From contig VBWE01000001.1 in assembly GCA_006218065.1 (NCBI GenBank), forward strand, positions 191,063 to 255,062: DNA of 64,000 bases, given 5' to 3'. Source of the stretch: Bacteroidota bacterium. Its GTDB lineage: Bacteria; Bacteroidota; Bacteroidia; Palsa-965. This document shows positions 1-64,000 of the stretch, piece by piece (positions within the stretch are counted from its first letter, which is position 1; each line of letters opens with the position of its first letter). The notes beneath the pieces were generated by a model. That model was not told where the DNA came from. It saw nothing but the letters and a program-made list of their open reading frames with translations, and ran no database searches. The translations under genes and the position numbers were made by a program.

Positions 1-143
1 TGCTGCTTTTCGGAATTTTAGAATTTGAACGGAAGAATTTCGATAATGCCTACATCGCACTGGAAAGCGTGATGCGCAACCGGCCGGGGGACGAAACAGC
101 GCGGACGATTTATAAGCGATATTATATTAAGAAACAGAATTGA
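1..143 (+). CDS. 3' end of an upstream CDS (partial; C-terminal ...ALESVMRNRPGDETARTIYKRYYIKKQN*); hypothetical, possibly TPR-like
   Basis: Open frame 3 runs from the window edge to TGA at 141-143. No start is visible in the window. Confidence 0.3.
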   Translation, partial: LLFGILEFERKNFDNAYIALESVMRNRPGDETARTIYKRYYIKKQN

Positions 144-215
144 TTTGCGATTTTGGATTGCCGATTTGCGATGTTTTATTGCAGATATTCAATCGCAAAT
201 CGGCAATCGCAAATC
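142..215. repeat. Inverted pair of the 30-bp 'U' element: RC copy at 142-171, and a direct copy lacking 'caaaa' at 193-215, separated by a 21-nt loop
   Basis: gatttgcgattttggattgccgatttgcga ... tcgcaaatcggcaatcgcaaatc, read directly from the sequence. Lies downstream of the YD-repeat gene. Confidence 0.7.
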
Positions 216-218
216 AGT

Positions 219-1094
219 TCACCGGTAGTATGTGTATGAAATTGCTTCGTGTTCTTCCCTGTCGCCAGATAGTGCACGATTGCAGTGTTCGCCGGAAAGC
301 AAACCTTGCTCATTGTAAGTAAAACTATACGTGCAGATTTCCCGCCGGCCATGGCGGGGCTGGTACGAAACGGAAACCAACCGGCCTGTTGAATCGTACG
401 CATTCGCCATCGTTTCATGGCGGACATCGTGATCATTCCTGCCCTCTCGACTGTTGTACTGCACACGGTAATAAACCGACCGGACGTTTCCACGCTCATC
501 ATACGTATATGATTCGAACGAAGGTGTGTTGGGCGAATTGTGGCTGATGCGGGTGAGCCGGCCCAGGCTGTCGTATTCTTCTTCCCTTTCCCGCCTCCCG
601 GTTTCAGGAGCATACGTGCTGATCCTTTTTCTTTCTCCGGAATTTGTTTCATACCAGTACAGTATCTTTTTCCCATCCAGCAAACGGGTCTTCACTGCCC
701 TTCCCAGCGAGTCGGTTGAATAGGTGTAGTTGAACACGCGACTTACTTTCCCTTGCGCATCGCTGTATGTTTCTTTGGTAAGCCGCCCTTGTTTATCGTA
801 AACGGAAGAAGCGATGTGACAATTGTTTTGGAGCCTGCAATGTTCCTCGCGGACCAGCAAACCGTTGCTATCCAGTTCATACACGGCCCAGCCTATTGTT
901 TTACCGGAAGAGTCGCTGCTGCTTACGCGGATTGTTTTTACTTTTTTGAGTGACTGGGCAAGCAAACGTGCTTTCAGATCGGAAGGATGGACTTGCGCGT
1001 CAGTGCGAAAAACGGGCAGGAGCAGCAAGCAAAATAGCAAACGGAAGATGTATCGATTTGGGGTCGTCGATTTTCGATGTTTTGATTGATGCAT
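219..1094 (-). CDS. Small secreted YD-repeat (RHS-family repeat) protein, 291 aa
   Basis: N-terminal signal peptide (LLFCLLLLPVF). Repeated YDxxGRL / YTYDERGN / YDSTGRLV YD-repeat motifs. Complete ORF. Confidence 0.6.
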   Translation of the reverse strand: MHQSKHRKSTTPNRYIFRLLFCLLLLPVFRTDAQVHPSDLKARLLAQSLKKVKTIRVSSSDSSGKTIGWAVYELDSNGLLVREEHCRLQNNCHIASSVYDKQGRLTKETYSDAQGKVSRVFNYTYSTDSLGRAVKTRLLDGKKILYWYETNSGERKRISTYAPETGRREREEEYDSLGRLTRISHNSPNTPSFESYTYDERGNVRSVYYRVQYNSREGRNDHDVRHETMANAYDSTGRLVSVSYQPRHGRREICTYSFTYNEQGLLSGEHCNRALSGDREEHEAISYTYYR

Positions 1095-1109
1095 GCTGTA
1101 CGTTTTTCA

Positions 1110-1139
1110 ATCGCAAATCGGCAATCCAAAATCGCAAAT
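1110..1139. repeat. Solo copy of the 30-bp U element (tcgcaaatcggcaatccaaaatcgcaaatc)
   Basis: Exact 30-mer that contains a 9-bp direct repeat tcgcaaatc spaced 21 bp centre to centre. Abuts the stop codon of the 1139-1822 gene. Confidence 0.7.
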
Positions 1140-1822
1140 CAGTTAACGGCTTTTTCTTTGGACATCGCCGCATCAAAAACTTTCTGCTGCGCTTCGAGTT
1201 CTGATTTCTTTTTTTCCTGGTCGGATTTGTTTTTGCTGATATCGCTTTCGGCTTTGGAAATTTTGGATTTGTATTCCTCGATCTTCGCCTTGTAGTCTTC
1301 GATGTCTTTCAGCAGGCTCGCCTGGTCTTTTTCGAGATCCTTCTGCTGGTCCTTGAGTTTTTCGAGTTTTTTCTCTTCCTCTTTGGTGATGCCGGCCAGG
1401 CCTTCCTTGGTCATTTTGATGGCGAAATCGTTCACGATGTTTTTCATTTCGCGGAACTGTTCCCCGTGCTGCGACGAAGTCATCCAGGCCCCGCCCATAT
1501 CCACACCCACGATCAGCTTCGATTCGCCCTCTTTTCCTTTTTCAACGCGCATGTAAATATCCACCGGGTTGTTCCCGTTACTTTTGAGCATGGCATTATC
1601 GGCGAAAATTCCGCCTTTGCTGCTCACTTTGCCGTCCATATCCTTCATTTTCGACCGCCACTTGCTTTCGATATCGTCTGCCGTAGCCTGGTAAATAGTA
1701 ACTACGAGCGCATTATGGCTGCCGTCGCCGATTTTCTCGTTGGTTTCACGAACGTCGATTTTCTGTGCATGTGCTGCAACCGCAAAAAGACCGATGGAGA
1801 GAAGAGTAAGTATCTTTTTCAT
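1139..1822 (-). CDS. Secreted hypothetical protein with a C-terminal coiled-coil (K/E-rich) region
   Basis: Signal peptide MKKILTLLSIGLFAVAAHAQ. The C-terminus is a low-complexity coiled-coil heptad-like KLEKLKDQQKDLEKDQ. Confidence 0.5.
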   Translation of the reverse strand: MKKILTLLSIGLFAVAAHAQKIDVRETNEKIGDGSHNALVVTIYQATADDIESKWRSKMKDMDGKVSSKGGIFADNAMLKSNGNNPVDIYMRVEKGKEGESKLIVGVDMGGAWMTSSQHGEQFREMKNIVNDFAIKMTKEGLAGITKEEEKKLEKLKDQQKDLEKDQASLLKDIEDYKAKIEEYKSKISKAESDISKNKSDQEKKKSELEAQQKVFDAAMSKEKAVN

Positions 1823-1875
1823 GATATGTTGTTTTGTGTGTGATCTTTATCAAGAACCTTGCCTAAAGATAGCAA

Positions 1876-2048
1876 ATCTATTTTCGATTTTGGATTGCCG
1901 ATTTGCGATTTTAAACATATGGACGTTAGTGTCTTTGCGCCTTAGCGGTGAAAAAACCGGGATACAAGTTTCACCGCGAAGACACGAAGGCACTAAAACT
2001 TTTGTGGCATCATTTCAATTGCAAATCGGCAATCCAAAATCGCAAATC
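1876..2048. repeat. MITE-like unit: RC(U) at about 1884-1908 and U at 2019-2048 as terminal inverted repeats, flanking a ~110-bp spacer with nested hairpins
   Basis: tcgattttggattgccgatttgcga ... ttgcaaatcggcaatccaaaatcgcaaatc. Internal inverted repeats gtgtctttgcg/cgcgaagacac and cggtgaaa/tttcaccg. Confidence 0.6.
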
Positions 2049-2053
2049 CGTTT

Positions 2054-2626
2054 TCAGTCCACATCCGCTACGCCGCCCGAAACAATAAACTTCATTGCAT
2101 CCGATGAAGGAATATCAAGCGGCTGCACACTGGCGGCGGGAACGATGACCAGGCGGCCGGAAATGGAATACGAAACCGGCAGGTACACCGCTACTTTATC
2201 GCGACCCAAACCGATTTTTGTGAGATCATCCTGCGTGATAAAACCCATTTCCTGGATATTGCTCTGCACGTTGGTAGTTACCAGTACCGGTTTGTTGAAT
2301 CGTTTTTTGTTCCCGATAAACGCCGAAAGGAAATCCTTGATCGAAGAATAAATGATCTTGACCAGCGGCGCTTTTTCGAAAATCCGTTCCATCTCGCGCC
2401 AGAAAAACCGGGCCAGGTAATTGGTCGCCAGCAGGCCCACAAGGAAAATGAGCAGGATCAGCAGCACGGTAAAAATGATCGGGTCGGCATACGGGTGCAC
2501 GATCATATCGAATCTGCCGAAAAGCATACCGATATATACTACCATCTTATAAAGTACCAGCCCCGTGATCGCTACCGGCACTACAACCAGTAAGCCCTGC
2601 AGGAAATAACGTGTAAACTTGCGCAT
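2054..2626 (-). CDS. DUF502-family membrane protein
   Basis: Two N-terminal TM helices and an LPVSYSISGRLVIVP-type motif typical of the DUF502/COG2928 family. Confidence 0.65.
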   Translation of the reverse strand: MRKFTRYFLQGLLVVVPVAITGLVLYKMVVYIGMLFGRFDMIVHPYADPIIFTVLLILLIFLVGLLATNYLARFFWREMERIFEKAPLVKIIYSSIKDFLSAFIGNKKRFNKPVLVTTNVQSNIQEMGFITQDDLTKIGLGRDKVAVYLPVSYSISGRLVIVPAASVQPLDIPSSDAMKFIVSGGVADVD

Positions 2627-2937
2627 GTTCGTCGGAAATAGATTTCTGCAAAATTAATGGTAATACCGTTAAACCTTCGGTCGGTCGCTGCGTCTTATCA
2701 GCATAAATACGGGAGAATAAGGCAGCGCCTCCGCTCGGAAAAGCTGCCGCGACAGCCGCATCGGGACAAGTGCGGCTGTTTTTTTATGCATTCGTTTCTT
2801 TTAGGGCCTTTAATTTCAAATGACAAACGCCGAATATCGAACGCCGGAGTTTTAATCTCTCCGCGTGCTACGGTGAAGAAAAGCATACCCGTTTTTTACC
2901 CCAAAAACCCAACCGATTGTTCGTATTTTGGCCGTGC

Positions 2938-3984
2938 ATGAACGTTTTGGAAATCATACGATACCGGCTCGCTGGTCAGCAACTGGCAGGAACAACATGC
3001 ACCGGCCCGCAGGAAATCGTGCGCCGGCTGGGAGCTGTGCAGGCGCAGGTTTTCAGCATGGCCAAATGGGCCATCGGTTTGCGCCTGCCCGGTTCACGGG
3101 AGAGCGACATCGACCGCGCATTCAACGAAGGAAAAATACTCCGCACGCACCTGCTCCGCCCGACCTGGCATTTCGTGAGCCCGCAGGATATCCGCTGGAT
3201 GCTCGCGCTCTCCGCTCCGCGCGTGCATGCCGCCAATGCGTTTATGTACCGGCAACTGGAATTGGACAAGGCCGTTTTCAAAAAAAGCAATGCGACGATC
3301 GTGAAAATGCTCCGCGACGGAAATCACCTGACCCGCGACGAACTGAATACCGGGCTGAAACGTGCGAAGATCATCGCCGGCGGCCCCCGGCTGAGTTATC
3401 TCATGATGTTCGCCGAACTGGAAGGTATTATTTGCAGCGGCCCGCGAAAAGGAAAACAATTTACCTACGCATTGATCGACGAACACGTTCCTGCAACAAA
3501 AAAAGAATCGCGCGAAGAATCGCTGGGCAGGCTTACCGAAATCTATTTCAGCAGCCGCGGACCAGCGACCATTGCCGATTACTGCTGGTGGTCGGGACTG
3601 ACGGTGAAGGACGCGAAAACCGGTATTGCGCTGCTGAGCAGTAAACTCACCTGCGAAAAAATCAACGACCGGGAACATTATTTCGTTCCTGCGGATTTGC
3701 CGGAAAACAAACTGTTGCAAACATTCCTGATGCCCGATTATGATGAATACGGAATCGGCTACAAGGACCGCAGCGCCATGTCAAACAAGCTGGCGAACCA
3801 GGGCACGCTTACCGTTTACAGTCACCTGCTGATCATCGACGGTATTTTCGGCGGGACCTGGGACCGCACGGAACAGGGAAAAAAAGTGGCTGCAAACGTT
3901 ACGCCTTTCTTTGACCTGGACAAAGCACAGCGGCAAAACGTTGCAGAGGCAGTAAAAAAGTATGATGCGTTTTTTGCAGGCTGA
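2938..3984 (+). CDS. Winged-helix DNA-binding domain protein, YcaQ/DUF1006-like (putative DNA crosslink-repair glycosylase family)
   Basis: About 350 aa with family-like segments (LLRPTWHFVSPQDIRWM, DYCWWSGL). ATG at 2938; the ORF track extends to a TTG at 2917. Confidence 0.6.
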   Translation: MNVLEIIRYRLAGQQLAGTTCTGPQEIVRRLGAVQAQVFSMAKWAIGLRLPGSRESDIDRAFNEGKILRTHLLRPTWHFVSPQDIRWMLALSAPRVHAANAFMYRQLELDKAVFKKSNATIVKMLRDGNHLTRDELNTGLKRAKIIAGGPRLSYLMMFAELEGIICSGPRKGKQFTYALIDEHVPATKKESREESLGRLTEIYFSSRGPATIADYCWWSGLTVKDAKTGIALLSSKLTCEKINDREHYFVPADLPENKLLQTFLMPDYDEYGIGYKDRSAMSNKLANQGTLTVYSHLLIIDGIFGGTWDRTEQGKKVAANVTPFFDLDKAQRQNVAEAVKKYDAFFAG

Positions 3985-4123
3985 TTTTTTTCACAACAGG
4001 AACGAATGAAAAACAATACACTGCGCGGTATTTAATTCCTCATCCGGAAAACACGGTTTTCCCCGTAGCTTTTGCCTGCATAGATTCCCTACCTTCGTTG
4101 CAATCAAACCTATACCAGCCAAC

Positions 4124-4534
4124 ATGAAAAAGCTCCCCGTTGTCCTTCTCTCCGTGATCGTTTTTCTTACTGCGTTTGCTCCGAAACTTTCCGCACAGGC
4201 CAAAGGCAAACTCAAAATCAGTTACGTCGCAGTCGGTACGATCGAAGGATATTCCTATCCTTCCAAAATGAAAGTCTATATCGACGGGAAAGAAGTGGGC
4301 GAAGGTCCGGTGAAAGAACAAACCGTAAAAAATACATTTACCGTCGAAGTTCCGCAGGGACAGCATGAAGTCCGCTGTGTGCTCTGGGCCCAGTGCAAAG
4401 GCGTTTGGGAAGAACGGCTGGTTTCGAACGACTACAGTTTCGACTGGTCTTATGCCGGCACGCTGAACTTCAAAAAGAAGAACAAGCTGAAGCTCGAGTT
4501 TAACGTAACCAAAACGGCGACGATTAAAAAGTAA
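4124..4534 (+). CDS. Secreted hypothetical protein (136 aa)
   Basis: Signal peptide MKKLPVVLLSVIVFLTAFAPKLSA. No recognisable domain. Confidence 0.5.
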   Translation: MKKLPVVLLSVIVFLTAFAPKLSAQAKGKLKISYVAVGTIEGYSYPSKMKVYIDGKEVGEGPVKEQTVKNTFTVEVPQGQHEVRCVLWAQCKGVWEERLVSNDYSFDWSYAGTLNFKKKNKLKLEFNVTKTATIKK

Positions 4535-4537
4535 GCC

Positions 4538-4888
4538 TCAGCGGAATTTTTCCTGCTCCTTTTTCGGCAGCGATGCGATGATCAGTCCGTAGGAATGATC
4601 GATCCACTCCTTTAATTTTTTCCCCGGCACCGATCCGTCGGCGATAATCGTATTCCAGTGTTTCTTGTTCATATGATAACCGGGCTTTACGCAGTCGTAT
4701 TGCTCGCGCAGTTCCACGGCCAGTTCCGGGTCGCATTTCACATTAAAACGTACAGGTTTGCTTTCGATCCCGGTCAATAAAAATGCTTTTCCGCCGGCTT
4801 TGAAAACAAGCGTTTCATGATCGAAAGGAAAACATTCTTCCGCTCCTTTTTTCGTGAGGCAGTACGCACGGAGTTCTTCGATGTTCAT
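4538..4888 (-). CDS. MmcQ/YjbR-family DNA-binding protein
   Basis: 116 aa with family-typical motifs (MNIEELRAYCL...KKHWNTI). Confidence 0.6.
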   Translation of the reverse strand: MNIEELRAYCLTKKGAEECFPFDHETLVFKAGGKAFLLTGIESKPVRFNVKCDPELAVELREQYDCVKPGYHMNKKHWNTIIADGSVPGKKLKEWIDHSYGLIIASLPKKEQEKFR

Positions 4889-4890
4889 GT

Positions 4891-5643
4891 TTAAACGATA
4901 ATGCGGTACAAAACCGGTTTGCTCGGCGAAGCGTCGTTCTCAAAAGGCGCGAACTGCAGGTTCAGCAGGTAAGGCCCGTCGTAAACAGTATTCGGCACAT
5001 AGATCATTTCGGTAATGGTACGATGCGCCTGCGTGTTTTCCGGGTATTCCCAGAACGTTTTATGCGCGGCCAGTTTTCCTCCATCCACTTCCTTGTCCAC
5101 CGAAGGCATATCGAGCAGCAGGTGATCAATACCGCTGCCGATGATAAACTGCATGGCTTCCGCGTTTATATACGGAGGATTGGTATTGGAATAATTGGCG
5201 GTAAGCTTGGCCGGCGAATTGGAAAGCGTACGGATAACCAGCGCTTCCGGCCGTTTTCCGTCGAGCACATTTTCGAGGATGGTTTTCGTGATCACGAAAT
5301 CGCCGTCATCGCGCTGCTCGGGCAAAACCGTAACGACTTCCGCGATAAAGAAAAACGTTTTCAGTTCCTGGTTGATGCTGTAGTCTTCGTTGCTGATATG
5401 TCCCACGCATTCCGTATGCGTTCCATGCCCGTGCGGGTTGAAAAAAATATTTCGGAAATTCACCGAGCCGCCCTGCTTCACTTCGCCCACCCAGTCGCCC
5501 ATCCGCACCGGCTCGATCCGCATCGGGTCGACGTACCAGGCGCGGACGCTTTGTTCGGAAGCCCGCATGGGAATGGAAATATCCAGCGGCTGACTGAGAT
5601 CGGTTTTGTAGGTTTTGCCTTTGTGGTTGATGGTCGCGAACAT
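4891..5643 (-). CDS. Cyclase-family protein (kynurenine formamidase-like metal-dependent hydrolase)
   Basis: HGHGTHTE metal-binding motif of the putative cyclase family. Start is the ATG at 5641-5643 (MFATINHKG). The longer ORF-track start would read into the upstream repeat element. Confidence 0.7.
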   Translation of the reverse strand: MFATINHKGKTYKTDLSQPLDISIPMRASEQSVRAWYVDPMRIEPVRMGDWVGEVKQGGSVNFRNIFFNPHGHGTHTECVGHISNEDYSINQELKTFFFIAEVVTVLPEQRDDGDFVITKTILENVLDGKRPEALVIRTLSNSPAKLTANYSNTNPPYINAEAMQFIIGSGIDHLLLDMPSVDKEVDGGKLAAHKTFWEYPENTQAHRTITEMIYVPNTVYDGPYLLNLQFAPFENDASPSKPVLYRIIV

Positions 5644-5753
5644 GATGACCAAATTACTAATTAATCGATGTACTGATTTGAAAATTCGACAATTGAGAAA
5701 ATTTGAAAATGACCCGCGCGCGTTGATTTGTGCGCATTTTCTCAATTTTCAAA
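5644..5753. repeat. Copy A of a ~110-bp intergenic module (R2) carrying a 10-bp-stem dyad
   Basis: Near-identical to 6498-6610 apart from about 6 substitutions. Begins immediately at the cyclase start codon. Contains ttgagaaaat...attttctcaa and gaaaatg...cattttc inverted repeats. Confidence 0.7.
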
Positions 5754-5794
5754 TTGAGTAATTTTCAAATCGGCTCAATTGTCCAATCGGCAAT

Positions 5795-6490
5795 TCAACA
5801 TCCCATAATATTATACGCAATCAACGGCTTATCGGCATCGCGCCACAAAATCCAGCCGGTTACTTTCCGCACTTTTCGTTCGCCGCCTTCGGAATACCAG
5901 TCTTCGATCTGTACCTGCATCCAGCGGCCTTTCACCTGGAGCGGGTTGATGTCGGTATTATCATGATCTTCACCGCCTCTTTGCCCCGAGATAATTTTAA
6001 ACGGCGATTTCGTATCCGGTTTTTCGTAGATTTTATTTTCCGTATCACGGGGAAGATCGATGCTCGCCATGCTTTGGTAAAAGCCGAGCCAGGACAGCAT
6101 CTGAACTTTTTCGTTTACGGATACCCAGGCGGTTTTCTTTTTTTGCGTATGAATGATCACGCGGCAGAATTTTTCTTTTTTCTCGAGGCAGTTCATGTAA
6201 ATGCGCGCCTTTTCAACCGACGTATTGAAATATTCGGGCTGCAGCCATTCGGCGATACTGTCTTTCGGTGAATCGGAAATCATCTTTACGCTGTACGGAC
6301 TTGCCGAATCGAACCGAAAGGTTACTTCGAACCAGGGTGTTTTATCCGTCGCCGGATTTTCCCAGAAACTCAGCGTGACCTGCTGATCAAGGGCGGCATG
6401 TACTACACCGATGCCGTAATTTTTTTCAAAATTTCCCGCGTGAAGCAGGGGAAAAAGAAAAAGCGCGCAAACGAAGAAAACGTGTTTCAT
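5795..6490 (-). CDS. Secreted hypothetical protein (about 231 aa)
   Basis: Signal peptide MKHVFFVCALFLFPLLHA, using the ATG at 6488-6490. No recognisable domain. Bracketed by the two R2 copies. Confidence 0.5.
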   Translation of the reverse strand: MKHVFFVCALFLFPLLHAGNFEKNYGIGVVHAALDQQVTLSFWENPATDKTPWFEVTFRFDSASPYSVKMISDSPKDSIAEWLQPEYFNTSVEKARIYMNCLEKKEKFCRVIIHTQKKKTAWVSVNEKVQMLSWLGFYQSMASIDLPRDTENKIYEKPDTKSPFKIISGQRGGEDHDNTDINPLQVKGRWMQVQIEDWYSEGGERKVRKVTGWILWRDADKPLIAYNIMGC

Positions 6491-6497
6491 GGACAGG

Positions 6498-6610
6498 ATG
6501 ACCAAATTACTAATTTATCAATGTACCGATTTGAAAATTCGACGATTGAGAAAATTTGAAAATGACCCGCGCGTGTTGATTTGTGCGCATTTTCTCAATT
6601 TTCAAATCGG
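6498..6610. repeat. Copy B of the ~110-bp R2 module
   Basis: Fills the whole spacer between the hemW stop (6613) and the start of the 5795-6490 gene. Confidence 0.7.
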
Positions 6611-6612
6611 GA

Positions 6613-7740
6613 CTAAACAATAAACAAATCGGACGCGATCCGGTCGGCCAGCAGTTTTCCCTGTTCGCTCAGCCGGAGGATATTTTCCTCGCGCAGCAAA
6701 TCGCCGGAGAGCAGGTACGGCGCAGCTTCCCCGAGCAGGTAGTCACGTTTCTCAGCGCCGAAGTTTTTTTCGATCTGCTGCAGGTCGCAGCCCCGGGACG
6801 TGCGCAGGCTGATCATCACGTATTCATTATACCGCTGCGCGGGGGTCAGCGTTTCTTCTTCCCAGTATGTTTCGCCGGACTGGATCTTCGCCGCATACTG
6901 TGCATTATTCGCCAGGTTCCAGCGCCGTTTCTTCCCGTCGAACGAATGCGCCGAAGGACCGATGCCGATGTATTTTTCACCGCTCCAGTAACTGCTGTTG
7001 TGCCGGGACAAAAAACCGGGTTTGGCGAAATTGGAAATCTCGTAATGTGCAAAACCGTTTTCGTTCATGCGCTGCATGAGGATGCGGAACTGCTGCGAAG
7101 CAAGCTGCTCGTCAACCGGTTTTACTTTACCGGTTTGTACAAAATGCGCGAGGGCCGTGCGCGGTTCCACGGTGAGGCAATACGATGAAATATGCGGAAC
7201 CTGCAGACCGAATGCCGTTTCCAGGTTTTTTTTCCAGTCTGCATTTTCAAGTCCCGGTATCCCGTAAATCAGGTCGATGGTGATGTTTCCGAAACCGGCG
7301 GCCTGCGCACGTTTTACACAGTCGAGCGCTTCACCTGCAGTATGTACGCGGTTCATCAGCGCAAGGTCCTGTTCCCGGAAAGACTGTATGCCGATGCTCA
7401 GCCTGTTGATGCCGATCTCTTTCAGGCGGCGCAGGTAAACGTCGTTCAGATCATCCGGGTTGGCTTCCAGCGTGATCTCCGCATCTTCCTGCACACGGTA
7501 ATTTTCGCGGAGCAGGCCGAGCATCCGCGCCAGTTCATCCGGGGGAACCAGCGAAGGCGTTCCGCCGCCGAAATAAACAGTTGCCGTTTCTTCGTTCGCA
7601 GATTCCTGCAGCCTGCCGGTGATTTCTTTCTGCATGGCGCGCAGCATGGGCACGACCATTTTCTGCGACGTGGAAAAATGAAAATCGCAATAATGACAGG
7701 CTTGTTTGCAAAAGGGAATATGGATATAAATCCCGGGCAT
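6613..7740 (-). CDS. hemW: Radical SAM haem chaperone HemW (oxygen-independent coproporphyrinogen-III oxidase-like)
   Basis: CxxxCxxC radical-SAM motif (CKQACHYCDF), GGGTPS motif, length about 375 aa. Confidence 0.85.
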   Translation of the reverse strand: MPGIYIHIPFCKQACHYCDFHFSTSQKMVVPMLRAMQKEITGRLQESANEETATVYFGGGTPSLVPPDELARMLGLLRENYRVQEDAEITLEANPDDLNDVYLRRLKEIGINRLSIGIQSFREQDLALMNRVHTAGEALDCVKRAQAAGFGNITIDLIYGIPGLENADWKKNLETAFGLQVPHISSYCLTVEPRTALAHFVQTGKVKPVDEQLASQQFRILMQRMNENGFAHYEISNFAKPGFLSRHNSSYWSGEKYIGIGPSAHSFDGKKRRWNLANNAQYAAKIQSGETYWEEETLTPAQRYNEYVMISLRTSRGCDLQQIEKNFGAEKRDYLLGEAAPYLLSGDLLREENILRLSEQGKLLADRIASDLFIV

Positions 7741-7793
7741 ATTTTTATGTGAACAAAGAAGCTATAAAGTAAGGGCAAGACAGTGTCTTGCCC

Positions 7794-10427
7794 TTACTTT
7801 ATAGCTTCCAGTTCCTTTTTCTTATCGGCGATCATCTTCTCCATCTCTTTCGCTTTCGCCATTTTGTCTTTTAATGCCTGGATGCCGGTAGCTTCTTTGT
7901 TCACGGAAGCAAGTTCATCGATGCGGCGCTGGTATTCTTTCTGTTTTTCAACGTAGCCTTTGCGGACGGTTTCCATGCTGTTGCCAGTGAAGCTGCGGAA
8001 GAACGGTGATTTATATTTCGTGTACATTTTTTCGTACACCGCGAGTCCTTTCGTAACCGTTTCGTCGCTGCAGCGCGTGAGGTACTGCCCGTAAAAACCG
8101 ATATAGCCGATCAGTGTGTACCCGGTGATATCATCGCAGCAGCGCACCATGAAATCGAAATTGGCGTCGCTGCCGGCTTTGCCGTAGAGTTCACAAAGTG
8201 AGACTTTGACCGATTCACTTTCTTCGTTTTCATACTGTGCGGCCACCTTCATGCCTTCTTCGGTGCTCACGGCCGTAATGGCGCCGATGGCCGTACCGAG
8301 TACATAATAAGAACGATCGTTCAAAGCGTTTTTGTAAACCCCGAGCAGATCGGCATCGCCCACTTTATCGGCGAGTGCGGCAAGCGCTTCTGCGCGCACA
8401 TCCGACTTTTCATCCTGCTTTGCCATGGCGATGAGCTTCTCTTTATACGGCTTCACGTCCTTACCCAGTTTGCGGATAGCGATCATGCGCAGGTACCAGA
8501 ATTTGTCGTCGAGCGCTTTCCCGAGCACAACCAAAGCGAGGGAATCTTTCTGTGCTTTTTCCGTTTTTTCGCGCGGGGCCAAACCGTAAATCGCTTCGTA
8601 ACGATCCACGTAAAGCGGTGCGTTGCTATACTGGAAAGCCCATTCTTTTTTCGTTTTGTGATCTTCTTTTTCGCAGAGTATGCGTTTCGCCGCATCCACA
8701 TTCACCAGGTCGGGTTTTGACGAAACGTCGAACGTAAAAGTTTGTTCCCGTTCGTTCATCACGATCCGGTGACGTGTTTTTGTTCCGTTCGCATACACAT
8801 CCACATCCATCGGCAAACGGTAAACGGCAGGCACACCGCCCTTGGAACTTTGTGTCTGGCGAAGCGTCAGTTTTTCCTGTTTTTTCGTTTCGTCGTAGCT
8901 GTACGAAATATCCAGCACGGGATGGCCCGGCGATAAAAACCACTGGTTGAAATACCAGCTGAGGTCTTCCCCGGTTACCTGTTCAAAAGCCATGCGCAGG
9001 TTGTGAATTTCCACCGATTTGTACCGGTTCGATTCCAGGTACAGTTTCAGCGATGCGAAAAACGCTTCGTCGCCCACGTACCAGCGCAGCATACGCAGCA
9101 CCTGCCCGCCTTTGTTGTAGGAATGACTGTCGAACATGTCTTCCTTGTCCTCATAAAAGTAGCGGATCAGCGCTTCTTTTTTCCCCTGCCCGGCTTCGCG
9201 GAAATACCCGTCGCGCGAGTGCTGGCTGTGGTATTCTTCGGCTTCGCTGCCGTGCGCGAATTCTTCCCAGAGGTCTTCCCCGTACGTAGCGAACGATTCG
9301 TTCAGCGGCAGGTTGCTCCACGATTCGCAGGTAACCAGGTCGCCGAACCACTGGTGGAAAAGCTCGTGCGAAATATAATCTTCGTAATTCCCGTCGAGCA
9401 TTTCGCGCTCGGTTTGCTGCAGCTTTTCGCCATGCAGTGTGGCCGTGGTATTTTCCATCGCACCCGAAACGTAATCGCGGGCGCAAATCTGCGCGTACTT
9501 GCCCCAGGGATAATCCACGCCGAGTTTTTTGGAAAAGTATTCCATCATTTCCGGGGTGCGCCCGAAAATGGCGCGGGCATACTGTTCGTATTTTTTCTCG
9601 ACATAGTAACTCACTTCTTTGTCGCGCCACTTGTCTTTGACTACGGCGAAATCGCCCACGGCCATCATCACCAGGTAAGGCGCGTGCGGCAGGTTCATCA
9701 CCCAGCGATCGGTGCGGGTTCCGTCGGTGTTTTTCACCGATTCCGTCATCACGCCATTGGAAAGCGTAACGTATTTATCCTCCACCGTCATGTAAATTTC
9801 CTGTGTCATCCGTTCGTTCGGGCGATCCACGGTGGGGAACCAGGCGGAACTGGCCTGCGTTTCACCCTGCGTCCAGATCTGCATCGGCTTGTTCGGTTCT
9901 TTCCCGTCGGGATTGATGAAGTACAATCCTTTGTCGGAATTGATCGCTGCGCTGCCGCCGGCTTTCAGCTCATCGGGCTTCGCGACGTAATCGATAAAAA
10001 TGGTGTACGACTGGTCGCGTGTGTACTCGCGGCCGAGCTGGATCGAAATCACATCGGCGGCATACTTGTACTCCAGCGCTTTTTTCCCGGAAGCATCTAT
10101 CATGGATACTTCTTTGATCTCCATGCCGCGTGCATCGAGGTCGAGCGTTTTCACCGGGTAGAAATACGGCCGTGCGCTGATCGTCGCTTTTCCGTAGAGG
10201 TAACGCTTCTGCCAGTCGAAAGAAACTTCCAGCTTCGTATGCAGCAAATCGTTCACACGCGTTTCGGCATACTGGTGCACCCGCGGGGCACGCGGCGTAA
10301 TGTCGAGCGTGTCCACGTTGACCTGGACTAAAGTATCATGATTATGGCGGCGGGCTCTTTTTGCCGGGTCACATCCGGCGGTAAAAAAAATACCGGCAGC
10401 AGCCAGCAGGGAAAAAATGCTTCTCAC
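7794..10427 (-). CDS. M1-family zinc aminopeptidase with a C-terminal HEAT/ARM-like repeat region, probable lipoprotein
   Basis: GAMEN (VSGAMENT) and HELFHQWFGDLVT...E zinc motifs. A candidate GTG start at 10427 gives a lipoprotein signal MRSIFSLLAAAGIFFTAGC. The ORF track extends to 10502. Confidence 0.8.
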   Translation of the reverse strand: MRSIFSLLAAAGIFFTAGCDPAKRARRHNHDTLVQVNVDTLDITPRAPRVHQYAETRVNDLLHTKLEVSFDWQKRYLYGKATISARPYFYPVKTLDLDARGMEIKEVSMIDASGKKALEYKYAADVISIQLGREYTRDQSYTIFIDYVAKPDELKAGGSAAINSDKGLYFINPDGKEPNKPMQIWTQGETQASSAWFPTVDRPNERMTQEIYMTVEDKYVTLSNGVMTESVKNTDGTRTDRWVMNLPHAPYLVMMAVGDFAVVKDKWRDKEVSYYVEKKYEQYARAIFGRTPEMMEYFSKKLGVDYPWGKYAQICARDYVSGAMENTTATLHGEKLQQTEREMLDGNYEDYISHELFHQWFGDLVTCESWSNLPLNESFATYGEDLWEEFAHGSEAEEYHSQHSRDGYFREAGQGKKEALIRYFYEDKEDMFDSHSYNKGGQVLRMLRWYVGDEAFFASLKLYLESNRYKSVEIHNLRMAFEQVTGEDLSWYFNQWFLSPGHPVLDISYSYDETKKQEKLTLRQTQSSKGGVPAVYRLPMDVDVYANGTKTRHRIVMNEREQTFTFDVSSKPDLVNVDAAKRILCEKEDHKTKKEWAFQYSNAPLYVDRYEAIYGLAPREKTEKAQKDSLALVVLGKALDDKFWYLRMIAIRKLGKDVKPYKEKLIAMAKQDEKSDVRAEALAALADKVGDADLLGVYKNALNDRSYYVLGTAIGAITAVSTEEGMKVAAQYENEESESVKVSLCELYGKAGSDANFDFMVRCCDDITGYTLIGYIGFYGQYLTRCSDETVTKGLAVYEKMYTKYKSPFFRSFTGNSMETVRKGYVEKQKEYQRRIDELASVNKEATGIQALKDKMAKAKEMEKMIADKKKELEAIK

Positions 10428-10729
10428 GGAATCGTAGCTTGTTTGTTTGGTCAAGAGATGGTCTGTAGCTTCAAAAGTCCGCCTTTTCAGGCGAATATTC
10501 AAAACTGGCCTAAAGTTCCGGTTTTACCGGCAAATACGGTCTTTTTTTTTACCGGCGGCCCTTGGTGCTTGCGAGCGGAACGATGGAACTGACTTCAGAG
10601 GCATATATGCACGAATCCCGGGAACATATCTTTTCATTTGCGGCCATAAAGACGTACGGGCGGTAAGTACACATTGACCAATAAACGGTATTTTTGCTGA
10701 CGCGGATGTTTGAATCCGCAGGCAGAGCA

Positions 10730-11251
10730 ATGGAAAAACCAGCTTACAGCATTACTGTTAACGGAACAGGTAAGCATAAGATCGAAGTGGATAAACCGGG
10801 CGCTTTTGCGGGCCTGCTCAACGGTGTCGCTTTTGCGTGTGACGTGATCGAACAGAAGCCGGGCAGTTTTCATGTGCTGCGCAACAACCGCTCCTACCTG
10901 GTCGAAGTGCTGGAAACCGAAGCGGGCGGAAAATCCGTGCTGCTGAAAGTGAACGGGCGCAAGTACCGGGTCGATCTCAGCGACAAATACGACGACCTGC
11001 TTCGTTCGCTGGGCATGGATAACCTGGGCGGACATAAAGTAAATGAACTCAAAGCGCCCATGCCGGGATTAGTGCTGGATGTACTCGTAAAAGAAGGATC
11101 TGTAGTGAACAAAGGCGACGCGCTCGTCGTGCTCGAAGCTATGAAAATGGAAAATATCCTCAAATCGCCTACTGACGGTTCTGTAAAACGGGTTAGTGTA
11201 AAAAAAGGCACCGCCGTAGAGAAGAACCAGTTGCTGATGGAGTTCGCGTAA
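10730..11251 (+). CDS. Biotin carboxyl carrier-type biotin/lipoyl attachment protein
   Basis: EAMKMEN biotinyl-lysine motif near the C-terminus. ATG at 10730 (MEKPAYSI); alternative upstream starts at 10694 and 10706. Confidence 0.75.
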   Translation: MEKPAYSITVNGTGKHKIEVDKPGAFAGLLNGVAFACDVIEQKPGSFHVLRNNRSYLVEVLETEAGGKSVLLKVNGRKYRVDLSDKYDDLLRSLGMDNLGGHKVNELKAPMPGLVLDVLVKEGSVVNKGDALVVLEAMKMENILKSPTDGSVKRVSVKKGTAVEKNQLLMEFA

Positions 11252-11290
11252 ATAGTTCCCTCTGTTCAAACGCATAAAAAAATACCGTTC

Positions 11291-12055
11291 ATGGATAACG
11301 AAAATAATTCCCGCCGCGATTTCCTGAAAAAAACAGCCCTGCTCACCGCAGGCGGAATCGGTCTTTCCCTGCTGGGCAGCAACATGGCCGAAGCTGCCGG
11401 CGGAATTGAAAAAGAATCGAAAGCGCTGGCCGGCGACAGCCCGTTCACACTGCCCGCATTGCCCTACAGTTTCGATGCGCTGGAACCGGCGATCGACCGG
11501 CAGACGATGGAGATCCATCACGGCAAACATCACCAGGCATACGTTACCAACCTGAACAAGGCGGTTGCGGATATTAAAGACGCGCCCGGCGACATCGAAG
11601 CGCTGCTGAAGAAATACGCGAAACTTTCCCCGGCAGTTCGCAACAATGGCGGCGGACATTACAACCACAGCCTGTTCTGGAAGATGATGCGTCCTTCGTA
11701 TGCCGCAACGGCAGCAAACGCACCTTCGGGTTCGCTTTCCGACGCGATCGTTTCGGCATTCGGTTCGTTCGATGCATTCAAAGAAAAATTCACGGCTGCG
11801 GGCAAAGACCGTTTCGGGTCGGGCTGGGTATGGTTAGTTTCACAGAACGGGAAACTGGCTATCGGATCGACGCCCAACCAGGACAACCCGCTGATGGAAA
11901 TGAGCGAGATCAAAGGATCGCCGGTACTGGCCCTCGACGTGTGGGAACATGCCTATTACCTGAAATACCAGAACAAACGCCCCGATTATATGAACGCCTG
12001 GTGGAGCGTGGTGAACTGGGAAGAAGCCGCGAGGTTGTACAGCGGGGGGAAATAG
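11291..12055 (+). CDS. sodA: Fe/Mn-family superoxide dismutase with a twin-arginine (Tat) signal peptide
   Basis: [16 protein letters not shown] Tat motif. SOD motifs [10 protein letters not shown] and DVWEHAYYL. Confidence 0.9.
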
Positions 12056-12110
12056 CTCGTTCTTTCCGAAGAAAAAACCGTACATTTGCACTGATCTAAA
12101 GTCAAAAAAC

Positions 12111-12314
12111 ATGACACTTGCAGTGATTCTTGGTCCGTTTGGACTCGGTATGGGAGAGATGATCGTCATCCTCGTCATCGTTCTGCTTCTTTTCGGAGGC
12201 CGTAAAATTCCCGAATTGATGAAAGGTCTCGGCAGAGGCGTGAAAGAGTTCAAAGACGCTTCCAAAGGCAATGACAGCAATAACGCCAATGCCGGCAGCG
12301 AGAAGAAAGACTAA
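12111..12314 (+). CDS. tatA: Twin-arginine translocase TatA/E subunit
   Basis: 67 aa, one TM helix followed by an amphipathic helix, [14 protein letters not shown] TatA signature. Confidence 0.85.
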
Positions 12315-12383
12315 TCTTAAAAAGCCAGTATTTTCAACCGTTTCGGCCAGCCCGGGACGGTTTCGTTTTTCAATATCCATCAC

Positions 12384-13808
12384 TTGAAAATCTATCTTTC
12401 ACTTGCCGATATTCAGCGCGACCTCGGTTCGGGGGAACTGTCCTGCGAAGCGCTGGTGAAATCCTACCTCGAACGGATCGCCGCAAACGAACACCTGAAC
12501 GCGTTCCGCGAAGTTTTTTCGGAAAGCGCCCTGGCCAAAGCTTCCGAAGTGGACCAGAAACGCAGCGCCGGCAAAGCCGGGAAACTGGCCGGCATGGTCA
12601 TCGCGCTGAAAGACAATATCTGTTACAAAGGCCATAAAGTGGCCGTTTCTTCCAAAATCCTCGAAGGTTTCATTTCCGTTTTCAGTTCCACGGTAGTCGA
12701 AAGACTGCTCGCGGAAGACGCGATCATCATCGGCCGCACCAACTGCGATGAATTCGCCATGGGCAGCTCGAACGAAAATTCCGCTTTCGGTAATGTGGCC
12801 AACCCGCACGATATTAAACGCGTGCCCGGCGGATCTTCGGGCGGATCGACTGCTGCCGTGGCCGCAAACCTTTGCCTGGCTGCGCTTGGAACGGATACCG
12901 GCGGATCGATACGGCAGCCTGCTTCCTTTTGCGGGGTGGCCGGACTGAAACCCACCTACGGCCGCGTTTCGCGCTGGGGCATCATCGCGTATGCTTCTTC
13001 GTTCGACCAGGTTGGACCGATTACGCATACTATCGAAGACATGGCGGCGATCCTGGAAGTGATCAGCGGCATGGACGAATACGATGCGACGCTTTCTTCC
13101 AAACCGGTTCCGGCATACAGCAAACAGCTGGAAGTGACCGGGAAAAAACGCATCGCGTATCTCGAAGACTGTCTCAATAAAGACGGTCTCGACCCGGAAA
13201 TCAAACAGCATGTGCTCGGCTTTGTAGAAAAACTGCGTGCCGAAGGACATACCGTGGAGCCGGTGAGTTTCCCATATCTCGATTACCTCGTTCCGACCTA
13301 TTACGTACTCACTACCGCCGAAGCGTCTTCGAATCTTTCGCGATACGACGGTGTGCATTATGGTTACCGCAGCAAAAACGCATACGATCTCGAATCGACA
13401 TACAAGAAATCGCGCAGCGAAGGTTTCGGGCCGGAGGTGCAGCGCCGTATCATGCTCGGCACATTCGTACTGAGCGCAGGATATTACGATGCCTACTATT
13501 CGAAAGGACAGAAAGTGCGCCGGCTGCTCCGCGATAAAACGCAGGCTATCCTGGATAATTACGATTTCATCCTGCTGCCCACAACGCCCGGAACAGCGTT
13601 CGAATTCGGCGCCAATTCGGCCGATCCGATCAAAATGTACCTCGAAGATATTTTCACCGTACAGGCCAACCTGACCGGGATGCCGGCCATTTCGATTCCT
13701 ACGGGAAAGCACTCGAACGGATTGCCTTTCGGTATCCAGCTGATGGGCCGCCGTTTCGAAGAAGGAGAATTGCTGGCCATGAGCAAACATTTGCTCGCTG
13801 CGCGATGA
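12384..13808 (+). CDS. gatA: Glutamyl-tRNA(Gln)/aspartyl-tRNA(Asn) amidotransferase subunit A
   Basis: Amidase signature GGSSGGSTAAVAA, about 474 aa. Confidence 0.9.
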   Translation: MKIYLSLADIQRDLGSGELSCEALVKSYLERIAANEHLNAFREVFSESALAKASEVDQKRSAGKAGKLAGMVIALKDNICYKGHKVAVSSKILEGFISVFSSTVVERLLAEDAIIIGRTNCDEFAMGSSNENSAFGNVANPHDIKRVPGGSSGGSTAAVAANLCLAALGTDTGGSIRQPASFCGVAGLKPTYGRVSRWGIIAYASSFDQVGPITHTIEDMAAILEVISGMDEYDATLSSKPVPAYSKQLEVTGKKRIAYLEDCLNKDGLDPEIKQHVLGFVEKLRAEGHTVEPVSFPYLDYLVPTYYVLTTAEASSNLSRYDGVHYGYRSKNAYDLESTYKKSRSEGFGPEVQRRIMLGTFVLSAGYYDAYYSKGQKVRRLLRDKTQAILDNYDFILLPTTPGTAFEFGANSADPIKMYLEDIFTVQANLTGMPAISIPTGKHSNGLPFGIQLMGRRFEEGELLAMSKHLLAAR

Positions 13809-13871
13809 TCCTTTGATTTTTCCAGGCGATCGGCCGAATAGAGTAAAACACATTTTTTGTTCATCCGCCGC

Positions 13872-14171
13872 ATGATCACATCCGCCAAATTTCATCTCCG
13901 CGTTTCAGGCATCACCGAAGGCATTTCCTACCTGCTTTTGCTCGGTATCGCCATGCCGCTGAAATATTACTACGACACCCCCGGCCCGGTGCGATATATC
14001 GGCATGGCGCACGGCGTTCTTTTCATCTGGTTCGTGCTTTCCGTCTTCTGGGCGAAATCCGCGCTGAATATGAACATAAAGAATATGTTGGCCGCCCTGG
14101 TTGCCTCGTTGGTGCCTTTCGGGACGTTTTATGCCGACCGCAAGATCTTCCGTTCGCTGCATAAAAGCTGA
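13872..14171 (+). CDS. DUF3817-family small integral membrane protein
   Basis: About 99 aa, 3 TM helices. ATG at 13872. Confidence 0.5.
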   Translation: MITSAKFHLRVSGITEGISYLLLLGIAMPLKYYYDTPGPVRYIGMAHGVLFIWFVLSVFWAKSALNMNIKNMLAALVASLVPFGTFYADRKIFRSLHKS

Positions 14172-14326
14172 TTTCCAACTGTTTATTAAAAATTGCCCGT
14201 GTATAAGTCCGGGCTGTTCATCCCTTAAAAACTTGCAAAATTCACGATCATTGCGATATTTGTGATCCTTTCATACAACTTGACAGGCCCAAATAACGTA
14301 TTATATAAAAGCATCTCCCGGCGCCC

Positions 14327-15859
14327 ATGCGCTTGCTGAAAACACATATCATCCTCTTCCTGCTGCTGATCTGCGGCAGTAGTGTGCAGGCCCAGGCGCC
14401 CGACACGCTGTTTGCCGACGATCCGGTGGCAGCCATGCTCGACAGCCTCGCGCACAATAAATACATCAGTTCCCTTCCGAAAGTTCCCGTACAGCGCAAC
14501 AACAAGTTCAATTTTGCAGCCGATTCCGTTCCCCGTTACGATGATATCGTGATCGAGTCGCGGCTGGCGAAGATGAACAACCTGTCGCCTTTCGACATGG
14601 TTTACAATAAGGAAGTACGCGCCTATATCGACATGTACAGCCTGCGGAAACGCAAGTCGGTGGAACGTATGCTCGGCCTGGCCCAGTTGTACTACCCGAT
14701 CTTCGAAGAGAAACTGGACAAATACAACCTGCCGCTGGAACTCAAACATCTCGCGGTAATTGAAAGCGCTTTGAATCCTGTGGCGACTTCACGTTCGGGA
14801 GCGCGCGGCCTCTGGCAATTCATGTACCCTACGGGAAAAATGTACGGGCTTGAAGTTTCCTCCTATGTGGATGAACGCTGCGACCCATACCAGGCCACGG
14901 AAGCTGCTTGCCAGTACCTGCAGTTCCTGTACTCGCTTTTCGGTGACTGGCAGATGGTGCTGGCCGCATACAACAGCGGTCCGGGCACGGTAAACAAGGC
15001 TATCCGCCGCGCGGGCGGAGGTAAAAAAACATACTGGGAAATCCGCCCTTTCCTGCCCAAGGAAACACAGGGCTATGTTCCCGCCTTTATTGGTGCGGCA
15101 TATACGATGACCTACGCCGCCGAACATAATCTTTACGCCGCCATGCCCCGCAAAACGTATTACGATGTGGACACGGTGACCGTAAAGCAGCAGGTGAATT
15201 TCGCGCAGATCGAAGCCGTACTGGGCGTTCCGCGCGAAGAGCTCGCATTCCTGAACCCGATGTACAAACTCGGCGTGATTCCTTATTCTCCTGCGGGAAC
15301 AATGACGCTGATTCTTCCGGCGAACAAAAGCGGGAATTTTGTCACGAACGAAAAAGCGATTTACGATTACCTGCAGAAAGACACGACTTCGTCGGCATAC
15401 CTCGCTTCACAGCAGGTGATGAAAATACATACCGTGAAAAAAGGCGAGAACATCAATACCATCGCGAAGCGTTACAAATGCACCATCGCCGATGTGCGCA
15501 CCTGGAACAACCTGAAGAGCAATTACATCAAGCCGGGACAGAAACTCACCGTATATGGTCCCGCACGTGTTGAACAACCGGCAACGGCTGCGGTGGCTTC
15601 CAATACACCTGCAAACAACGGCGCTGCTTCAACAGGCGGAACTGCCACGGCAAATACAAAACCAAAAACCGGGACAACCAGCACCAACGCGGCCACCATC
15701 AAACCCGGCGGATATTACACCATCCAGCGCGGCGATACGCTGTGGAAAATTTCACAGGAAACCGGCCATACCGTCGACGCTATCAAAAAAGTGAACGGCT
15801 TCGGCAGCAAATTCAGCCTGATGCCCGGGCAGAAGATCAAGCTGCCGACCAAGGCGTAA
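14327..15859 (+). CDS. mltD: MltD-like lytic transglycosylase with C-terminal LysM domains
   Basis: SLT catalytic motif ESALNPVATSRSGARGLWQFM and AYNSGPG. Two LysM-like repeats (YTVKKGENINTIAKRY...; YTIQRGDTLWKISQETG). Signal peptide. Confidence 0.8.
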   Translation: MRLLKTHIILFLLLICGSSVQAQAPDTLFADDPVAAMLDSLAHNKYISSLPKVPVQRNNKFNFAADSVPRYDDIVIESRLAKMNNLSPFDMVYNKEVRAYIDMYSLRKRKSVERMLGLAQLYYPIFEEKLDKYNLPLELKHLAVIESALNPVATSRSGARGLWQFMYPTGKMYGLEVSSYVDERCDPYQATEAACQYLQFLYSLFGDWQMVLAAYNSGPGTVNKAIRRAGGGKKTYWEIRPFLPKETQGYVPAFIGAAYTMTYAAEHNLYAAMPRKTYYDVDTVTVKQQVNFAQIEAVLGVPREELAFLNPMYKLGVIPYSPAGTMTLILPANKSGNFVTNEKAIYDYLQKDTTSSAYLASQQVMKIHTVKKGENINTIAKRYKCTIADVRTWNNLKSNYIKPGQKLTVYGPARVEQPATAAVASNTPANNGAASTGGTATANTKPKTGTTSTNAATIKPGGYYTIQRGDTLWKISQETGHTVDAIKKVNGFGSKFSLMPGQKIKLPTKA

Positions 15860-15886
15860 ACGATCGCTTCGCAGAATCCGCTCTTC

Positions 15887-16483
15887 ATGCGCGCGCATTA
15901 CCTGAAAATTCTCGGACTCGGCGAAAACAGCAGTACGGATGATATCCGGAAAGCGTACCGCAGGCTCGCGAAAAAATTCCATCCCGATGTAAATAAAGAT
16001 CCCGGCGCACATGCGAAGTTCATCGCTATTGCCGAAGCGTACGATTACCTGGTGAATACGCCGGTACATCCGAAAACAAATTTTTCCGCGAAGTCTTCTG
16101 CTTATTCCTCCTCCGCTTCTTCCGCGCAATCGAAAAAAAACGAGCAGCAAACGGCACAGGAAAAAATGCGCAGGCAGTACCAAGCGCAGATGCACGAAGA
16201 AGAGGAACGCCGCCGGCAGCAGCAGAGATCGCGCATACGTGCGGAACAGTATGCGAAAATGTCGTTCCAGGAATACCGGCAATCCGAATATTTCCGCAAT
16301 ACCCTGCGCACGATACTGCACGCTTTTCTCTGGTGGAAATTTTATATCATATTCATTCCGTACTGTTTCCTCGTTTTTACTTTTTTCAATAATAAAAACT
16401 ACGGCCCGGCTATCGTCCTGCTGGCGATACCGGTTGCTTTCGTGGCCTGGGCATTGCTCAGCAGGCCGGGGAAGAATGACTGA
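15887..16483 (+). CDS. J-domain (DnaJ-like) protein with a C-terminal membrane anchor
   Basis: J-domain with an HPD motif (KKFHPDVNKD). C-terminal TM helices. Confidence 0.7.
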   Translation: MRAHYLKILGLGENSSTDDIRKAYRRLAKKFHPDVNKDPGAHAKFIAIAEAYDYLVNTPVHPKTNFSAKSSAYSSSASSAQSKKNEQQTAQEKMRRQYQAQMHEEEERRRQQQRSRIRAEQYAKMSFQEYRQSEYFRNTLRTILHAFLWWKFYIIFIPYCFLVFTFFNNKNYGPAIVLLAIPVAFVAWALLSRPGKND

Positions 16484-16486
16484 TTT

Positions 16487-17743
16487 TTATTTTTTCTCCT
16501 GCGGCTTCGCAGAATATTTTCGCACGATGCTTTTCGTATCCGCATGCGCCTCTTTCATCTTCACTTTGGAAGCCGCATCGATCCATGCCGGCAGCGAATC
16601 TTTCTCCGACCAGCTGGACGGAAGCACAACGTAGTTCTTATTCGTCGCGCTCGTTCCCCGGTACACCCAGGTGGGAACAAAACTCATTTTCGAAATCCAG
16701 GCGCTGTCTTTCTTCACGTTTTTCGTCAGCTCCACGTTCAGGATCAGGCCGGCGTCCGTGTACCGTTTACTTTGATTTGAAATAAAATTGCCCAGCGTCC
16801 AGGCCACGAGCCCGCTGTCCAGCTTCGCGCCGCCGGTTCCTTTGTAATACGTAACCGGTCCGACCACGTGCGGATGCGCCCCGATAATCATATCCGATCC
16901 GGCGGCAATCGCCGTGCGCATCATCGTATCCTGCTTGGGCCACATCGGGTCGGGGCGATACTCCGCACCCCAGTGATACAGCGTAACCACGAGCTGCGCA
17001 CCTTTTTCCCGCGCCTTTTTCACCTCGTTTTTCACCTGCGTGCTGTCGTAAACGTTCAGCATGTATTTATGATCGGCCGAAGGATAAGCCCCGTTTGTTC
17101 CGTACGTATAATTCAGGATCGCGATCTTCAGTCCTTTCACATCCAGGATGCGGATGGAATCGTGATCGGCCTGCGAAGTGAAAGTGCCCGTGTAGCCGAG
17201 ACTACTCTTCTTTATAATATCGATAGTGCGCAGCAGGCCGCTTTCACCCATATCCATGCTGTGGTTATTCGAGGTGACCAAAAAATCGAAGCCGGCGTTT
17301 TTCAGTGCGGGTACGTATTCATCCGGCGTATTGAAATTCGGGTAGCCGGCGAAACCGCGGTTCGCGCCCGAGCAGGTTGTTTCCAGGTTGCCGATGGTAA
17401 TATCCGCTTCCGAAAGAAAACCTTTCACTTCGGCCCAGGCGGGATTGAAATCGTAACTGCCGTCGGCCTGGCGGGCGGCGTTGAACTGCGGACTGTGGCA
17501 CATCAGGTCGCCGACGAAGGTCATCGTTACCGTGATCAGCGAATCCGCCGAAGTATCCGCAACCGGCGCAGCGAATGCCGTTTTCCGTGGACTTCCGAAA
17601 CCTGTAATGCTGTCGATCACCGTGAGCCAGAGCGCGAGCGCCGGAACAATCAGGAATATGCCGATTTTACGGGCGCTGCTTAACAAGACTGTTATTTCCG
17701 GCTTGCGGATAATGGCGGGCATGGACAGGTTTATACTTTTCAC
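16487..17743 (-). CDS. CapA-family protein (poly-gamma-glutamate biosynthesis / metallophosphatase-like)
   Basis: Signal or TM N-terminus. CapA-family metallophosphoesterase motifs (GNLETT, SNNHSMD). Confidence 0.7.
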   Translation of the reverse strand: MKSINLSMPAIIRKPEITVLLSSARKIGIFLIVPALALWLTVIDSITGFGSPRKTAFAAPVADTSADSLITVTMTFVGDLMCHSPQFNAARQADGSYDFNPAWAEVKGFLSEADITIGNLETTCSGANRGFAGYPNFNTPDEYVPALKNAGFDFLVTSNNHSMDMGESGLLRTIDIIKKSSLGYTGTFTSQADHDSIRILDVKGLKIAILNYTYGTNGAYPSADHKYMLNVYDSTQVKNEVKKAREKGAQLVVTLYHWGAEYRPDPMWPKQDTMMRTAIAAGSDMIIGAHPHVVGPVTYYKGTGGAKLDSGLVAWTLGNFISNQSKRYTDAGLILNVELTKNVKKDSAWISKMSFVPTWVYRGTSATNKNYVVLPSSWSEKDSLPAWIDAASKVKMKEAHADTKSIVRKYSAKPQEKK

Positions 17744-17782
17744 GGGAGGGCAAAGTTACACCGTTCGGGGAAATGGCGGTTT

Positions 17783-18304
17783 TTACCTGCTGCGCGGGTC
17801 TTTTTCCCGGCGGCGTTTCTGTGCGGCGGCTACCTGTTCGCCGGCCGGATTGTCAAGCGGTAACCGGAGTGAATCGGCGATGAGTTGCGCGGTTTTCTTC
17901 GCCGCATCATAATTCTGGTATTCGATTACTTCGAAACGGTTTCCACCGGCAGCGACAAGAAAAACAAAAAAGCGTGAAACGTCGCGACGACTTCTTGCAC
18001 TATATGCTCCCCGACCCACATATTTATCCACTTCTAATTCCAGTAATACCGATTGAACTTTTCCCAGGGATTGCCATTCTCCCACCCGCAGCACGTGCAA
18101 ATTCGTTTCCAGTCGGTAACGTTTGTTTTGCGGATCAATAATCATTTCTTCTTTCGATGCAGCCAATAATACGCCAGCTGCCATCAGTGGTATTCCAACG
18201 AGAAATGAAAAAGCAAAGCCGGCAATAAGTCCGACGAGAAATACGATCAGGCCGGGAATAATCAGCGGAATCTTCAGACCACGATCAATGCGGATATTTT
18301 TCAT
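17783..18304 (-). CDS. Small membrane protein, bacterial PH-domain (YdbS/bPH_2-like) architecture
   Basis: Two N-terminal TM helices followed by a ~100-aa soluble domain. The assignment rests on architecture only. Confidence 0.35.
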   Translation of the reverse strand: MKNIRIDRGLKIPLIIPGLIVFLVGLIAGFAFSFLVGIPLMAAGVLLAASKEEMIIDPQNKRYRLETNLHVLRVGEWQSLGKVQSVLLELEVDKYVGRGAYSARSRRDVSRFFVFLVAAGGNRFEVIEYQNYDAAKKTAQLIADSLRLPLDNPAGEQVAAAQKRRREKDPRSR

Positions 18305-18404
18305 GTAAGATAAATAACACGGCCAGGGTAGTTTTGTTCAACCGAGCCCAACAAAAAACCCTCCTGTTTCCAGGAAGGTTTTTCTATTCATTTATTGCGC
18401 TCCT

Positions 18405-21400
18405 TTAATTCTGCGTTTGCAAAGCGCTGATGTATTCCTCCAACGTTTCGCTGATCTTGTCCATACTGAACTGGGCCAGCGGCGTCGGGTTGATGTTATA
18501 GTATTCCGGGTTGTTGTTTTTGCGCAGCGTATAAATATGCTGCTTCCCTTCTTCGAAACGCCCGATCGGGTCGATGGTCATCGTCAGGATCTGGTAATCG
18601 AAATTCTTCGCCAGTTCGTACAGCATGTCGAAGTTTTCGCCCAGGCCGGCCACTTCGTCGATGGTCATGAAGCGGATTCCTTTTTTCACCTTCCTGTTCT
18701 TTCCGCTCAGGCGGTCGCTGTCGATGATCGAGAGTCGCGCGATACAAAGCAGGGCGAGCATGGTGTAGTTCTGCCCGTTCGATCCCGGCGCATCCTCGCC
18801 CCGCGGTGTTTTGAGGCTCATCATCAGGTCGAAATACGATTTCGGGTTCGTCAGTTTTTTCACATCCGGCCGTACGTTCTTACCGTCGCTGTGCTCGAGG
18901 AAGGCTTTCAGGATGATCGCGTCGGCTCCTTCGTTTTCTGTTTCGAACATTTTGAACAGGCCCACGTTCTGCGCTTTCGCACTGATCTGCTTGTTCAGGC
19001 TGCGGATCCAGCTGATCGGGTAACCTTTCGAGGGTTCGAAATTGATTTCCACGTAGTGTCCGCCGGAGATTTTATTCTGCTTGAAGAACTCGCGCATATC
19101 TTCCACGCGGTCGCGGTATTCGCTGTACACTTCTTCGATGCGCGAGAAAATACCCGAGATGATCTTCAGCTTGTGGTCGTTGATCTCGTTCATCTTCTGG
19201 TTGATGATGCGCAGGTGTTCTTCCACATCGCTGGCCAGGTCGCTTTCCACGTTGTCCGGGTTCTTGATGATTTTCGGAAGCATGCACTCGGCGAGCGTGA
19301 GGAAATCGTACAGGTGATTGTACTTGAGTCTTTCCTCGTCCACCAGGTTGAAATTCGGATCACGCATGATCTGGTCGAAATTCGACTCGTAGGTTTTCTG
19401 CGTGGTGATCACGGAAACTTTGGCTTTGTTCACCACGCTTTCCTCGATCTGTTCCGTGATATCCGCCGGGTTGAACTCGCCTACTTTTTCCGTGTACTGT
19501 TTATGCGATTCGCGGTAGCGCGCTTCGAGCATCGGCGCCTGTTCCATCAGGCCCACCAGGCGTGCATCGAGCCCGCCCTGCTTGCGCGAGATTTCCTGCA
19601 GGCGCTGCGTAAAGCCGTTCCAGAGCATCTTGCTGCTGCTGCCGTGTTCTTTTTCTATCGCCTTGATTTCGCTGTTCACTTTCACCTGGAACTGCTCACC
19701 TTCCGAAGGACGCATGTAATTGGCTACGTCTTTCAGCCAGTCGGCAAAACGTTCGTCGAGCGACTTGCGCTCCTGCTGGAAATTTTTCAGTTCGCGTTCT
19801 CTTTCTGGAAGGTCGGCGGTGTTGATCTGCTTGATCAGGCTTTCGATCGCCTGTTCGTTGCCCTGCGAGTTGGTGATGATGTCGTCGGCCTCTTTCAGTT
19901 TCTGCAAAGCGTCTTCCCACGACTTTTTCGCTTCCTCGTACTGCAGGCGCAGGTTGTTCTGCGGATTCACATAAAGATCGATCGTATTTTCGAATTCTTC
20001 TTTTGTGAACAGCAGCGTTTCATCCGGGTTGAATGACGCGTATTCCTTGCGGTGCATCCACACGTCGGCCACCTGCTGGTTGTAACCGAATTCGTACAGC
20101 AGGTCGCGGAGATGACGAACGTTGTTCCGTTCCGCCGTGAGTTTTTCCAGTTCCTTTTCGATCGTGTCCCCGTATTTTTTCAATTCGGATTCGATCGTTT
20201 TCGGGTTATTGAATATCTGTTTGGGCACCAGCGAAACGAATTCGCGCACGCCGCCCATATCGATCCAGATTCCTTTGTCTTCTTTTTCCGCGACTTTGAT
20301 GTTGAAGATTTCTTCCGGCTTCGGGATGTACCGGGCAAACTCGCGGTAATCTTCCGGCTTGCTCGTGGTCAGTCCCTTGAAATGCATCAGGATCGATTCC
20401 TCTTCGCGCGTCAGTTTTCCCGCGTTGCTGATCGCCCACTGCACAACCGAATCCGTGCTTTCGCTGTCGAAAAGTGGCAGGATCTGTTCGAGGCGAAGAA
20501 TATCCGTATCGAGTTGGTCCGTCAGCCCGTCATACTCGGCCTGCGCCAGCCGGTAATCCTGCGACCAGGTTGAATTCATGAACTCGTCGTAAATCGCTTT
20601 ATCGACCAGGTACTGTTCGAGTTCTTCGAATTTCTGTTTATCGCGGGCGGTTTTTTCCTGGCTGTAAAACTGGGCGCGGATGCCGTCCACTGTTTTGTAG
20701 GTGCGCAGCCAGCTTTCCACCACTTTCACTTTCGTCCATTTCGCGCTGGCTTCGTCGTAATCGGCCTGCGAGATCTGGCAGCCTTTTTCGTACGAGGCGC
20801 GATTCTTCTCGGCGAATTCGCGTTGTTTCTTTTTGTTCTCGAGATCGCGTTCGAGGCGTTCGTGTTCGCCGGTGATTTCATCCAGCTCGCGTTCGATCGA
20901 TTCGATGTTCAATTCGTTCACGCGTTTCTCGAACATGATCTGCTGCAGGTTCACATACGCTACTTCTTTCTGCGTGCGGACCAGGTCGCGGCTTACCACG
21001 TCCTTATGCTGGAACGCGTAGCCCGTTTCGAGGAACAACGAACGCTGCAAAGCCTTGTCTCTTTTCTTCTTGTCTTCGAGCAGGGCCAGCAGGCGATCCT
21101 TCTTCAGTTTGACGAGTTCGTACACGCGCGCGCGGCGCTTGTATTCTTCGTGCGCATCTTCGATTTCCTTTTTGCGCTTTTCGTATTCCTTGTTCTGATC
21201 GTCGTCGTTGGCGAAAAGGAAATTTTTCAGGTCATCGCTTTTCGAACCGATGCCTTTGCCGCGTGAAAACGACTGGAGGATCTGCGAAAAGGTTTTGAGT
21301 TTCTTTTCGTCCTGGCTCAGGTCGATACCGAGAATCTCGTTCCCGTAAAGCAGCCGGTGAAATTCGGCCGTACGGTTGTAAAAATGTTTCAGCTGGTAGC

Positions 21401-21890
21401 CGCGTTTCTCCACCACTTCCTTCATCTGGTCGATCGGCAGGATCTGTTTGTTGTACAGGAAATCCCGGTACAGCAGGAAACCGTCCATCGGTTCAAGACA
21501 GAGATCGGTGTCCGGGTTGAAATCGCCGCCCTTCTGGATGATGAACGGGTAAACGGCGCGGCTGTTCGTCTGGATATGAATGCCGACCAGGATGAATTTG
21601 CCTTTGTCCACTTCCACGTTCGCGAACGTATAGCCGAGCCCGGCCACCGCATCGTGCTTGAGCACCATGCCTTCGATGGTTCGTTTTTCGCTCGTCATAA
21701 CTTCGGTTGACGATTCCCAGTATTCTTTCTTCGCCACGAAGATGAGCTGGAGCAGGTCGGCGATGACCGATTTCCCCGATCCGGAACCGCCTGTGAAGTC
21801 GGTACGCAGCGGGTGCAGCAGGTAGTCGCAGTTGTTGTGGTAGATGATGCCTACCGTGGAAAGGGAGAAGATGCGCGGATATTGTTTCAT
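18405..21890 (-). CDS. SMC-like ATPase of MukB/MksB/JetC type (condensin / Wadjet large subunit)
   Basis: 1161 aa. The N-terminal Walker A, FSLSTVGIIYHNNCDYLLHPLRTDFTGGSGSGKSVIADLLQLIF, follows the MukB N-terminus pattern (FRSLTLINWNGFF...TTLSGGNGAGKSTTMAAF). Long coiled-coil middle section. C-terminal Walker B FMTIDEVAGL and a signature-like SNGQN. Confidence 0.7.
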   Translation of the reverse strand: MKQYPRIFSLSTVGIIYHNNCDYLLHPLRTDFTGGSGSGKSVIADLLQLIFVAKKEYWESSTEVMTSEKRTIEGMVLKHDAVAGLGYTFANVEVDKGKFILVGIHIQTNSRAVYPFIIQKGGDFNPDTDLCLEPMDGFLLYRDFLYNKQILPIDQMKEVVEKRGYQLKHFYNRTAEFHRLLYGNEILGIDLSQDEKKLKTFSQILQSFSRGKGIGSKSDDLKNFLFANDDDQNKEYEKRKKEIEDAHEEYKRRARVYELVKLKKDRLLALLEDKKKRDKALQRSLFLETGYAFQHKDVVSRDLVRTQKEVAYVNLQQIMFEKRVNELNIESIERELDEITGEHERLERDLENKKKQREFAEKNRASYEKGCQISQADYDEASAKWTKVKVVESWLRTYKTVDGIRAQFYSQEKTARDKQKFEELEQYLVDKAIYDEFMNSTWSQDYRLAQAEYDGLTDQLDTDILRLEQILPLFDSESTDSVVQWAISNAGKLTREEESILMHFKGLTTSKPEDYREFARYIPKPEEIFNIKVAEKEDKGIWIDMGGVREFVSLVPKQIFNNPKTIESELKKYGDTIEKELEKLTAERNNVRHLRDLLYEFGYNQQVADVWMHRKEYASFNPDETLLFTKEEFENTIDLYVNPQNNLRLQYEEAKKSWEDALQKLKEADDIITNSQGNEQAIESLIKQINTADLPERERELKNFQQERKSLDERFADWLKDVANYMRPSEGEQFQVKVNSEIKAIEKEHGSSSKMLWNGFTQRLQEISRKQGGLDARLVGLMEQAPMLEARYRESHKQYTEKVGEFNPADITEQIEESVVNKAKVSVITTQKTYESNFDQIMRDPNFNLVDEERLKYNHLYDFLTLAECMLPKIIKNPDNVESDLASDVEEHLRIINQKMNEINDHKLKIISGIFSRIEEVYSEYRDRVEDMREFFKQNKISGGHYVEINFEPSKGYPISWIRSLNKQISAKAQNVGLFKMFETENEGADAIILKAFLEHSDGKNVRPDVKKLTNPKSYFDLMMSLKTPRGEDAPGSNGQNYTMLALLCIARLSIIDSDRLSGKNRKVKKGIRFMTIDEVAGLGENFDMLYELAKNFDYQILTMTIDPIGRFEEGKQHIYTLRKNNNPEYYNINPTPLAQFSMDKISETLEEYISALQTQN

Positions 21891-22034
21891 CGTAGTGTAC
21901 TTCGTAAGTATGTGTTACTTCGGGCGATGCAGTGCATCGCCCTTACTTTTTGGTTCATCCTGTGAGGTGGATCACCCTTATTCTGGTTCCAGAGTAGGGG
22001 CGATCTGCCTCCGGCGGATCGCCCTATGTACTCC

Positions 22035-22724
22035 TTAGTCTTCTTCTATCGTAGTCAGGCCGCCGGTGCGTTCTTCCATCATGTTGCTTTCGTCGATCAG
22101 GCGGTCGATGTGGTGGATTTCGTACGAGTACATGGTGAACAGGCGCTCGATGGAGGGCATGATTTCGAACAGTTCCTTGTTGCGGTGATCGAAGTGAATC
22201 CAGCCGAGGCGTTCGAATTCCTTCAGCGAGTTGCGGATCCATTCATCGATTGTGTTTTCATCGATCTCCGTCGCTTCTTTCTCGCGGCGTTTGGCGAAGA
22301 GGTTGTAGATATAGCTCTTGTACTCTTCGTTGCTCTTCACCAGCTGGATAAGATCCGGCACGTAGATGTCGTTAATGAAGTATTTATCGATGCGGTGTAT
22401 CTTCAGCAGCAGGATGCCCATGAGCGTATGTTCGGGCGACAGTTTTTTGGACCGCGTTTTCACGATACCGCGGCTCTCGTCGTCCAGCTCGAGGTAGAAG
22501 TACCGCGTATAGTCCGTGCCTTTGGTTACCAGCGCGACCTTGAACAGGTTTTTGTAATACATCCGCAGCTCGTCTTCGAACTTCTCGAGGAAATTGAACA
22601 GGTCGGTCTGGTGCGGAAAGTTCTGGACATGCTGCCCGCTTTTCAGCAGGAAGTCGAGCTCCGCAAAAAGATTTTCAGCTTCGTCCGTTTCTAGGAAGCT
22701 GTATTTTTTATTTGCATTTTCCAT
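22035..22724 (-). CDS. MksE/JetB-like (MukE-family kleisin-associated) subunit candidate
   Basis: 229 aa, acidic and helical. Sits between the F-like and B-like genes in the canonical F-E-B order. Start overlaps the upstream gene by 34 nt. Confidence 0.45.
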   Translation of the reverse strand: MENANKKYSFLETDEAENLFAELDFLLKSGQHVQNFPHQTDLFNFLEKFEDELRMYYKNLFKVALVTKGTDYTRYFYLELDDESRGIVKTRSKKLSPEHTLMGILLLKIHRIDKYFINDIYVPDLIQLVKSNEEYKSYIYNLFAKRREKEATEIDENTIDEWIRNSLKEFERLGWIHFDHRNKELFEIMPSIERLFTMYSYEIHHIDRLIDESNMMEERTGGLTTIEED

Positions 22725-24088
22725 ATACCTACGTTCGGTTGTTTGGGATCGAGTTGAAATTCTTCTTTGACGGTTACTTCAAACCCGGGTTTGGATGAAA
22801 ATTCTTTGAGTACCTGCGTGGCTTCCTTGATCGCGGTTTCGAGATCGTTTTCCTTGTGCAGGATTTTGTAGAAGTATGATCCGAAATCTACTTTTTTCTT
22901 TTTCTCCAGGTCGTCTGAAATGACTTTGAACCAATGGTCGATGCGCTTTTCGCGTTCGAGCTGCGCGCGACGGTCATCCGCCTGGCGTTTCAGATCCGCT
23001 TCGTCCCAGATCATGTCGCGGACTTCCACTGCCGGCGGCTCGAGCAGGGCCAGGTAGTCCACCATAGTCAGGCGCGAACGGTCGCTGTACACATCTTTCT
23101 GCGTGATGTTGTCCGGCAGGAAAACGTCCAGCTCATGCACTTTACGGTCTTTCAGTTTCTTGGTGCGGTAGAATTTACTCTTGCTGTTTTTCAGCAGGTA
23201 GATCAGGAAGGACTCGATCTTGCGGTCGAATTCGCGTTTCTCGAAATCGTTGTACAGCTTGTTGATCTTCGGCTTGATGCGGTCGATCGTATGGCTGACG
23301 TTGATCAGGCGCTGCTCGATGTCCTTGAAGAAATTCCGCACATCGCGTTTCATCTCGCGGTATTCGAACTGTTCGGTCAGCGCAGCATCGTCGAGCAGTT
23401 GCTTGATATCGTCCTTGGAAGAAAACGCGCTCGAAAGTTTGTCGGCCTGCTCTTTGATCTTGTCCAGCAGCGCTTCGCAGCCGATCAGCAGTTCGCGGAA
23501 ATTATCCGATTCGTTCTTCACCAGGTCGTTCAGCTGCTCGATGGTATCCTCGATCTGCGAATGCAGTGCGCGGAGCTGGCTGCTGATATCATTTTTGTTC
23601 TTGAAGAACTGCGTATGGTACCAGTGGCGGAAATCGTCGATGGTCTCGAGTTTGTGCCCGAGCAGGAGGACCAGGTCGTTGAAGGTTTTCTGGATCTGCG
23701 AGGGATTGATCGCAGTGTGAACTTCTTTCTCGAGCAGGTCGCAGAAATTTTCGGCATAGGTACTCAGCTGGTACGACTTTTCCTCGATGTTCTTGTCGAG
23801 GAAGTGGCGCAGCAGGCGGTGCAGCGTTTCATCGTACTTCTGGCTTTCCTCCCCGCGGCCCGAAACCTGGCCCAGTTCGGCGAAAACCTGCTTGATCGTT
23901 TCCACGATGATACGCTCGGGAAATGCCCGGGGAATAGTGCCGGCGCGGACTTTCTGGAAAAGCGTAAGGACGATGAGTCCGTCTTCCTGCCTGGGAACCA
24001 GCAGGTTGTATCGTTCGCGCAGCAGCCTTGGAAAGTGGAGCGGGCGTCCGCCCCGCACGGCCGGCGGAATCAGTGAAAGTTGTTCCAT
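22691..24088 (-). CDS. MksF/JetA-like (MukF-family kleisin) subunit candidate
   Basis: 465 aa, largely helical. First gene of the three-gene operon ending in the MukB-like ATPase. Assignment is by size, order and context. Confidence 0.45.
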   Translation of the reverse strand: MEQLSLIPPAVRGGRPLHFPRLLRERYNLLVPRQEDGLIVLTLFQKVRAGTIPRAFPERIIVETIKQVFAELGQVSGRGEESQKYDETLHRLLRHFLDKNIEEKSYQLSTYAENFCDLLEKEVHTAINPSQIQKTFNDLVLLLGHKLETIDDFRHWYHTQFFKNKNDISSQLRALHSQIEDTIEQLNDLVKNESDNFRELLIGCEALLDKIKEQADKLSSAFSSKDDIKQLLDDAALTEQFEYREMKRDVRNFFKDIEQRLINVSHTIDRIKPKINKLYNDFEKREFDRKIESFLIYLLKNSKSKFYRTKKLKDRKVHELDVFLPDNITQKDVYSDRSRLTMVDYLALLEPPAVEVRDMIWDEADLKRQADDRRAQLEREKRIDHWFKVISDDLEKKKKVDFGSYFYKILHKENDLETAIKEATQVLKEFSSKPGFEVTVKEEFQLDPKQPNVGIWKMQIKNTAS

Positions 24089-24248
24089 AGATGTACAAAT
24101 TTATTCGCTGGAACCCTTGTATTTAGCGGTGTTGATAGATTGTTAATAGTATTCCGCCGAACGCATTTTGGTGTGGATAACTCGCAGTTTTGTTGAAATC
24201 TTTAGGGTGCGGAAACTTGTGCGGGTGCAGGAGTTTTTTATGCTGAAA

Positions 24249-24306
24249 AAGCAAACGCGGGAACAGGAAGTTTTCAATGAAAATTTCCTGCTCCCGCGTT
24301 TTTCCC
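24249..24306 (-). terminator. Hairpin terminator (bidirectional-looking) downstream of the OMP gene and upstream of the Mks-like operon
   Basis: gcaaacgcgggaacaggaa...ttcctgctcccgcgttttt. A 13-bp stem with one mismatch, flanked by A/T runs. Confidence 0.5.
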
Positions 24307-24319
24307 GGGTCGCTGTTTT

Positions 24320-25192
24320 TTAAAACACCACGCCCAGTTTCAGCGACCGGCTGGCCATCCCGTCACCGAACATGAGTTCGCACCCGGCATTCACGAAACG
24401 CCAGCGAAAGTCGATGCCGGCCAATCCCCTGGCTGCCAGGCTGTTTTCCGCTGCAAGGCTGACTTCGTCCGTTACTTCACGGCCATGGTTCCAGTTCAGT
24501 CCGAAGCCGGCATAGGGTGTAAAATACCGGAACAGTTTTTTGCCCGCCGTTACATCCGCGCCGGCGGAAAAAATATTAAAATCCCGGATGTTCGCATCCT
24601 TCACAAAACTTCCGCGCGCCGCCGCCGACCAGCCGCGAACAGTATCATGCAAAAAAGCATACCGGGTCTCCAGTCCCAAAAATCCATAGTTGGCGCCGAA
24701 GGGTTTTGCGGTTGTATAATAAATCCCGGCATCCCAGTTTTCCGTAAGCCCCATCCTGAAACGCAGCGCGGGAACCGAAAGCCGTCCGTTTTCGCCAGCG
24801 AGATAATGCACCGAATCCGGGTGATGAAACGTATTGTTCCAGGCGCCGCTTTCCTGATCAACCCGGGCGGAATTGCGCTCCAGCTGCAGGGACCAGTTCC
24901 CGCGGCCCAGCGGAGCGGGCGAAGCAAGCGGATCGAGGTAAAGAATATTTCCCGCTTCCTTTACCGCTCTTGCCCATTCGGATTGAGACAGGTTCGGGGC
25001 GATATCGAAATCACACACGCCCAGTTCGGGATTAACATGCAGGGAAACTTGGGAGGAGCCGTCGTGGCTGTGCTGTGCTTTCGCCGCGGGCAGGAAGCCG
25101 GCCAGGCAGAACGCTAAAACGAAAATTTTGCCGGCAGGACGGGCGAAAGTCCGGATCGTGTCCGTTAATGCAAGGGAGTAAATCAGTGTCAT
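24320..25192 (-). CDS. Outer-membrane beta-barrel hypothetical protein
   Basis: Signal peptide. Alternating amphipathic strands and a C-terminal aromatic residue (…LKLGVVF). Confidence 0.5.
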   Translation of the reverse strand: MTLIYSLALTDTIRTFARPAGKIFVLAFCLAGFLPAAKAQHSHDGSSQVSLHVNPELGVCDFDIAPNLSQSEWARAVKEAGNILYLDPLASPAPLGRGNWSLQLERNSARVDQESGAWNNTFHHPDSVHYLAGENGRLSVPALRFRMGLTENWDAGIYYTTAKPFGANYGFLGLETRYAFLHDTVRGWSAAARGSFVKDANIRDFNIFSAGADVTAGKKLFRYFTPYAGFGLNWNHGREVTDEVSLAAENSLAARGLAGIDFRWRFVNAGCELMFGDGMASRSLKLGVVF

Positions 25193-25289
25193 GGTATTTC
25201 AGTTTGTTTATCCCGTGACAACTGAAATAACACTGACCCCTATGCTTTGGAAAAAGATGATGGTTCGCCGGCAGGTGGCGCGGAAGTAA

Positions 25290-25709
25290 TTACAGTCCCG
25301 GTTTATTTCCCGGCAAAAACTGCTTCAGCCAGGCTTTGGCCTTTTCCTCGCTTGTAAAAATGCGCGTGGGCCGCGTGGGCTTGTGGAAATTGATGAAGAA
25401 ATTGGCGAGCAGGCGCGTAGAAGTATTTTCAACCAGGATGGCCACCGCTTCGTGCAGCCGTTCGGATTCACGCCCGGCGAGATAATGCCGCGCTTCGTTG
25501 CTCATGGATTTCAGCTTGCGGATATCGGCAAGGACTACGTACTTCTCCCCGACAAAAGTCTGCGCCCCGGTTTTGATGATATCGACCGCATCTTCTTCTT
25601 CCACTTCGGCGTCTTCGAAAAAGACGAGATAGCAATAGTCGTACTCATCTGACCAGAGTTCGGCCAGTCGGGTTGTACGGTAGTTTATTTTCTCTGTGAT
25701 TAGGGTCAT
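25290..25709 (-). CDS. Hypothetical cytoplasmic protein (about 139 aa)
   Basis: ATG at 25707-25709 (MTLITEK). The longer ORF-track version has a hydrophobic, low-complexity N-terminus. Confidence 0.4.
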   Translation of the reverse strand: MTLITEKINYRTTRLAELWSDEYDYCYLVFFEDAEVEEEDAVDIIKTGAQTFVGEKYVVLADIRKLKSMSNEARHYLAGRESERLHEAVAILVENTSTRLLANFFINFHKPTRPTRIFTSEEKAKAWLKQFLPGNKPGL

Positions 25710-25857
25710 GATGATGGATTCGCCAAGACGAACATAGCGATAAAAAATAAGAATTCCAAGACGAAGACTTAGTTTCCTTCGACTAACCGTCAACCCTGCA
25801 AAGTTTAAGAAATTGTTTCGGCTGTGTTTCCAAATCGGTTTAGGAAATGGCGGTTGC

Positions 25858-25992
25858 ACGCCTCACCTCTTTCCTCCCCAAAGGGGAGGATGCTGGAATA
25901 TTTTAAGTGACGTTTCTTTCGTTGGAACGAAAGAAACGTCACTTCCCCGGTAATACCATCCTCTCCGAAGGAGAGGAAAGAGGTGAGGCGAT
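25858..25992. repeat. 135-bp nested palindromic element (structured MITE-like element or ncRNA candidate)
   Basis: Outer 18-bp inverted repeat cgcctcacctctttcctc / gaggaaagaggtgaggcg. Inner hairpins tcctcccc-aaa-ggggagga and tcctctcc-gaa-ggagagga. Central perfect palindrome gtgacgtttctttcgttggaacgaaagaaacgtcac. Confidence 0.6.
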
Positions 25993-26019
25993 CCATTCGG
26001 AAATCCTTTTCTTTGTTCC

Positions 26020-26481
26020 GTGCGTTTTACGATCAAAACATTTATCCCGGGAAAATCGCCGCAGGAAGTTTTCGCTCATTTCGGCGAACCGCTTTTTCGT
26101 GTGCTTTCTCCCGGCTTTCCGCGCATCACGATTATCCGTTTCGACGGCTGCCGGCTGAACGACGAGACACATATTGACATGCAGTTTTTCGGAAAACGGC
26201 GCTGGGTTTCGGTGAATACGGCTTTCTCGGAAAAGGAACAGGAGATTTATTTTATCGACGAAGGGAAAACGCTGCCGCTGGGACTGAAACGCTGGAAACA
26301 CTGTCACCGCGTGGTGGCCGCGCCGGGCGGAAGCATCATCCGCGACGAAGTGGAATTCGATTACGGGAATTTTGTGCTGAATGTTTTCTGGAAAATACCG
26401 CTCTGGATTCCTTTCGCCATGCGCCCGGTGAAGTACCGGCGTTTTTTCGAACAGCTTACCGCAGGCAATACACTCCGATAA
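26020..26481 (+). CDS. Hypothetical protein, possibly SRPBCC/START-like
   Basis: 153 aa. No strong motif; the fold guess is speculative. Confidence 0.3.
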   Translation: MRFTIKTFIPGKSPQEVFAHFGEPLFRVLSPGFPRITIIRFDGCRLNDETHIDMQFFGKRRWVSVNTAFSEKEQEIYFIDEGKTLPLGLKRWKHCHRVVAAPGGSIIRDEVEFDYGNFVLNVFWKIPLWIPFAMRPVKYRRFFEQLTAGNTLR

Positions 26482-26512
26482 ACGCAGCGGTCGCCGGCAA
26501 AGCGGCCGATAT

Positions 26513-26872
26513 TCACTTTTTCATTTTCGTCGTCTTCTTCTTTTTCGCCGGGTTTGTTTTTACAAAATCAACGGCGAAAGCGATCCAGTCGCAGAGCGCT
26601 TTTTCCGACGGAAAGGCTTTTTGATTTACATACAGGAATCCTTTCATCGGCTTGCCGGTAAAATCCATCGGGCGGACGTTCGGCTTTTTCAGCAGCAGTT
26701 CGTATTGTTCATGCGAAACACGCAGCATGAGGTCTTCTTTTACAATGCCGCAGCACATTTTATCCTGTATCATGTAGCAGATTCCACCGAACATTTTTTT
26801 CTCTTCGGTTTTCACCCGCATGGTTTTGAATGCGCTACTGATGCGTTTGGCAAGAAGTTCGTCGTAGGCCAT
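26513..26872 (-). CDS. TfoX/Sxy N-terminal-domain family protein
   Basis: About 119 aa with a TfoX_N-like core (KKMFGGICYMIQDKMCCGIVKEDLMLRV) and a K-rich tail. Confidence 0.55.
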   Translation of the reverse strand: MAYDELLAKRISSAFKTMRVKTEEKKMFGGICYMIQDKMCCGIVKEDLMLRVSHEQYELLLKKPNVRPMDFTGKPMKGFLYVNQKAFPSEKALCDWIAFAVDFVKTNPAKKKKTTKMKK

Positions 26873-27026
26873 ACCGGTTCTGTTTTCCCGGCAAATTAAA
26901 AATAATCCGTTAACCGTTTCAACTTATTAATCCGGCATTTTGCCTGCCCGAATTGTAATTTGGCCGGGGATTTGCAACTCCTTTTCATATTATTCGTTTA
27001 ACCAGGAGAAAGAAAAGGAGGGCCCG

Positions 27027-27218
27027 ATGATTCGTTTCGCCAAAGTATTCTCTACTGTTCTTTTCCTGGTTTTCATCATCATTACGCCGGGATGTTCAAG
27101 GACTGTCGTCGTTAAAACCAACAACAGCGGCAATGTTCCGCCCGGGCAAATGAAAAAGGCAACCGGGGAAAAGAGCGCTAAAAAGTATGCCCCCGGGCAA
27201 CAGAAGAAAAATAAGTGA
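27027..27218 (+). CDS. Small lipoprotein (about 63 aa)
   Basis: Signal peptide with lipobox ITPGC. ATG at 27027. Confidence 0.4.
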   Translation: MIRFAKVFSTVLFLVFIIITPGCSRTVVVKTNNSGNVPPGQMKKATGEKSAKKYAPGQQKKNK

Positions 27219-27295
27219 TTCCTTTGTCACAACTATGCTATGTATGGACGATCCGCCTGAGGTGAATCGCCCATACATAGTTTATTTTTTACCCC

Positions 27296-27685
27296 ATGAC
27301 CTGTACCAATTGCGGAAACCAGAGCCACCCCGGCGCAAGCCATTGCACACGCTGCGGCATGCCCCAGGCACCGGTGCCTTTGCCGGTAACGAAACAAAAT
27401 ACCGGCGACCAATCCGGCGGGCTCGGATTTATGCTGCTGGCCCTGCTTTTTGTTTTTGATGCTCTTGTCTATAAAATTCTCGCATGGGTCGAAATCCGGG
27501 ACTGGGACAACCCGCTGATCACCATATACTCCTGGCTGGTCGCGCTGAGCATGTGGGCCATCATGATCATCTTCACACGAAAAACGGCGTACCGGGTTGT
27601 CGTGATCGTTGTTGCCGCCATCCTGCTCGGCATGCGGCTCTGGAACCAGTTTTCCGCAGTTGATTATACTTATTTCGAATTCTGA
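27296..27685 (+). CDS. Zinc-ribbon membrane protein, paralog 1
   Basis: N-terminal CTNCGN...C(T/N)RCGMP zinc ribbon followed by three TM helices. Paralogous to 27763-28176. Confidence 0.5.
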   Translation: MTCTNCGNQSHPGASHCTRCGMPQAPVPLPVTKQNTGDQSGGLGFMLLALLFVFDALVYKILAWVEIRDWDNPLITIYSWLVALSMWAIMIIFTRKTAYRVVVIVVAAILLGMRLWNQFSAVDYTYFEF

Positions 27686-27762
27686 TCACTGAAAATCTGC
27701 GGGATAAAAGCATATCGAACGATCTGCTCAAGAAACTTTATATTTGAAAAAAGACCGTTCCT

Positions 27763-28176
27763 ATGATTTGCACCAACTGCGGAAATAATATTCATGCCGG
27801 CGCATCGAGCTGCAACCGCTGCGGCATGCCCGTTTACCAGCAACAGCAGCAGCAAAACCAGTACCAGCAAAATCCCACGCAGAACTGGGGACAACAGCCT
27901 TCGCAGCAAACGGGCTGGGGAGCGCCGCCGGACAACCGGCCTTCGCAGGACACGGGTTTTTTGCTGCTGGCTTGTCTTTTTGCCGGGTATGCGCTCATCG
28001 GGTTTTTACTTAACATGGCCGGGCTCGGATGGGAAATCAGCCGGATAATTTACCTGCTGCTTTTCGTGGCGGAATGGGCGGTGCTGATCATGTTCACGCG
28101 CAATGCTTCGTACCGGATCATCATGATCGTGCTCGGTTCCGTCATGCTTTTATACAGGATCTCGGAATTTTTCTGA
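27763..28176 (+). CDS. Zinc-ribbon membrane protein, paralog 2, with a Q-rich linker
   Basis: MICTNCGNNIHAGASSCNRCGMP, then a Q/N-rich low-complexity stretch, then a TM region aligning with paralog 1 (…IMFTRNASYRIIMIVLG vs …IIFTRKTAYRVVVIVVA). Confidence 0.5.
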   Translation: MICTNCGNNIHAGASSCNRCGMPVYQQQQQQNQYQQNPTQNWGQQPSQQTGWGAPPDNRPSQDTGFLLLACLFAGYALIGFLLNMAGLGWEISRIIYLLLFVAEWAVLIMFTRNASYRIIMIVLGSVMLLYRISEFF

Positions 28177-28417
28177 CGAACGAAAATCCGCCGGGTGATT
28201 GATCCGTGCGCAACCCGGCTGGCCCGGATTTTGTAAATTGATACAAAAATTGTTTTATGAAAAATCCCCCGTTCGTTCTTGTTAAAGTCGCGGCATTGCT
28301 GCTCTTCGCGATCGTTTCGCTCCCTTCCTGCTGCGGCCGCGGATGCCTGGTGCGTAAATCCGCTCCCGCCGATGCAGCAAAAACAGCTGCAGTAATTACA
28401 CCTGTTCACCTTCATTC

Positions 28418-28939
28418 TTGAATACCCGGAACAACATACAATTCGAATACAATTGCCCGGCGGACAGGAAATTTTTTATTCCCCGCGGCAATCATGATTT
28501 CTGTACCAAATGCCAGGAACGCGTTTTCGATTTGACGAATATGAGTCGTTCGGAAATCAGCAGCCTGATGAAAGCACACGAAGGAAAAATCTGCGGTTCT
28601 TTTTATTCGTACCAATTGGAAGATCCGGACTCTTCTTTTAAGAAAGGCTGGGCGGCGGCAGGCCTGTTTGCTTTGCTGGGAGGCGTTTCGCCGCAGGTTT
28701 CCGCGCAGGAACAACCAGCGACAGTCCAGGCTCCGCAACCGGGAAATGAAAACAGAACCGACTCGGCGGCCGTTGAACAATTAGCCACCGACGAAGGGCA
28801 GGGGTATTATAAGGATGAGCCTCCGGCAGAAAATAAAAAACGTAAAAGGCTCCGCATCGGGCGACGTTTTTTTTATGCAGACAAGCGGTTTCCCTTTATT
28901 CATTCGTACTATTTTTTTATGGGGAGATTGAAATTCTGA
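28418..28939 (+). CDS. Hypothetical protein with one TM helix
   Basis: TTG-initiated ORF; the start is uncertain. Confidence 0.3.
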   Translation: MNTRNNIQFEYNCPADRKFFIPRGNHDFCTKCQERVFDLTNMSRSEISSLMKAHEGKICGSFYSYQLEDPDSSFKKGWAAAGLFALLGGVSPQVSAQEQPATVQAPQPGNENRTDSAAVEQLATDEGQGYYKDEPPAENKKRKRLRIGRRFFYADKRFPFIHSYYFFMGRLKF

Positions 28940-28962
28940 AACGCTTCTCCGCATTTTTCTTC

Positions 28963-30537
28963 TTGTTTTTCGCGCTGGCTGATCTGCCGGCGCAAAACCT
29001 GCAACGCTATTCCTGTCTTTCCGATCATTATGATGCGGACAAATGGATGAAGCAATTCGATCGCGAATTCGACCCCCGGGGAATCGTGCTGCAGAAAAAA
29101 GAATACCAGCCCTTGTCGATCGCCTTTTATGGCATTATGAATTACGATCTGTACAAGGAAACCGGCGACCGGGTGTATTATAACCATATCATCAACCAGT
29201 ACAAATTTTTCTGCGATACTTCCGGGTTTGATCTGATCGACGGGGGAAAAGGCATGGGACTTCCTTATAATAAAGACTTCAAAGACATTAAGGCGCCCTG
29301 GTATTCGGGCATGACGCAGGGTGTCGCCATTTCATTCCTGCTCCGGTATTACGATCTGAAAAAGGACAAATCCGCACTGCAGAAGGCGAAACAACTGGCT
29401 TATTTTATGCTTCGCCCGGTCGCTGAAGGAGGAACCATCGGCAAAACTCCGGAAGGACATCCGTGGATTGAAGAATATCCCGGGTCCAAAAGTTCGCCGC
29501 AGGTACTCAACGGGTTCATCAATGCGCTGATCGGGTTGAAAGAGTATTGTATGTTTTTTCCGAAAGACAGCCTGGCAAGCCGGTTGCACGATACCTGTTA
29601 TAAAGCGATGATCAAATCGTTTGAAAAATACGACGTGCATGACTGGACGCGCTACAACCGGGCCTATATGCCTTGCTCCAACCAGTATATCCGGTACCAG
29701 ATAACACAATTGGAGCATCTCTATAAAATTTACGGCGACGAAACGTTGCTCAAACAAATGATGCTCTGGTCGATGTTTACATACAACAAACCGGATCCCG
29801 TTTTAAAATTCTACAAAAACACCATGTATAATTTTGCAATTCCCATGAGCACCACGGGAGACCCGGGTATGCATTACGGGCCGGCATCTTTCGACAGTAC
29901 CTTTTCCCCGCTGCCGGATGTGCGCGTTTCGTCTTCGGAAAAACGCAGCGGCGGAAAACAAATCCCGGCGGTGCTGATGCCGCAGAAAAAAACGATTTTA
30001 TCCCTGGGCCGCGAGATGCATTTTGTCCGGCTGGTATTCGACAGCCTGCCGGCGCCGGGCGAACTGGTTTTCGAATTGCCTGGCGCGAACGGAAAAACAG
30101 TTGCCGCAGAAACCAGGATCCATGCAAACGGTGTGGATATTTACGCTGTTTCGAAATTCAGCCGCGTGCATATTTCATACAACAACGATCACGCGACGCC
30201 GGTGCGATTGAAGGAGGTTCAGTTCAATGATCCCGACCGGCATGAACAGGCGATGTTTTTATTTTCCAAACACAAGCTGATCGTTAAACTGGATAAAGGC
30301 AAAAAGTATGCGGTGCGTTTCAAAAGTAAAAATGCTCCCGCACCGGTTGTTTTTTACCGGCACCTCGATAATAAATTTGGTTTGTACAGGGCTGTCTGGA
30401 AGGCAAGCCAGACCATCAGCAACCCGGAAATGATATTTACCGCGCCGGCTAACGGGCATTACGAGTTTTTTGTCAGCCTTCCCTTGCTCCTGCCGGGAGC
30501 CGGGATCAGCGAACTGGAACTTGTTCCGGTCGAGTAA
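28963..30537 (+). CDS. D-glucuronyl C5-epimerase C-terminal-domain family protein
   Basis: (alpha/alpha)6-barrel-like region with family-like segments (YNKDFKDIKAPWYSGMTQGVAISFLLRYY; GFINALIGLKEY). The true start may lie upstream, because an in-frame hydrophobic stretch LKRFSAFFFLFFALA precedes it. Confidence 0.55.
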   Translation: MFFALADLPAQNLQRYSCLSDHYDADKWMKQFDREFDPRGIVLQKKEYQPLSIAFYGIMNYDLYKETGDRVYYNHIINQYKFFCDTSGFDLIDGGKGMGLPYNKDFKDIKAPWYSGMTQGVAISFLLRYYDLKKDKSALQKAKQLAYFMLRPVAEGGTIGKTPEGHPWIEEYPGSKSSPQVLNGFINALIGLKEYCMFFPKDSLASRLHDTCYKAMIKSFEKYDVHDWTRYNRAYMPCSNQYIRYQITQLEHLYKIYGDETLLKQMMLWSMFTYNKPDPVLKFYKNTMYNFAIPMSTTGDPGMHYGPASFDSTFSPLPDVRVSSSEKRSGGKQIPAVLMPQKKTILSLGREMHFVRLVFDSLPAPGELVFELPGANGKTVAAETRIHANGVDIYAVSKFSRVHISYNNDHATPVRLKEVQFNDPDRHEQAMFLFSKHKLIVKLDKGKKYAVRFKSKNAPAPVVFYRHLDNKFGLYRAVWKASQTISNPEMIFTAPANGHYEFFVSLPLLLPGAGISELELVPVE

Positions 30538-30583
30538 TTTTCTCCGCCGTTTTTTTGCAAATTGCAGTCAGCAAAACAAACCG

Positions 30584-31213
30584 ATGTCGTTTTTCTCAAC
30601 CTTCTTCACCCGGAAAATCACGTATCTCGATTCGCTTTATAAAGACAAGCGGAATACGGACCTGCTGCATGTATTCGGTGCGATACGCGTGATGCCCGAC
30701 GAAGGTGATTCCTTCGACATCTGGCGGCATGCGGTGATCAATACGCAGACATACGCTGTTACCAACGGAATTCAGCAGCGCGGAAACGATTTCGAAATCG
30801 AGAGCCCTTTTGCACAGCGCGCAGTAAACGAGATGTCAACCAAACTGAACCGGATGCTGGATGTTGACCCGGCGAAAATCGAAAAGCAATACGAACTGCA
30901 TTTTACGGATACGAACGAAAGCGATACCGTCCGGAAAAAAAAGCTTCCGCCGGAGCGGCTGCATTTTGTAAAGGATACTTCTTTCGAAAACGAGCGGTAT
31001 CGCATGACGCTTTACAAAAACGATCAGCCGTTTGAAACGCACCGGGTTTACGGCGACCCGGAGTATTTCAACCACGCTGTCCTGCTCGACGAAGGGAAAC
31101 GGTTACTTTATACTTACCGGAAGACCGGCTACTGGGGCATGAGCGGCGGCATGGCTTTTCTTGCGCTCGATCTCGCTTCAGGGAAAATTCTGCACGATGC
31201 GTATATTAAGTAG
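30584..31213 (+). CDS. Hypothetical protein
   Basis: ATG at 30584 (MSFFSTFF). No recognisable domain. Confidence 0.4.
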   Translation: MSFFSTFFTRKITYLDSLYKDKRNTDLLHVFGAIRVMPDEGDSFDIWRHAVINTQTYAVTNGIQQRGNDFEIESPFAQRAVNEMSTKLNRMLDVDPAKIEKQYELHFTDTNESDTVRKKKLPPERLHFVKDTSFENERYRMTLYKNDQPFETHRVYGDPEYFNHAVLLDEGKRLLYTYRKTGYWGMSGGMAFLALDLASGKILHDAYIK

Positions 31214-31353
31214 CCGGCAGACGATAAAAACGCTCAATGAACAATAATCATCGGACAAATTCATGGAGCGTTTGGCGTTGAGCGTTTGATATTGTGCATC
31301 GTCCTGAAGGGATGCGTACCTTTCATTATCTTTGCCCCGCTTCAAAATTTTCC

Positions 31354-32145
31354 ATGCACGACCGCCACATCAACCGCGAACGGTATTTTAACGAACAGGT
31401 AGAAACCACCGAAAAGCACGTGGTGCCTTACATCGAACTGGTGTATGGTACGATCGGTGAAGATAAATCCGTGCTGGAAATCGGTTGCGGCGAAGGCGGG
31501 AACCTGAAGCCTTTTCTCGACCGCGGCTGCCCGTCGATGGGAATCGACCTGTCGGAATCGAAGATCGAGAACGGGAAAAAATATTTCGCAGGCCATCCGC
31601 ACGAAAAAAAGATCACGCTGATCGCGCAGGATATTTACCTGATCGATCCGAACGAAGACTGGAAATTCGACGTGATTTTCCTGCGCGATACGATCGAGCA
31701 TATTCCGGACCAGGAACGTTTTATGGGCTACATGAAACGTTTCATGAAAAAAGACTCCGTTGTTTTCTTCGGCTTTCCGCCCTGGCAGAGTCCGTTCGGC
31801 GGACACCAGCAGGTTTGCCGGAGCAGGTTCCTGAGCAAGCTGCCCTATTTTCACCTGCTGCCGAAATTCATGTTCAAAGGCCTGATGAAGATGTGCGGCG
31901 AATCGGATGCCACGCTGCAAAACCTGCTCGAAGTACGCTCCACGGGAATTTCACTCGAACGTTTCGAACGCATCCTGGAAAAGCAAGGATATAAAATCGA
32001 CAAACGCACCATCTGGTTCATCCAGCCGAATTACGAAGTAAAGTTCAAGCTGAAGAAAAAAACGCTGGTGCAGCCTTTCGCGTCCATTCCCTGGCTGCGC
32101 AATTTCTGGTCCACCGCCGGGTACTACGTGGTTTCCCTGAAGTAA
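31354..32145 (+). CDS. Class I SAM-dependent methyltransferase
   Basis: Motif I VLEIGCGEGGN, post-I acidic D (GIDLSE), motif II-like DVIFLRDTIEHI. Confidence 0.7.
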   Translation: MHDRHINRERYFNEQVETTEKHVVPYIELVYGTIGEDKSVLEIGCGEGGNLKPFLDRGCPSMGIDLSESKIENGKKYFAGHPHEKKITLIAQDIYLIDPNEDWKFDVIFLRDTIEHIPDQERFMGYMKRFMKKDSVVFFGFPPWQSPFGGHQQVCRSRFLSKLPYFHLLPKFMFKGLMKMCGESDATLQNLLEVRSTGISLERFERILEKQGYKIDKRTIWFIQPNYEVKFKLKKKTLVQPFASIPWLRNFWSTAGYYVVSLK

Positions 32146-32157
32146 CCGCTCCCGGCG

Positions 32158-32670
32158 ATGCGCATCATTTCCGTTGTTCCGTATAATCCCGTATGGCCGG
32201 AACTTTTCGAAAAAGAAAAGACTTCCCTCGAATCCGTTTTCGGAAACACCGTCGCCTGGCATCATATCGGCAGCACGTCCGTTGCGGGCCTGGCTGCAAA
32301 ACCGGTGATCGATATCCTCGGCGAAGCAAACGACCTTGAAAAAATCGATTCGTATAATACGCTGATGGCCGGCACCGGTTACGTGGCCATGGGCGAATAC
32401 GGTATGGCACATCGCCGTTTTTTCTATCGGGATGTGAACGGCGAACGGACACATCACCTGCATATTTTTCCACGCGCGCATGATGAAGTGCATCGTCACC
32501 TGCGCTTCCGCGATTACCTGCGTGCGCACCCGGAAGATGCGGCAGCATACGGGCAGTTGAAACTGAAACTCGCCGCCCTTCACGCGCAGGACCCGGAAGC
32601 ATACATCGCAGGAAAAGATCCAATGATCAGGCTGCTCGAACGGAAAGCTTTGCAGGAAGGGAATCCGTAA
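32158..32670 (+). CDS. GrpB-family (UPF0157) protein
   Basis: 170 aa, with a nucleotidyltransferase-like HHIGSTSV...KPVIDIL region typical of the GrpB family. Confidence 0.65.
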   Translation: MRIISVVPYNPVWPELFEKEKTSLESVFGNTVAWHHIGSTSVAGLAAKPVIDILGEANDLEKIDSYNTLMAGTGYVAMGEYGMAHRRFFYRDVNGERTHHLHIFPRAHDEVHRHLRFRDYLRAHPEDAAAYGQLKLKLAALHAQDPEAYIAGKDPMIRLLERKALQEGNP

Positions 32671-32731
32671 GATTCGTACCTGTGCGTTATTTCGTAATTG
32701 TTTCAGTTGTACCTTTGTGCTGCTTTAACGC

Positions 32732-33739
32732 ATGAAGATTTCCGCCTCTATTTATTCCAATAAAAACGATTCGCTCGAACAGATCGTGAAAACGCTCGAT
32801 GCGCATTACATCGACTATTTTCATGTCGACTGTAACGACGATCCTGCCGTGTTCGGTGATATTGCGAAAATCCGCACACTGAGTAAAACGCCGGTCGACC
32901 TGCACATCATCAGCCGCACGCCCGAAAAATATTTCGACCTGCTGCGCCGCACGCCGGTGGAGTTCGTTACGTTTCAGTACGAAGAGCTCCCGGGAAAACT
33001 GGACGTTCCTGCCGATATCAGCGGGCGTCTTGGACTGGCCATCAGTTCGGATACGGAGATCGATGTTTTCGAACCGTACGCCGATCGTTTCGATTTCCTG
33101 CTGGTGATGGCCACCACGCCGGGTAAAAGCGGCGGCACCTTCAACAAAGAAAATTTCCGCAAGATCCGCCAGTTCAAAAACCGTTTTCCCGGCAAGCGCG
33201 TGCATGTGGACGGCGGCGTGAACGGCGAGGTTTCATTCATCCTGCGCAACATGGGCGTGTATGCTTCGGTTTCCGGTTCGTATCTTTTTAACGCGGAAAC
33301 CATCGGCCTGGCACTGCTCAACCTGAAAATGATCGAAAGCGAATCGCATTTCCAGGTGAAGGATTTTATGATGAGCCGGGAAGAAAGTCCGCTGCTGCCG
33401 CCATCAAAACGCGCGCTGGCCGACGTACTGCAAAGCATCGAAGATTACCGCGTAGGATTTACGATACTCACCGGCGAGTCGGGGAAACTCGAAGGACTGA
33501 TCAGCAATGCCGACGTGCGTCGCGGGCTGATCAAAAATCTCGGCAATCCTTCCGGCATCAGCGTGAGCGACATGACCAACCGCAACCCGGTTACCGTAAA
33601 TGAAAATGCGACCGTGCGCGAAATGCTGCGGCTGATCAAATCAAAACAATTCCCGATCACCTATCTCCCGGTGATCAATACCGATAACGAAGTTACCGGG
33701 ACCGTAACGTTCCTGAATCTTATCAAAGGCGAAGCATGA
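32732..33739 (+). CDS. Ribulose-phosphate-3-epimerase-fold sugar-phosphate enzyme fused to a C-terminal CBS pair
   Basis: RPE-barrel landmarks in order: ISASIYS (PSILSAD-like), HVDCND, DLHIIS, VTFQYE, GLAISSDT, DFLLVMATTPGKSGGTF (VNPGFGGQ-like), VHVDGGV. Two CBS motifs follow in the C-terminal 130 aa. Confidence 0.6.
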   Translation: MKISASIYSNKNDSLEQIVKTLDAHYIDYFHVDCNDDPAVFGDIAKIRTLSKTPVDLHIISRTPEKYFDLLRRTPVEFVTFQYEELPGKLDVPADISGRLGLAISSDTEIDVFEPYADRFDFLLVMATTPGKSGGTFNKENFRKIRQFKNRFPGKRVHVDGGVNGEVSFILRNMGVYASVSGSYLFNAETIGLALLNLKMIESESHFQVKDFMMSREESPLLPPSKRALADVLQSIEDYRVGFTILTGESGKLEGLISNADVRRGLIKNLGNPSGISVSDMTNRNPVTVNENATVREMLRLIKSKQFPITYLPVINTDNEVTGTVTFLNLIKGEA

Positions 33740-34734
33740 TTATTGAATTAAAGAATTCCGTGGCCGAAACACGCGCGCAGGAAATTGCACGCGAAGTAAA
33801 AGCATTCTGTATCCGCCACAACGGCCGGTTCGTGCTGATCACTTCTTCTTCCGACAAAGAAGCCGACAAACGTTTCGAAAGTGAATACGAACGCATCACC
33901 GTGCTTGCCGACGACATGCAGCTGAGCAGCCGGAAGTACATGAACGAAACGCGCGAGGTGAAAATCAACAACGTCACCATCGGCGGAAAAACGAATCATA
34001 CGCTGCTTATCGCCGGACCCTGCTCGGTAGAATCGGAAGAACAGATCGAACAGAGCGCCGCTTTGCTGAAAGAACTGGGTATTTCCACGCTCCGCGCCGG
34101 GGCTTTCAAACCGCGCACGTCGCCGTACACGTTCCAGGGCATGGGCATCGAAGGACTGAAACTGCTCGCCAAAATGCGCGAGAAACACGGACTGAATATC
34201 ATTTCCGAAGTGCGCGACGCCACGCAGGTGGAAGACGTGATCGAGTATGCCGACATCATCCAGATCGGCGCAAAATCCATGTACGATCACGGCATCCTGC
34301 GCCGCTGCGGAAAAACGAACAAGCCCGTGCTGCTCAAACGCGGTTTCGGCACCACGCTGCAGGAATTCGTGCAATGCGCGGAGTTTATTCTCGCCGGCGG
34401 AAATGAAAACGTAATTCTCTGCGAGCGCGGCATCCGCACGTTTGAAACCAAAACACGTTTTACGCTCGACCTTTGCGGTGCGGCGTACCTGAAAGAATAT
34501 ACGAACCTGCCGCTGATCCTCGATCCGAGTCATGCCATCGGGTATGCGTACGGCGTTCCGGATCTCGCGCGCGCCTGCACGGCCATGGGCTGCGACGGGC
34601 TGCTGATCGAAGTGCACCCGAACCCGGCGGTGGCCAAGTCGGACGCTTCGCAGCAACTGAACCACGACCAGTTCCGCACGCTGTCCAAATCGCTGAAAGC
34701 GGTGGCGGAATCGATCGGAAGAAAAATAATCTGA
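33736..34734 (+). CDS. DAHP synthase class I-beta / KDO8P synthase-family aldolase with an N-terminal ~65-aa ferredoxin-like extension
   Basis: LIAGPCSVESEEQ, KPRTSPY, ILCERGIRTFET, DPSHA family motifs. Overlaps the upstream gene by 4 nt. Confidence 0.75.
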   Translation: MIIELKNSVAETRAQEIAREVKAFCIRHNGRFVLITSSSDKEADKRFESEYERITVLADDMQLSSRKYMNETREVKINNVTIGGKTNHTLLIAGPCSVESEEQIEQSAALLKELGISTLRAGAFKPRTSPYTFQGMGIEGLKLLAKMREKHGLNIISEVRDATQVEDVIEYADIIQIGAKSMYDHGILRRCGKTNKPVLLKRGFGTTLQEFVQCAEFILAGGNENVILCERGIRTFETKTRFTLDLCGAAYLKEYTNLPLILDPSHAIGYAYGVPDLARACTAMGCDGLLIEVHPNPAVAKSDASQQLNHDQFRTLSKSLKAVAESIGRKII

Positions 34735-34933
34735 GCTGAAAGTATCTTTTAAATTCCTCCTGGTTATTTTTACAGGACGGTCGTCGGAATAGTTTTTTGT
34801 ACCAGTTCGGAGTTGGGAGCTTTGAGTTCGGAGTTTTTGCCCGGATAGTTACCGGAATAAAACTCCGAACTCAAGCGAAGCGCACTCCCAACTCCGAACT
34901 GGTAAACCAGCTTAGCTTTTACACATTACACTA

Positions 34934-35590
34934 ATGACCTTGTACCAGAAAAACATTTCTTTTTTGCTCAAAAGCCGCGGCATCCGCATCGAGGAAATCG
35001 GCGGCGTATTTCCTTCGGCGGCCAAAGAACCTTCGCTGGGCGAACTGATCATGATTGCCGATCATTTCGGCCTGCCGCTCGATCTTTTGCTCCGCAGCGA
35101 TCTGAAAGCGCGGGCGGCAGCGCGAAGCAAAAAAATACGACTGCTGGTCATGGACATCGACGGCGTGCTTACCGATGCCGGCATGTATTATACGGAAAAC
35201 GGCGACGAGCTGAAAAAGTTCAACGCCAAGGACGGCCTGGCCATCCGCGATATCAAAAAGAAAAAGATCAAAACAGGCATCATCACGCATGGGTTTAATA
35301 TGAACCTGATCAGGCGCCGTTCCGAACGTTTGCATATCGACCTGCTCGAGGTTTCGCAGAAACCGAAACTCGCCACGCTGAACGCCTGGTGCAAAAAACT
35401 GAAAATCTCGATTGACAACGTAGCCTATATCGGCGACGACATCAACGACAGCGATGTGCTGCGGGCCGTGGGTTTCAGCGCCTGCCCGGCCGATGCGGTG
35501 GATGCCGTGAAAAACATGTGCCACGTGGTACTTACAAAAAAAGGCGGCGAAGGTTGCGTGCGGGAAATGATCGATCATTATCTCTCATGA
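34934..35590 (+). CDS. kdsC: KdsC-family HAD phosphatase (3-deoxy-D-manno-octulosonate-8-phosphate phosphatase-like) with a ~50-aa N-terminal extension
   Basis: LVMDIDGVLTDAGMYY, VAYIGDDINDSDVLRAVGFSACPADA; similar to E. coli KdsC motifs. Confidence 0.7.
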   Translation: MTLYQKNISFLLKSRGIRIEEIGGVFPSAAKEPSLGELIMIADHFGLPLDLLLRSDLKARAAARSKKIRLLVMDIDGVLTDAGMYYTENGDELKKFNAKDGLAIRDIKKKKIKTGIITHGFNMNLIRRRSERLHIDLLEVSQKPKLATLNAWCKKLKISIDNVAYIGDDINDSDVLRAVGFSACPADAVDAVKNMCHVVLTKKGGEGCVREMIDHYLS

Positions 35591-36381
35591 CCCCCCGCAT
35601 ATTTTTCCTGCTGCTGTTTTTCCTGTTCTCTGCAATCACATTTGCACAGAAGCGGCCCAACCTTATTCCCTACCGTAAAGGCGATCTCTGGGGTTATGCC
35701 GACTCCACGAAAAAAATCATCATCACGCCGAAATATGATCGTTGCTTCCCGTTCGTCAACGGGAAAGCGCTCGCAGAAACCAAAGACAGTAAGTTTATCC
35801 AGATCGACAGTACGGGGAAAATCGTGAAGACTTTTACTTACAAGCTGCACGAATACATGCGTGACGGAATGCTCAAAATAAGCGTCAACTATTCCGAAGA
35901 AGGAATCATAGATATTTCGGGTGCAATTGTAATGCCTCCGAAATATCTTTCCATTGAAATACTCGGCCCGGATTCTTTTGAAGTAACCTTACCCGGGAAA
36001 AAAGGGACAATAAACCGTGCAGGAAAAGAACTGGTAAAATTCATTCCGTTCGAAACGGATATGATGGATACGCCGCTTACGATAATGCCTTCAGGTGATT
36101 GTGATAAACCGTGTTTCTGGTCTTCTTTCAGCGAAGGCATGGCCGTTGTGGCGCATAAAGGAACTTTCGGTTACGCCGATACCAGCCGGCGCGTTAAAAT
36201 TTCCTGCAAATACCAGATGGCCGAATCTTTTTTACACGGGCTGGGTCGCGTGGTTTTCGAAAAGCCGGGACAGGTAATTACAAAACCGTACAAAGATGCA
36301 AACGGAGAGCAGGTCGTAACGGCGGTTATAATGCTCGACGGTTACGTGGACCGTTTCGGAAATGAATACTGGGAAGAATAA
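35587..36381 (+). CDS. WG-repeat (KWG) secreted protein
   Basis: Signal peptide. Repeated DLWGYAD / TFGYAD motifs. ATGA overlap with the kdsC stop. Confidence 0.55.
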   Translation: MTPRIFFLLLFFLFSAITFAQKRPNLIPYRKGDLWGYADSTKKIIITPKYDRCFPFVNGKALAETKDSKFIQIDSTGKIVKTFTYKLHEYMRDGMLKISVNYSEEGIIDISGAIVMPPKYLSIEILGPDSFEVTLPGKKGTINRAGKELVKFIPFETDMMDTPLTIMPSGDCDKPCFWSSFSEGMAVVAHKGTFGYADTSRRVKISCKYQMAESFLHGLGRVVFEKPGQVITKPYKDANGEQVVTAVIMLDGYVDRFGNEYWEE

Positions 36382-36383
36382 AA

Positions 36384-37592
36384 TTATTCCACCGCGCAAA
36401 CAAAAACTTTACTCTCCCGATTTCCTTTCAGTGCGTAAAGCGATTTGAATCCGACTTCGGCGATGATGAAATTCACCCCGGGCGAACGGTATTCTTCCAC
36501 CACGTTGCGGATATCCAGCGCGTCCAGTTCTTTTTTATCGGTGTACCGGATATATACTTTGATCGCAAAATCCGTGTCGAGCAGGTTTTCCGCATTGTAG
36601 TTTCCGTTGAGCCGGGCCCGTTGTTTTTTCAGTTTTTTGTAGGCGTACTTATAACGGTACGTCAGCGCTGAAATATCGGACAACACGGCGCTTCCGGTCG
36701 GGTGGCTGCCGGCACCTTTACCGGTGAATGTTTGCTTGCAGGAAAACGCGCCTTCCACTTCCACGCCGTTGTATTCGTACAGGATTTTGTACAGTTCATC
36801 TTCTTTGTTCACAAAACGCGGCATGACGAATACGCGGTACTTGTCGCCCTGCTTGGCGGCACTTCCGATCAGCTTGATGCGTAACCCTTTCTCGCGCGCG
36901 TAACGGATATCGTCGAAGGAAATATTCTGGATACCGAGATTGAGCACCTGGTCGGGCTTCAGTACTACGCCGAAGGCGTGAACCGCGAGCAGGCAGGTTT
37001 TATACAGCGTATCGAAACCGGCCACATCCAGCCAGGGATCGATCTCGGCGAAGCCGCTTTCCTGCGCGTCTTTCAGCACGTCGCCGTAATCCTTGCTTTC
37101 GAGTTCCATCCGCGTCAGGATATAATTCGTGGTTCCGTTCAGGATGCCGCGGATGCTGCTGAGCAACTCGTTATCGTAATATTCCTCCAGCGTGCGGATG
37201 ATCGGGATACTGCCGCCGGCGGAACCTTCGTAAATCAGCGCTACTTTATTTTCTTCCTGGAGTTTGTAGAGTTCTTCGAAATATTCCGCGAGCATTTTTT
37301 TACTGGCGCTCACCACGTTGATCCCGTTTTTCATCGCGGTGCTTACGATTTCGAATGCTTCTTTCGTATCGTTGATCATTTCCACCACCACGTCGAGGTC
37401 TTTGCGGTTGAGTATATCGTTCTTCTCGAAAGTGAAATTCTCCGCGCCGATCTTCCGTTCCTTGTTTCTATCCTTCACGCAGATCTTCGCGATATTGGCC
37501 TGCAGCACTTCCGAATGGTTCAGTACATCGTAAAGCCCTTGTCCCACACATCCGAATCCGAAAAGCGCTACTGAAATTTTGTCGTTTGACAT
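36384..37592 (-). CDS. hom: Homoserine dehydrogenase
   Basis: N-terminal Rossmann motif VALFGFGCVGQG and a catalytic-domain region; about 402 aa. Confidence 0.85.
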   Translation of the reverse strand: MSNDKISVALFGFGCVGQGLYDVLNHSEVLQANIAKICVKDRNKERKIGAENFTFEKNDILNRKDLDVVVEMINDTKEAFEIVSTAMKNGINVVSASKKMLAEYFEELYKLQEENKVALIYEGSAGGSIPIIRTLEEYYDNELLSSIRGILNGTTNYILTRMELESKDYGDVLKDAQESGFAEIDPWLDVAGFDTLYKTCLLAVHAFGVVLKPDQVLNLGIQNISFDDIRYAREKGLRIKLIGSAAKQGDKYRVFVMPRFVNKEDELYKILYEYNGVEVEGAFSCKQTFTGKGAGSHPTGSAVLSDISALTYRYKYAYKKLKKQRARLNGNYNAENLLDTDFAIKVYIRYTDKKELDALDIRNVVEEYRSPGVNFIIAEVGFKSLYALKGNRESKVFVCAVE

Positions 37593-37806
37593 TCTTAAGT
37601 TGGTTTAAATCTTTGGTCTGTTCTTCAAAAAGCAAAAGCAAAGGGCAAAAAGCAAATAAAGTTCAGGTGTTCAATTTGTTTGCCTCTTGCATATTGCCTT
37701 TTGCTTTTAATTGTACTGACTTTTTTATTCTACTTGCTTTAAGAGTTCGCAAAGATCGTTTTCATCCGATTGCATTCCTTCGCGTTCCTGTATTTAAATC
37801 ATATTT

Positions 37807-38460
37807 CTACAAATGCAGCCCGCATTCGCTTTTTGATTTGTTTGCCCATCGCCCCGAACGGCCCTTGCCTTTGGTGGTGCAGTGAAAGCAGCCCACCGAA
37901 TTATAGCCATGCGCCTGCAGCGGGTGCGCGGGTAATTTGTGTTTTTCAATATACTCCTTCGCCTGCTCTTCCGTCCAGTCGATGATCGGGAAGAATTTTA
38001 CGATCCCGTCGCGTTCTTCAAAAACATGGAGCGCGTCGCGATACGTGTTCTGTGTGCGCATCAGGCCGGAAACCCATACATCGAATTGCGTTTTTATCCG
38101 TTCGAGCGGCTCGACTTTATTGATGGAGCAGCAGAGATCGGGATCTTTCTGCCAGGTATGATCTTCGCGTGTGAACGTGTTTTTCCATTCTTCCGGTTTG
38201 ATATCGATCACCTGCAGGCCGAGTTGTTTGGTAAGCTGTTCCTTATACGCAATCGTCTCGGCAAAATGATAAGTTGTGTCCAGGAAATAAACCGGCAGGT
38301 CGGGCATGACTTCATGAAAAAGATGCAGGAGCACTGCGGAAGTCGTTCCGAACGAAGAGGTGAACAATACGCGCGGAAAATCCGAACGCAACTGCCGGAT
38401 ACGTTCTTCGGCAGAAAGCGCGCGGTATTTTTCGTTCAATATGTCCAATGCTTTCTTCAC
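37807..38460 (-). CDS. cysH: Phosphoadenylyl-sulfate (PAPS/APS) reductase, thioredoxin-dependent
   Basis: PAPS-reductase fold motifs (SSFGTTSAVLLHL, ECGLH C-terminus). Confidence 0.8.
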   Translation of the reverse strand: MKKALDILNEKYRALSAEERIRQLRSDFPRVLFTSSFGTTSAVLLHLFHEVMPDLPVYFLDTTYHFAETIAYKEQLTKQLGLQVIDIKPEEWKNTFTREDHTWQKDPDLCCSINKVEPLERIKTQFDVWVSGLMRTQNTYRDALHVFEERDGIVKFFPIIDWTEEQAKEYIEKHKLPAHPLQAHGYNSVGCFHCTTKGKGRSGRWANKSKSECGLHL

Positions 38461-40017
38461 TCAGAAAAATGATTTATACATGATTCGCAGGCTGATGATG
38501 ATGACCACCACGCCGACCAGCAGCATAGCCGTGCGTACATTCAGTTTTTTAGCCAAAAACGCGGCGAAAGGAGCTGCAATCGTTCCACCGATCACAAGAC
38601 CGATGATCACCTGCCAGTGACTGAGCCCGATGATCGTGGCAAAAGTAAAAGAACTTGCCAGCGCCACGAAAAATTCTGCGAGGTTGACCGACCCGATCGT
38701 GTAACGCGGATTTTTTCCCCAGGCAATCAGCGTGGAAGAAACGATCGGTCCCCAGCCGCCGCCGCCTATGGAGTCGAGGAATCCGCCCGTGGCGGCAAGC
38801 GGGATGAGTCTTTTTATTTTTTTCCGGACGCGGTCTTTGCGCAGGGCTTTCGCGATGATCACCACCCCGAGAAACAGCGTATAGGCCGCCACAAAAGGTT
38901 TAATGTAGCCGTTGTACTCTTCGAACGAGGAAAGCACGTAGGCACCGACGATCGCGCCGACGACACCGGGGATAAGCAGGTTGCGGAAAAGTTTGGTGTT
39001 CACGTTCCCGAATTTCAGGTGCATCAAACCGGAAACGCCGCTTGTAAAAACTTCGGAAGCATGTACGCTCATACTCGCCACGGCCGGTGAAATACCGAAT
39101 GACATGAGGAATGTCGTAGCGCTCACGCCGTAGGCCATACCGAGCGCACCGTCGATCATGCCCGCGATAAATCCGCCGAGAATCCAAAGCAGGATGGTCC
39201 GATCGAACGACGACCATACGCTCACGGCCGCGTCACCGATACTTCGCAGCGGGATGTACGACAGCAGCAGGTGGCCGGTAATCATCAAAGCCAGCGCCGC
39301 CAGGCCGTTTATCGCGACTTTTTTCAGCAGCTTGTTCCGTTTCTGCGCAGACGTTTGCGGCAACACGAGCGTGGCGGTTACCTGGTTCAGCCGTTCCACC
39401 TTCTGTTTGAAATCGCCGCGCAGCCTTTCGCGCAGCGCGTTCAGGTTGGCGATCAGGTCGTGCGTACCGTCGGGCAGGTCTTCCTGCAGCAGTTCACGGA
39501 TGCGTTTGGCCAGCGTCGGTGATTTGCCGTTGGTGGAGATCGCGATTTTGAGATCGCCTTTTTTGACAACGGACGAAAGATAAAAATCGCAGAGTTCCGG
39601 TTTGTCGGCTACGTTCACGAGCAGGCCTTTTTCGTTGGCGGCTTTTTTTATTTTTTCGGCCAGGGGAATATCATTCACGGCAACAATCACCAGGTCGGCG
39701 GTATCGAGATCTTCTTCGCGGAAAACCCGGTTATGAATATGCAGGTTGAACAGGTGCCGGCTGATCTGCACGATCTCTTCATGGATGCCGGGCGCCACCA
39801 GCGTGATTTCGGCAGCGGGACTGTTGTTCAGCACCGCGTTCAGTTTTTCGAGCGCCACATTTCCGCCGCCTACAATGAGCAAACGCAGCTGTTCCAGTTT
39901 CAGGAAAACCGGGAACAGCGTATTGCCGGCGGAAGCCGGAGTGATTTCCGTCTCCACCTGCTCGTTCTGCACATGATTTCCCGGTGTGTTGCTCATGGTT
40001 TGCAATTCGCGCAGCAA
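38461..40017 (-). CDS. Fusion protein: sirohaem-synthase N-domain (precorrin-2 dehydrogenase / sirohydrochlorin ferrochelatase, CysG-N/Met8-like) joined to a TauE/SafE (DUF81, TSUP) sulfite-exporter-family membrane domain
   Basis: N-terminal Rossmann motif LLIVGGGNVALEKL, similar to the CysG N-terminus. The C-terminal ~300 aa are polytopic with the glycine-rich TSUP repeats (GGGGWGPIVSS…). Confidence 0.7.
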   Translation of the reverse strand: MLRELQTMSNTPGNHVQNEQVETEITPASAGNTLFPVFLKLEQLRLLIVGGGNVALEKLNAVLNNSPAAEITLVAPGIHEEIVQISRHLFNLHIHNRVFREEDLDTADLVIVAVNDIPLAEKIKKAANEKGLLVNVADKPELCDFYLSSVVKKGDLKIAISTNGKSPTLAKRIRELLQEDLPDGTHDLIANLNALRERLRGDFKQKVERLNQVTATLVLPQTSAQKRNKLLKKVAINGLAALALMITGHLLLSYIPLRSIGDAAVSVWSSFDRTILLWILGGFIAGMIDGALGMAYGVSATTFLMSFGISPAVASMSVHASEVFTSGVSGLMHLKFGNVNTKLFRNLLIPGVVGAIVGAYVLSSFEEYNGYIKPFVAAYTLFLGVVIIAKALRKDRVRKKIKRLIPLAATGGFLDSIGGGGWGPIVSSTLIAWGKNPRYTIGSVNLAEFFVALASSFTFATIIGLSHWQVIIGLVIGGTIAAPFAAFLAKKLNVRTAMLLVGVVVIIISLRIMYKSFF

Positions 40018-40027
40018 AGGTACTGTA

Positions 40028-40753
40028 TCATTCGCTGACCTTCTTTCTGAAATCCAGTTGTACCCGGTATAAAATTCTTAAAATGTGATGGCGTTCGTAA
40101 AGTTTGTATCCGCGACGCTGGTACTGCATGATATAATGCAACGCGATGTCCGACCGGTTGCGGAATTTCCAGCCGGCTCCCGCATATCCCCGCCACTGGT
40201 CAAAAACCAGGCTGCGGAAATCGTGACGCACCATGTATTCCCCGGCGAAATTCAAAAACAAACCGTTTTCTTTTCGCAGGGATAAAACATAATCTGCGCG
40301 TCCCCGCGAACGAAAAATTAATTCGTTCTTCAAAGGCGGGGTAATATCTTTCGTCGCCATCATCAGGCGCTGTTCTTCGCGGAAGCGCAACGCAAACTCC
40401 GATTTGTTCACTTGTTTCTTCCATGCTATTTCCTCCCAGCTTCTCCATTCGCGACGGAACAGGTGCGGCCCGGAATCGTTGAGCCGGTGCACGAAAAAAG
40501 CGCCTCCGGCAGAAACCGCCAGGTTGTCCGCAAAATGGAAAGACGCTCCGGCACGGGCCAGCGACTGCAAACGATATGCTCCCCAGTCATCGCGGCGGGT
40601 CTGCAGATCGAGCGAAACCGACCAGCGGTCCGACAGTTTTGCCTGTCCTTGTCCTGCAAACCAGGTCACGTGGCGTTGCAACACGGTCTGTGCTTCTGCG
40701 GGACGCGGAGCAGGCAATGCTGTCAGTAAAAAGAAATAATGTATCCGTTTCAC
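40028..40753 (-). CDS. DUF2490-family outer-membrane protein
   Basis: Signal peptide; about 240 aa with alternating beta-strand character. Confidence 0.55.
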   Translation of the reverse strand: MKRIHYFFLLTALPAPRPAEAQTVLQRHVTWFAGQGQAKLSDRWSVSLDLQTRRDDWGAYRLQSLARAGASFHFADNLAVSAGGAFFVHRLNDSGPHLFRREWRSWEEIAWKKQVNKSEFALRFREEQRLMMATKDITPPLKNELIFRSRGRADYVLSLRKENGLFLNFAGEYMVRHDFRSLVFDQWRGYAGAGWKFRNRSDIALHYIMQYQRRGYKLYERHHILRILYRVQLDFRKKVSE

Positions 40754-40760
40754 TTTTCGC

Positions 40761-41537
40761 TCAGTTGAACAGGTAGTTTTCGAGTTTCAGTTGCTGTTCG
40801 GCATAGGTGTTTTTGCGCACCACTTCACCGATGATGATGATGGCCGGCGAAGCGATTTTTTCACGGGCTACTTCTTCCGCGATCGTATCGATCGATCCCA
40901 CGGCGATGTTTTCCGTCGGGAGCGAACCGTCCTGGATCACGGCTACCGGCAGGTCGCCTTTACCGGCTGCACGGTAAATTCCCGCGATCTCTTTCAGTTT
41001 GGCCAGGCCCATGAGCACGACCACCGTAGCATTCGTCTGCGCGGCGATCTGCAGGTTACGTGATAGTTTTCCGCTGCTCGTTGTCCCGGCGATGACCCAG
41101 AAACTTTCGCTGGATCCGCGATGCGTAACCGGTATCCGCTGCAAAGCGGGCACAGCCACCGAACTGGAAATGCCGGGAACAATCTGCGTTTCGATATTGA
41201 ACGAGTCGGCGAATTCCAGTTCCTCGTAGCCGCGTCCGAAAACAAACGGATCGCCGCCTTTGAGCCGGACCACATGCCCGTGCGAAAATGCATAGTCAAC
41301 GATGAGTGTATTGATCTGGTCCTGCGTGAAACTGTGCTGTCCTTTTCTTTTGCCGACGAAAATTTTCCTGGCATGAATGGGAACATACTTCAGCAGTTCG
41401 GTATTGACCAGCGCATCGTAAAGCACCACGTCGGCGTTGCTCAGCGCGTTGATGCCTTTCAGGCTGATGAGTTCGGGATCGCCGGGACCTGCGCCGACGA
41501 GGGTGAGCTTGGGATGTATTTCGTATTTGGTTTTCAT
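40761..41537 (-). CDS. cobA: Uroporphyrinogen-III C-methyltransferase (SUMT)
   Basis: LVGAGPGDPELISLKG, VVRLKGGDPFVFGRG motifs. Confidence 0.85.
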   Translation of the reverse strand: MKTKYEIHPKLTLVGAGPGDPELISLKGINALSNADVVLYDALVNTELLKYVPIHARKIFVGKRKGQHSFTQDQINTLIVDYAFSHGHVVRLKGGDPFVFGRGYEELEFADSFNIETQIVPGISSSVAVPALQRIPVTHRGSSESFWVIAGTTSSGKLSRNLQIAAQTNATVVVLMGLAKLKEIAGIYRAAGKGDLPVAVIQDGSLPTENIAVGSIDTIAEEVAREKIASPAIIIIGEVVRKNTYAEQQLKLENYLFN

Positions 41538-41555
41538 GAGTTTGTGTTTTTTTAT

Positions 41556-41608
41556 GTGGTTCGGACCTCACCCCAACCCCTCTCCGGCAGAGAGGGGAAT
41601 TGGTTCGG
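41556..41608. repeat. Palindromic element, copy B (cctcaccccaacccctctc-cggcag-agagggg core), 18 nt upstream of the cobA start
   Basis: 53-nt stretch near-identical to 43853-43904. Contains a cccctctc/gagagggg stem. Confidence 0.65.
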
Positions 41609-41712
41609 GCCGGGTTTTTATCTTTTCTTTTTTCTGAAATCTCCTTACGGAGATTTCGATAGTCGACGTCTGCGACGTCGACTAATTGGTACTTATTTTT
41701 TGCGTAGCTCTT

Positions 41713-43842
41713 TCAACAGACTTCTTCCCTTTCCGTTTGTTTTTCGCGGTAGCGGATTATTTCCGCAAGCAGTTCGGCGGCACGCATGAGGTAGCTGCGT
41801 GCAAATTTTTCAGTGGGTTCATTTTTATTGATCTGCAGTACGAGTTCGCGGAAACCTCCGGGAACAGCGAGATCGCCGTTGTCCACGAAATGTTTGTCGA
41901 AATCGCCGAGAATGCCGTGATGCGTATTGCAGTTCACTTCTTTGGAAAGCAACAATCCCTTGGCGGCGTTCACGAAAACGCTGTAACTGTAGTAAACCGA
42001 ATCGGCAAAACGTTTTTCGGCAAATGCTTCTTCGGCGCGATCCAGTTTTTCTTCCGCTTCGAAAAAAAGCGTCTGCACCAGGTCGATCAGTACGCCCGCG
42101 CACTCGCCCACCCCGATGGCCGTCTGGAACTGTTCGGTTTGTCCCCAGTCGGTAAACTCATCGGGCGTGATATTTTTATTGTCGGCCAGCGGTTTCAGCA
42201 ACTGGTAGAAATACTCTTTGCCGCGGCGATCGTAATAGCTGTTGAAATACTCCCCCTCCACGGCGTTCGTTTCAAAATCATGCAGGAGCGATTTCAAAAC
42301 GGCGGGACCTCTTTTGCTCGGCACCTTGATAATCTTTTCGGAAATACGTCCTTCGCCGTTCCCGGTGGGGCCGCCGCCGAGCAATACCTGCAGGGCAGGA
42401 ACAACGGCTGTTCCCGCTTTAAATGAACTGCCGTGAAAACCGATCTGCGCCAGCGAATGTTGTCCGCAACTGTTCATGCAGCCGCTGATTTTGATTTTGA
42501 TATCGTGGTTGTAAACCAGTTCCGGGAACTCTTCCGTGATCACCTGTTCCAGCGCTTTCGCGATACCGGTGCTGCTGGAAATGCCGAGGTTGCAGGTATC
42601 CGTTCCCGGGCAGGCGGTGATGTGCGCCGTACTTTCCGCGCCCGCCCCGGCAAAACCGATGGCCTGCAGGGCCCTGTACAAAGCCGGCAGCGCATGCTGC
42701 GGGACGAAGCGCAGCAAAAATCCCTGCGCCGGCGTAATGTGGATTTCTTCTTTCGAAAATTGTTCCGCGATTCCTGCGAAAATCCGCGCGGTCCTGGTGT
42801 CCAGGTTTCCGAGCTGTACTTTCACGCGGACAGCATACCAATCGTCCTGCTTCTGCGGGATCACGTTGGTATCGAACCAGTCGCGGTAATTTTCATCGTC
42901 GCTGATGCGGAAAGTGGTGAATACTTCCTGCGTGGCACCCGGGATGCGGCGCGCCGGCACATCGACCGGGAACGATTTTACTTTCAGTGCAACCCGTTCT
43001 TCTTCCACCAGCTTTTTCAATTCCGCGATGCCGGTTTTCTGCACCAGGTATTTGATGCGCGCTTTGTGGCGACTGGTCCGTTCACCGTGCCGGTCGAATA
43101 CGCGCAGCACCGCTTCGATGAACGGGATGAGCTGGTCGGATGCGAGGAATTCATCGGCCACCTGCGCGAGAAACGGCTGCGCACCCAGTCCGCCGCCCAC
43201 GAACGCCCGGAAGCCCCGCTGCAGTTGCCCGTCCACGATCCGCACTTTGGGAATAAAACCCAGGTCGTGCATAAACACGTAAGCGGTGTCTTCGTCGTTC
43301 GATGAAAAAGCGATTTTGATTTTTCGCCCGAGCTCCTGGCAAACCGGGTTGCGCAGGAAGTACTGGAATACCGCTTCCGCATAAGGCGTCACATCAAACG
43401 GTTCCAGCGGATCGATCCCGGCTTCGGGCGAAGCGGTAACGTTGCGCACGGTATTTCCGCAGGCTTCGCGGAGCGTGATATCGTCTTCTTCGAGTTCGGC
43501 CCAGAGTTGCGGCGTACGGTCGAGGCTCACGAAATGGATTTGAATATCCTGCCGCGTGGTGAGGTGTAATTTGCCGTTCGAATACGTATCGCTTACATCG
43601 GCGATGCGTAATAATTGTTTCGGCGTAAGTTTTCCATAAGGCAGTTTGATGCGGATCATCTGCACACCGGGCTGGCGTTGTCCGTATACCCCGCGGGCCA
43701 GGCGCAGGCTGCGGAATTTCTCCGGGTCGATCTTTCCTTCGCGGAAGAGCTGGATTTTCTCCCCGAGCTCGACGATGTCTTTTTCTACGAGCGCTTTTCT
43801 TCCGCCGGCGGCCTGTTCTATTTCTGTCTGGAAACTTTGCAT
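41713..43842 (-). CDS. sir: Sulfite reductase hemoprotein (ferredoxin-type nitrite/sulfite reductase) with a ~150-aa C-terminal helical extension
   Basis: Sirohaem/4Fe-4S Cys cluster motifs (ACPGTDTCNLG…GCMNSCGQH). 709 aa. Confidence 0.85.
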   Translation of the reverse strand: MQSFQTEIEQAAGGRKALVEKDIVELGEKIQLFREGKIDPEKFRSLRLARGVYGQRQPGVQMIRIKLPYGKLTPKQLLRIADVSDTYSNGKLHLTTRQDIQIHFVSLDRTPQLWAELEEDDITLREACGNTVRNVTASPEAGIDPLEPFDVTPYAEAVFQYFLRNPVCQELGRKIKIAFSSNDEDTAYVFMHDLGFIPKVRIVDGQLQRGFRAFVGGGLGAQPFLAQVADEFLASDQLIPFIEAVLRVFDRHGERTSRHKARIKYLVQKTGIAELKKLVEEERVALKVKSFPVDVPARRIPGATQEVFTTFRISDDENYRDWFDTNVIPQKQDDWYAVRVKVQLGNLDTRTARIFAGIAEQFSKEEIHITPAQGFLLRFVPQHALPALYRALQAIGFAGAGAESTAHITACPGTDTCNLGISSSTGIAKALEQVITEEFPELVYNHDIKIKISGCMNSCGQHSLAQIGFHGSSFKAGTAVVPALQVLLGGGPTGNGEGRISEKIIKVPSKRGPAVLKSLLHDFETNAVEGEYFNSYYDRRGKEYFYQLLKPLADNKNITPDEFTDWGQTEQFQTAIGVGECAGVLIDLVQTLFFEAEEKLDRAEEAFAEKRFADSVYYSYSVFVNAAKGLLLSKEVNCNTHHGILGDFDKHFVDNGDLAVPGGFRELVLQINKNEPTEKFARSYLMRAAELLAEIIRYREKQTEREEVC

Positions 43843-43852
43843 GGTTTTTTTT

Positions 43853-43904
43853 GTGGTTGGGCCTCACCCCAACCCCTCTCCGGCAGAGAGGGGAATTGGT
43901 TCGG
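43853..43904. repeat. Palindromic element, copy A, 10 nt upstream of the sir start
   Basis: gtggttgggcctcaccccaacccctctccggcagagaggggaattggttcgg. Confidence 0.65.
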
Positions 43905-43930
43905 CACATTTTCTTTGTTTACATTCTCTT

Positions 43931-44011
43931 GTCTCGCTTCGCTCGACTTTACTGTTTCTTCCGTCTCGCTTTGCTCGACTTTTCATTTTCTTTCGTCTCG
44001 CTTTGCTCGAC
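43931..44011. repeat. Three tandem direct repeats, period 32 bp, with core cgtctcgctt(t/c)gctcgac
   Basis: Cores at 43931-43947, 43962-43979 and 43994-44011. A partial inverted copy cgtcgagc sits at 44036-44043. Confidence 0.65.
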
Positions 44012-44075
44012 GTGCTTTACTTGTTTTTGTTCTTTTCGTCGAGCTGCGCCCGACTTTCAACACTTTCCTTTTTTG

Positions 44076-44147
44076 AGGCTCCTGGCAGAATTGAACTGCC
44101 GTCTCCGGTTTTGCAGACCAGCGCTTGGACCACTCAGCTATGGAGCC
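44076..44147 (-). tRNA. tRNA-Cys (anticodon GCA)
   Basis: Manual fold. Acceptor GGCTCCA/GGAGCC. T-arm GGCAG-TTCAATT-CTGCC. Anticodon arm CTGGT-CTGCAAA-ACCGG with U33 and A37. 72 nt. CCA is not encoded. Confidence 0.8.
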
Positions 44148-44692
44148 AAAAATCAAAAAGCCCTCCCGGCATTGCTTCCGGAAGGGCTTTTCTTTAAACA
44201 CACATTAAACCAACCTAGCCATTTTCCAAAGCGTTTCCGGACCGTATGATACACATACAGCACATACACATGGTGAACATGTATGCCGGTTTCGCGTTGG
44301 TTGTTTTCTGAATATTCATTTTATGTTTTTCCTGTTTTATTAAAAGCGAAGAGGGCTTTCCGGTTACCCTGGAAAGCCCTCTTGCTTGATTGTTATGGTT
44401 TCAGCAAAGCCCTTCCAGCGCGTCAGCGACACATCATACCGCACATGCAGCATGTTGTTTGGAAGATATTGGCCTTGTTGTTCATGATCGTGATTTGTGA
44501 AGGCAAAGATAAAGGCAAAAAAACACGCCGGGCAAATTTTTCTGAATAATTTTTTTGGAATCCTATTTACAATGAGGGCGCGGGCCGTGATTTTGCGAGC
44601 GGGAATGCGGTGGGGAATTGTTATTTTTAGCTTTCGCAGATTAATATGCGGGAAAGAAAAACAACCTGCAGATTTTCAAAATCCCTGTAAAC

Positions 44693-45253
44693 ATGATCGA
44701 CCAAAAAGAATTTGCATTGAATTTTAACGGGCTTGAAGTGCCTGCGGCCCTGGTGAAACTGCTGGATTTTGAAAACGCGCAAGGCAACGCATATTATTCC
44801 GCGGGATTTGAGCTGGGCTGTTTTGACAAGGTCGGATTACGTTCGTATTCGGAAAACGAATTGTTCCTGGACTCCATCATCGAATTCGCCCGGGCTGACG
44901 GAACCGGTTCCACGTACGGATTCTGGCTGCGGAATAATACGCGGGATCTCCGGGAAGCGCCGGTAATCGTTTCGGGCGGCGAAGGCGGAATGCATATTGT
45001 TGCGGAAAATATACAGGGCTTGCTGCATATCCTGGCGTATGATGCAGAACCGATGGTCAGCTGGAAAAAAGTGTATTACTATAAAAACGAAACAGACCAC
45101 GAAGCAAGTCCGAAAGCTGATGCCTATAAAAAATGGATGTCCGATTATTTCAACGCGGAGCCGGCTGCCGACGCTGACAGTATCGTTAAATCAGCACAGG
45201 AGAAGTACGAGTACGAATTTCAACACTGGCTGAAAGGTTATTACGCAGGATAA
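44693..45253 (+). CDS. Hypothetical cytoplasmic protein (186 aa), possibly SMI1/KNR4-like
   Basis: No firm motif. The family guess is weak. Confidence 0.35.
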   Translation: MIDQKEFALNFNGLEVPAALVKLLDFENAQGNAYYSAGFELGCFDKVGLRSYSENELFLDSIIEFARADGTGSTYGFWLRNNTRDLREAPVIVSGGEGGMHIVAENIQGLLHILAYDAEPMVSWKKVYYYKNETDHEASPKADAYKKWMSDYFNAEPAADADSIVKSAQEKYEYEFQHWLKGYYAG

Positions 45254-45261
45254 AAACAAAA

Positions 45262-45822
45262 TCATACTGCCTTTTCCACAGCTTCTGCAAAATGCGCATG
45301 CTCCAGTTCCTGCACACGGGCTGCAAGTATTTCGGGCGTATCGCCGGGAAGAACCGGGCAGCGGAATTGCGCGATTTGTTCTCCATCGTCGAAATGTTCG
45401 TTCACGTAATGAATCGTGATGCCGCTTTCTTTTTCACCGGCGTCAATTACCGCTTTGTGCACGTGCGCGCCGTACATGCCTTTACCACCGAATTTCGGAA
45501 GCAGGGCCGGGTGAATATTTATAATCCGTTTCGGAAAAGCGCGTACTAGGTTTCCAGGAACCAGCCATAAAAATCCGGCAAGTACGATGAGACCGATGTT
45601 TTTCTTTTGCAGCAGCCGGATGGTTTCGTCGCTGTTATAAAAAGAATCGCGCGAAAGAATAACCGTTTCCACGCCCGCTGCTTTCGCAATTTCCAGCACC
45701 CCCGCCTCCGCTTTGTTGCAGAGCACCAGGCTCACGCGCGCTTTGTCGCTGTGCTGAAAAAAATCGATCAGCCTGCGCGCGTTGGTTCCTTTTCCGGAAG
45801 CAAAAACAGCGATGTTTTTCAT
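45262..45822 (-). CDS. purN: Phosphoribosylglycinamide formyltransferase
   Basis: MKNIAVFASGKGTN, formyltransferase motifs (IINIHPALLP…HYVNEHFDDG). Confidence 0.85.
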   Translation of the reverse strand: MKNIAVFASGKGTNARRLIDFFQHSDKARVSLVLCNKAEAGVLEIAKAAGVETVILSRDSFYNSDETIRLLQKKNIGLIVLAGFLWLVPGNLVRAFPKRIINIHPALLPKFGGKGMYGAHVHKAVIDAGEKESGITIHYVNEHFDDGEQIAQFRCPVLPGDTPEILAARVQELEHAHFAEAVEKAV

Positions 45823-46002
45823 CGTGCGCAAAGGTATTGTTTCCTACTTGTTATCCGTAGTCGGCGACTACGGATAACGAGAGACTATGGATAACATCCT
45901 ATAAACCCGCCGCTACCGGTTATAAACCCCGGAACATCAATTATAAACCACCCCGGCTTTTGAACATGGGATGCGCTTATTTTATATGAAAAACCACCTG
46001 TC

Positions 46003-47661
46003 ATGAAAAAATTAACCCTGATTCTTGCCGGCTCCTGCTTTATGATGAGCCTGTCGGCGCAGATAACCTATCTGCGCGACAACCAATTAACCACCTCGGG
46101 ATACCATTACACTGTTCCGAAAGACCTGATCGTTGATAATACCGCCAGCCTGGCCGTCGGTGTCGTTGAAATGAAAAACAGCAGCAACTACGAATCCGCT
46201 GCCGCCATAACAAAAAGCGACCTCGGCAGCGGCGCCAGTTTTTCCGGGAAAATGTACAGCAGTATCACAGGGCACCCGATGACCGGGGAACGCGTGCTGG
46301 CCGTGGGCGGGAATTACTATATGCTCACAACATATTGGTCAAACGTCAATACGATGGCACTCGTTAAAGTCAATGGCACTACCGGCGCTGTTATGTTTTC
46401 GAATAACCTGACCAACTCACTCAGCGGTATGTCGCCGGAAGTTACCGTAGTTGATTTTGCTTACGACGGTTCAGCCTATTTCTACATTGTGGGGCATCAC
46501 ATGGTAAATAACCAATCCGATCTCTGGGTAGCTAAGATCGATTTGAATGGCGTGCTGCAGTGGCGAAAATCATACGCCAGCACAGGTACAGAAGAAGAAG
46601 CACATAATATTTTCTTCTACCAGAACAACGGGATTTATGTCGGGGCTATTACGGCTCCCACCGCTACTCCGCTCTGGAGAAAAGGCCTGATCATGCAGAT
46701 AGATAATAACGGCGCTGTTATATTTTCGAAAGATCTTGCATGGTACTCTTTCCCGAGTCCGCACACCCAGCGCATGTTCGGCTTTACTGTTAAACGCCTG
46801 CAGGATAACGTATATGTAGTCGCTCATACCTTACTGGGTGCAGATGGCCCCGGACCCCTGCTTGTCGCAAAACTCAGCCACTTGCTGGTCCCGGTTTCAT
46901 ATACTGTTTACGACACGGGAAGCTTTGTTTATATGACGCCTTACAACGGGGAGTTTTTGTTTGCCAATAATATGCTTGTGGTTCCGGGCATCGCCAGCCC
47001 GATGAATGCAGCTATCCCCGGTTATGTGAATGCTTTTTTCAATCTCAGCAGCAGTTTTCTGAATGCCAATGACGTGGCGCTGAACACGCAGATGTTTGGC
47101 AATATTATCACGGCTACCGATGCTGCGCATACTGTTTTTTCCCTGGCGGATAATAGCAATGACGATTACCATCTTTATCGCCTGAAAGGTTCGCCGGGAA
47201 CTGCTACAATCAGTTGCGACAATCCTTATCCGTTTTACCCGATTGGCGATCTTCTTTCGCTCAATACTTTCCCGGTAAGTGTGCTGGGTCTGAAGCAGCA
47301 AACCATGGTCAGCTTCATCTGCAATATGTCGACGCTTTCGTTCTCCGAAACAGCTCCCTGCTATTATGATCCCTGGGCGCAGCGCCTCGATGGTTCCGGC
47401 CAGGGGATTGCTGCCGCACCCGAAGGTCTTTCTCTTTACCCGAACCCGGCCTCGGGCAGTTTGCAGGTACAGGTTGGCGGGATCGCAGGAAATTACCGTA
47501 TAACCGTTATGGATGCTTCAGGCAGGCTCGTGATGGAATCCGAATATAATTCCGGCGAAAAAACAACGCTCGACATCACCGCACTGGCCGAAGGCATTTA
47601 TGTGCTCCGCGTGACCGGCGATAACGGGCAATCGTTCACAAAGAAGTTTTTAAAACACTGA
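46003..47661 (+). CDS. T9SS C-terminal-sorting-domain secreted protein (beta-propeller-like)
   Basis: Signal peptide. C-terminal ~80-aa Por/T9SS sorting domain (LSLYPNPASGSL…YVLRVTGDNGQSFTKKFLKH). Confidence 0.65.
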   Translation: MKKLTLILAGSCFMMSLSAQITYLRDNQLTTSGYHYTVPKDLIVDNTASLAVGVVEMKNSSNYESAAAITKSDLGSGASFSGKMYSSITGHPMTGERVLAVGGNYYMLTTYWSNVNTMALVKVNGTTGAVMFSNNLTNSLSGMSPEVTVVDFAYDGSAYFYIVGHHMVNNQSDLWVAKIDLNGVLQWRKSYASTGTEEEAHNIFFYQNNGIYVGAITAPTATPLWRKGLIMQIDNNGAVIFSKDLAWYSFPSPHTQRMFGFTVKRLQDNVYVVAHTLLGADGPGPLLVAKLSHLLVPVSYTVYDTGSFVYMTPYNGEFLFANNMLVVPGIASPMNAAIPGYVNAFFNLSSSFLNANDVALNTQMFGNIITATDAAHTVFSLADNSNDDYHLYRLKGSPGTATISCDNPYPFYPIGDLLSLNTFPVSVLGLKQQTMVSFICNMSTLSFSETAPCYYDPWAQRLDGSGQGIAAAPEGLSLYPNPASGSLQVQVGGIAGNYRITVMDASGRLVMESEYNSGEKTTLDITALAEGIYVLRVTGDNGQSFTKKFLKH

Positions 47662-47679
47662 TTCGCTTTTGTTTTTGAC

Positions 47680-47712
47680 AAAGCCCCCGGAAAAATCCGG
47701 GGGCTTTTTTGT
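47680..47712 (+). terminator. Rho-independent terminator
   Basis: aaagcccccgg-aaaaat-ccgggggcttttttgttt. Confidence 0.7.
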
Positions 47713-47769
47713 TTGGCAAAATCCGCAGCCCCGCTTTTCCGTAACTTTCCACACACTAAATCTCTTCCG

Positions 47770-48453
47770 ATGTCCGAAAAAACGTACCCGTATATCCGCT
47801 ACTCCAAAGAAACCTACTCCGAAACGGAAATGATCGCACGCAGCCGTTCCTTTTTCGAATGGATGGACCAACGACGCACGGTTCGCGAATTTTCGGATAA
47901 ACCTGTTCCGGAAGAAGTATTGGAAAATATAATCCGTGCCGCATCCACCGCACCATCCGGCGCGCACAAACAACCGTGGACGTTCTGCCTGGTCACAAAC
48001 CCGGAAATAAAAACGAAAATCCGCGAAGCGGCAGAAAAAGAAGAATACGACAGCTACAACGGCCGCATGACCCAGGAATGGCTTGACGACCTGGCCCCGC
48101 TCGGAACCGACTGGCAAAAGCCTTTCCTGGAAACCGCCCCGGCCCTGATCGTTGTTTTTAAACGCATTTATGAAGAGAAAAACGGGAAGAAAAAAAACAA
48201 TTATTACGTAGCCGAATCCGTCGGGCTGGCCTGCGGGTTTTTACTGGCTGCCATTCATCACGCCGGGCTGGCCGCACTTACACATACTCCCAGCCCGATG
48301 AACTTTTTATGTAAAGTCCTCGAACGGCCCGACAATGAAAGGCCTTTCCTGCTCATCCCCGTAGGCTATGCGGCCGAAAACGTTACCGTTCCCGACCTGC
48401 AGCGAAAACCGGCAGAACAGGTGATCGTAAAATATGAAAGATCCTTTATTTGA
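47770..48453 (+). CDS. Nitroreductase-family flavoprotein (iodotyrosine-deiodinase/BluB-like subgroup)
   Basis: RRTVREFSDKPVP…ASTAPSGAHKQPW motifs. ATG at 47770. Confidence 0.7.
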   Translation: MSEKTYPYIRYSKETYSETEMIARSRSFFEWMDQRRTVREFSDKPVPEEVLENIIRAASTAPSGAHKQPWTFCLVTNPEIKTKIREAAEKEEYDSYNGRMTQEWLDDLAPLGTDWQKPFLETAPALIVVFKRIYEEKNGKKKNNYYVAESVGLACGFLLAAIHHAGLAALTHTPSPMNFLCKVLERPDNERPFLLIPVGYAAENVTVPDLQRKPAEQVIVKYERSFI

Positions 48454-48505
48454 AGTATTTTTGTTTTGCAAAACACAAGACCCTCTCTTCTTAAAAACAC
48501 ACGAC

Positions 48506-50944
48506 ATGAAAAAAATTTTACTCCTGCTGTCCTTATTTCCTGTCCTGGAAATAAACGCACAATGCTCCGGCTTTTATGACGGATTCGAATCCGGGACCTT
48601 TGGTTCGCCGTGGACTATGGGATCGGGAACGTACACGATGACCGTACCGAATACGAGCCCGGCTGTGGGAACTTATAACCTGAGTATGTCCTGCTCCACG
48701 ACTAATTCTTTTTACCAGGGGCCCCAGGCCTTATTCACCGCAGGCCAGCCTGCGTACATCTCCTGGTGGGCGAAAACCAATACCACCACTGCAGCAAACG
48801 GGTATTTCGTTGTCGGTGACGCGAATACTGCGAGCAATAACGGGATACTGTTTGCTTATTTCAATGCGACTTCCGGCCTGCGCTTTTTTGCCAGCACCGG
48901 TTACAATCACCCGATCGTAGCCAATACCTGGTACCATGTTGAAGCGATGAACCTGAACTGGACAAGCCGTACAATGGACATTTACGTGAACGGTGTGCTT
49001 ATTCTTTCCGCCTGGCCGTTCCGTTCGACCACCACCACGGCTGTCGATCGCGTATTGATGCACAGCCTGAGCCCGGCGACTGTGGAATATGATGAGATTA
49101 TTATCGGCACCCCGCCGGTTACAGCCAGTGCAGTGCAAAGCAATATTTCCTGCTTCGGCGGCAGCAACGGATCGGCAACGGTTACGGCCAGCGGCGGAAA
49201 CGGTGTTTACACCTACAGCTGGGCCCCTTCGGGAGGAACAGCCGCTACGGCTTCCGGGCTGACAGCAGGCACGTATACCTGCACCATCAGCGATGGAGCC
49301 GGCTGCACGGGAACGCAGACCGTAACGATTACCGAACCTTCGGCGCTGACTGCCTCTGCCACACAAACAGACGTATCCTGCAACGGCGGAACGAACGGGC
49401 AGGCTGTAACAACAGCCGGCGGCGGAACAGGTTTTTATACCTATGCCTGGTCACCTTCCGGCGGAGTTGCCGATACGGCCTCCGGGTTGTCTGCGGGGAC
49501 ATACACGTGCACCGTTACAGATGGTAACGGATGTACCGTACAGCAATCCGTTACTATCACAGAACCTTCCGCATTACAAACCGCTTCCGCCGCTTCCGGA
49601 ACGAGCTGCAACGCATCATCCGACGGATCGGCCGTAGTTACCGTCATGGGCGGAACTCCCGTTTATACTTACAGCTGGGCTCCCGCAGGCGGAACCGGTT
49701 CAACAGCAACCGGGCTTTCCGCAGGAACATATACCTGTACCATTACCGACGGAAACGGCTGCACAGCGACAGAAACCGTTACGATAATCGCACCGCCCGC
49801 ATTAACCATACAGAACAGCGGCGGCTCTACGATCTGCATCGGGAACAATTCATACATCAGCGCATTCACTTCCGGCGGAACGGGTTCTGTAACGTACAGC
49901 TGGCAACCGGGAAATATGACGGGACCAACAGTCGTAATTTCGCCGACTTCCACTACGATGTATTACGTAACGGCCACCGACAGTAACGGTTGCTCCGTAT
50001 CCGACAGTGCTCTGGTAACCGTAGTTCCGCTTCCCGTAGTAAATCTCGGCGCGGATATCGTGCAGTGCGGAGGAACTGTAACACTGGATGCGCAGAACAG
50101 CGGTTCGGGTTATATATGGAGCACCGGCGGTAACGGTCAAACGGAAATTGTAACGACAAGCGGAACTGTTTCCGTATCCGTTATTGATGGTTTCGGCTGC
50201 AGCTCATCCGATACGATCAGCGTTACCATAAACAGCAACCCGGTCGTAGCATTTCCCGGCGATGTAACGCAGTGCGGCGGAACGGTAATCCTGGATGCAC
50301 AGAACAGCGGGGCGAGCTATTTATGGAATGATAGCACCACGGCACAAACACTTACCGTAACCAGTTCGGGAACATATTATGTAACCGTAACCGACAGCAA
50401 CGGATGCTCGGGCAGCGACACCGCGAACGTAACCATCAACACCGTCCCGGTTGTAATCGGTACGGCTTCGGCAACTACCGTTTGTACGGATGATGCAAAC
50501 GTTTCGCTTGCGGGAACTCCTGCGGGAGGCACGTGGGCGGGTACCGGCGTTTCCGGAAGCTCGTTCGATCCTTCAGCAGGAACCGGGAGTATGGCGGTCA
50601 TTTATACTTATACGGATCTGAACGGCTGTTCGGGAAGCGATACGATCAATATCCTGGTGAATGCCTGCGTGGGCGTAATTGAAAATACGGCATCCGCAGG
50701 CGTGTATGTTTACCCGAACCCAAACAACGGGAACTTTATCCTCGCGGTAAATGAAAATGCGGACGACCTGTTGATTGAAGTTCTGGATGCACAGGGCCGC
50801 AGGATTTATCTTGCAAATGAGAAACAGGTTCCGGCAGGTTCCGCCAGGACGATTGCACTTGACGATGCTGCCAGCGGATTTTATATCCTGCGGGCTTCCG
50901 CAAACGGAAAACAGCAGCTGATCCGGCTCGCCATTCAACGATAA
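48506..50944 (+). CDS. Large T9SS-secreted adhesin-like protein with tandem SprB-type repeats
   Basis: Signal peptide. At least 4 copies of a ~78-aa repeat (…CxGGxNGxA…YTYxWxPxGGT…TxTGLxAGTYTCTxTDxNGC…). C-terminal T9SS sorting domain. Confidence 0.7.
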   Translation: MKKILLLLSLFPVLEINAQCSGFYDGFESGTFGSPWTMGSGTYTMTVPNTSPAVGTYNLSMSCSTTNSFYQGPQALFTAGQPAYISWWAKTNTTTAANGYFVVGDANTASNNGILFAYFNATSGLRFFASTGYNHPIVANTWYHVEAMNLNWTSRTMDIYVNGVLILSAWPFRSTTTTAVDRVLMHSLSPATVEYDEIIIGTPPVTASAVQSNISCFGGSNGSATVTASGGNGVYTYSWAPSGGTAATASGLTAGTYTCTISDGAGCTGTQTVTITEPSALTASATQTDVSCNGGTNGQAVTTAGGGTGFYTYAWSPSGGVADTASGLSAGTYTCTVTDGNGCTVQQSVTITEPSALQTASAASGTSCNASSDGSAVVTVMGGTPVYTYSWAPAGGTGSTATGLSAGTYTCTITDGNGCTATETVTIIAPPALTIQNSGGSTICIGNNSYISAFTSGGTGSVTYSWQPGNMTGPTVVISPTSTTMYYVTATDSNGCSVSDSALVTVVPLPVVNLGADIVQCGGTVTLDAQNSGSGYIWSTGGNGQTEIVTTSGTVSVSVIDGFGCSSSDTISVTINSNPVVAFPGDVTQCGGTVILDAQNSGASYLWNDSTTAQTLTVTSSGTYYVTVTDSNGCSGSDTANVTINTVPVVIGTASATTVCTDDANVSLAGTPAGGTWAGTGVSGSSFDPSAGTGSMAVIYTYTDLNGCSGSDTINILVNACVGVIENTASAGVYVYPNPNNGNFILAVNENADDLLIEVLDAQGRRIYLANEKQVPAGSARTIALDDAASGFYILRASANGKQQLIRLAIQR

Positions 50945-51013
50945 TCAAGAACTCCGGCGAAAAAACGACGCCCAAAGGGGCCTAAAACCGGGAATTCTTG
51001 TTAAAAACTCATC

Positions 51014-51049
51014 GAAACCGATTGATAATCAGTCGGTTTCGTTTTTTTT
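51014..51049 (+). terminator. Rho-independent terminator
   Basis: gaaaccgattga-taa-tcagtcggtttc followed by gtttttttt. Confidence 0.65.
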
Positions 51050-51109
51050 GGGATTCACCCCTATACCATTATCTTTGCAGGCGAAATTTTTAACCAAAAA
51101 CGCACTAAA

Positions 51110-51349
51110 ATGTCTGACATCGCAACCAAAGTGAAGGCCATAATCGTTGACAAGCTCGGCGTAGACGAGAAAGAAGTAACTGAAGCGGCCAGCTTTACCA
51201 ACGACCTCGGAGCCGATTCGCTCGACACCGTGGAGCTGATCATGGAGTTCGAGAAGGAGTTTAACATTGCTATTCCTGACGATCAAGCCGAAAAGATCAA
51301 CACCGTAGGCGAGGCTATCAAGTATATCGAAGAGAACGCCAACAAATAA
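51110..51349 (+). CDS. acpP: Acyl carrier protein
   Basis: [12 protein letters not shown] phosphopantetheine attachment motif; 79 aa. Confidence 0.95.
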
Positions 51350-51398
51350 TCGGCTGATCTGTTATAAAGCCGCATTTATTCCTTAAAGCTATTTACGG

Positions 51399-52655
51399 AT
51401 GCAGTTGAAACGGGTAGTCGTTACGGGCCTCGGTGCTATTTCGCCATTAGGTAATTCTGTTGAAGAATTCTGGAAAAACCTGACTGGCGGGCAAAGCGGT
51501 GCTGCTATGATTACACGTTTCGACGCAGCCAAGTTCAAAACGCAGTTCGCCTGCGAAGTCAAGGGCTTCAATCCCGAAGAATACTTCGAGAACAGAAAAG
51601 AAGTCCGCAAGCTCGATCCCTTTTGCCATTTCGGAATTGCCGCCGCAACGCAGGCCGTAAAAGATTCGGGGCTTGACGGCCCGGGGTTTGATACCGACCG
51701 CATCGGGGTGATCTGGGGTTCGGGCATCGGCGGATTGCAGACTTTCCAGGAAGAATGTTTTGCCTTTGCCAAAGGCGACGGTACGCCGCGTTTCAACCCG
51801 TTCTTCATTCCGAAGATGATCGCCGACATCTGCAGCGGTCATATTTCGATGCGTTACGGTTTCCGCGGGCCCAATTTTACCACGGTTTCAGCCTGCGCTT
51901 CTTCTACCAATGCGCTGGTGGATGCATTCAACTACATCCGGCTCGGCAAAGCGATCGCTATTGTGAGCGGAGGTTCGGAAGCAGCCATCAACCCGGCGGG
52001 AATCGGCGGATTCAATGCCTGCCAGGCGATGAGCACCCGCAACGACGATCCGCAAACCGCCTCGCGTCCTTTCGATAAAGACCGCGACGGTTTTGTACTC
52101 GGCGAAGGCGGCGGCGCGATCATCCTCGAAGAATACGAACACGCGAAAGCGCGCGGGGCAAAAATTTATGCCGAAATGGTCGGCGGAGGCCTCAGTGCCG
52201 ACGCGCACCACATCACCGCACCGCACCCGGAAGGACTCGGCGCGAAAAACGTGATGAACTACGCGCTGCAGGATGCCGAAATGAGTGCCGGCGAAATCGA
52301 TTATATCAACGTGCACGGCACATCCACGCCGCTCGGCGATGTGGCTGAACTGAAAGCCATCAAAGCGGTATTCGGCGAACACGCATACAGCATGAACATC
52401 AGCTCCACCAAATCGATGACGGGCCACCTGCTCGGAGCTGCCGGCGCCATTGAGGCGATGGCCACGATCCTCGCCGTGAAACACGATCTTGTTCCGCCAA
52501 CCATCAACCACTTTACCGACGATCCGGACATCGATCCGAAGCTGAACCTCACTTTCCACAAGGCACAGCAGCGCACCGTCCGCGCCGGGCTCAGCAATAC
52601 CTTCGGCTTTGGCGGGCACAATGCTTCCGTTATTTTCCGCAAGTACAACGGGTAA
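51399..52655 (+). CDS. fabF: Beta-ketoacyl-ACP synthase II
   Basis: Active-site Cys (SACASS), His-His (HGTSTP…GHLLGAAG) motifs; 418 aa. Confidence 0.95.
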   Translation: MQLKRVVVTGLGAISPLGNSVEEFWKNLTGGQSGAAMITRFDAAKFKTQFACEVKGFNPEEYFENRKEVRKLDPFCHFGIAAATQAVKDSGLDGPGFDTDRIGVIWGSGIGGLQTFQEECFAFAKGDGTPRFNPFFIPKMIADICSGHISMRYGFRGPNFTTVSACASSTNALVDAFNYIRLGKAIAIVSGGSEAAINPAGIGGFNACQAMSTRNDDPQTASRPFDKDRDGFVLGEGGGAIILEEYEHAKARGAKIYAEMVGGGLSADAHHITAPHPEGLGAKNVMNYALQDAEMSAGEIDYINVHGTSTPLGDVAELKAIKAVFGEHAYSMNISSTKSMTGHLLGAAGAIEAMATILAVKHDLVPPTINHFTDDPDIDPKLNLTFHKAQQRTVRAGLSNTFGFGGHNASVIFRKYNG

Positions 52656-52826
52656 CCCACTTAAAATTCCTTCGGAATAGTTCGAACCGGTAGCGGCAAC
52701 CGGTAGCGGCAAAGTCTGCCTGCTCCTGTTTAAATAAACCTGCCGCTGTCAACTGGTTTTATTCCGACGCATTAAGAAAAACTTTTCTGTAAACCGGTTC
52801 TCCGGAGGAATTTTAACTTTGAGCAG

Positions 52827-53555
52827 ATGTTCAGGCTGCTGAAAATTTACCTCATACCCGGGTCCGACCAAAAGTTGCGGACTTCGCTGCGCAATGTGCT
52901 AGGATTTACGCCGCTCAACATTTCACTGTACCGGAAAGCATTTACACACAGTTCGGCCGCCAACCAGGTGAAAGACGGCTCACGCGAAAGCTACGAACGA
53001 CTCGAGTTTCTCGGTGACGCGATTCTCAGCTCCATCATCGCGGATTATCTTTTCAAGAAATTCCCGTACAAGGATGAAGGCTTTCTCACCAAGATGCGTT
53101 CGCGGATCGTAAGCCGGAATCAGCTCGGGAAACTGGCCGTAAAATTCGGTATTGATAAATTCATCGAAGCGGAATCCGGGCTGGCGGGACGCAGCAATTC
53201 CATTACCGGCGACGTGTTCGAAGCGCTGATCGGCGCTATTTTCCTCGATCGCGGATATGTGTTCACCAACCGGTTCATCAACGAAAAAATCATCCGCTAT
53301 CATCTCGACATGGATGATATCGAAGCAAACGATACCGATCACAAAAGCCGGCTCATCGAATGGGCGCAGAAAAACAAAAAGGAACTGCGTTTCAACCTGG
53401 TGGAAGAATCCGGAACAGGCCAGAACAAATTGTACGTTATCGAAGCGACGCTCGACGGTGAAGTAATGGGTAAAAGCAGCAACCAGTCGAAGAAAAAAGC
53501 CGAGCAGTCCGCCGCCGAACTTTGCGTGCAGGCACTGGGAATCGGGCAGTCGTAA
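52827..53555 (+). CDS. rnc: Ribonuclease III
   Basis: ERLEFLGDAIL catalytic signature, C-terminal dsRBD. Confidence 0.9.
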   Translation: MFRLLKIYLIPGSDQKLRTSLRNVLGFTPLNISLYRKAFTHSSAANQVKDGSRESYERLEFLGDAILSSIIADYLFKKFPYKDEGFLTKMRSRIVSRNQLGKLAVKFGIDKFIEAESGLAGRSNSITGDVFEALIGAIFLDRGYVFTNRFINEKIIRYHLDMDDIEANDTDHKSRLIEWAQKNKKELRFNLVEESGTGQNKLYVIEATLDGEVMGKSSNQSKKKAEQSAAELCVQALGIGQS

Positions 53556-53561
53556 AGCAGG

Positions 53562-53990
53562 TTATTCTTTTTTTCCTCCGCAGGCAAAATGCTGTTCCAT
53601 AATTTCGTCGATCACTTCCATCGTCAGCGGTTTCTGGCAGAATCCTGAAATACACGCCGTGGTTTTCGCCCGCATTTCATCATCCGGGTTCGCAGAAGTG
53701 GTCAGCATAATAATCACCGACTGATTTTTTTTACGCGCTTTCTTTTCCCGGTACGCTTCGATAAAATCCCATCCCGTCAAACCCGGCATATTGATATCCA
53801 GGAAAATCAGGTCGGGCACTTTGCAGTCCGCCTGCAACGGGCAGTCCAGCAAATCGAGCGCCTGGTTTACACTTTGTGCAGTTTCGATATTGCTCGTTAT
53901 TTCCGTTTGCTCCAGAATAAACCTGTTCAGGTAGTTTGTCGGCCCATCGTCGTCAACCAGCAAAACACATTTTAATTTGTTCGCCCTCAT
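53562..53990 (-). CDS. Stand-alone response-regulator receiver domain protein
   Basis: LLVDDD…DLIFLDINMPG…K receiver motifs; 142 aa. Confidence 0.8.
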   Translation of the reverse strand: MRANKLKCVLLVDDDGPTNYLNRFILEQTEITSNIETAQSVNQALDLLDCPLQADCKVPDLIFLDINMPGLTGWDFIEAYREKKARKKNQSVIIMLTTSANPDDEMRAKTTACISGFCQKPLTMEVIDEIMEQHFACGGKKE

Positions 53991-53995
53991 ACATT

Positions 53996-55204
53996 TCAGG
54001 TTTTGGTTATTGTGAAGTAGAACTTGCTTCCTTCTCCCGGGGCTGATTCAACCCAGATATGCCCGCCATGCAGTTCCGCAATTTTTTTGCAATGCGTCAG
54101 CCCGATTCCCGAACCGGGATATTCCTCGCGGGAATGAAGCCGCTGGTACAGTTTAAAAATGTTCTCATGAAATTTCGGATCGATCCCGATGCCGTTATCC
54201 TCCACGTAAAAAAGCCAGTCTTTCCGGCCGTCGCCGCCGCCGATATGGATGACGGGCTGACTGTTTTTCTTACTGAACTTGAGTGCATTTAAAATCAGGT
54301 TCTGGAACAAGGCGCTTAGTTCTACTTCGTACGCCCGGACAACCGGCAGTTTGGCAACGGTGACCTGCGCATTTTTTTCCCGGATCGCCGTATCGAGATC
54401 CCGGATCAGTTGCCCGACCAGCTTGTTGCAGTCCACTTCTTTTATCTGGCTCGACTTGCCGATGCGTGAATATTCGAGCAGGCCTGTGATCAGGCTGCGC
54501 ATACGGTTGACCGCATCGGTGATGTAGGCCATGTATTTCTCGCCGGTCTCGTCGAGACGGTTAGAATACTGTTTGCAGAACAGGTCCACAAAACCGGTCA
54601 GCGTGCGTAAAGGTTCCTGCAGATCGTGCGAAGCGATATAGGCGAACTGTTCCAGTTCGGCGTTCATATTTTTCTGCTGCCTGATCTGGTCGTCGATCAC
54701 CCGTTTTTTCTCGTAGATATACGCCTCCCCGGTAATGCACATAGCGACATCAATCAGCTTGTTTATCCCGTTGATGACGGCGAAGGCTTTTGCCGGGTTT
54801 TGTTTCAACTCTTTCATGATGTGCGGCAGCAGCATTTGCCGGGCCGCCTGGATGACTTCATACCAAAGTTTGAATTCCAGGCCCAGGCGGGCATAAAAAA
54901 AACCTTGCTGGACCGTATATTCCGTATAGGTCTTCCAGTCACCATGAAGAATGGCATTACGCTGCAGCGCAACGGAATATTCGTTTTGCTTATTCCGTTC
55001 TTCCCGCGGAACCTGCCGTATCATCTCGCCGAAAACGGGATGGCCTGCAAAAAGAATTTCCGCCTCTTCAGTCAGCTCTTTTCTGCAACCTTCATAAAAT
55101 TCAAAGTATTGCCTGAGATCAGCGTTTTCCTGTTCCGAAACGACCGGGACCAGTTTTTGAATCAGCTCAATATAGCCAGGCTCATTGTCGGGAGAATCCG
55201 TCAT
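53996..55204 (-). CDS. Sensor histidine kinase, cytoplasmic, with an N-terminal ~180-aa sensory domain of unknown type
   Basis: H-box ASHDLQEPLR, N/G boxes (LNALKFS, DNGIGID, GSGIGL). Confidence 0.8.
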   Translation of the reverse strand: MTDSPDNEPGYIELIQKLVPVVSEQENADLRQYFEFYEGCRKELTEEAEILFAGHPVFGEMIRQVPREERNKQNEYSVALQRNAILHGDWKTYTEYTVQQGFFYARLGLEFKLWYEVIQAARQMLLPHIMKELKQNPAKAFAVINGINKLIDVAMCITGEAYIYEKKRVIDDQIRQQKNMNAELEQFAYIASHDLQEPLRTLTGFVDLFCKQYSNRLDETGEKYMAYITDAVNRMRSLITGLLEYSRIGKSSQIKEVDCNKLVGQLIRDLDTAIREKNAQVTVAKLPVVRAYEVELSALFQNLILNALKFSKKNSQPVIHIGGGDGRKDWLFYVEDNGIGIDPKFHENIFKLYQRLHSREEYPGSGIGLTHCKKIAELHGGHIWVESAPGEGSKFYFTITKT

Positions 55205-55414
55205 TACGGCAGAAGGTTTAATTTTTTGTAATTACTCCTCTCTGCAGGACATCAACGGGGGTAAAATGTCCTTTTCTTCTCCCAGTGTAATGAAACTTCT
55301 ACGTAATTTTTAAAAATAAGTTCGGCTTTGGTTAATCTTTCCTGTGCAGGATTTAAATAAAACGTGCCGCCGGCAAACCGGTGACACGTTTCTACAGTAG
55401 CGGAAAAAAATAGC

Positions 55415-56152
55415 TTACTGTGTTTTTTTCATTTTGTCCTTAAAGTTCTTTTGGAACTTCTCCACTTTCGGGCGGACCACGAACTGGCAATACGGCTGAT
55501 CCCCGTTCTGATTAAAATAATCCTGGTGATAATCTTCCGCTTTATAAAAAACCGAAAAGGGCGATATCTCTGTCACAACCGGGTTCGGCCATGTTTTTGA
55601 ATCGTTGAGTTGTTTTTTGTACTGCTCGGCCGTTTGTTTTTGCGTCTCGTTATGATAAAAAATAGCAGAACGGTATTGCGTTCCCGCATCCGCACCCTGC
55701 CGGTTGAGCGTGGTCGGATCGTGTGTTCCCCAGAACACTTCGAGCAGTTCGGCGTAGCTTACCTGTTTCGGATCGTAAACGAGCTGGCAGACTTCGGCGT
55801 GACCGGTAGTTCCCATGCAGACTTCCTTGTACGAAGGATTTTTTACAGTACCGCCGGAATAACCGGAAGCCACGGATATCACGCCTTTCATTTGCTGGAA
55901 AACGGCTTCCACGCACCAGAAACATCCCGCGCCGAAAGTAGCCGTATCCGTAGTTTTTGCTGAATCGTTCATCGTTGTCGTCGTTACCTGCTGTTTGTTT
56001 TCATCCGAACCTTGTGCCCGCTTATCAGCCGCACCGTCGGTAATTGTCCCGCACGAGCCCATCCAGGAACTTGTGAGCATGACTATGGTATTGATTATCG
56101 CTTTCATGTTCGAAGATACGAACGGCTGCTGTTCGCTGGTTTTGTTTTCCAC
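55415..56152 (-). CDS. msrA: Peptide-methionine (S)-S-oxide reductase MsrA, lipoprotein-anchored or secreted
   Basis: GAGCFWCVEAVF catalytic motif. N-terminal signal or lipobox (…SSWMGSC). The start may be the internal Met at about 56107. Confidence 0.85.
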   Translation of the reverse strand: MENKTSEQQPFVSSNMKAIINTIVMLTSSWMGSCGTITDGAADKRAQGSDENKQQVTTTTMNDSAKTTDTATFGAGCFWCVEAVFQQMKGVISVASGYSGGTVKNPSYKEVCMGTTGHAEVCQLVYDPKQVSYAELLEVFWGTHDPTTLNRQGADAGTQYRSAIFYHNETQKQTAEQYKKQLNDSKTWPNPVVTEISPFSVFYKAEDYHQDYFNQNGDQPYCQFVVRPKVEKFQKNFKDKMKKTQ

Positions 56153-56181
56153 TGTTAAAAAAAGAAAAAAACGCGGGTCTT

Positions 56182-57660
56182 TTATTTTCTCCGCAACAGG
56201 ATGGCCCCGATATCATCATAGCGGGCAACCGTATCTACAGGTCCGTGATTCTCCGGCAACTTATCTGTCGGCTGCAGGTAAAGATACCTGAAGCTCGTAT
56301 CCGTAAAATGTTCCTGCACCTCAGGCGGTATCGGTTCGAAATCACCCCGGAAATGTTCCCAGCTGTGAAAACTCATGGAAGGATAATTCAGCCAGGAACA
56401 ATCTAAACGGATTCCTCCCGTTTCTCCGCGTTTTTTTGATTCATCTGTTAATTTCTGCATCACATCCAGGTTATGCTTATCGCAGGCCCATTCGCGGCAA
56501 TAGAGCAGGTCAAATTTGTCGATAAAGTTCCCCAGCAGGAAAAAGGCAGGCAGCAGCACAAGCGACCATTGCAGTACGCGCCGGTTTTTATTTTGCCCGC
56601 TGAATAACGAATGCAGGCCGAAAACAAGCGGCAGTAACAGCGACAGGTGCACAGGAAGCGCCCCGCGGTAATATGGATATAACACTCCCGCAAAATAATG
56701 CAGGCCAAAAATCAGCAGGTAATAAACTGCGAAAACCAGGAGCAGGACATGCGTGTATGTAAACCGTTTGCTGATTACATCGCGCAGCGCGCCGGCCAGC
56801 ACAAGCAACAACAACAATAGTATTCCTGCTTTTAACGCCAGCTTCAGTCCTTCGGGCAAATACGTGTATTGCGGATCATAATACGCGCTGGTGATTGATT
56901 TTTCAATCGTATCGTGCATGAATCCTACTCTTCCTCCAAAATACAGTTCGTTGCGGGTGGCCAGCAGATCGCTGAATATTTTCAGCCGCATTATCCAGAA
57001 AGTCTGCGGCAGGAAAAGCAGCAGGAGCAAAAGCCAGGGACGAGAATTTTTCCATTGCCCGCGCCACCTGCTCAGCCAGATCGTACCGGTGGCAAGCAGT
57101 ATGCCCGCATGCATCGGGATGAAAGTCAGGTTGGACGTTGATGCAAGACCTCCCGCAGTGACCGAAAGCAGAAGAAACAGGATGTTTTTCGTATTCGTTT
57201 TCGCATCCATTGCCGCTGCGAGCGCCCAGCACGCAAGCATAACGAACCCAAGCGAAAGCCCGTACCCGCGCGCCAGGAAGAAAAAATCATTAAGGTACGG
57301 ATCCGCATTTAAGAATATAAATCCTGCAAGGATGAAAACCGCATTCCGCAAACGAAATAAAAGCAGCGTACCGAAAACCAGCCAGAGTATGTGCGCAAAC
57401 AGGCTGTGCAGGCGCAGGTAAAAAAGATTTCCCGTCCCGAAAACCCTGACTTCCTGCCGCAAAAACCAGGTATTCAGCAGGTGGTTGTTAGCGGTCTCCT
57501 CCAGCACTTTGTTTCCCCCGGCTATTTCGATGCTCGATACTTCATCAAAGGTTACCGGGTAATACGCAGCGCGGTATACGGAAATCGAAAACAGGAGCAA
57601 ACCGAAAACCGCTGAAAAAAAAATTATCCATCGTTTGGTTTTCTGATCCTGCTCCATCAT
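56182..57660 (-). CDS. Polytopic membrane protein, probably a GT-C-type glycosyltransferase (ArnT/PMT-like)
   Basis: About 12 TM helices with large loops. The call rests on architecture only. Confidence 0.4.
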   Translation of the reverse strand: MMEQDQKTKRWIIFFSAVFGLLLFSISVYRAAYYPVTFDEVSSIEIAGGNKVLEETANNHLLNTWFLRQEVRVFGTGNLFYLRLHSLFAHILWLVFGTLLLFRLRNAVFILAGFIFLNADPYLNDFFFLARGYGLSLGFVMLACWALAAAMDAKTNTKNILFLLLSVTAGGLASTSNLTFIPMHAGILLATGTIWLSRWRGQWKNSRPWLLLLLLFLPQTFWIMRLKIFSDLLATRNELYFGGRVGFMHDTIEKSITSAYYDPQYTYLPEGLKLALKAGILLLLLLVLAGALRDVISKRFTYTHVLLLVFAVYYLLIFGLHYFAGVLYPYYRGALPVHLSLLLPLVFGLHSLFSGQNKNRRVLQWSLVLLPAFFLLGNFIDKFDLLYCREWACDKHNLDVMQKLTDESKKRGETGGIRLDCSWLNYPSMSFHSWEHFRGDFEPIPPEVQEHFTDTSFRYLYLQPTDKLPENHGPVDTVARYDDIGAILLRRK

Positions 57661-57792
57661 TATTCCTGCCGGGTTATTTACTGACTACGAATATATCAGG
57701 AAGAACGTAAACTACCGCAGGCCGGAAACCAGGGTCGGCGCGGCATGGTCGAGTGCGGGGTCGTATAAGCAGATTATTCCGGGGAGTCAGTA

Positions 57793-58045
57793 GTCCGGGG
57801 ACTCACCCCCCGGCCCCCTCTCTCCGACGTTGTATGTTTTGTATAAACGAAAGTCGGGGTTGCGACAACGTCGCAAAGAGGGGGAGCCACAACTTATAGT
57901 AAATGGAACTACTGTAATACCTGCGTCAAAGACGCAGGTATTACAGTTTTACGACACCCCCTCCTTTGCGGCTTTGTTTTAAAAGAGCTTTTCTTGTAAA
58001 ACAGAACAAAGCCGGAGAGAGGGGGCCGGGGGGTGAGTCCCCGGA
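57793..58045. mobile_element. 253-bp MITE-like element with perfect 33-bp terminal inverted repeats
   Basis: Left TIR tccggggactcaccccccggccccctctctccg (57793-57825). The right end, cggagagagggggccggggggtgagtccccgga (58013-58045), is its exact reverse complement. Internal hairpins include gtaatacctgcgtcaaagacgcaggtattac. Confidence 0.65.
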
Positions 58046-58065
58046 AAACTATCTATTTTTACCTC

Positions 58066-60360
58066 ATGCCGCGATTTGCCTGGTTTCTGTTTTTCTCCTT
58101 TTTACCCCCACTGCTCGGGGCGCAGCAGAATTTTACCATCAGCGGAACTGTTTTGGATTCCACGAACGGGGAATCGGTGATCGGCGGCGTGGTTTACGTG
58201 AAGGGAACGTCGAAAGGAGTGCAGACAAACGTGTACGGCTTTTATTCGCTCACGCTGGCCGAAGGCAGTTATGATATTATCGTGAATTATGTCACCTACC
58301 GTTCACGTACCCTGCACGTCGATCTGAAAAGTAACGTTACGCTGAACATCCGCCTGGCCCCGGAAGGAACAGCGATCGATGAAGTCGTGATTACTGCGGA
58401 CAAGGACAAAGAGAAAGAACAACTGCGTTCCACACAAATGAGCGCGATCAATATCCCGATCGACCAGATCAAACATATTCCCACCATCGGCGGCGAAACC
58501 GACGTGATCAAAGTGATGCAGCTGATGCCGGGAGTAAAACGCGGAGGTGAAGGTCAGAATACGATGCTCGTGCGCGGCGGTTCGGGAGACGATAACCTGA
58601 TCCTGCTCGATGAAGCGGTAGTGTACAACGTCTCGCATCTTTTCGGTTTTTTCTCCGTCTTCAATAACGATGCGCTGAAAGACGTAACGCTGATCAAAGG
58701 CGGTTTTCCTTCGCAATACGGCGGACGGCTTTCGAGCGTGATGGATATCCGCATGAAGGACGGCGATATGCAGAAATATCACGTGGACGGCGGAATCGGT
58801 TTGCTGTCGTCGCATTTAACCGTGCAGGGCCCGATCAAAAAAGATACCTGTTCGTTTATTCTTTCCGGCCGCCGTTCATATATCGACCAGCTTTTCCGGC
58901 TCGTGTATAAAGAAGACCTGCTTCCGTATTATTTCTACGATGCGACGCTGAAAGTGAATTACATTCTTTCCGACAAGAACCGCCTTTTCCTGAGCACATA
59001 CTACGGCGATGATGTGCTTCGTCCCCCGAAATCCGACAGCGCACTTTTCGACGGCGGTTTCCGGCTCGGGAATTTCACCACCACGCTTCGCTGGAACCAC
59101 GTGTATAATTCGAAACTGTTTTCGAATCTTTCGTTCATCCACACGCGTTTCCGTTACGACGTGGAAGCCAGCGTGCCGGGAAATTCTTTTCTCGCCAAAT
59201 CGCGCATTGCGGATTACGGCGTGAAGCTCGATTACAGCTATTACAAAAACCCGGAAAACCTGGTTCGTTACGGCGGACTGGTTACCCTGCACGGATTCCG
59301 CCCGAACGTGGTGAACACTGCCGGCGTTATTTCCGACGTAATCCGTTCGCGCGAAGGCGCGCTCAAGTCGAACGTCGAAGCCGGTTTATATATCCAGCAC
59401 GAATGGGAAATCCACCCGCTGCTGAAACTCGGCTACGGTTTCCGCGAATCGTTTCTTATCGATTCCGATACGTTTTACACTTCGCCTGAACCGCGCGCCG
59501 CGCTCACGTATAATTTCCACGAAAAACAATCGCTTAAACTGAGCTACGCGCGCATGACGCAATACGTACATCTCGTATCGAGTTCGGCCGTTGCGCTGCC
59601 TACCGATCTCTGGTACCCGGTGACCAAAAATGTAAAACCGCTGTATTCCGACCAGGTGGCGGCAGGTTACAATTACAATTTTGAAAAACTGAAAACGCTC
59701 GCCTCGTTCGAAGTGTATTACAAGCACATGAAAAACCTGATCGAATACCGGGAAGGCGCCGTACTGCTGCTGAACGACAATTACGAAAACGAACTGGTGA
59801 GCGGCAACGGCGATTCTTACGGATGCGAATTGTTTGCGCAGCGTTCTTCAGGCCGTTTTACCGGCTGGATCGGGTACACGCTTTCGTGGACCACGCGTAA
59901 GTTCGATGCGCTCAACGGCGGAAAACGGTACTACGCGAAATTCGACCGGCGTCATGACGTGTCCGTGGTCGGCGCGTATGAAATCACGAAACGCTTTCTG
60001 ATCTCCGCCGTCTGGGTATATTCCACCGGCCAGCGGTTCACGCCGGTGATCGGGTATTACCTGATGCCGAATTCTTCGCTGACCGACGTGGATATCCTGC
60101 CGATATACGGCGACCGCAACAGTACCGAACTTCCGCCCGCGCACCGCCTCGACCTCAGCCTCGTGCTGAAATCGCGCGAGAAAGAAAAACGCAAATGGAT
60201 GAAATGGGAAAGTGAATGGAGCGCGGGTGCGTATAACGTTTATAACCGCGCACAACCGTATCGCATCGAAGTAGTAGACAACGGGCAGGGCGGGCTGAAA
60301 TACGTAGCCAAAGGTTTATTCGGCATGATTCCTTTCATCGCATATAATTTCCGGTTCTGA
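58066..60360 (+). CDS. TonB-dependent outer-membrane receptor with an N-terminal carboxypeptidase-regulatory-like domain
   Basis: Signal peptide. CarbopepD_reg-like region (ISGTVLDSTNGESVIGGVVYV). Plug and barrel. Terminal F (…YNFRF). Confidence 0.8.
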   Translation: MPRFAWFLFFSFLPPLLGAQQNFTISGTVLDSTNGESVIGGVVYVKGTSKGVQTNVYGFYSLTLAEGSYDIIVNYVTYRSRTLHVDLKSNVTLNIRLAPEGTAIDEVVITADKDKEKEQLRSTQMSAINIPIDQIKHIPTIGGETDVIKVMQLMPGVKRGGEGQNTMLVRGGSGDDNLILLDEAVVYNVSHLFGFFSVFNNDALKDVTLIKGGFPSQYGGRLSSVMDIRMKDGDMQKYHVDGGIGLLSSHLTVQGPIKKDTCSFILSGRRSYIDQLFRLVYKEDLLPYYFYDATLKVNYILSDKNRLFLSTYYGDDVLRPPKSDSALFDGGFRLGNFTTTLRWNHVYNSKLFSNLSFIHTRFRYDVEASVPGNSFLAKSRIADYGVKLDYSYYKNPENLVRYGGLVTLHGFRPNVVNTAGVISDVIRSREGALKSNVEAGLYIQHEWEIHPLLKLGYGFRESFLIDSDTFYTSPEPRAALTYNFHEKQSLKLSYARMTQYVHLVSSSAVALPTDLWYPVTKNVKPLYSDQVAAGYNYNFEKLKTLASFEVYYKHMKNLIEYREGAVLLLNDNYENELVSGNGDSYGCELFAQRSSGRFTGWIGYTLSWTTRKFDALNGGKRYYAKFDRRHDVSVVGAYEITKRFLISAVWVYSTGQRFTPVIGYYLMPNSSLTDVDILPIYGDRNSTELPPAHRLDLSLVLKSREKEKRKWMKWESEWSAGAYNVYNRAQPYRIEVVDNGQGGLKYVAKGLFGMIPFIAYNFRF

Positions 60361-60362
60361 TC

Positions 60363-61244
60363 ATGAAAAAAATACCGCTATACGTTTTTCTTTTTGTCCT
60401 CGCCTGCAGCGCCTGGTCCTGCCTGCCGCCGCCGATTGACATCGATGTAAAACCCGCCGATCCGAAAATGGTGATCGCTTCACAGGTGCTCGGGAACCAG
60501 GGACTGATCGTGGGACTCACGCGCAGCTACAGTCCGCTCGACACGTCGGGCAGCAACGACAGCGTTTCCAGCAACCTGCTGAACAGCATCCTGGTGAGTA
60601 ATGCCATTGTTACAGTTTCGTATCTCAGCAGCGTCGATACGTTGTACATGGCTTCGCCCGGATTGTACATTAATCTTTTCGTGCAGTTGTATGATGATGT
60701 TACGTACACGCTCCACGCAAAAGATCCTGCAACCGGGGAAGAAGTCTCGGCGGTAACCACGCTGGAACCGCAGATCACCTTCGATACGGTTTACCCGTTC
60801 ATCGAACGGCTGGCTTCGGATACTTTCGTGCATTTTCATTATACGCTCACCGATTTTCCGAACGACGAAAATTATTATGTCGTCAACTTCGTGAAAAAAG
60901 TGCAGGGCGACAGCACCTTTGATATCGGGACTGTTTTCGCGCAGGGGAATAATCAGCTGCTGACGGAATTCGACCTGCTCGACGACCAGGCTTTCGATGC
61001 GAACGGCAGGCTGACGAAAGATACCTGGGTACGCTCACTGGGGCAGACGGACACTTCCGCCGCAGTTGTTTCGCATATTTCGAAAGGTTATTATGAATTC
61101 CTTACGGCATACAAACGTTCGGGAAGCGTGTTCAACCAGCTCACCGGCGAACCGATCAATTATCCCACCAATGTAAACGGAGGTCACGGCTATTTCACCA
61201 TGCACCGGCAACAGGCTTTTATTTTTGATCTGAACCTGTATTGA
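60363..61244 (+). CDS. DUF4249-family lipoprotein (TonB-dependent-receptor-associated)
   Basis: Lipobox LACSAWSC. Sits immediately downstream of the TonB receptor, as is typical for DUF4249. Confidence 0.6.
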   Translation: MKKIPLYVFLFVLACSAWSCLPPPIDIDVKPADPKMVIASQVLGNQGLIVGLTRSYSPLDTSGSNDSVSSNLLNSILVSNAIVTVSYLSSVDTLYMASPGLYINLFVQLYDDVTYTLHAKDPATGEEVSAVTTLEPQITFDTVYPFIERLASDTFVHFHYTLTDFPNDENYYVVNFVKKVQGDSTFDIGTVFAQGNNQLLTEFDLLDDQAFDANGRLTKDTWVRSLGQTDTSAAVVSHISKGYYEFLTAYKRSGSVFNQLTGEPINYPTNVNGGHGYFTMHRQQAFIFDLNLY

Positions 61245-62148
61245 TCCTGCTGATCCGGAACTTCAGCGTAAGCAGCGGGATATTCCACCAGGAAAAACTG
61301 TGCTCGGCATCGATGGTAAAATCATCCACCGGTTTCAGGTGGAGCGTTTCGCGCAGCGGCAGCATCAGTATTTTGAGTTTCCCGGTTTTCAGCCGGTGAA
61401 CACGATAGTATCCCGGCCCGCCGAATTTACTCCCGCGCGAAACAAAACGGAATGATCCGTCGGGCAAGGCCTGCGGACATAAAATCACGGTAACGCTTCC
61501 CTGCGGCAAAGGGAAAACCGTTTTCACGATTCCGCCGGCATATTGCGGAACTTCTGCCGGCGTATAAAATCCCGCATAAATCACGCGACCCGTCGAAGGC
61601 AACCGCCGCAGCCAGCAGGTGTACAGTTTTTCTCCGCCGGCATCCAGTACCGGGAACAACTCACTGCTCATGCCCTGTTCCGTTTCTTTTTTATCGAGCG
61701 GGAAGCTGAGCTGTTCCACTTTCCGGCTCACGCTTTTCATCAGCAGGGAAACGAATGGCTTGGTGAACGGGTTCCATTTTACAGAAATATCAAATTCGTA
61801 TTGCGCAGTATGTTCGTAAAAATGGTGAATGACCCGGTGTACGCGATTGTCGTCGAAATGCGGTCCGTTCATCAGCGAAAATTTTTTCATCAGCCCGTTG
61901 TCGGGATTTTGCGGAGCGATCTGAAGCGCATTCGCAGCAGCATACCGTTCATGAAAATCGGCGCCGATGCGGTCGCTTGTCCCCACCGGCCCGCTGATCC
62001 AGCCCGCCTGTGCAGGGTCGACCGAACGGCCAAATAAACGTACAAAACCCTGGAGAAAACTGTATGCGATGTTCACGCGGAGGTTGTTATTGTCACTATA
62101 TGCAACAACGGGAATGATCGTTTTGTTTTCGCAGCCCTTGAAATTCAT
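61219..62148 (-). CDS. Hypothetical protein (309 aa)
   Basis: Long ORF convergent with DUF4249. No recognised motif. Confidence 0.4.
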   Translation of the reverse strand: MNFKGCENKTIIPVVAYSDNNNLRVNIAYSFLQGFVRLFGRSVDPAQAGWISGPVGTSDRIGADFHERYAAANALQIAPQNPDNGLMKKFSLMNGPHFDDNRVHRVIHHFYEHTAQYEFDISVKWNPFTKPFVSLLMKSVSRKVEQLSFPLDKKETEQGMSSELFPVLDAGGEKLYTCWLRRLPSTGRVIYAGFYTPAEVPQYAGGIVKTVFPLPQGSVTVILCPQALPDGSFRFVSRGSKFGGPGYYRVHRLKTGKLKILMLPLRETLHLKPVDDFTIDAEHSFSWWNIPLLTLKFRISRINTGSDQK

Positions 62149-62237
62149 TCACAGGAATTAACAAATCGGGCGTGTTTCATTTTGTTCCCGTATATGATCC
62201 TGCTGTATCTTGCCGCAATCAAACCAAAGCACGAATC

Positions 62238-62969
62238 ATGAAAAACATCGCTATCGCCCTGCTGCTTACCTGCAGCACCGGCACAACCTACGCGCAAATA
62301 ACAACGCCACTGCCGCACAGCATTTCGGTCATCGGTACCGCCGAAATGGAAATAATCCCGGATGAAATATACGTTTCCATCTCGATCACGGAATTCACGA
62401 AAGACAAAAAGAAATACCTGGTCGAAGAACTCGAAAAAAGCATGGTGAATTTTATCGAAACCGTGACTGCCACCCCGCGCAAGGAAATCAGCATGGATGA
62501 CCTGGATGCCGACCTGATCGCGCTGAAGCGCAAATCCAAAAAAGACGCCGTGATCACCAAAAGTTACGAAGTGAAATTCAAGGAGCAGAAACAGGTGAGC
62601 AAACTTTTCGCAGCCATGGATTCCCTGAATATTTCATCTGCCTACGTAGTACGTTATTCACACAGCAAGATGGATGAATTCAAAAAACAGATCAAGATCG
62701 ACGCCATCAAAGCTGCCAAAACGAAAGCCGAATACCTGCTCACCGCCATCGGCTCAAGAGCCGGCAAACCATTGAGCGTTGTGGAGCCGAGCGGATTTGT
62801 AACGATTGACGATGGCACGTACAGGCCCTTCCGCGGAAATACTTTTCAGTACAACGGCAGCTACCTGGAAAATAATTCCGATAAAGAAGATATCGGGGGC
62901 GAAAGCAGCATCGGCGGTAAAAAAATCAAGCTGCATTATTCGATCAATGCGGAATTCGAAATCCTTTAG
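62238..62969 (+). CDS. SIMPL-domain (DUF541) periplasmic protein
   Basis: Signal peptide. The SIMPL-family core motif SISVIGTAEMEIIPDEIYVSISI is present. Confidence 0.65.
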   Translation: MKNIAIALLLTCSTGTTYAQITTPLPHSISVIGTAEMEIIPDEIYVSISITEFTKDKKKYLVEELEKSMVNFIETVTATPRKEISMDDLDADLIALKRKSKKDAVITKSYEVKFKEQKQVSKLFAAMDSLNISSAYVVRYSHSKMDEFKKQIKIDAIKAAKTKAEYLLTAIGSRAGKPLSVVEPSGFVTIDDGTYRPFRGNTFQYNGSYLENNSDKEDIGGESSIGGKKIKLHYSINAEFEIL

Positions 62970-62999
62970 GTATCGTATTCCAGAAAATGTTAGTTTTCA

Positions 63000-63044
63000 A
63001 GCAGCAGCGGCAGTCGGCAGCAGCAGGCGACTGCCGCTGCTGCT
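63000..63044 (+). terminator. Stem-loop terminator candidate after the SIMPL gene
   Basis: agcagcagcggcagtcg-gcagcagcag-cgactgccgctgctgct, a perfect 17-bp stem followed by gaatttatt. Confidence 0.45.
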
Positions 63045-63101
63045 GAATTTATTCCGCAGGAATTTTAAACCTCGCTTTCCTTACATTTGCAGGCAACCGC
63101 T

Positions 63102-64000
63102 ATGGTTTTCCTGTACTTTATCCTCGTCCTGATCCTGGGTATGATCGGCTACTTTCTTTACATCCAGGTAAAGGAGAGCCGGCAGAAAGGCTTGCCGTTC
63201 TGGCATTTCGGCGATTATACCGTACTGGCCTGGTCGCTGATCACACTCACGCTGGCATATATTTTTTTTAACGTCGTTTCTTTCGCTCCTTCTTTCAGCG
63301 ATACGGAAAGCGCGATCCGTTACGGCGAAAAAACCGCCCAGCCCTGGATCACCAGCCAGGCTTTCCGCGAAAAGCTGGAACGTGATCCGAACAATATCGA
63401 CAACCATTTCGGCTGGATCAAGGCGCATTTCACGGAGAATTACGAAACGCAGGTAGCCGATGTGCGCACCTTCAACCGCGAAGGCACGGCCATTTTTAAT
63501 TTTTACACCGCGCTTTCGGAAAACGGCATGACGCAGGAAGACCGCGACATGGGCAATCTCGGCCTCGGCCTGTATTACATGTTCCGTGAAAACGAACAAT
63601 TGTACGTCCGCGATTACGGCAATGCCCGGAAATATCTTCTCGCGGTTTCAGATACCAGCCTGAAGTACCTCAACTACGGCCTGGGTGTTTGTCTCTTTTA
63701 TGATTTCGGCTACGAACTGGCCATGCCGCATTTCGAAACCGAACTGAAAAAGAACGGCTACAAAGCAGGCGCCTGGTATTATTTAGGCTGGATTTATTTC
63801 CGCGAAAACCAGGACAATGAACTGCGTAAGCTGGTTTACAACCCGGAAAGCCGCCCCGCACTCGACTTCCACATGAAGCGGGAATATTTTTACCGGCAGG
63901 GCGATTTACTTTCTTTTTACCAGCTTTATTTCACCGAGTATTACCATACGCTGAGTTTTTTCGGCCTGCTGGGCGCGTTTCTCGTGCTGCTCATCTGGCT
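63102..64000 (+). CDS. Membrane protein (partial; runs off the window end) with an N-terminal TM pair and a periplasmic TPR-like region
   Basis: Open frame with no stop from the ATG at 63102 to the window end. Not in the ORF track because it is unterminated. Confidence 0.45.
   Translation, partial: MVFLYFILVLILGMIGYFLYIQVKESRQKGLPFWHFGDYTVLAWSLITLTLAYIFFNVVSFAPSFSDTESAIRYGEKTAQPWITSQAFREKLERDPNNIDNHFGWIKAHFTENYETQVADVRTFNREGTAIFNFYTALSENGMTQEDRDMGNLGLGLYYMFRENEQLYVRDYGNARKYLLAVSDTSLKYLNYGLGVCLFYDFGYELAMPHFETELKKNGYKAGAWYYLGWIYFRENQDNELRKLVYNPESRPALDFHMKREYFYRQGDLLSFYQLYFTEYYHTLSFFGLLGAFLVLLIW

What the first reader, a model, noticed from the sequence alone, without database searches (positions are those of the whole stretch)
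142..2048. Thirty-bp 'aatcggcaat' U element in six copies, mostly as inverted pairs, punctuating two secreted-protein genes
The unit tcgcaaatcggcaatccaaaatcgcaaatc is itself a 9-bp direct repeat (tcgcaaatc) spaced 21 bp centre to centre. It occurs at 142-171 (reverse complement), 193-215, 1110-1139, 1884-1908 (reverse complement) and 2019-2048. Copies sit at both ends of the YD-repeat gene and of the coiled-coil secreted-protein gene. Two pairs face each other as TIR-like arms, one with a 21-nt loop and one with a 110-bp structured spacer. The core aatcggcaat recurs at 5784-5794 next to the R2 module. This could be a REP/BIME-like family, a MITE family, or an array of two-turn direct-repeat operator sites for one regulator controlling a secreted-protein regulon.
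Basis: seen in the sequence. Interest (0 to 1): 0.5.

Follow-up and report, generated by a model that had tools for sequence, protein, structure and literature searches.

The report
Heptamer-array hairpins at gene boundaries
The repeated 30-mer is a run of 7-base units (NNN-AATC) that, as inverted pairs, fills the gaps after four stop codons in a Bacteroidetes genome, and it belongs to a largely undescribed family with the same 7-base grammar and strict orientation rules found at gene boundaries in at least five bacterial phyla and in phage contigs.

Summary
There are five clear copies (142-171-, 191-215+, 1109-1140+, 1879-1910-, 2017-2048+) and one decayed copy (1049-1078-).

The "30-mer" is a run of 4-5 heptamers, NNN-AATC. 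The copies form three inverted pairs that start -2, 3, -2 and 5 nt from four stop codons. Two pairs fold into very stable hairpins. Close relatives lack them, or carry a different AATC-type pair at the same spot.

The same grammar (AATC-G-V-M)n, and even the same 22-mer, occurs in Verrucomicrobia, Planctomycetes, Acidobacteria and Chloroflexi MAGs. It also occurs in more than 120 metagenome stretches and more than 120 viral stretches.

Family rules:
- Only period 7 is enriched.
- The order [GATT-arm][AATC-arm] beats the reverse 61:2.
- Arrays begin at the stop codon and end at the start codon or SD.
- They also flank tRNAs and sit inside operons (ureA|ureB, rplU|rpmA, sufB|sufD).

It is therefore not a secreted-protein operator, not a canonical terminator, and not a classic MITE or REP. 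The best reading is a REP/BIME-like gene-boundary hairpin built from heptanucleotide arrays. It is probably read through by RNA polymerase and acts on mRNA 3'-end stability and on translation near the stop codon. Function is untested.

The parts
139..172 (-). Left arm of hairpin 1. It holds the exact 30-mer at 142-171(-). On the + strand it reads (GATTNNN)x4 and begins inside the TGA stop (141-143) of the + strand TPR-like gene.
   Evidence: (I1/I12/I15)
173..190 (.). Loop of hairpin 1.
191..215 (+). Right arm of hairpin 1. A shortened copy (4 AATC units, one heptamer fewer than the 30-mer) that gives a 7-nt bulge. It ends 3 nt before the stop (219-221, reverse complement) of the RHS-repeat ORF.
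219..1094 (-). RHS/YD-repeat ORF (291 aa) with a signal-peptide-like N terminus. It is an orphan gene, absent from the orthologous loci L033 and L035, and is bracketed by arms 139-172 and 1109-1144 (35 nt, 97% complementary).
   Evidence: (I1)
1049..1078 (-). Decayed AATC-type array overlapping the first ~15 codons of the RHS ORF. It is the degenerate partner of arm 1109-1140.
   Evidence: D3: 1035-1081, 64%; fold not significant
1109..1140 (+). Five-unit arm holding the exact 30-mer at 1111-1140. Its last AATC overlaps the stop (1139-1141, reverse complement TGA) of the coiled-coil ORF. It lies 14 nt upstream of the RHS start on the - strand.
1139..1822 (-). Coiled-coil ORF with signal peptide (227 aa). 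It is conserved next to the DUF502 gene in relatives.
1851..1871 (-). Conserved motif TATCTTTAGGCAAGGTTCTTG between the arm and the coiled-coil start. It is kept in all orthologous loci whether or not they carry the element, and is a putative promoter or leader of the coiled-coil gene (inference).
1879..1910 (-). Left arm (+ strand coordinates) of hairpin 3, with 2 mismatches to the 30-mer. On the - strand it is the AATC-type 3' arm, 56 nt upstream of the coiled-coil ATG.
   Evidence: (I6)
1911..2016 (.). Spacer of hairpin 3. It contains its own 28-nt-arm hairpin at 1926-1953 / 1969-1996.
   Evidence: (I14)
2017..2048 (+). Right arm of hairpin 3, with 1 mismatch to the 30-mer. It ends 5 nt before the stop (2054-2056, reverse complement) of the DUF502 gene.
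2054..2626 (-). DUF502 membrane-protein gene. It is identical to NCBI "MAG: Bacteroidetes bacterium" FD123_149, which identifies the source organism.
5674..5797 (.). R2 module, a related dialect: an inverted pair of A/T-rich arms with AATT/AATC cores at 7-8-nt spacing. Its right arm contains AATCGGCAAT and abuts the stop at 5795-5797. A second copy lies at 6526-6607, 3 nt from the stop at 6613-6615.
   Evidence: (I3, I7, I8, D2)
37628..37714 (.). Another heptamer-array inverted pair with a different core ((NNGCAAA)x4 / (TTGCNNN)x4) and the opposite arm order. It lies between two - strand genes (homoserine dehydrogenase and PAPS reductase).

Best explanation
Anatomy (shown). The element is a gene-boundary inverted pair of heptanucleotide arrays. 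Each arm is 3-7 head-to-tail units of AATC-G-V-M, read as GATT... on the other strand. In any transcript the U/G-rich (GAUUNNN)n arm comes first and starts at or within a few nt of a stop codon or tRNA 3' end. The A/C-rich (NNNAAUC)n arm comes second and runs up to the next start codon, SD or tRNA 5' end. Any arm of the family pairs with any other, so two arms in one transcript give a 25-30-bp hairpin that takes up most or all of the spacer.

Mechanism (inferred).
- RNA polymerase reads through the hairpin, because there is no U tract and many copies sit inside obligate operons.
- The hairpin then acts like E. coli REP/BIME elements placed no more than 15 nt after a stop codon.
- It would protect the upstream mRNA segment from 3' exonucleases.
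- It would interfere with, or be unzipped by, the terminating ribosome. Where the 3' arm abuts the next start, it would mask that start until the upstream gene is translated.
- A 26-30-bp perfect stem such as 1879-2048 is also a plausible RNase III site, and an RNase III gene lies in the window.

Origin (inferred). Arrays grow and shrink by 7-nt slippage and are copied locally. The three near-identical pairs in 2 kb, and the orphan RHS gene bracketed by two arms, are recent events in this lineage.

In this window. The pairs most likely serve as 3'-end hairpins for the TPR-like, RHS, coiled-coil and DUF502 genes. They are not switches for a secreted-protein regulon.
For: Anatomy in the window:
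- Searches give the copies and the period.
- Gaps to the four stops are -2, 3, -2 and 5 nt.
- Hairpin stability is z about -7.

Family, measured on 153 fetched loci plus the window:
- Period 7 is uniquely enriched: 105 arrays against 0-4 at other periods.
- The order GATT-arm then AATC-arm is seen 61 times against 2 for the reverse.
- After same-strand stops, GATT-type arrays outnumber AATC-type 56:4 within 15 nt.
- 52 of 65 GATT arrays begin no more than 12 nt after the stop, and 11 share the TGA.
- About 50 of 79 AATC arrays end 0-13 nt before a start codon. The start is often the ATG of the last unit, or an SD sits in between.
- MFE folds of 62 pairs show a median of 29 arm-arm bp and a median dG of -39.6 kcal/mol.
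- A given arm folds as well with arms from other loci (-26.6 kcal/mol) as with its own partner (-27.7), so the grammar itself guarantees pairing.

Read-through is inferred from operon-internal sites:
- ureA|ureB, rplU|rpmA, ctc|pth.
- sufB|sufD.
- tRNA-Ile|tRNA-Ala and tRNA-His|tRNA-Arg.
- No hairpin-plus-U-tract terminator at the window copies.

Constraint: in three Opitutaceae species the GATT arm, which the search pattern did not select, is 83% invariant. The spacer between the arms is 26% invariant and the flanking CDS 67-72%.

Turnover and slippage:
- The element is absent in L033, L034 and L039.
- L035 carries a different AATC-type pair at the same spacer, again sharing the TGA.
- Copies differ by 7-nt indels.

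Precedent: REPs fewer than 16 nt from a stop codon down-regulate translation and stall ribosomes (Liang, Rudd and Deutscher 2015, as summarised in PMC12306157).

An RNase III gene lies at 52827-53552.
Against: - No transcript, ribosome or nuclease data exist, so every functional step is inference.
- 129 of 232 arrays have no strict partner, and their best upstream duplex is barely better than the downstream one (-18.7 against -17.5 kcal/mol). Many arrays are therefore solos, and the hairpin cannot be the whole story.
- Arms within a pair are only marginally more complementary than random arm combinations, so there is no pair-specific covariation.
- The same polarity holds next to tRNA genes, which translation-based mechanisms do not explain.
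- Pairs are not depleted from divergent spacers: 4 of 37 against 14% background (using a crude ORF caller).
- In the window none of the three 3' arms abuts a start codon, so the start-masking part of the model does not apply here.
- Part of the A-arm conservation is ascertainment: 22 of its 33 columns were fixed by the search pattern.
Confidence: 0.42

Rival explanations
1. Selectively neutral or selfish "spacer filler". Heptanucleotide arrays arise and spread by replication slippage, template switching at inverted repeats and gene conversion. They expand until they meet constrained sequence (stop codon, SD or start, tRNA ends), and only harmless orientations survive. Under this view they have no function of their own.
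For: - Arrays run exactly from boundary to boundary, whatever the boundary is: stop, start or tRNA end.
- Copies differ by 7-nt indels.
- Relatives differ in presence, absence and dialect at the same spacer.
- Other heptamer cores occur in the same loci: CCGCACT, CTCGCCT, GTGAAAC, GCAAA.
- Pairs are distributed over co-directional, convergent and divergent spacers like the background.
- Arrays also occur in phage contigs, which replicate in the same hosts.
- Heptamer SSR excess has been ascribed to polymerase slippage (Mrazek 2007, as cited in PMC4692102).
Against: - The polarity is strict: 56:4 after stops and 61:2 for pairs. A restricted unit grammar is shared across phyla. Both need selection or a directional mechanism.
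- The GATT arm is better conserved than the neighbouring coding sequence across three species. That is not expected for a hypermutable neutral SSR.
- Units are heterogeneous, which suppresses slippage.
Confidence: 0.25
2. Arrays are binding sites, one per 7 nt, for a widely conserved single-strand nucleic-acid-binding protein. Candidates are a cold-shock-domain or S1-type OB-fold protein. An alternative is pairing in trans between GAUU-type trailers and AAUC-type leaders. The array, not the hairpin, would be the functional unit, for example as an unstructured, start-codon-free translation leader.
For: - More than half of the arrays are solos that still obey the polarity rules.
- The grammar is AATC-G-V-M with T only before C, so the leader-sense strand cannot contain ATG, GTG, TTG or any stop codon.
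- Arrays abut start codons without an SD in Verrucomicrobia, and sit upstream of an SD elsewhere.
- Long identical sequences are shared across phyla.
- MacGregor 2015 proposed S1, Csp or CsrA binding for TAACTGA heptamer repeats just upstream of start codons (PMC4679880).
- Cold-shock domains bind about 7 nt (own knowledge).
Against: - No factor has been identified and nothing was tested.
- The complementary GATT-type arrays after stop codons and after tRNAs have no obvious role in this model.
- The cross-phylum 22-mer identity can arise from a small unit vocabulary (GGC, GCA, GAA, CAA, TAA) plus lineage-specific amplification of one variant.
Confidence: 0.15
3. A non-autonomous mobile element (MITE-like, or REP-like and mobilised by a RAYT/IS200-IS605-type enzyme encoded elsewhere). 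Its ends are the arrays, and it inserts next to stop codons. The RHS gene would be cargo between two ends.
For: - 35-nt terminal inverted repeats bracket the RHS ORF at 97% complementarity, and 31-nt ones bracket the 1879-2048 unit.
- Relatives provide an empty site, and the RHS gene is absent from them.
- Arm orientation is fixed.
- Copies occur in phage contigs, which are possible vehicles.
- Short-read contigs break inside the element.
Against: - No target-site duplication at any window copy.
- No conserved interior or size class: loops of 19, about 30 and 110 nt in the window, and 5-185 nt in the family.
- Arms vary combinatorially in unit number and sequence.
- No transposase among the 61 ORFs of the window.
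- Only one cluster lies in 64 kb.
- Single units are not hairpins as REPs are.
Confidence: 0.12
4. Bidirectional intrinsic transcription terminators that punctuate the genes.
For: - Very stable hairpins lie directly after four genes, one of them between convergent genes.
- tRNA genes in other loci are followed by the GATT arm.
Against: - No U tract follows any stem, and the terminator scan finds nothing at the hairpins.
- Family members sit inside ureAB, rplU-rpmA, suf and tRNA clusters, where termination would be deleterious.
Confidence: 0.05
5. Operator sites (9-bp direct repeats two helical turns apart) for one regulator of a secreted-protein regulon.
For: - TCGCAAATC is repeated at 21-bp spacing.
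- Two neighbouring ORFs have signal peptides.
Against: - The true period is 7, not 21.
- The sites begin at stop codons.
- The flanking genes across the family are unrelated housekeeping genes and tRNAs.
- No DNA-binding regulator lies nearby.
- The orthologous coiled-coil gene keeps its upstream motif without the element.
Confidence: 0.01

Closest known systems
E. coli REP / BIME elements (repetitive extragenic palindromes)
   Same: - Short extragenic repeats used as inverted pairs that form RNA hairpins.
- They lie inside and at the ends of operons and are transcribed through.
- A large share lies within 15 nt of a stop codon, where REPs down-regulate translation and stall ribosomes (PMC12306157).
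- REPs also stabilise upstream mRNA (own knowledge).
   Different: - A single unit here is a heptamer array, not a palindrome.
- There is no GTAG head and no RAYT in the window.
- Units are combinatorial rather than one consensus.
- The family spans phyla instead of being species-specific.
- The arrays run right up to, and share bases with, stop and start codons.
TAACTGA intergenic heptamer direct repeats of Beggiatoaceae, Cyanobacteria and some Bacteroidetes (MacGregor 2015, PMC4679880)
   Same: - Tandem 7-nt units that are intergenic and mostly within a few nt upstream of start codons in forward orientation.
- Scattered across distant phyla, with no link to gene function.
- Indels in 7-nt steps.
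- Mixed with other heptamers.
   Different: - The unit differs, and the TAACTGA repeats are essentially homogeneous.
- They are almost never inverted (one indirect repeat among 170 sets).
- No rule about stop codons was reported.
- Here the units are heterogeneous (AATC core), commonly in inverted pairs, and have a fixed trailer/leader polarity.
GGGAATC / GGGGA(C/T)T heptamer repeats of Xanthomonas and Nostoc, and cyanobacterial STRR heptanucleotide repeats (Rehm 2015, PMC4692102)
   Same: - Heterogeneous heptamer arrays, most commonly of four units, and about 185 per genome.
- Strongly intergenic and close to ORF ends.
- Sometimes inverted pairs between convergent genes.
- Transcribed, with positions conserved but lengths variable between relatives, and function unknown.
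   Different: - Those are G-rich and form G-quadruplexes.
- Their polarity is the opposite when aligned on AATC: the GGGAATC strand lies downstream on the coding strand.
- They are under-represented between divergent genes.
- The present family is A/C-rich on one strand, has no G-tracts, and has the grammar AATC-G-V-M.
Intercistronic RNase III hairpins of phage T7 early mRNA and long-range-pairing translational coupling (e.g. MS2 coat-replicase) (own knowledge, not tested here)
   Same: - Long stems that occupy the spacer between cistrons.
- They are read through by RNA polymerase.
- They are either cut to give stable 3' hairpins, or mask the next start until the upstream cistron is translated.
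   Different: - Those are unique sequences, not a genome-wide and phylum-wide repeat family with 7-nt periodicity.
- No cleavage or coupling has been shown for the present element.

Membership tests
REP/BIME | Each unit is itself an imperfect palindrome of about 20-40 nt | tested here: not met
   The single 30-mer folds at -0.9 kcal/mol (sense) and -7.2 kcal/mol (antisense, with G-U pairs). Hairpins need two arms.
REP/BIME | Conserved GT(A/G)G head, and a cognate RAYT (TnpA-REP) gene in the genome | tested here: inconclusive
   No GTAG-type head in the unit. No Y1 transposase or any transposase among the 61 ORFs of the window. Only 64 kb of the genome could be read.
REP/BIME | Extragenic, in inverted pairs, often no more than 15 nt after a stop codon | tested here: met
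   Gaps of -2, 3, -2 and 5 nt in the window. In the family, 56 GATT-type arrays begin within 15 nt of a stop.
REP/BIME | Tens to hundreds of copies dispersed in the same genome | not testable with these tools
   All 5-6 copies lie within 2 kb of the 64-kb window. The 417-kb source contig could not be fetched.
MITE | Terminal inverted repeats | tested here: met
   Arms of 31-36 nt at 92-97% complementarity (I1, I2, I4, I6).
MITE | Target-site duplication flanking the element | tested here: not met
   No direct duplication at the ends of 139-215, 139-1144 or 1879-2048 (reading).
MITE | Copies share an internal sequence and size class derived from an autonomous element | tested here: not met
   Loops of 19, about 30 and 110 nt are unrelated in sequence. 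Family loops are 5-185 nt. No transposase lies in the window.
MITE | Insertion polymorphism at orthologous sites | tested here: met
   L033, L034 and L039 lack the element between the DUF502 and coiled-coil genes. L033 has a 10-nt spacer where the window has 995 nt.
Intergenic heptanucleotide repeat arrays (STRR / TAACTGA / GGGAATC type) | Head-to-tail units of exactly 7 nt | tested here: met
   AATC at period 7 for 4-5 units. Period 7 is the only enriched period in the window and in related loci (105 against 0-4).
Intergenic heptanucleotide repeat arrays (STRR / TAACTGA / GGGAATC type) | Intergenic, close to ORF boundaries, unrelated to gene function | tested here: met
Intergenic heptanucleotide repeat arrays (STRR / TAACTGA / GGGAATC type) | Length variation in 7-nt steps between copies or relatives | tested here: met
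   191-215 against 1109-1140. The two L130 copies differ by one AATCGGC unit.
Intergenic heptanucleotide repeat arrays (STRR / TAACTGA / GGGAATC type) | The same unit sequence as a described family | tested here: not met
   The unit AATC-G-V-M differs from TAACTGA, CCCCAGT-type STRR and GGGAATC. Polarity is opposite to GGGAATC. Full-text search for the arm sequences found no bacterial-repeat paper.
Intrinsic (Rho-independent) terminator | G+C-rich stem followed by a U tract | tested here: not met
   The scan finds none at the three hairpins. The stems are A/U-rich and are followed by mixed sequence.
Intrinsic (Rho-independent) terminator | Sits at ends of transcription units | tested here: not met
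   Family members lie inside ureAB, rplU-rpmA, ctc-pth, sufBD and tRNA clusters.
Direct-repeat operator (e.g. LytTR-type, 9-bp repeats 21 bp apart) | Repeats lie in the promoter of regulated genes, with a cognate regulator | tested here: not met
   The repeats begin at stop codons. No LytTR or other DNA-binding regulator lies in the first 50 kb. The only response regulator (53565-53990) has a receiver domain only.
Any Rfam family | Match at the gathering score | tested here: not met
   The only hit in the window is a tRNA. In E-value mode there are only sub-threshold plant miRNA-precursor models, which are generic long hairpins.

The most novel reading that the evidence does not exclude
The AATC-G-V-M heptad arrays are a conserved, phylum-spanning "gene-boundary code". 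(GAUUNNN)n trailers that start at the stop codon, and (NNNAAUC)n leaders that end at the start codon, would be read in a 7-nt register by a widely conserved trans-acting factor. That factor could be an OB-fold cold-shock or S1-type protein, or the arrays could pair with each other in cis and in trans. The result would couple termination of one cistron to initiation of the next, and set mRNA and tRNA-precursor processing. It would operate in Bacteroidota, Verrucomicrobiota, Planctomycetota, Acidobacteriota, Chloroflexota and their phages.
Probability: 0.15. Interest if true: 0.85.

Novelty: new variant of a known kind. Interest (0 to 1): 0.58.

Why it matters
Excess heptanucleotide repeats in bacterial intergenic DNA have been noted since the cyanobacterial STRR sequences, and again in 2007 and 2015, without an accepted function. 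This family adds several hard, testable regularities that earlier descriptions lack:
- A unit grammar shared across at least five phyla and their phage contigs.
- A near-absolute trailer/leader polarity.
- Arrays that share bases with stop and start codons.
- Residence inside obligate operons and tRNA clusters.
- An arm that is better conserved than the neighbouring coding sequence.

If the arrays are functional, they point to a common post-transcriptional device in poorly studied phyla that use few Shine-Dalgarno sequences or canonical terminators.

If they are not functional, they are a clean natural read-out of where constraint begins and ends at gene boundaries, and of a directional mutational process.

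There are practical consequences too:
- The arrays break short-read assemblies.
- They extend ORF calls, because they are open in all six frames.
- They can mark true start codons.

Tried and rejected
- **Rfam.** Searches at gathering and E-value thresholds found no family.
- **Terminator and promoter scan.** Nothing at the hairpins.
- **Plasmid BLAST of 100-260.** No match.
- **Metagenome search for relatives of the coiled-coil protein.** 160 pattern hits, none confirmed.
- **Homologues of the RHS ORF, to test a "mobile cassette" idea.** The ORF is an orphan, so no comparison was possible.
- **Fetching the 417-kb source contig to count copies genome-wide.** Only short contigs were returned, and they end inside the elements.
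- **Pair-specific covariation.** In-register spacer complementarity was 0.669 against 0.632 +/- 0.019 for permuted arms. Own arms against chimeric arms gave -27.7 against -26.6 kcal/mol, p = 0.08. Unit counts of the two arms are not correlated (rho 0.19). There is therefore no evidence that the two arms of a pair co-evolve beyond the shared grammar.
- **Sigma-54, sigma-70 -10/-35, Bacteroidetes -33/-7, IHF and integron attC core motifs.** Compared by eye. The spacings or key bases do not fit (GG-N11-GC instead of N10; no TAnnTTTG at the right distance; GTTAACG is not GTTRRRY).
- **Identity with the Xanthomonas GGGAATC repeats.** Rejected because the polarity is opposite and there are no G-tracts.
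- **Full-text search for the arm sequences.** Returned only primers from unrelated papers.
- **Strict lag-7 autocorrelation.** Too insensitive, and was replaced by the periodic 4-mer scan.

Full report
**1. What is in the window**

The 30-mer TCGCAAATCGGCAATCCAAAATCGCAAATC occurs at four places, with none expected by chance:
- 142-171(-), exact.
- 1111-1140(+), exact.
- 1879-1908(-), 2 mismatches.
- 2019-2048(+), 1 mismatch.

A shortened copy lies at 191-215(+). A decayed copy lies at about 1049-1078(-).

The unit is better described as a heptamer array: AATCGCA AATCGGC AATCCAA AATCGCA AATC.
- AATC at period 7 gives 9 matches against 0 expected.
- Period 7 is the only period at which the window has arrays of four or more units.
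- The 191-215 copy differs from the others by exactly one heptamer.

All neighbouring genes end at the arrays.

| Gene | Coordinates and strand | Gap from stop to array |
|---|---|---|
| TPR-like | ends 143, + | -2 nt |
| RHS-repeat ORF | 219-1094, - | 3 nt |
| Coiled-coil ORF | 1139-1822, - | -2 nt |
| DUF502 | 2054-2626, - | 5 nt |

A gap of -2 means that the TGA stop shares GA with the first GATT.

The copies make three inverted pairs.
- 142-215 folds at -37 (- strand) and -44 (+ strand) kcal/mol, z -7.3 and -6.6.
- 1879-2048 folds at -74 kcal/mol, z -6.7. It has a 26-30-bp outer stem and a second hairpin in its 110-nt spacer.
- The third pair (1049-1140) is decayed and does not fold significantly.

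No stem is followed by a U tract, and the terminator scan finds nothing at them. Rfam has no matching family.

**2. Source and relatives**

The DUF502 protein is identical to FD123_149 of an NCBI "MAG: Bacteroidetes bacterium". T9SS sorting domains and SprB repeats in the window agree with Bacteroidota.

Orthologous loci in relatives show turnover.
- L033/L034 (85% identical DUF502) and L039 (78%) have a 77-78-nt DUF502/coiled-coil spacer with no array. They keep the motif TATCTTTAGGCAAGGTTCTTG upstream of the coiled-coil gene.
- In L033 the coiled-coil and TPR genes converge with only 10 nt between their TGA stops. There is no RHS gene.
- The 170-nt unit 1879-2048, and the block "arm - RHS ORF - arm" (139-1144, 35-nt ends 97% complementary), are therefore specific to this lineage.
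- The RHS ORF is an orphan among 5.8 billion proteins.
- L035 (75%) carries a different AATC-type inverted pair at the same DUF502/coiled-coil spacer: GATTTCG GATTTTC ... AAATCCG AAATCCG AAATCGG. It again starts inside the TGA stop.

**3. The family is not genome-specific but phylum-spanning**

- The exact 22-mer GCAAATCGGCAATCCAAAATCG occurs in 31 stretches from species-representative genomes. These are many Opitutaceae/Verrucomicrobia MAGs, two Planctomycetaceae, one Chloroflexi and one Pyrinomonadaceae.
- In the 31 genome loci, exact-4-mer arrays of four or more units number 105 at period 7 and 0-4 at every other period from 4 to 12.
- Arrays that do not overlap the search pattern (118 arrays) define the grammar: AATC, then G (68%), then A/C/G (T 3%), then A (59%) or C (38%). 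On this strand T occurs only before C, so no start or stop codon can form in any frame.

The cross-phylum identity of a 22-30-mer is therefore partly explained by a small vocabulary of units (GGC, GCA, GAA, CAA, TAA). Lineage-specific amplification of one variant explains more of it. An example is CCAATCGCAAATCGGCAATCCAAAATCGAAAATC in Opitutaceae. The shared grammar itself remains to be explained.

**4. Rules of placement**

These were measured on 153 loci plus the window, about 0.85 Mb, with my own crude ORF caller.

(a) *Order of arms.* Neighbouring arrays within 200 nt are [GATT-arm][AATC-arm] 61 times and [AATC][GATT] twice. Loops are 5-185 nt. Viral contigs show the same bias, 17 against 4.

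(b) *After stop codons.*
- Within 15 nt after a same-strand stop codon there are 56 GATT-type and 4 AATC-type arrays.
- 52 of 65 GATT arrays begin no more than 12 nt after the stop.
- 11 share the TGA (TGATT...). TAA stops are followed by AATT-type first units.

(c) *Before start codons.*
- About 50 of 79 AATC-type arrays end 0-13 nt before a start codon.
- The commonest form is AATCgaaaATG, in which the start codon replaces the ATC of the last unit.
- When the gap is 9-24 nt, a GGAG-type SD sits in it.

(d) *tRNA genes.* The same polarity holds there. GATT-type trailers follow tRNA 3' ends and AATC-type leaders precede tRNA 5' ends. This includes tRNA-Ile|tRNA-Ala and tRNA-His|tRNA-Arg spacers.

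(e) *Spacer classes.* Pairs occupy co-directional, convergent and divergent spacers in background proportions: 26/7/4 against 374/85/77.

(f) *Inside operons.* Many copies are operon-internal:
- ureA|ureB, rplU|rpmA (two organisms), ctc|pth, efp|kdtA.
- sufB|sufD.

**5. Hairpin or array?**

Evidence for the hairpin:
- In MFE folds of 62 strict pairs the arms make a median of 29 base pairs with each other. The median dG is -39.6 kcal/mol.

Evidence that the array alone is a unit:
- A given GATT arm pairs almost as well with AATC arms taken from other loci: -26.6 against -27.7 kcal/mol, p = 0.08.
- In-register complementarity of the variable triplets is only marginally above permuted arms.
- The grammar therefore guarantees pairing, and I found no pair-specific covariation.
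- 129 of 232 arrays have no strict partner and only a slightly better duplex upstream than downstream. These solos still obey the polarity and abutment rules.

Both the hairpin and the single array therefore have to be considered as units.

**6. Constraint**

In the sufB|sufD spacer of three Opitutaceae species:
- The AATC arm is 33/33 invariant. However, 22 of these columns were fixed by the search pattern.
- The GATT arm, which was not selected, is 29/35 invariant.
- The sequence between the arms is 26% invariant.
- The flanking coding sequence is 67-72% invariant.

This argues for purifying selection or concerted evolution, not for a freely slipping SSR. Against that, copies differ by whole heptamers and relatives differ in presence and dialect. 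The arrays are therefore dynamic on longer time scales.

**7. Interpretation**

*Shown.* A heptanucleotide-array family exists with a defined grammar. It has strict trailer/leader polarity and bases shared with stop and start codons. It resides inside operons and tRNA clusters, and has strong hairpin potential when paired.

*Inferred.*
- RNA polymerase reads through these elements, because there is no U tract and they lie inside operons.
- The hairpins then act post-transcriptionally, as E. coli REP/BIME elements do.
- REPs closer than 16 nt to a stop codon down-regulate translation and stall ribosomes (Liang, Rudd and Deutscher 2015, as summarised in PMC12306157).
- REPs protect upstream mRNA (own knowledge).
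- Where the 3' arm abuts the next start codon, the stem base would be opened by the terminating ribosome. This would give translational coupling (inference).
- Long perfect stems such as 1879-2048 are plausible RNase III substrates, and an RNase III gene lies at 52827-53552.

In this window the three pairs most likely serve as 3'-end hairpins of four genes. Their near identity, and the bracketed orphan gene, indicate recent local duplication or recombination.

I give this model a confidence of 0.42. The rivals:

| Rival | Confidence |
|---|---|
| Neutral or selfish slippage-driven filler bounded by constraint | 0.25 |
| Binding arrays for a 7-nt-register factor, or trans pairing | 0.15 |
| Mobile MITE/REP-like element | 0.12 |
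| Terminator | 0.05 |
| Regulon operator | 0.01 |

The unexplained core is the polarity, which also holds at tRNA genes, and the cross-phylum grammar.

**8. Relation to what is known**

Over-representation of heptameric repeats in bacterial intergenic DNA is on record:
- Mrazek 2007, as cited in PMC4692102.
- Cyanobacterial STRR sequences.
- TAACTGA repeats lying just upstream of start codons in Beggiatoaceae, Cyanobacteria and Bacteroidetes (PMC4679880).
- GGGAATC arrays in Xanthomonas, sometimes as inverted pairs (PMC4692102).
- Heptamer repeats affecting recF and recO expression in Nostoc (bioRxiv 10.1101/2022.06.06.494920).

None of these describes this unit, its strict polarity, its embedding of stop and start codons, or its distribution. 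Full-text searches for the arm sequences found nothing relevant. The Xanthomonas repeats have the opposite polarity and form G-quadruplexes, so they are a different family.

I therefore rate the finding as a new variant of a known kind. The evidence is descriptive and no function has been demonstrated.

Noticed in passing
window 5674-5797 and 6526-6607: The "R2" module is a second periodic inverted pair, with AATT/AATC cores at 7-8-nt spacing, present in two 95%-identical copies. It fills the spacers after the stops at 5795-5797 and 6613-6615 (array starts at the stop, or 3 nt after it). It obeys the same stop-abutment rule as the AATC family.
   Followed up: partly
window 37628-37714: A heptamer-array inverted pair with a different core, (NNGCAAA)x4 ... 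(TTGCNNN)x4, and the opposite arm order (A-rich arm first). It lies between the homoserine dehydrogenase and PAPS reductase genes. A similar GCAAA-type array occurs in relative L035 at 812-830.
   Followed up: partly
window 7758-7808: A perfect 25-nt palindrome (GAAGCTATAAAGTAAGGGCAAGACA / reverse complement, 1-nt loop). It sits across the spacer between HemN (start at 7740) and the C-terminal codons and stop of the M1 aminopeptidase gene (7794-10502, - strand), so it overlaps the end of that gene.
   Followed up: no
window 219-1094: The RHS-repeat ORF bracketed by the arms is an orphan. Only its own sequence is found among 5.8 billion proteins at E <= 1e-10. Its first ~15 codons overlap a decayed AATC-type array, as if the N terminus had been recruited from an array.
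   Followed up: partly
L001 (end at 2409) and L162 (end at 3870): Independent short-read contigs of the same organism stop inside the elements: 30 nt after the coiled-coil stop and 172 nt after the DUF502 stop. The arrays therefore break assemblies.
   Followed up: no
L040 (IMG/VR UViG_2510461066_000001) about 7900-8010: A long 21-nt-period array, (AATCGGA AATCGGC AATCCAA)n, appears to be in frame with a downstream ORF. It would encode a (SEIGNPK)n heptad peptide, a possible case of an array inside a coding sequence.
   Followed up: no
L010 7122-7884: In a Verrucomicrobia MAG the arrays are embedded in a higher-order tandem repeat of about 216 nt. Each unit carries two AATC arrays about 90 nt apart.
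   Followed up: no
L002-L032 flanks (e.g. L004, L013, L016, L024, L031): Opitutaceae intergenic regions upstream of genes are strongly C-rich and G-poor on the sense strand. They hold other 7-nt periodic arrays (CCGCACT, CTCGCCT, CCTCCCT, CCACCGN). L009 (Chloroflexi) has a GTGAAAC-type array fused to the AATC array.
   Followed up: no
L014 310-412 versus window 142-215: A Pyrinomonadaceae (Acidobacteria) locus (efp|kdtA spacer) has the same combination as window hairpin 1. A full arm AATCGCAAATCGGCAATCCAAAATCGCAAAT faces the same shortened arm AATCGCAAATCGGCAATCGCAAATC, which gives the same 7-nt bulge.
   Followed up: no
window, whole (ORF calling): The arrays are open in all six reading frames. 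Longest-ORF calls therefore run through them and over-extend N termini, for example the spurious ORFs 140-322(+) and 1086-1295(+), and TTG "starts" made by GATT+G.
   Followed up: partly
window 18408-24088: A MksB/MksE-like condensin gene cluster (MukB N-terminal and MksE domains). It is unrelated to the finding.
   Followed up: no

What the first reader, a model, noticed from the sequence alone, without database searches (positions are those of the whole stretch)
5644..6610. Gene for a secreted protein bracketed by two near-identical ~110-bp intergenic modules
The entire spacers hemW|5795-6490 and 5795-6490|cyclase are copies of one element, about 95% identical, each starting exactly at the downstream gene's start codon. 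Each copy carries a 10-bp-stem dyad (ttgagaaaat…attttctcaa) around a GC-rich core, acccgcgcgcgttgatttgtgcgc, and a TAATTTGG (-7-like) motif just before the ATG. This looks like a portable terminator-plus-promoter/operator module. Either the middle gene was inserted together with a duplicated copy, in cassette fashion, or both downstream genes are co-regulated through the same operator.
Basis: seen in the sequence. Interest (0 to 1): 0.55.

Follow-up and report, generated by a model that had tools for sequence, protein, structure and literature searches.

The report
Duplicated hairpin-plus-leader spacer flanking one gene
Two neighbouring gaps between genes in an uncultured Bacteroidota genome carry 95%-identical copies of a 115-base hairpin-plus-leader sequence, most likely a recent local copy that split an old operon, not a mobile cassette; it is real but fairly ordinary.

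Summary
5640-5754 and 6493-6607 are direct copies, 109/115 identical. Each has a nested AT-rich palindrome around a GC hairpin, then about 30 nt ending at the next gene's start codon.

The cassette reading fails. Relatives keep the order hemW / X / cyclase / YjbR (or lack X) with unrelated spacers. In four of five X-bearing relatives X abuts the cyclase (overlap to 8 nt; 47 nt in the fifth). Copy A is therefore more than 100 nt gained inside a formerly tight operon junction. Copy B fills the whole hemW|X spacer.

No third copy exists in the window. Two 20/21-mer metagenome scans, one viral scan and a six-frame peptide search found none. The rest of this genome could not be searched.

The unit lacks terminal inverted repeats, target-site duplications and attC core sites, and matches no Rfam family.

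Best reading: the hemW|X spacer, with its terminator-like hairpin and a -7-like TAATTTG box at a typical distance from ATG, was copied locally in front of the cyclase. Function is inferred, not shown.

All three intergenic repeat families in the window sit in consecutive spacers, which suggests a local copying process.

The parts
6493..6607 (-). Copy B of the shared 115-nt unit. Together with 6608-6610 (CGG) it fills the hemW|X spacer to within 2 nt of the hemW stop codon and 2 nt of the X ATG.
5640..5754 (-). Copy A of the shared 115-nt unit, 95% identical to B. It runs through the cyclase start codon (5641-5643).
   Evidence: L120 independent assembly
5755..5794 (-). Part of the X|cyclase spacer specific to A. 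It holds a second AATTTTCAAATC arm (5760-5771, a 16-nt tandem repeat of 5744-5759) that extends the hairpin, then 21 nt up to the X stop codon. The 21 nt may be a remnant of the original short X|cyclase spacer.
   Evidence: (I2, I5); read directly from the sequence
5675..5686 (.). Outer stem arm GATTTGAAAATT of copy A. Its partners are 5744-5755 (1 mismatch) and 5760-5771.
6528..6539 (.). Outer stem arm of copy B. Its partner is 6597-6608; the full arms 6523-6539 / 6597-6613 are 94% complementary.
   Evidence: I23
5693..5745 (.). Inner 10-bp dyad TTGAGAAAAT / ATTTTCTCAA around the core, copy A.
6546..6598 (.). Inner 10-bp dyad around the core, copy B.
5716..5735 (.). GC-rich core hairpin GCGCGCG-TTGATT-TGTGCGC, copy A. 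The consensus scan calls it terminator-like only on the + strand, where it forms 7 pairs including 2 G.U followed by ATTTTCTC. On the gene (-) strand those G.U positions become A.C mismatches.
6569..6588 (.). GC-rich core hairpin, copy B. The one substitution here (C to T at 6574) keeps a G.U pair on the + strand only.
5649..5656 (-). TAATTTGG, a -7-like box (TAnTTTG, one base short of the Bacteroidetes TAnnTTTG). It starts 13 nt before the cyclase ATG.
   Evidence: the same GTAATTTGG lies 5 nt before the cyclase ATG in relative L123
6502..6509 (-). TAATTTGG -7-like box of copy B. It starts 19 nt before the X ATG.
5795..6490 (-). Gene X (Xb type): 231 aa, N-terminal signal peptide, no Pfam family. 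Nearly an orphan at the sequence level, but it occupies a conserved position.
6613..7740 (-). hemW-like radical SAM gene (Radical_SAM + HemN_C).
4891..5643 (-). Cyclase / arylformamidase-family gene (PF04199). The start MFATI... is conserved in relatives.
4538..4888 (-). YjbR-family gene, 2 nt after the cyclase. It is linked to the cyclase in every relative except L124.

Best explanation
The two modules are copies of one lineage-specific intergenic unit produced by a local copy event (short-range duplication or gene conversion) between neighbouring spacers of an old, conserved locus: hemW / X-cyclase-YjbR.

The most likely direction is that the native hemW|X spacer was copied into the formerly tight X|cyclase junction. 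That spacer carries a compound hairpin directly after the hemW stop codon plus about 30 nt of AT-rich leader with a -7-like box. The copy split the X-cyclase-YjbR operon and placed the same hairpin and the same promoter-like leader in front of the cyclase as in front of X.

Inferred mechanism: the hairpin acts as a terminator, insulator or RNA-processing and stabilising structure between genes, and the TAATTTG box starts a transcript with almost no leader, as is usual in this genome. X and cyclase-YjbR would then be separately punctuated but controlled by identical DNA.

Shown: the repeat, its structure, its position, its absence from relatives, and the gain at the X|cyclase junction. Inferred: the direction of copying, and the terminator and promoter activity.
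For: (1) The repeat is real and also present in an independent assembly.

(2) Gene order is ancestral and the spacers are not:
- L001: hemW-144 nt-Xb-47 nt-cyclase.
- L121: hemW-242 nt-Xa-2 nt-cyclase.
- L124: Xa-8 nt-cyclase.
- L125: Xa-5 nt-Xb-3 nt-cyclase.
- L126: Xa overlaps the cyclase.
- L123: hemW-55 nt-cyclase.
None of them contains the element. The 151-nt X|cyclase spacer here is therefore a gain.

(3) Copy B is essentially the entire hemW|X spacer (122 nt), at a position where relatives have 144-242 nt of their own sequence. An element inserted into a native spacer should leave flanking spacer DNA behind, so B looks like the native spacer and A like the copy. This is an inference.

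(4) The unit lacks transposon hallmarks. No third copy, even a diverged one, lies in the other 63 kb.

(5) All three intergenic repeat families in the window are confined to consecutive spacers. My own calculation puts the chance of this under random placement at about 6e-6. This points to a short-range copying process in this genome.

(6) TAnnTTTG is strongly tied to gene starts here: 10 of 25 occurrences lie within 60 nt upstream of a start, where 0.7 would be expected, at -13 to -58 (nine of the ten at -13 to -36). The element's TAATTTG sits at -13 and -19.

(7) The hairpins fold better than shuffled sequence, with z from -2.2 to -4.4.
Against: - The rest of the genome (a 417,702-bp contig plus others) could not be searched, so a dispersed family is not excluded.
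- The copied segment ends within a few bases of gene boundaries at both ends of B. For a random duplication that is a coincidence, unless selection trimmed it.
- The -7-like box is one base short of the consensus, and no -33 TTTG lies at the right distance (read from the sequence).
- On the gene strand the core hairpin is weak, and the terminator scan flags only the opposite strand. Canonical terminators in this genome look different.
- No mechanism for copying 115 nt to a site 853 nt away is demonstrated.
Confidence: 0.5

Rival explanations
1. The unit belongs to a dispersed, non-autonomous repeat family (similar to a MITE, ERIC, Correia or SPRITE element). More copies would exist elsewhere in this genome, and two of them happened to land in adjacent spacers, bringing an outward-facing promoter and a hairpin with them.
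For: Size, palindromic structure, intergenic position next to gene starts and lack of coding capacity all resemble Correia, ERIC and SPRITE elements (PMC10969869). The genome is rich in other palindromic intergenic repeats. Independent assemblies break inside these repeats. Copy A is clearly a gain relative to relatives.
Against: The ends of the shared unit carry no terminal inverted repeats and no target-site duplication; the palindrome is internal and off-centre. Only two copies lie in 64 kb, and they are neighbours in the same orientation and the same register to the start codons. There were no hits in JGI metagenome contigs beyond chance 20-mers, none in viral contigs, and no translated trace among 5.8 billion protein clusters. 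Copy B leaves no room for a native spacer.
Confidence: 0.2
2. The palindrome is an operator array for a DNA-binding regulator (the ATTTGAAAAT word occurs 3-4 times per copy, in both orientations). The duplicate would exist because selection favoured putting the cyclase under the same regulator as X. The hairpin would have no role at the RNA level.
For: The words GATTTGAAAATT and ATTTGAAAATG are repeated, 5 matches against 1.2 expected, all inside the two copies. The outer 3' arm overlaps the region where a -33 element would lie (read from the sequence). Five of the six substitutions fall outside the core and right arm.
Against: No relative has such a palindrome upstream of X or the cyclase. 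No regulator gene is adjacent. Arm spacings of 33-57 nt are unusual for a single dimeric operator. With two copies there is no statistical power.
Confidence: 0.1
3. The functional strand is the + strand, antisense to the genes. The GC hairpin followed by ATTTTCTCAATTTTC would then be an intrinsic terminator that stops antisense transcription, or the 3' end of a small antisense RNA.
For: The terminator scan calls both copies only on the + strand. The core stem has 2-3 G.U pairs on the + strand that become A.C mismatches on the - strand. The only core substitution keeps G.U on the + strand, and + strand folds are 1-4.5 kcal/mol more stable.
Against: No + strand gene or recognisable + strand promoter feeds into either copy. 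The energy differences are small. The strand bias rests on very few positions.
Confidence: 0.07
4. The direct repeats are recombination sites of a gene cassette (integron attC-like, or sites for another site-specific recombinase), and X entered or leaves the locus as a cassette.
For: Direct repeats of about 115 bp with imperfect palindromes flanking a single, fast-evolving, variably present gene; X is absent in L123.
Against: X homologues occupy the same position next to the cyclase in five relatives without any such repeats. The attC core sites RYYYAAC / GTTRRRY are absent from copy B and present only once, in the part specific to A. hemW and the cyclase are conserved housekeeping-type neighbours, not cassettes.
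Confidence: 0.03

Closest known systems
Correia repeat-enclosed elements (Neisseria MITEs)
   Same: About 100-200 bp, palindromic and non-coding. They sit immediately upstream of genes, carry promoter sequences, and form RNA hairpins that are processed (PMC10969869). This is the best functional analogue of a hairpin plus outward-facing promoter.
   Different: Correia elements have 26-bp terminal inverted repeats, TA target duplications and more than 100 dispersed copies. Here the unit ends carry no terminal inverted repeats and no target-site duplication, and only two adjacent copies are known.
ERIC / IRU and REP/BIME sequences of enterobacteria
   Same: Imperfect palindromes in transcribed intergenic regions of operons. 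Their presence varies between orthologous spacers of related species, and they affect the stability of mRNA segments (established knowledge; PMC10969869; PMC3184786 appears in the listing).
   Different: Those families are dispersed genome-wide and shared across genera. This unit was found nowhere else. It also includes a non-palindromic leader that runs to the start codon.
[quoted passage not shown]
   Same: A small repeat whose core looks like an intrinsic terminator. It tends to cluster with other repeats.
   Different: Different phylum and sequence, and a multi-copy family. Here terminator likeness on the gene strand is weak.
Integron attC sites
   Same: Imperfect palindromes of similar length that flank single genes as direct repeats.
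   Different: Core sites are absent. The bracketed gene is syntenic in relatives that lack the repeats.
Ordinary segmental duplication or ectopic gene conversion of a regulatory region
   Same: Two copies, close together, same orientation, about 5% diverged, no transposon hallmarks. This is the category I file it under.
   Different: The copied piece is unusually short and coincides with a whole spacer. The same pattern recurs for two other repeat families in this window.

Membership tests
MITE (miniature inverted-repeat transposable element) | Terminal inverted repeats at the ends of the repeated unit | tested here: not met
   Aligning the left 30 nt with the reverse complement of the right 30 nt of each copy gives only a 9-nt, 7-match alignment. 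The palindrome is internal (5669-5757), leaving about 30 non-palindromic nt at the gene-proximal end.
MITE | Target-site duplication flanking each copy | tested here: not met
   The flanks are TGATGGTCGCGA|unit|TGAGTAATTTTC for A and CGTGTTTCATGG|unit|CGGGACTAAACA for B. Neither shows a direct repeat.
MITE / REP-like dispersed repeat | Many dispersed copies in the genome | tested here: inconclusive
   Only two copies lie in 64 kb, and they are adjacent (nhmmer --max and blastn).
MITE / REP-like dispersed repeat | Small, non-coding | tested here: met
   The unit is 115 nt. The only ORF inside it (26 aa on the - strand) differs at 4 of 26 residues from 5 substitutions, so it is not conserved as a protein (my reading).
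Rho-independent (intrinsic) terminator | GC-rich stem-loop directly followed by a U-run on the transcribed strand of the upstream gene | tested here: not met
   The consensus scan flags 5716-5735 and 6569-6588 only on the + strand. On the gene (-) strand the stem has A.C mismatches and the T-rich run starts about 6 nt after it. Canonical terminators elsewhere in the window are clear. This lowers 'is a canonical terminator', not 'acts as a transcription or RNA-processing barrier'.
Bacteroidetes sigma-A type promoter | -7 box TAnnTTTG at a short distance upstream of the start | tested here: inconclusive
   The element has TAATTTG (TAnTTTG), one base short, at -13 and -19. Exact TAnnTTTG boxes are strongly enriched upstream of starts (10 of 25; nine of the ten at -13 to -36, one at -58). 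The one-short variant shows 4 of 20 upstream of starts, including these two.
Bacteroidetes sigma-A type promoter | -33 TTTG about 19-21 nt upstream of the -7 box | tested here: not met
   Reading the - strand upstream of TAATTTG gives TTTTC about 23 nt away in A and no TTTG at the expected spacing in either copy.
Integron gene cassette / attC | R'' (RYYYAAC) and R' (GTTRRRY) core sites at the two ends of the palindrome | tested here: not met
   Neither site is present in copy B on either strand. A has a single site, ATTCAAC / GTTGAAT at 5793-5799, outside the shared unit.
Integron gene cassette / attC | The bracketed gene is a mobile cassette, not syntenic in relatives | tested here: not met
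   X-type genes lie directly upstream of the cyclase in L001, L121, L124, L125 and L126.
Integron gene cassette / attC | Integron integrase nearby | not tested
   The window's proteins were not scanned systematically for tyrosine recombinases.
Any curated RNA family (Rfam 15) | Match to a covariance model | tested here: not met
   Nothing meaningful appeared at E up to 10 in 4500-8000. At gathering scores, the whole window yields only tRNA-Cys.
Diversity-generating retroelement TR/VR pair | Differences between the repeats confined to adenines of one copy, with one repeat inside a coding region | tested here: not met
   The six differences are T/G, A/T, G/A, T/C, A/G and C/T, and both copies are intergenic.

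The most novel reading that the evidence does not exclude
This genome has a short-range 'copy to the neighbouring spacer' process that propagates whole intergenic punctuation modules (hairpin plus leader up to the start codon). It would split operons and wire adjacent genes to identical control DNA. The finding would be one of three instances in 64 kb (1-2053, 5644-6612, 41538-44692), and would represent a mode of regulatory evolution distinct from transposition.
Probability: 0.15. Interest if true: 0.6.

Novelty: new member of a known kind. Interest (0 to 1): 0.25.

Why it matters
If the reading is right, this is a clean natural example of an operon (X-cyclase-YjbR) being split by copying a neighbour's complete intergenic region. 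The copy gives the downstream genes the same hairpin and promoter-like leader. The fact that all three intergenic repeat families in this window sit in consecutive spacers hints at a local copying or gene-conversion process acting on hairpin-rich spacers in this Bacteroidota lineage. That process could be a cheap route to co-regulation. On its own, however, the element is a two-copy, lineage-restricted repeat in a MAG with no demonstrated activity.

Tried and rejected
- **Genome-contig scan with the bare dyad** (TTGAGAAAAT N25-45 ATTTTCTCAA).
- **Metagenome scans.** The core 21-mer gave 0 hits. The right-arm 20-mer gave 5 hits, all chance matches of about 21-28 nt: a signal-peptide coding region, and an unrelated hairpin in L128/L131. 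The viral scan gave 0 hits.
- **Six-frame peptide query of the element against 5.8 billion protein clusters**, to catch spurious ORFs over other copies. Nothing scored at E up to 1. This is a weak negative.
- **Homology between the flank specific to A and the 3' end of hemW**, which would have fixed the copying direction. Only the 8-mer CCGATTTG is shared, which is not significant (258 of 2000 shuffles score as well).
- **Exact-product look-ups.** X and hemW are not on record. The 50-200 kb contig carrying the cyclase was not returned with DNA, so the window could not be extended.
- **Other readings considered and rejected:**
  - attC sites and a DGR TR/VR pair.
  - A 26-aa ORF inside the unit.
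  - Rfam families.
- **Mirrored-structure energy evaluation** across strands gave inconsistent numbers because of non-canonical pairs. I did not use it.

Full report
**1. What is there**

All four genes of the locus lie on the minus strand:
- a hemW-like radical SAM gene (6613-7740; Radical_SAM + HemN_C);
- a 231-aa gene X with a signal peptide and no Pfam family (5795-6490);
- a cyclase / arylformamidase-family gene (4891-5643; PF04199);
- a YjbR-family gene (4538-4888).

The two spacers are 122 nt (hemW|X) and 151 nt (X|cyclase). The repeat finder reports a 115-nt direct repeat, 5640-5754 vs 6493-6607, at 95% identity (alignment). The six substitutions are listed. A 28-mer from the unit, and the dyad TTGAGAAAAT-N33-ATTTTCTCAA, each occur exactly twice in the window with none expected in shuffles.

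An independent Logan assembly of run SRR8863435 (L120) is 100% identical to window 5751-1882. It begins inside copy A at the first k-mer that distinguishes A from B. The repeat is therefore genuine, and it breaks assemblies as a repeat should.

**2. Anatomy**

Read in the direction of the genes, each unit starts 2-5 nt (B) or 21-40 nt (A) after the upstream stop codon. It consists of:
- an outer stem GATTTGAAAATT / AATTTTCAAATC;
- an inner 10-bp stem;
- a GC-rich core hairpin (5716-5735 and 6569-6588);
- about 30 non-palindromic AT-rich nt, ...ATTAGTAATTTGGTCATC, ending at the start codon.

In A the repeat includes the cyclase ATG. In B the homologous triplet is CTG, and the X ATG is two codons further on.

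The folds are more stable than shuffled sequence, with z of -3.6 and -2.5 on the gene strand and -4.4 and -2.2 on the other strand.

Copy A has an extra arm. 5760-5775 is a 16-nt tandem repeat of 5744-5759, and it lengthens the hairpin to about 107 nt. If that 16-nt repeat is treated as an insertion, homology between A and B continues through AATTTTCAAATCGG. That means to within 2 nt of the hemW stop in B and 21 nt of the X stop in A (read).

**3. Relatives**

X has only one detectable sequence homologue in 5.8 billion protein clusters (36% identity). The cyclase, by contrast, has thousands of homologues, the nearest at about 80% identity. Fetching their contigs gave six comparable loci:

| Locus | Arrangement |
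|---|---|
| L001 | hemW-144 nt-Xb-47 nt-cyclase-YjbR |
| L121 | hemW-242 nt-Xa-2 nt-cyclase-YjbR |
| L124 | Xa-8 nt-cyclase |
| L125 | hemW...Xa-5 nt-Xb-3 nt-cyclase-YjbR |
| L126 | Xa overlapping cyclase-YjbR |
| L123 | hemW-55 nt-cyclase-YjbR, no X |

The X-like proteins fall into two old paralogue types. The window's X is of the Xb type.

None of these loci contains the element (blastn-short and nhmmer), and their spacers are not repeats of one another.

Two conclusions follow. First, X is an old resident of this position, so it did not arrive as a cassette with a duplicated flank. Second, the X|cyclase junction is normally tight and operon-like, so the 151-nt spacer here, and with it copy A, is a gain.

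**4. Is it a mobile family?**

Several tests speak against the standard families:
- The ends of the shared unit are not inverted repeats of each other, and there is no target-site duplication.
- attC core sites are absent from B.
- The A/B differences are not adenine-specific.
- No Rfam family matches.

Within the window there is no third copy, even a diverged one. Outside the window, results were also negative:
- A 21-mer from the core gave 0 hits in JGI metagenome contigs.
- A 20-mer from the right arm gave five chance matches.
- A viral scan gave 0 hits.
- A six-frame peptide query found no protein that overlaps a copy.

The important gap is that I could not search the rest of this genome. 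My single genome-contig scan used a pattern that was too loose and overflowed with unrelated hits. A dispersed family inside this MAG therefore remains possible, and I give it 0.2.

**5. Direction and origin (inference)**

Copy B is the whole hemW|X spacer, at a position where relatives have long spacers of their own. Copy A sits in a junction that is 0-8 nt in most relatives. The simplest history is that the native hemW|X spacer was copied in front of the cyclase, and that the 21 nt next to the X stop are what remains of the original short spacer.

A test for residual homology between A's flank and the hemW 3' end was not significant. The direction therefore rests on parsimony only.

One lead is unresolved. 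In L123, which lacks X, the same GTAATTTGG lies 5 nt before the cyclase ATG.

**6. A recurring local pattern**

I compared all 44 intergenic segments of the window with one another. Exactly three repeat families emerged, and each is confined to consecutive spacers:
- 1-218 / 1095-1138 / 1823-2053;
- 5644-5794 / 6491-6612;
- 41538-41712 / 43843-44692.

By my own calculation, the chance of this under random placement is about 0.045 x 0.045 x 0.003, or roughly 6e-6. This favours a short-range copying or conversion process over random transposition. The third family also ends 15-25 nt before the start codons of two consecutive genes.

**7. How it probably works (inference)**

This genome uses Bacteroidetes-type promoters with very short leaders. 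Ten of 25 TAnnTTTG occurrences lie within 60 nt upstream of a same-strand start, where 0.7 would be expected, and nine of those ten begin 13-36 nt before the ATG. The unit's TAATTTG begins at -13 (cyclase) and -19 (X), which is the right place. It is, however, one base short of the consensus, and no -33 TTTG lies at the proper distance.

The hairpin sits where terminators sit in this genome, but it is not a canonical one. Canonical examples have GC-rich stems followed directly by T-runs. In the unit, the core stem is weak on the gene strand, and the scan flags it only on the opposite strand. I therefore describe it as a terminator-like or RNA-processing hairpin, possibly bidirectional, and not as a proven terminator.

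The net effect I propose is that X and cyclase-YjbR each sit behind the same hairpin and the same promoter-like leader. They would be uncoupled from each other but controlled alike.

**8. Comparison with known systems**

Functionally the closest analogues are Correia elements, ERIC sequences and SPRITE. All are small intergenic palindromes that bring promoters, processing sites or terminator-like hairpins next to genes (review PMC10969869). Membership in the MITE class fails on terminal inverted repeats and target-site duplications, and is untested on genome-wide copy number. attC membership fails. I file the feature as a local duplication of a regulatory spacer, a known kind of event, with a new sequence.

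**9. Verdict**

Interest is low to moderate at 0.25. The most novel reading still open is a dedicated short-range process that propagates spacers (probability 0.15).

Noticed in passing
window 129-226, 1035-1144, 1866-2052: A second AT-rich palindromic module, with arms GATTTGCGATTTTGGATTGCCGATTTGCGAT / ATCGCAAATCGGCAATCCAAAATCGCAAATC, occupies three consecutive spacers on the minus strand: after DUF502, after the 227-aa gene and after the 291-aa gene. In the third copy a separate 28-bp-arm hairpin (1926-1996) is nested in the loop. The independent assemblies L120 and L132 end inside these copies. Relative L121 has a differently sequenced long palindrome right after its DUF502 gene.
   Followed up: partly
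window 41549-41608 and 43845-43904 (minus strand): A 61-nt module, 95% identical between copies (CCGAACCAATTCCCCTCTCTGCCGGAGAGGGGTTGGGGTGAGG...), lies 15-25 nt upstream of the ATGs of two consecutive genes (40761-41537 and 41713-43842). This is the same 'gene bracketed by twin spacers' pattern as the finding. Related GGAGAGGGG..GGGGTGAG words also occur at 57789-58050 (just upstream of 58066-60360) and at 25859-25990.
   Followed up: partly
window about 44214-44486 (minus strand), upstream of tRNA-Cys 44075-44147: Two small Cys/Met-rich ORFs (MNNKANIFQTTCCMCGMMCR and MNIQKTTNAKPAYMFTMCMCCMCIIRSGNALENG) are each followed by a canonical hairpin plus T-run. They lie directly upstream of the only tRNA in the window, tRNA-Cys(GCA). 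They could be leader-peptide attenuators or small Cys-rich peptides.
   Followed up: no
window 43924-44019: Three tandem 32-nt repeats (TTCT..GTCTCGCTTYGCTCGAC...) lie between the tRNA-Cys gene and the 61-nt module.
   Followed up: no
window 7758-7808: A perfect 25-bp-arm palindrome overlaps the stop codon of the M1-peptidase gene and is followed by TCTTTGTT. It is a textbook terminator 50 nt before the hemW start. Long hairpins occupy most spacers of 100 nt or more in this window.
   Followed up: partly
L001, L121, L124, L125, L126 vs window 5795-6490: The secreted protein X belongs to two old paralogue types, Xa and Xb (about 22-26% identical to each other; conserved N-terminal YG(I/V)G(V/I) motif). 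They are present singly, together (L125) or not at all (L123), and always lie immediately upstream of the cyclase-YjbR pair. This is an uncharacterised secreted family genetically tied to an arylformamidase-like enzyme.
   Followed up: partly
L128 6040-6120 and L131 (JGI / GenBank metagenome contigs): An unrelated organism has an intergenic palindrome built from similar words (GAATTGAGAATTGAG ... CTCAATTTTCAATTC) that shares about 24 nt with the element's right arm. I judged it a chance or convergent match.
   Followed up: no

What the first reader, a model, noticed from the sequence alone, without database searches (positions are those of the whole stretch)
18405..24088. Three-gene MukFEB/MksFEB-Wadjet-type SMC module with no JetD/MksG nuclease gene
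The three minus-strand genes are 465 aa, 229 aa and 1161 aa, with a 34-nt overlap between the first two. They follow the canonical kleisin(F)-E-B order. The large protein has a MukB-type N-terminal Walker A (FSLSTVGIIYHNNCDYLLHPLRTDFTGGSGSGKS), a long coiled coil, and a C-terminal Walker B (FMTIDEVAGL) with a degenerate signature. Under established knowledge, Wadjet (JetABCD) and MksBEFG anti-plasmid systems require a fourth Toprim/topoisomerase-VI-like subunit (JetD/MksG). None is encoded within 6 kb on either side: downstream are a 173-aa two-TM protein and a CapA protein, and upstream is an OMP gene. So this is either a chromosomal MksBEF condensin, a split Wadjet whose jetD is elsewhere, or a variant that uses a different effector. 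The F- and E-like proteins are not obviously close to the canonical families by eye, so this may be a divergent Bacteroidota-specific clade.
Basis: partly seen in the sequence, partly recalled or inferred. Interest (0 to 1): 0.7.

Follow-up and report, generated by a model that had tools for sequence, protein, structure and literature searches.

The report
Nuclease-less MksFEB SMC operon, Bacteroidota
These three genes encode a real but very divergent MukBEF/MksBEF-type DNA-folding (SMC) complex that has lost the DNA-cutting subunit its mobile anti-plasmid relatives carry, and it is inherited like a housekeeping gene in one uncultured Bacteroidota lineage, so it is a new example of a known kind.

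Summary
Three co-directional minus-strand genes (465, 229 and 1161 aa, with a 34-nt F/E overlap) form one unit bounded by strong terminators.

- **E** matches Pfam MksE (5e-19).
- **B** matches MukB_N, and its AlphaFold model best matches MukB, then JetC.
- **F** has no sequence family, but its model's eight best PDB matches are all MukF.

The new result comes from relatives.
- Every distant relative examined (B 26-36% identical, 48 loci across five Bacteroidota orders) is a tight four-gene F-E-B-G operon. G is a JetD-like Toprim protein. That family is mobile, and at least one of these operons is already catalogued as "FEBG" in Bürmann et al. 2025.
- The window's clade (B 70-90% identical, about 27 species genomes plus 15 metagenome contigs) never has G. 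It sits in conserved synteny.
- B evolves under about ten-fold stronger purifying selection than in the four-gene family.
- The clade branches inside the four-gene family.
- A sister clade has even split F-E from B.

Best reading: a Wadjet-group complex that lost its nuclease and now acts as a chromosomal loop-extruding condensin, like Pseudomonas MksBEF or MukBEF. A nuclease gene elsewhere in the genome could not be excluded. This is a new member of a known kind, of moderate interest.

The parts
22691..24088 (-). mksF-like kleisin gene (465 aa). It has an N-terminal winged-helix domain, a long helical middle region, a disordered linker and a C-terminal winged-helix domain.
   Evidence: ORF. 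No Pfam, NCBIfam, PADLOC or PDB sequence match. AF2 model pLDDT 69.9. Foldseek top 8 PDB hits are all MukF (6.7e-7 to 1.6e-3), with JetA at rank 9. dN/dS 0.00-0.10 in the clade.
22035..22724 (-). mksE-like KITE subunit gene (229 aa). It overlaps the end of F by 34 nt.
   Evidence: PF21980 MksE 5.4e-19 and PF04288 MukE 9.1e-9. NCBIfam MukE 1.3e-8, far below the equivalog cut-off. dN/dS 0.00-0.04.
21891..22034 (-). Structured E-to-B spacer of 144 nt with two GGGCGAT...ATCGCCC hairpins (21922-21942 and 21998-22024). Neither hairpin is followed by a U-tract.
   Evidence: RNA fold -56 kcal/mol, z = -6.2. These are the only two such sites in 64 kb, against 0.01 expected. The spacer is 22-262 nt long and not conserved in the clade. 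In the four-gene family, E and B overlap or abut.
18405..21890 (-). mksB-like SMC ATPase gene (1161 aa). Layout: N-head about 1-228, coiled coil, hinge about 480-560, returning coiled coil, C-head about 944-1160.
   Evidence: PF04310 MukB_N 5.9e-6. Family profile against PDB: MukB heads 1qhl 5e-6 and 3euj 1.6e-4. hhalign to E. coli MukB 96.9%, E = 1.5e-10. AF2 model pLDDT 77. Foldseek: MukB 9e-23, Wadjet-II JetC 7e-19. dN/dS 0.013-0.074.
21768..21791 (-). Walker A / P-loop of B (GGSGSGKS, aa 34-41).
   Evidence: G, G, G, K and S are invariant in 21 sequences (that alignment's numbering is one lower because its first row lacks Met1).
18771..18785 (-). ABC signature motif of B (GSNGQ, aa 1036-1040).
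   Evidence: S, G and Q are invariant in alignment A1.
18642..18671 (-). Walker B and D-loop of B (FMTIDEVAGL, aa 1074-1083).
   Evidence: D1078 and E1079 are invariant in A1.
18345..18385 (-). Intrinsic terminator directly after the B stop codon, marking the end of the F-E-B unit.
   Evidence: 14-bp stem followed by U6; -30.2 kcal/mol, z = -6.5, 0 of 200 shuffles as stable.
24245..24301 (-). Intrinsic terminator of the upstream 290-aa gene. It shows that F starts a new transcription unit.
   Evidence: 17-bp stem plus inner 5-bp stem followed by a U-run; -36.3 kcal/mol, z = -6.0.

Best explanation
The locus encodes a complete, functional MukBEF/MksBEF-type ('Wadjet-group') SMC complex: a kleisin F, a KITE subunit E and an SMC ATPase B. 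It has no Toprim nuclease.

It belongs to a Bacteroidota-specific family whose other members are mobile four-gene F-E-B-G operons, where G is a JetD/MksG-like Toprim protein. The window's lineage lost G and has since inherited F-E-B vertically at a fixed chromosomal site.

**Inferred mechanism, by analogy with MukBEF and P. aeruginosa MksBEF.**
- B dimerises at its hinge.
- F bridges the two B heads through its C-terminal winged helix and neck contact, and dimerises through its N-terminal winged helix to give a dimer of dimers.
- E dimers sit on the middle of F.
- ATP binding and hydrolysis at the B heads drive DNA entrapment and loop extrusion.
- Without G the complex cannot cut DNA, so its output is chromosome folding and segregation rather than plasmid cleavage.

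**Shown here:** subunit identities, intact ATPase motifs, absence of G nearby, vertical inheritance and strong purifying selection.

**Inferred only:** complex stoichiometry, loop extrusion and the chromosomal role.
For: **Subunit identities.**
- E is MksE/MukE.
- B is MukB-like by sequence and by fold.
- F has the MukF fold.
- The Walker A, signature and Walker B motifs are invariant across the family.

**The family normally has a nuclease.**
- All 48 loci examined with B at 26-36% identity have F-E-B-G with overlapping genes.
- 21 of 24 G proteins hit Pfam JetD_C (best 3.8e-5) and 4 hit the Spo11/Top6A Toprim model. The Toprim E and DxD residues are invariant.
- Locus L060 is listed as an FEBG operon in Data S1 of Bürmann et al. 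2025 (PMC7617805).

**G is absent from the window's clade.**
- 27 species-level genomes and 15 metagenome contigs have F-E-B and no G.
- Six-frame searches of about 0.57 Mb, plus the 15 metagenome contigs, found no remnant.

**Inheritance is vertical.**
- The order DUF7793 - FEB - CapA - SLT/LysM is conserved in at least 18 genomes.
- At 70-80% B identity, 54% of locus pairs share at least 2 flanking genes. In four-gene pairs at 80-100% B identity the figure is about 7% (1 of 15 pairs).
- The four-gene family shows cross-order near-identity, for example Edaphocola versus Avrilella at 87% and Dysgonomonas versus Chryseobacterium at 82%.

**Selection.** At comparable dS (0.2-0.45), dN/dS of B is 0.013-0.016 here and 0.13-0.17 in the four-gene family.

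**Phylogeny.**
- The G-less plus split clade is monophyletic in 100 of 100 bootstrap replicates.
- It is never sister to all FEBG members (0 of 100).
- It groups with FEBG loci L035/37/38/46 (+L036) at 55-71% support.

**Sister clade.** One MAG carries F-E on one contig and B alone on another.

**Local context.**
- The neighbours in the window are housekeeping genes, with no integrase or defence gene.
- Terminators bound the unit.

Against: - No functional data exist. All organisms in the clade are uncultured.
- Only 64 kb of a 417-kb contig, and +/-10 kb in relatives, could be searched. A G gene elsewhere in the genome is therefore not excluded.
- The tree is a neighbour-joining tree rooted on a single very distant outgroup (E. 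coli MukB). Support for the exact four-gene sister group is only 55-71%.
- The F model has moderate confidence (pLDDT 70, pTM 0.35), and its TM-scores to MukF are low (0.26-0.31) because the domains are flexibly linked.
- Bacteroidota normally have Smc-ScpAB (general knowledge, not tested here). A second condensin would therefore be auxiliary, and its exact role is open.
- The time-dependence of dN/dS could inflate part of the contrast between the two groups.
Confidence: 0.6

Rival explanations
1. Split Wadjet. The complex still restricts plasmids by cleavage, with its JetD/MksG-like nuclease encoded at another locus in the genome.
For: The sister clade shows that genes of this system can be separated in the genome, with F-E and B on different contigs. 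Only 64 kb of a 417-kb contig, and +/-10 kb in relatives, could be searched.
Against: - In all 48 four-gene loci examined, G abuts or overlaps the end of B.
- No G or G remnant was found in the 64-kb window, in about 0.57 Mb of clade loci, or in 15 metagenome contigs.
- No G lies next to the separated F-E or B genes of the sister clade.
- Conserved synteny and very low dN/dS are unlike the mobile four-gene family.
Confidence: 0.1
2. Nuclease-independent or alternative-effector defence. The complex recognises small circular DNA by loop extrusion as Wadjet does. It then silences or compacts that DNA, or hands it to an unrelated nuclease or partner, instead of using G.
For: The complex derives from a family with an anti-plasmid-type architecture. 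The region between B and CapA varies between genomes. A sub-lineage carries a conserved acidic gene of about 165 aa, of unknown function, 200-300 nt downstream of B.
Against: - No gene is conserved next to F-E-B across the clade. The window's 173-aa neighbour has a homologue in only one other locus, and a strong terminator separates it from B.
- The 165-aa gene is found in only 9 loci and is absent from the window.
- The surroundings are not a defence island.
- The selection regime and synteny resemble a core gene.
Confidence: 0.2
3. Decaying remnant. A Wadjet-like system lost its nuclease and is now non-functional.
For: The effector gene is gone. E and B are no longer translationally coupled, since a 144-nt structured spacer separates them.
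Against: - Full-length intact F, E and B occur in about 40 contigs.
- dN/dS is 0.00-0.10.
- The catalytic motifs are invariant.
- B (70-75% identity) is more conserved than the flanking CapA (50-69%) and SLT (59-65%) genes.
Confidence: 0.02
4. The large protein is a non-SMC coiled-coil ABC ATPase such as SbcC/Rad50, RecN or RecF, as some databases name its relatives.
For: JGI names several orthologues 'DNA repair protein SbcC/Rad50' or 'exonuclease SbcC'.
Against: - B matches Pfam MukB_N.
- The best profile matches in the PDB are MukB heads.
- Foldseek ranks MukB at 9e-23 and JetC at 7e-19, far above Rad50 at 5e-7 and RecF at 0.02.
- The model has a globular hinge-like domain rather than a zinc hook.
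- The operon partners are a MukF-fold kleisin and MksE, not an Mre11/SbcD nuclease.
Confidence: 0.01

Closest known systems
Bacteroidota four-gene 'FEBG' Wadjet-group operons listed in Data S1 of Bürmann et al. 2025 (PMC7617805). Examples: Bacteroidetes bacterium 47-18 MKSF01000026.1 (operon 698), Parabacteroides sp. ASF519, Flavobacterium commune.
   Same: Same protein families for F, E and B, recovered by profiles built from the window's proteins at 1e-101 to 1e-164 for F, 1e-53 to 1e-85 for E and about 1e-277 or better for B. Same F-E-B gene order, same phylum and the same invariant ATPase motifs.
   Different: - B is only 26-36% identical to the window's B.
- These operons carry a 300-330 aa JetD-like Toprim gene overlapping the end of B, which the window lacks.
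- Their genes are tightly overlapping.
- They move between orders and share no flanks.
- Their dN/dS for B is about ten times higher.
Pseudomonas aeruginosa MksBEF (nuclease-less MukBEF-like condensin; Petrushenko 2011 and Lioy 2020, as cited in PMC10586767).
   Same: A three-gene F-E-B complex of the Wadjet group without MksG/JetD. [quoted passage not shown] The window's E matches the Pfam MksE model.
   Different: A different phylum and an independent lineage. The window's F has no detectable sequence similarity to any described MksF, MukF or JetA family. The function here is untested.
Escherichia coli MukBEF.
   Same: These are the best structural matches for both F (MukF) and B (MukB). The B head aligns to MukB residues 19-239. 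Same F-E-B order and no nuclease.
   Different: - MukB is 1486 aa against 1161 aa here.
- The NCBIfam MukE equivalog scores 34 bits against a cut-off of 250, and no MukF or MukB equivalog hits.
- Sequence identity in structural alignments is 11-18%.
- No MatP or topoisomerase IV partnership is known here.
Wadjet / JetABCD types I-III, C. glutamicum MksBEFG and M. smegmatis EptABCD (anti-plasmid SMC nucleases).
   Same: The same overall SMC-kleisin-KITE architecture. JetA and JetC structures are significant fold matches. The window's nearest relatives carry a JetD-like Toprim protein.
   Different: There is no JetD/MksG in the window. The PADLOC JetA and JetB models do not hit, and JetC hits only weakly in the coiled coil (0.0035). 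The context is vertically inherited, not a defence island.
Smc-ScpAB (the canonical bacterial condensin).
   Same: SMC ATPase with coiled coil and hinge, a kleisin, and a winged-helix KITE partner. A presumed loop extruder.
   Different: The kleisin is of the MukF type with its own dimerising N-terminal winged helix. The head is of the MukB type (PF04310). No ScpA, ScpB or SMC_N family hits were found.

Membership tests
MukBEF-like / MksBEF ('Wadjet group') SMC complexes | An SMC-type B subunit: split ABC ATPase head of the MukB type, a long antiparallel coiled coil and a hinge. | tested here: met
   PF04310 MukB_N at 26.6 bits against a cut-off of 23. hhalign to MukB 96.9%. The AF2 model shows head, coiled coil, a globular domain at about 480-560, returning coiled coil and head. 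Foldseek MukB 9e-23 and JetC 7e-19.
MukBEF-like / MksBEF ('Wadjet group') SMC complexes | Intact Walker A, signature and Walker B ATPase motifs in B. | tested here: met
   GGSGSGKS (aa 34-41), GSNGQ (aa 1036-1040) and FMTIDE (aa 1074-1079). The key residues are invariant in 21 sequences.
MukBEF-like / MksBEF ('Wadjet group') SMC complexes | A MukF/MksF/JetA-type kleisin with N-terminal and C-terminal winged-helix domains. | tested here: met
   Met by fold only. The AF2 model (pLDDT 70) has N-WHD, helical middle, linker and C-WHD. The top 8 Foldseek PDB hits are all MukF and JetA is at rank 9. Sequence tests were all negative.
MukBEF-like / MksBEF ('Wadjet group') SMC complexes | A MukE/MksE/JetB-type KITE subunit. 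| tested here: met
   PF21980 MksE 5.4e-19 (69.6 bits, cut-off 27) and PF04288 MukE 9.1e-9 (35 bits, cut-off 25).
MukBEF-like / MksBEF ('Wadjet group') SMC complexes | Co-directional F-E-B gene order in one operon. | tested here: met
   The order is conserved in every relative with all three genes. Terminators flank the unit.
MukBEF-like / MksBEF ('Wadjet group') SMC complexes | Assembly of an F2E4B2-type complex and ATP-driven DNA entrapment or loop extrusion. | not testable with these tools
   Needs multimer prediction or biochemistry. No multimer tool was available.
Wadjet / JetABCD / MksBEFG anti-plasmid nuclease systems | A JetD/MksG Toprim nuclease gene in the operon. | tested here: not met
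   No hit in the whole window or in any of about 42 loci of the clade. It is present in all 48 distant relatives examined.
Wadjet / JetABCD / MksBEFG anti-plasmid nuclease systems | Recognition by the JetA, JetB and JetC profiles used for defence-system annotation (PADLOC). | tested here: not met
   F and E give no Jet hits. B gives only JetC2 at 0.0035 in the coiled coil. The four-gene relatives are also missed for F, E and B.
Wadjet / JetABCD / MksBEFG anti-plasmid nuclease systems | Mobile, patchy distribution or a defence-island context. | tested here: not met
   Synteny is conserved and neighbours are housekeeping genes. By contrast, the four-gene relatives show cross-order transfer and unrelated flanks.
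MukBEF sensu stricto (gamma-proteobacterial) | Scores above the NCBIfam equivalog cut-offs for MukF, MukE and MukB. | tested here: not met
   MukE scores 34.2 bits against a cut-off of 250. No MukF or MukB equivalog hit. B is 1161 aa against 1486 aa in E. coli.
SbcC/Rad50, RecN, RecF family ATPases | Best similarity to Rad50, SbcC, RecN or RecF, a zinc hook or short coiled coil, and an Mre11/SbcD partner. | tested here: not met
   Rad50 scores 5e-7 and RecF 0.02 against MukB at 9e-23. RecN appears only as a P-loop match at E = 0.38. The partners are a kleisin and a KITE protein.

The most novel reading that the evidence does not exclude
An uncultured Bacteroidota lineage has independently converted a mobile Wadjet-type plasmid-restriction SMC nuclease into a vertically inherited, nuclease-less chromosomal condensin. 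This would parallel the proposed origins of MukBEF in gamma-proteobacteria and MksBEF in Pseudomonas. Here the four-gene ancestors still circulate in the same phylum, and the sister clade has already dispersed the genes. In the strongest form, the complex would be a core, essential chromosome organiser that supplements or replaces Smc-ScpAB in this lineage.
Probability: 0.3. Interest if true: 0.6.

Novelty: new member of a known kind. Interest (0 to 1): 0.4.

Why it matters
SMC specialists have proposed, but not shown, that chromosomal condensins of the MukBEF/MksBEF type arose from anti-plasmid Wadjet systems by loss of the JetD nuclease (PMC10586767).

This locus offers a compact natural comparison for that idea. 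Within one phylum there is a mobile four-gene nuclease form, a nuclease-less form fixed in the chromosome under about ten-fold stronger constraint, and a further form with dispersed genes.

Comparing these three could show which changes in B, E and F accompany the switch from cutting foreign DNA to organising the cell's own DNA.

There is also a practical point. The whole Bacteroidota family is invisible to the Pfam model set for F, to NCBIfam naming and to the PADLOC JetABC profiles. Its genes are labelled 'hypothetical' or 'SbcC', so both forms are under-annotated.

The limits are that nuclease-less Wadjet-group complexes are already known, and that these organisms are uncultured.

Tried and rejected
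- **Sequence-level identification of F.** Pfam, NCBIfam, PADLOC, PDB phmmer, a 30-sequence profile against the PDB, Pfam scans of all 30 members, and hhalign against E. coli MukF all gave only coiled-coil noise. Only the fold search worked.
- **G profile against PDB sequences.** No hit. G could not be modelled because structure prediction accepts only window proteins or proteins returned by the search for homologous proteins.
- **The 173-aa downstream ORF as a replacement effector.** Rejected. It has a homologue in only one other locus (31% identity), has no family hit, and lies beyond a strong terminator.
- **A JetB-like N-terminal 'IFDR' JetD-contact motif lost in the G-less clade.** The E N-termini vary, and a Y/F-x-F-L motif is kept in both groups. 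No conclusion was possible.
- **Plasmid-borne relatives.** tblastn of B against 72,556 plasmids gave no match.
- **A deeper F alignment through a profile search.** It returned only three extra distant sequences, so the F model rests on 23 sequences.
- **Whether the G-less clade is already in the operon table of Bürmann et al.** Six protein accessions and three contig accessions of the G-less and split clades were not found in the held supplement text. One four-gene locus was found. This does not prove absence, because that table lists representatives.
- **The E-B hairpins as a conserved regulatory element.** They are not conserved in the clade.
- **Not done.** A whole-genome search for G or for Smc-ScpAB was not possible with these tools. 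The search of protein representatives was not used because it gives no names or genomic context.

Full report
**1. The observation**

- F: 22691-24088, 465 aa.
- E: 22035-22724, 229 aa.
- B: 18405-21890, 1161 aa.

F and E overlap by 34 nt, and a 144-nt spacer separates E from B.

B carries Walker A GGSGSGKS (aa 34-41), an S-x-G-Q signature GSNGQ (aa 1036-1040) and Walker B FMTIDE (aa 1074-1079). The key residues of all three motifs are invariant in 21 homologues that are only 27-75% identical to the window protein. That alignment's numbering is one lower because its first row lacks Met1.

Strong intrinsic terminators lie just after B (-30.2 kcal/mol, z = -6.5) and just upstream of F, behind the neighbouring gene (-36.3 kcal/mol, z = -6.0). 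F-E-B is thus one self-contained unit, and the 173-aa downstream ORF is outside it.

The region has a marked AT skew (-0.23 to -0.26). Long antisense shadow ORFs lie opposite B and F.

**2. What the three proteins are**

- **E** matches Pfam MksE (PF21980; 5.4e-19, 69.6 bits, cut-off 27) and MukE (PF04288; 9.1e-9).
- **B** matches MukB_N (PF04310; 26.6 bits, cut-off 23).
  - A family profile finds the MukB head crystal structures as its best PDB sequence matches: 1qhl at 5e-6 and 3euj at 1.6e-4.
  - The profile aligns to E. coli MukB residues 19-239 with 96.9% hhalign probability.
  - The AlphaFold2 model (pLDDT 77) has the full SMC layout: N-head, coiled coil, a globular hinge-like domain near residues 480-560, returning coiled coil and C-head.
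  - Its best PDB fold matches are MukB (9e-23), then Wadjet-II JetC (7e-19), then Smc5/6, condensin and type I JetC. Rad50 (5e-7) and RecF (0.02) are far behind.
  - The 'SbcC/Rad50' names given to some orthologues are therefore wrong.
- **F** has no detectable sequence family in Pfam, NCBIfam, PADLOC or the PDB. This holds as a single sequence, as a 30-sequence profile, and against the MukF sequence by hhalign.
  - Its model (pLDDT 70, pTM 0.35) shows an N-terminal winged helix, a long helical middle, a disordered linker and a C-terminal winged helix.
  - Its eight best PDB matches are all MukF chains (6.7e-7 to 1.6e-3), with JetA ninth.

**3. Relatives change the picture**

The window comes from a 'Bacteroidetes bacterium' MAG (proteins FD123_166/168, accessions TND10524.1/TND10526.1).

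I fetched 73 loci from species-representative genomes, seven loci by exact protein look-up and 15 metagenome loci. I then searched all their ORFs with profiles for F, E, B and a fourth protein, G, that appeared in the first distant relatives. Three groups emerged.

(i) **Four-gene group.** All 48 loci examined with B at 26-36% identity to the window's B carry a tight operon.
- The hosts include Chryseobacterium, Flavobacterium, Cellulophaga, Chitinophaga, Mucilaginibacter, Pedobacter, Pontibacter, Roseivirga, Dysgonomonas, Parabacteroides and Alistipes.
- The operon is F (about 440-455 aa), E (about 210-226 aa), B (about 1070-1175 aa) and G (about 300-330 aa), with G overlapping or abutting the B stop codon.

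(ii) **The window's clade.** B is 70-90% identical, and the clade covers about 27 species-level MAGs plus the metagenome contigs. It has F-E-B and never G.

(iii) **Sister clade.** B is about 50% identical and stands alone. In one MAG (GCA_014376525.1), F-E lies on contig JACMRI010000140 and B on JACMRI010000190, with no G beside either.

**4. G is a JetD/MksG-like Toprim protein**

- 21 of 24 G proteins hit Pfam JetD_C (best 3.8e-5, mostly below the gathering score), and four hit the Top6A/Spo11 Toprim model.
- PADLOC JetD1 reaches 2.2e-5.
- C-E-N, G-G-x-N and D-W-D-x-x-G are invariant. I read these as the Toprim glutamate and DxD motifs; that assignment is my own reading, supported by the Toprim family hits.
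- The family is not new. My locus L060 (MKSF01000026.1) is operon 698, typed 'FEBG', in Data S1 of Bürmann et al. 2025.
- The same table lists Parabacteroides sp. ASF519 with the same 439/213/1092/316-aa gene sizes as my L001. It also lists Chryseobacterium indologenes and two Flavobacterium species with family-typical gene sizes.

**5. G is truly absent here**

- tblastn of two G proteins against the 64-kb window gave nothing better than E = 0.67.
- A six-frame hmmsearch of 574 kb (the window plus all loci of groups ii and iii) found nothing below E = 1.5. Positive controls scored 1e-59 to 1e-113.
- The 15 extra metagenome loci also have none.

**6. Mobile against fixed**

- In the window's clade the gene order DUF7793 - F-E-B - variable 0.7-5 kb - CapA - SLT/LysM recurs in at least 18 genomes.
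- At 70-80% B identity, 54% of locus pairs share two or more flanking genes.
- In the four-gene family, pairs with 80-98% identical B share essentially no flanks. Near-identical systems occur in different orders: Edaphocola and Avrilella at 87%, Dysgonomonas and Chryseobacterium at 82%.
- B (70-75%) and F (75-79%) are more conserved than the flanking CapA (50-69%) and SLT (59-65%).
- At comparable synonymous divergence (dS 0.2-0.45), dN/dS of B is 0.013-0.016 in the window's clade and 0.13-0.17 in the four-gene family. F and E show the same direction.
- The window's neighbours are peptidase M1, SLT/LysM, a DnaJ-domain protein, CapA, DUF7793, TfoX_N, a C5-epimerase-like protein and a methyltransferase. 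There is no integrase or defence gene.

**7. Direction of change**

I built a neighbour-joining tree of B on 1014 columns, rooted with E. coli MukB.
- Groups (ii) and (iii) are monophyletic in 100 of 100 bootstrap replicates.
- They are never sister to all four-gene members (0 of 100).
- They join the four-gene loci L035/L037/L038/L046 (55%), and with L036 added (71%).

The simplest history is one loss of G, followed in one branch by separation of F-E from B. The rooting rests on a single distant outgroup, so this is likely but not settled.

**8. Mechanism**

By analogy with MukBEF and JetABC structures (PMC7617805, PMC10586767), the inferred mechanism is as follows.
- B dimerises at the hinge.
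- F closes the ring at the heads and pairs two rings through its N-terminal winged helix.
- E dimers bind the middle of F.
- ATP turnover entraps DNA and extrudes loops.

With no Toprim subunit the complex cannot cleave DNA. Together with the core-gene-like evolution, this points to a chromosome-organising role like that of P. aeruginosa MksBEF, which the literature already regards as a JetABCD derivative that lost JetD.

The subunit identities, motif integrity, lack of G, synteny and selection are shown here. The assembly, loop extrusion and cellular role are inferred.

**9. Rivals**

- **A G gene elsewhere (split Wadjet).** This cannot be excluded without the whole genome. It is disfavoured by the invariable B-G linkage in the family and by the evolutionary regime.
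- **A nuclease-independent or alternative-effector defence role.** This remains possible. However, no gene is conserved beside the operon across the clade. The 173-aa ORF has one homologue. An acidic gene of about 165 aa downstream of B exists in only nine loci and not in the window.
- **Decay.** Excluded by selection.
- **A non-SMC ATPase.** Excluded by fold and by the operon partners.

**10. Novelty and score**

Nuclease-less members of the Wadjet group are established. [quoted passage not shown] The four-gene Bacteroidota relatives are catalogued.

What appears new is this particular clade. The accessions I tested from it are not in the held supplement text, which is not proof of absence. 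Also new is the comparative evidence that it is a fixed, strongly constrained derivative of a mobile nuclease system, with a split-gene sister clade.

I rate it a new member of a known kind, with interest 0.4.

Noticed in passing
L007, L029, L030, L031 (B alone) and L081:1779-3835 (F-E): A sister clade (B about 50% identical to the window's B) has dispersed the operon. In MAG GCA_014376525.1, F-E lies on contig JACMRI010000140 and B on JACMRI010000190, with no G near either.
   Followed up: partly
L001, L004, L035-L080 (for example L001:8056-14219): The four-gene F-E-B-G family of Bacteroidota is missed by PADLOC JetA/B/C profiles. F has no Pfam family, and G mostly scores below the JetD_C gathering threshold. 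Proteins are annotated 'hypothetical'. The family shows cross-order horizontal transfer.
   Followed up: partly
window 21891-22034 (- strand): The E-B spacer folds very stably (-56 kcal/mol, z = -6.2). It holds the only two GGGCGAT...ATCGCCC palindromes in the 64-kb window. In relatives the spacer is 22-262 nt, often with unrelated GC hairpins, and is not conserved. It may be an RNA processing or stability element, or a small palindromic insertion.
   Followed up: partly
L005:11571-12188, L018:13712-14230, and L010, L011, L013, L022, L023, L024, L088: A conserved ORF of about 165 aa lies 200-300 nt downstream of B in nine loci of the G-less clade. It has a very acidic N-terminus (MNWDDEDD...F..F) followed by a helical domain. 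It has no Pfam family and is absent from the window. It could be an accessory factor of the complex in that sub-lineage, or simply a neighbour.
   Followed up: partly
L052:13360-14319, L054:9326-9999, L094: Some systems look broken. G is split into 209 + 74 aa in L052, E is split into 100 + 115 aa in L054, and B is in three pieces in metagenome contig L094. These may be pseudogenes or assembly errors.
   Followed up: no
L026, L034, L038 (record titles): Contigs carrying this Bacteroidota system sit in MAGs labelled Chitinophaga pinensis (B 87% identical to the window's B), Synechococcus sp. UW140 and Methanolobus sp.. This probably reflects mis-binning or mislabelling.
   Followed up: no
window 18417-20036 (+) and 22934-24076 (+): Long antisense 'shadow' ORFs (539 and 380 aa) lie opposite B and F. 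The region has a strong AT skew of -0.23 to -0.26. I take them to be shadow ORFs rather than genes, but this was not tested.
   Followed up: no
window 26513-26872 (-), 25290-25859 (-), 44076-44147 (-): A TfoX_N-domain protein (the domain of competence regulators) and a DUF7793/SpoIIAA-like protein lie a few kb upstream of F. The DUF7793 gene is syntenic with F-E-B in 11 other loci. One tRNA is the only Rfam hit in the window.
   Followed up: no
window 24096-24103 (- strand, just upstream of the F start codon): TAAATTTG lies 8 nt upstream of the F ATG. From my own knowledge, it fits the Bacteroidota -7 promoter motif TAnnTTTG. The sigma-70 scan found no promoter there. This would imply a very short leader.
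   Followed up: no
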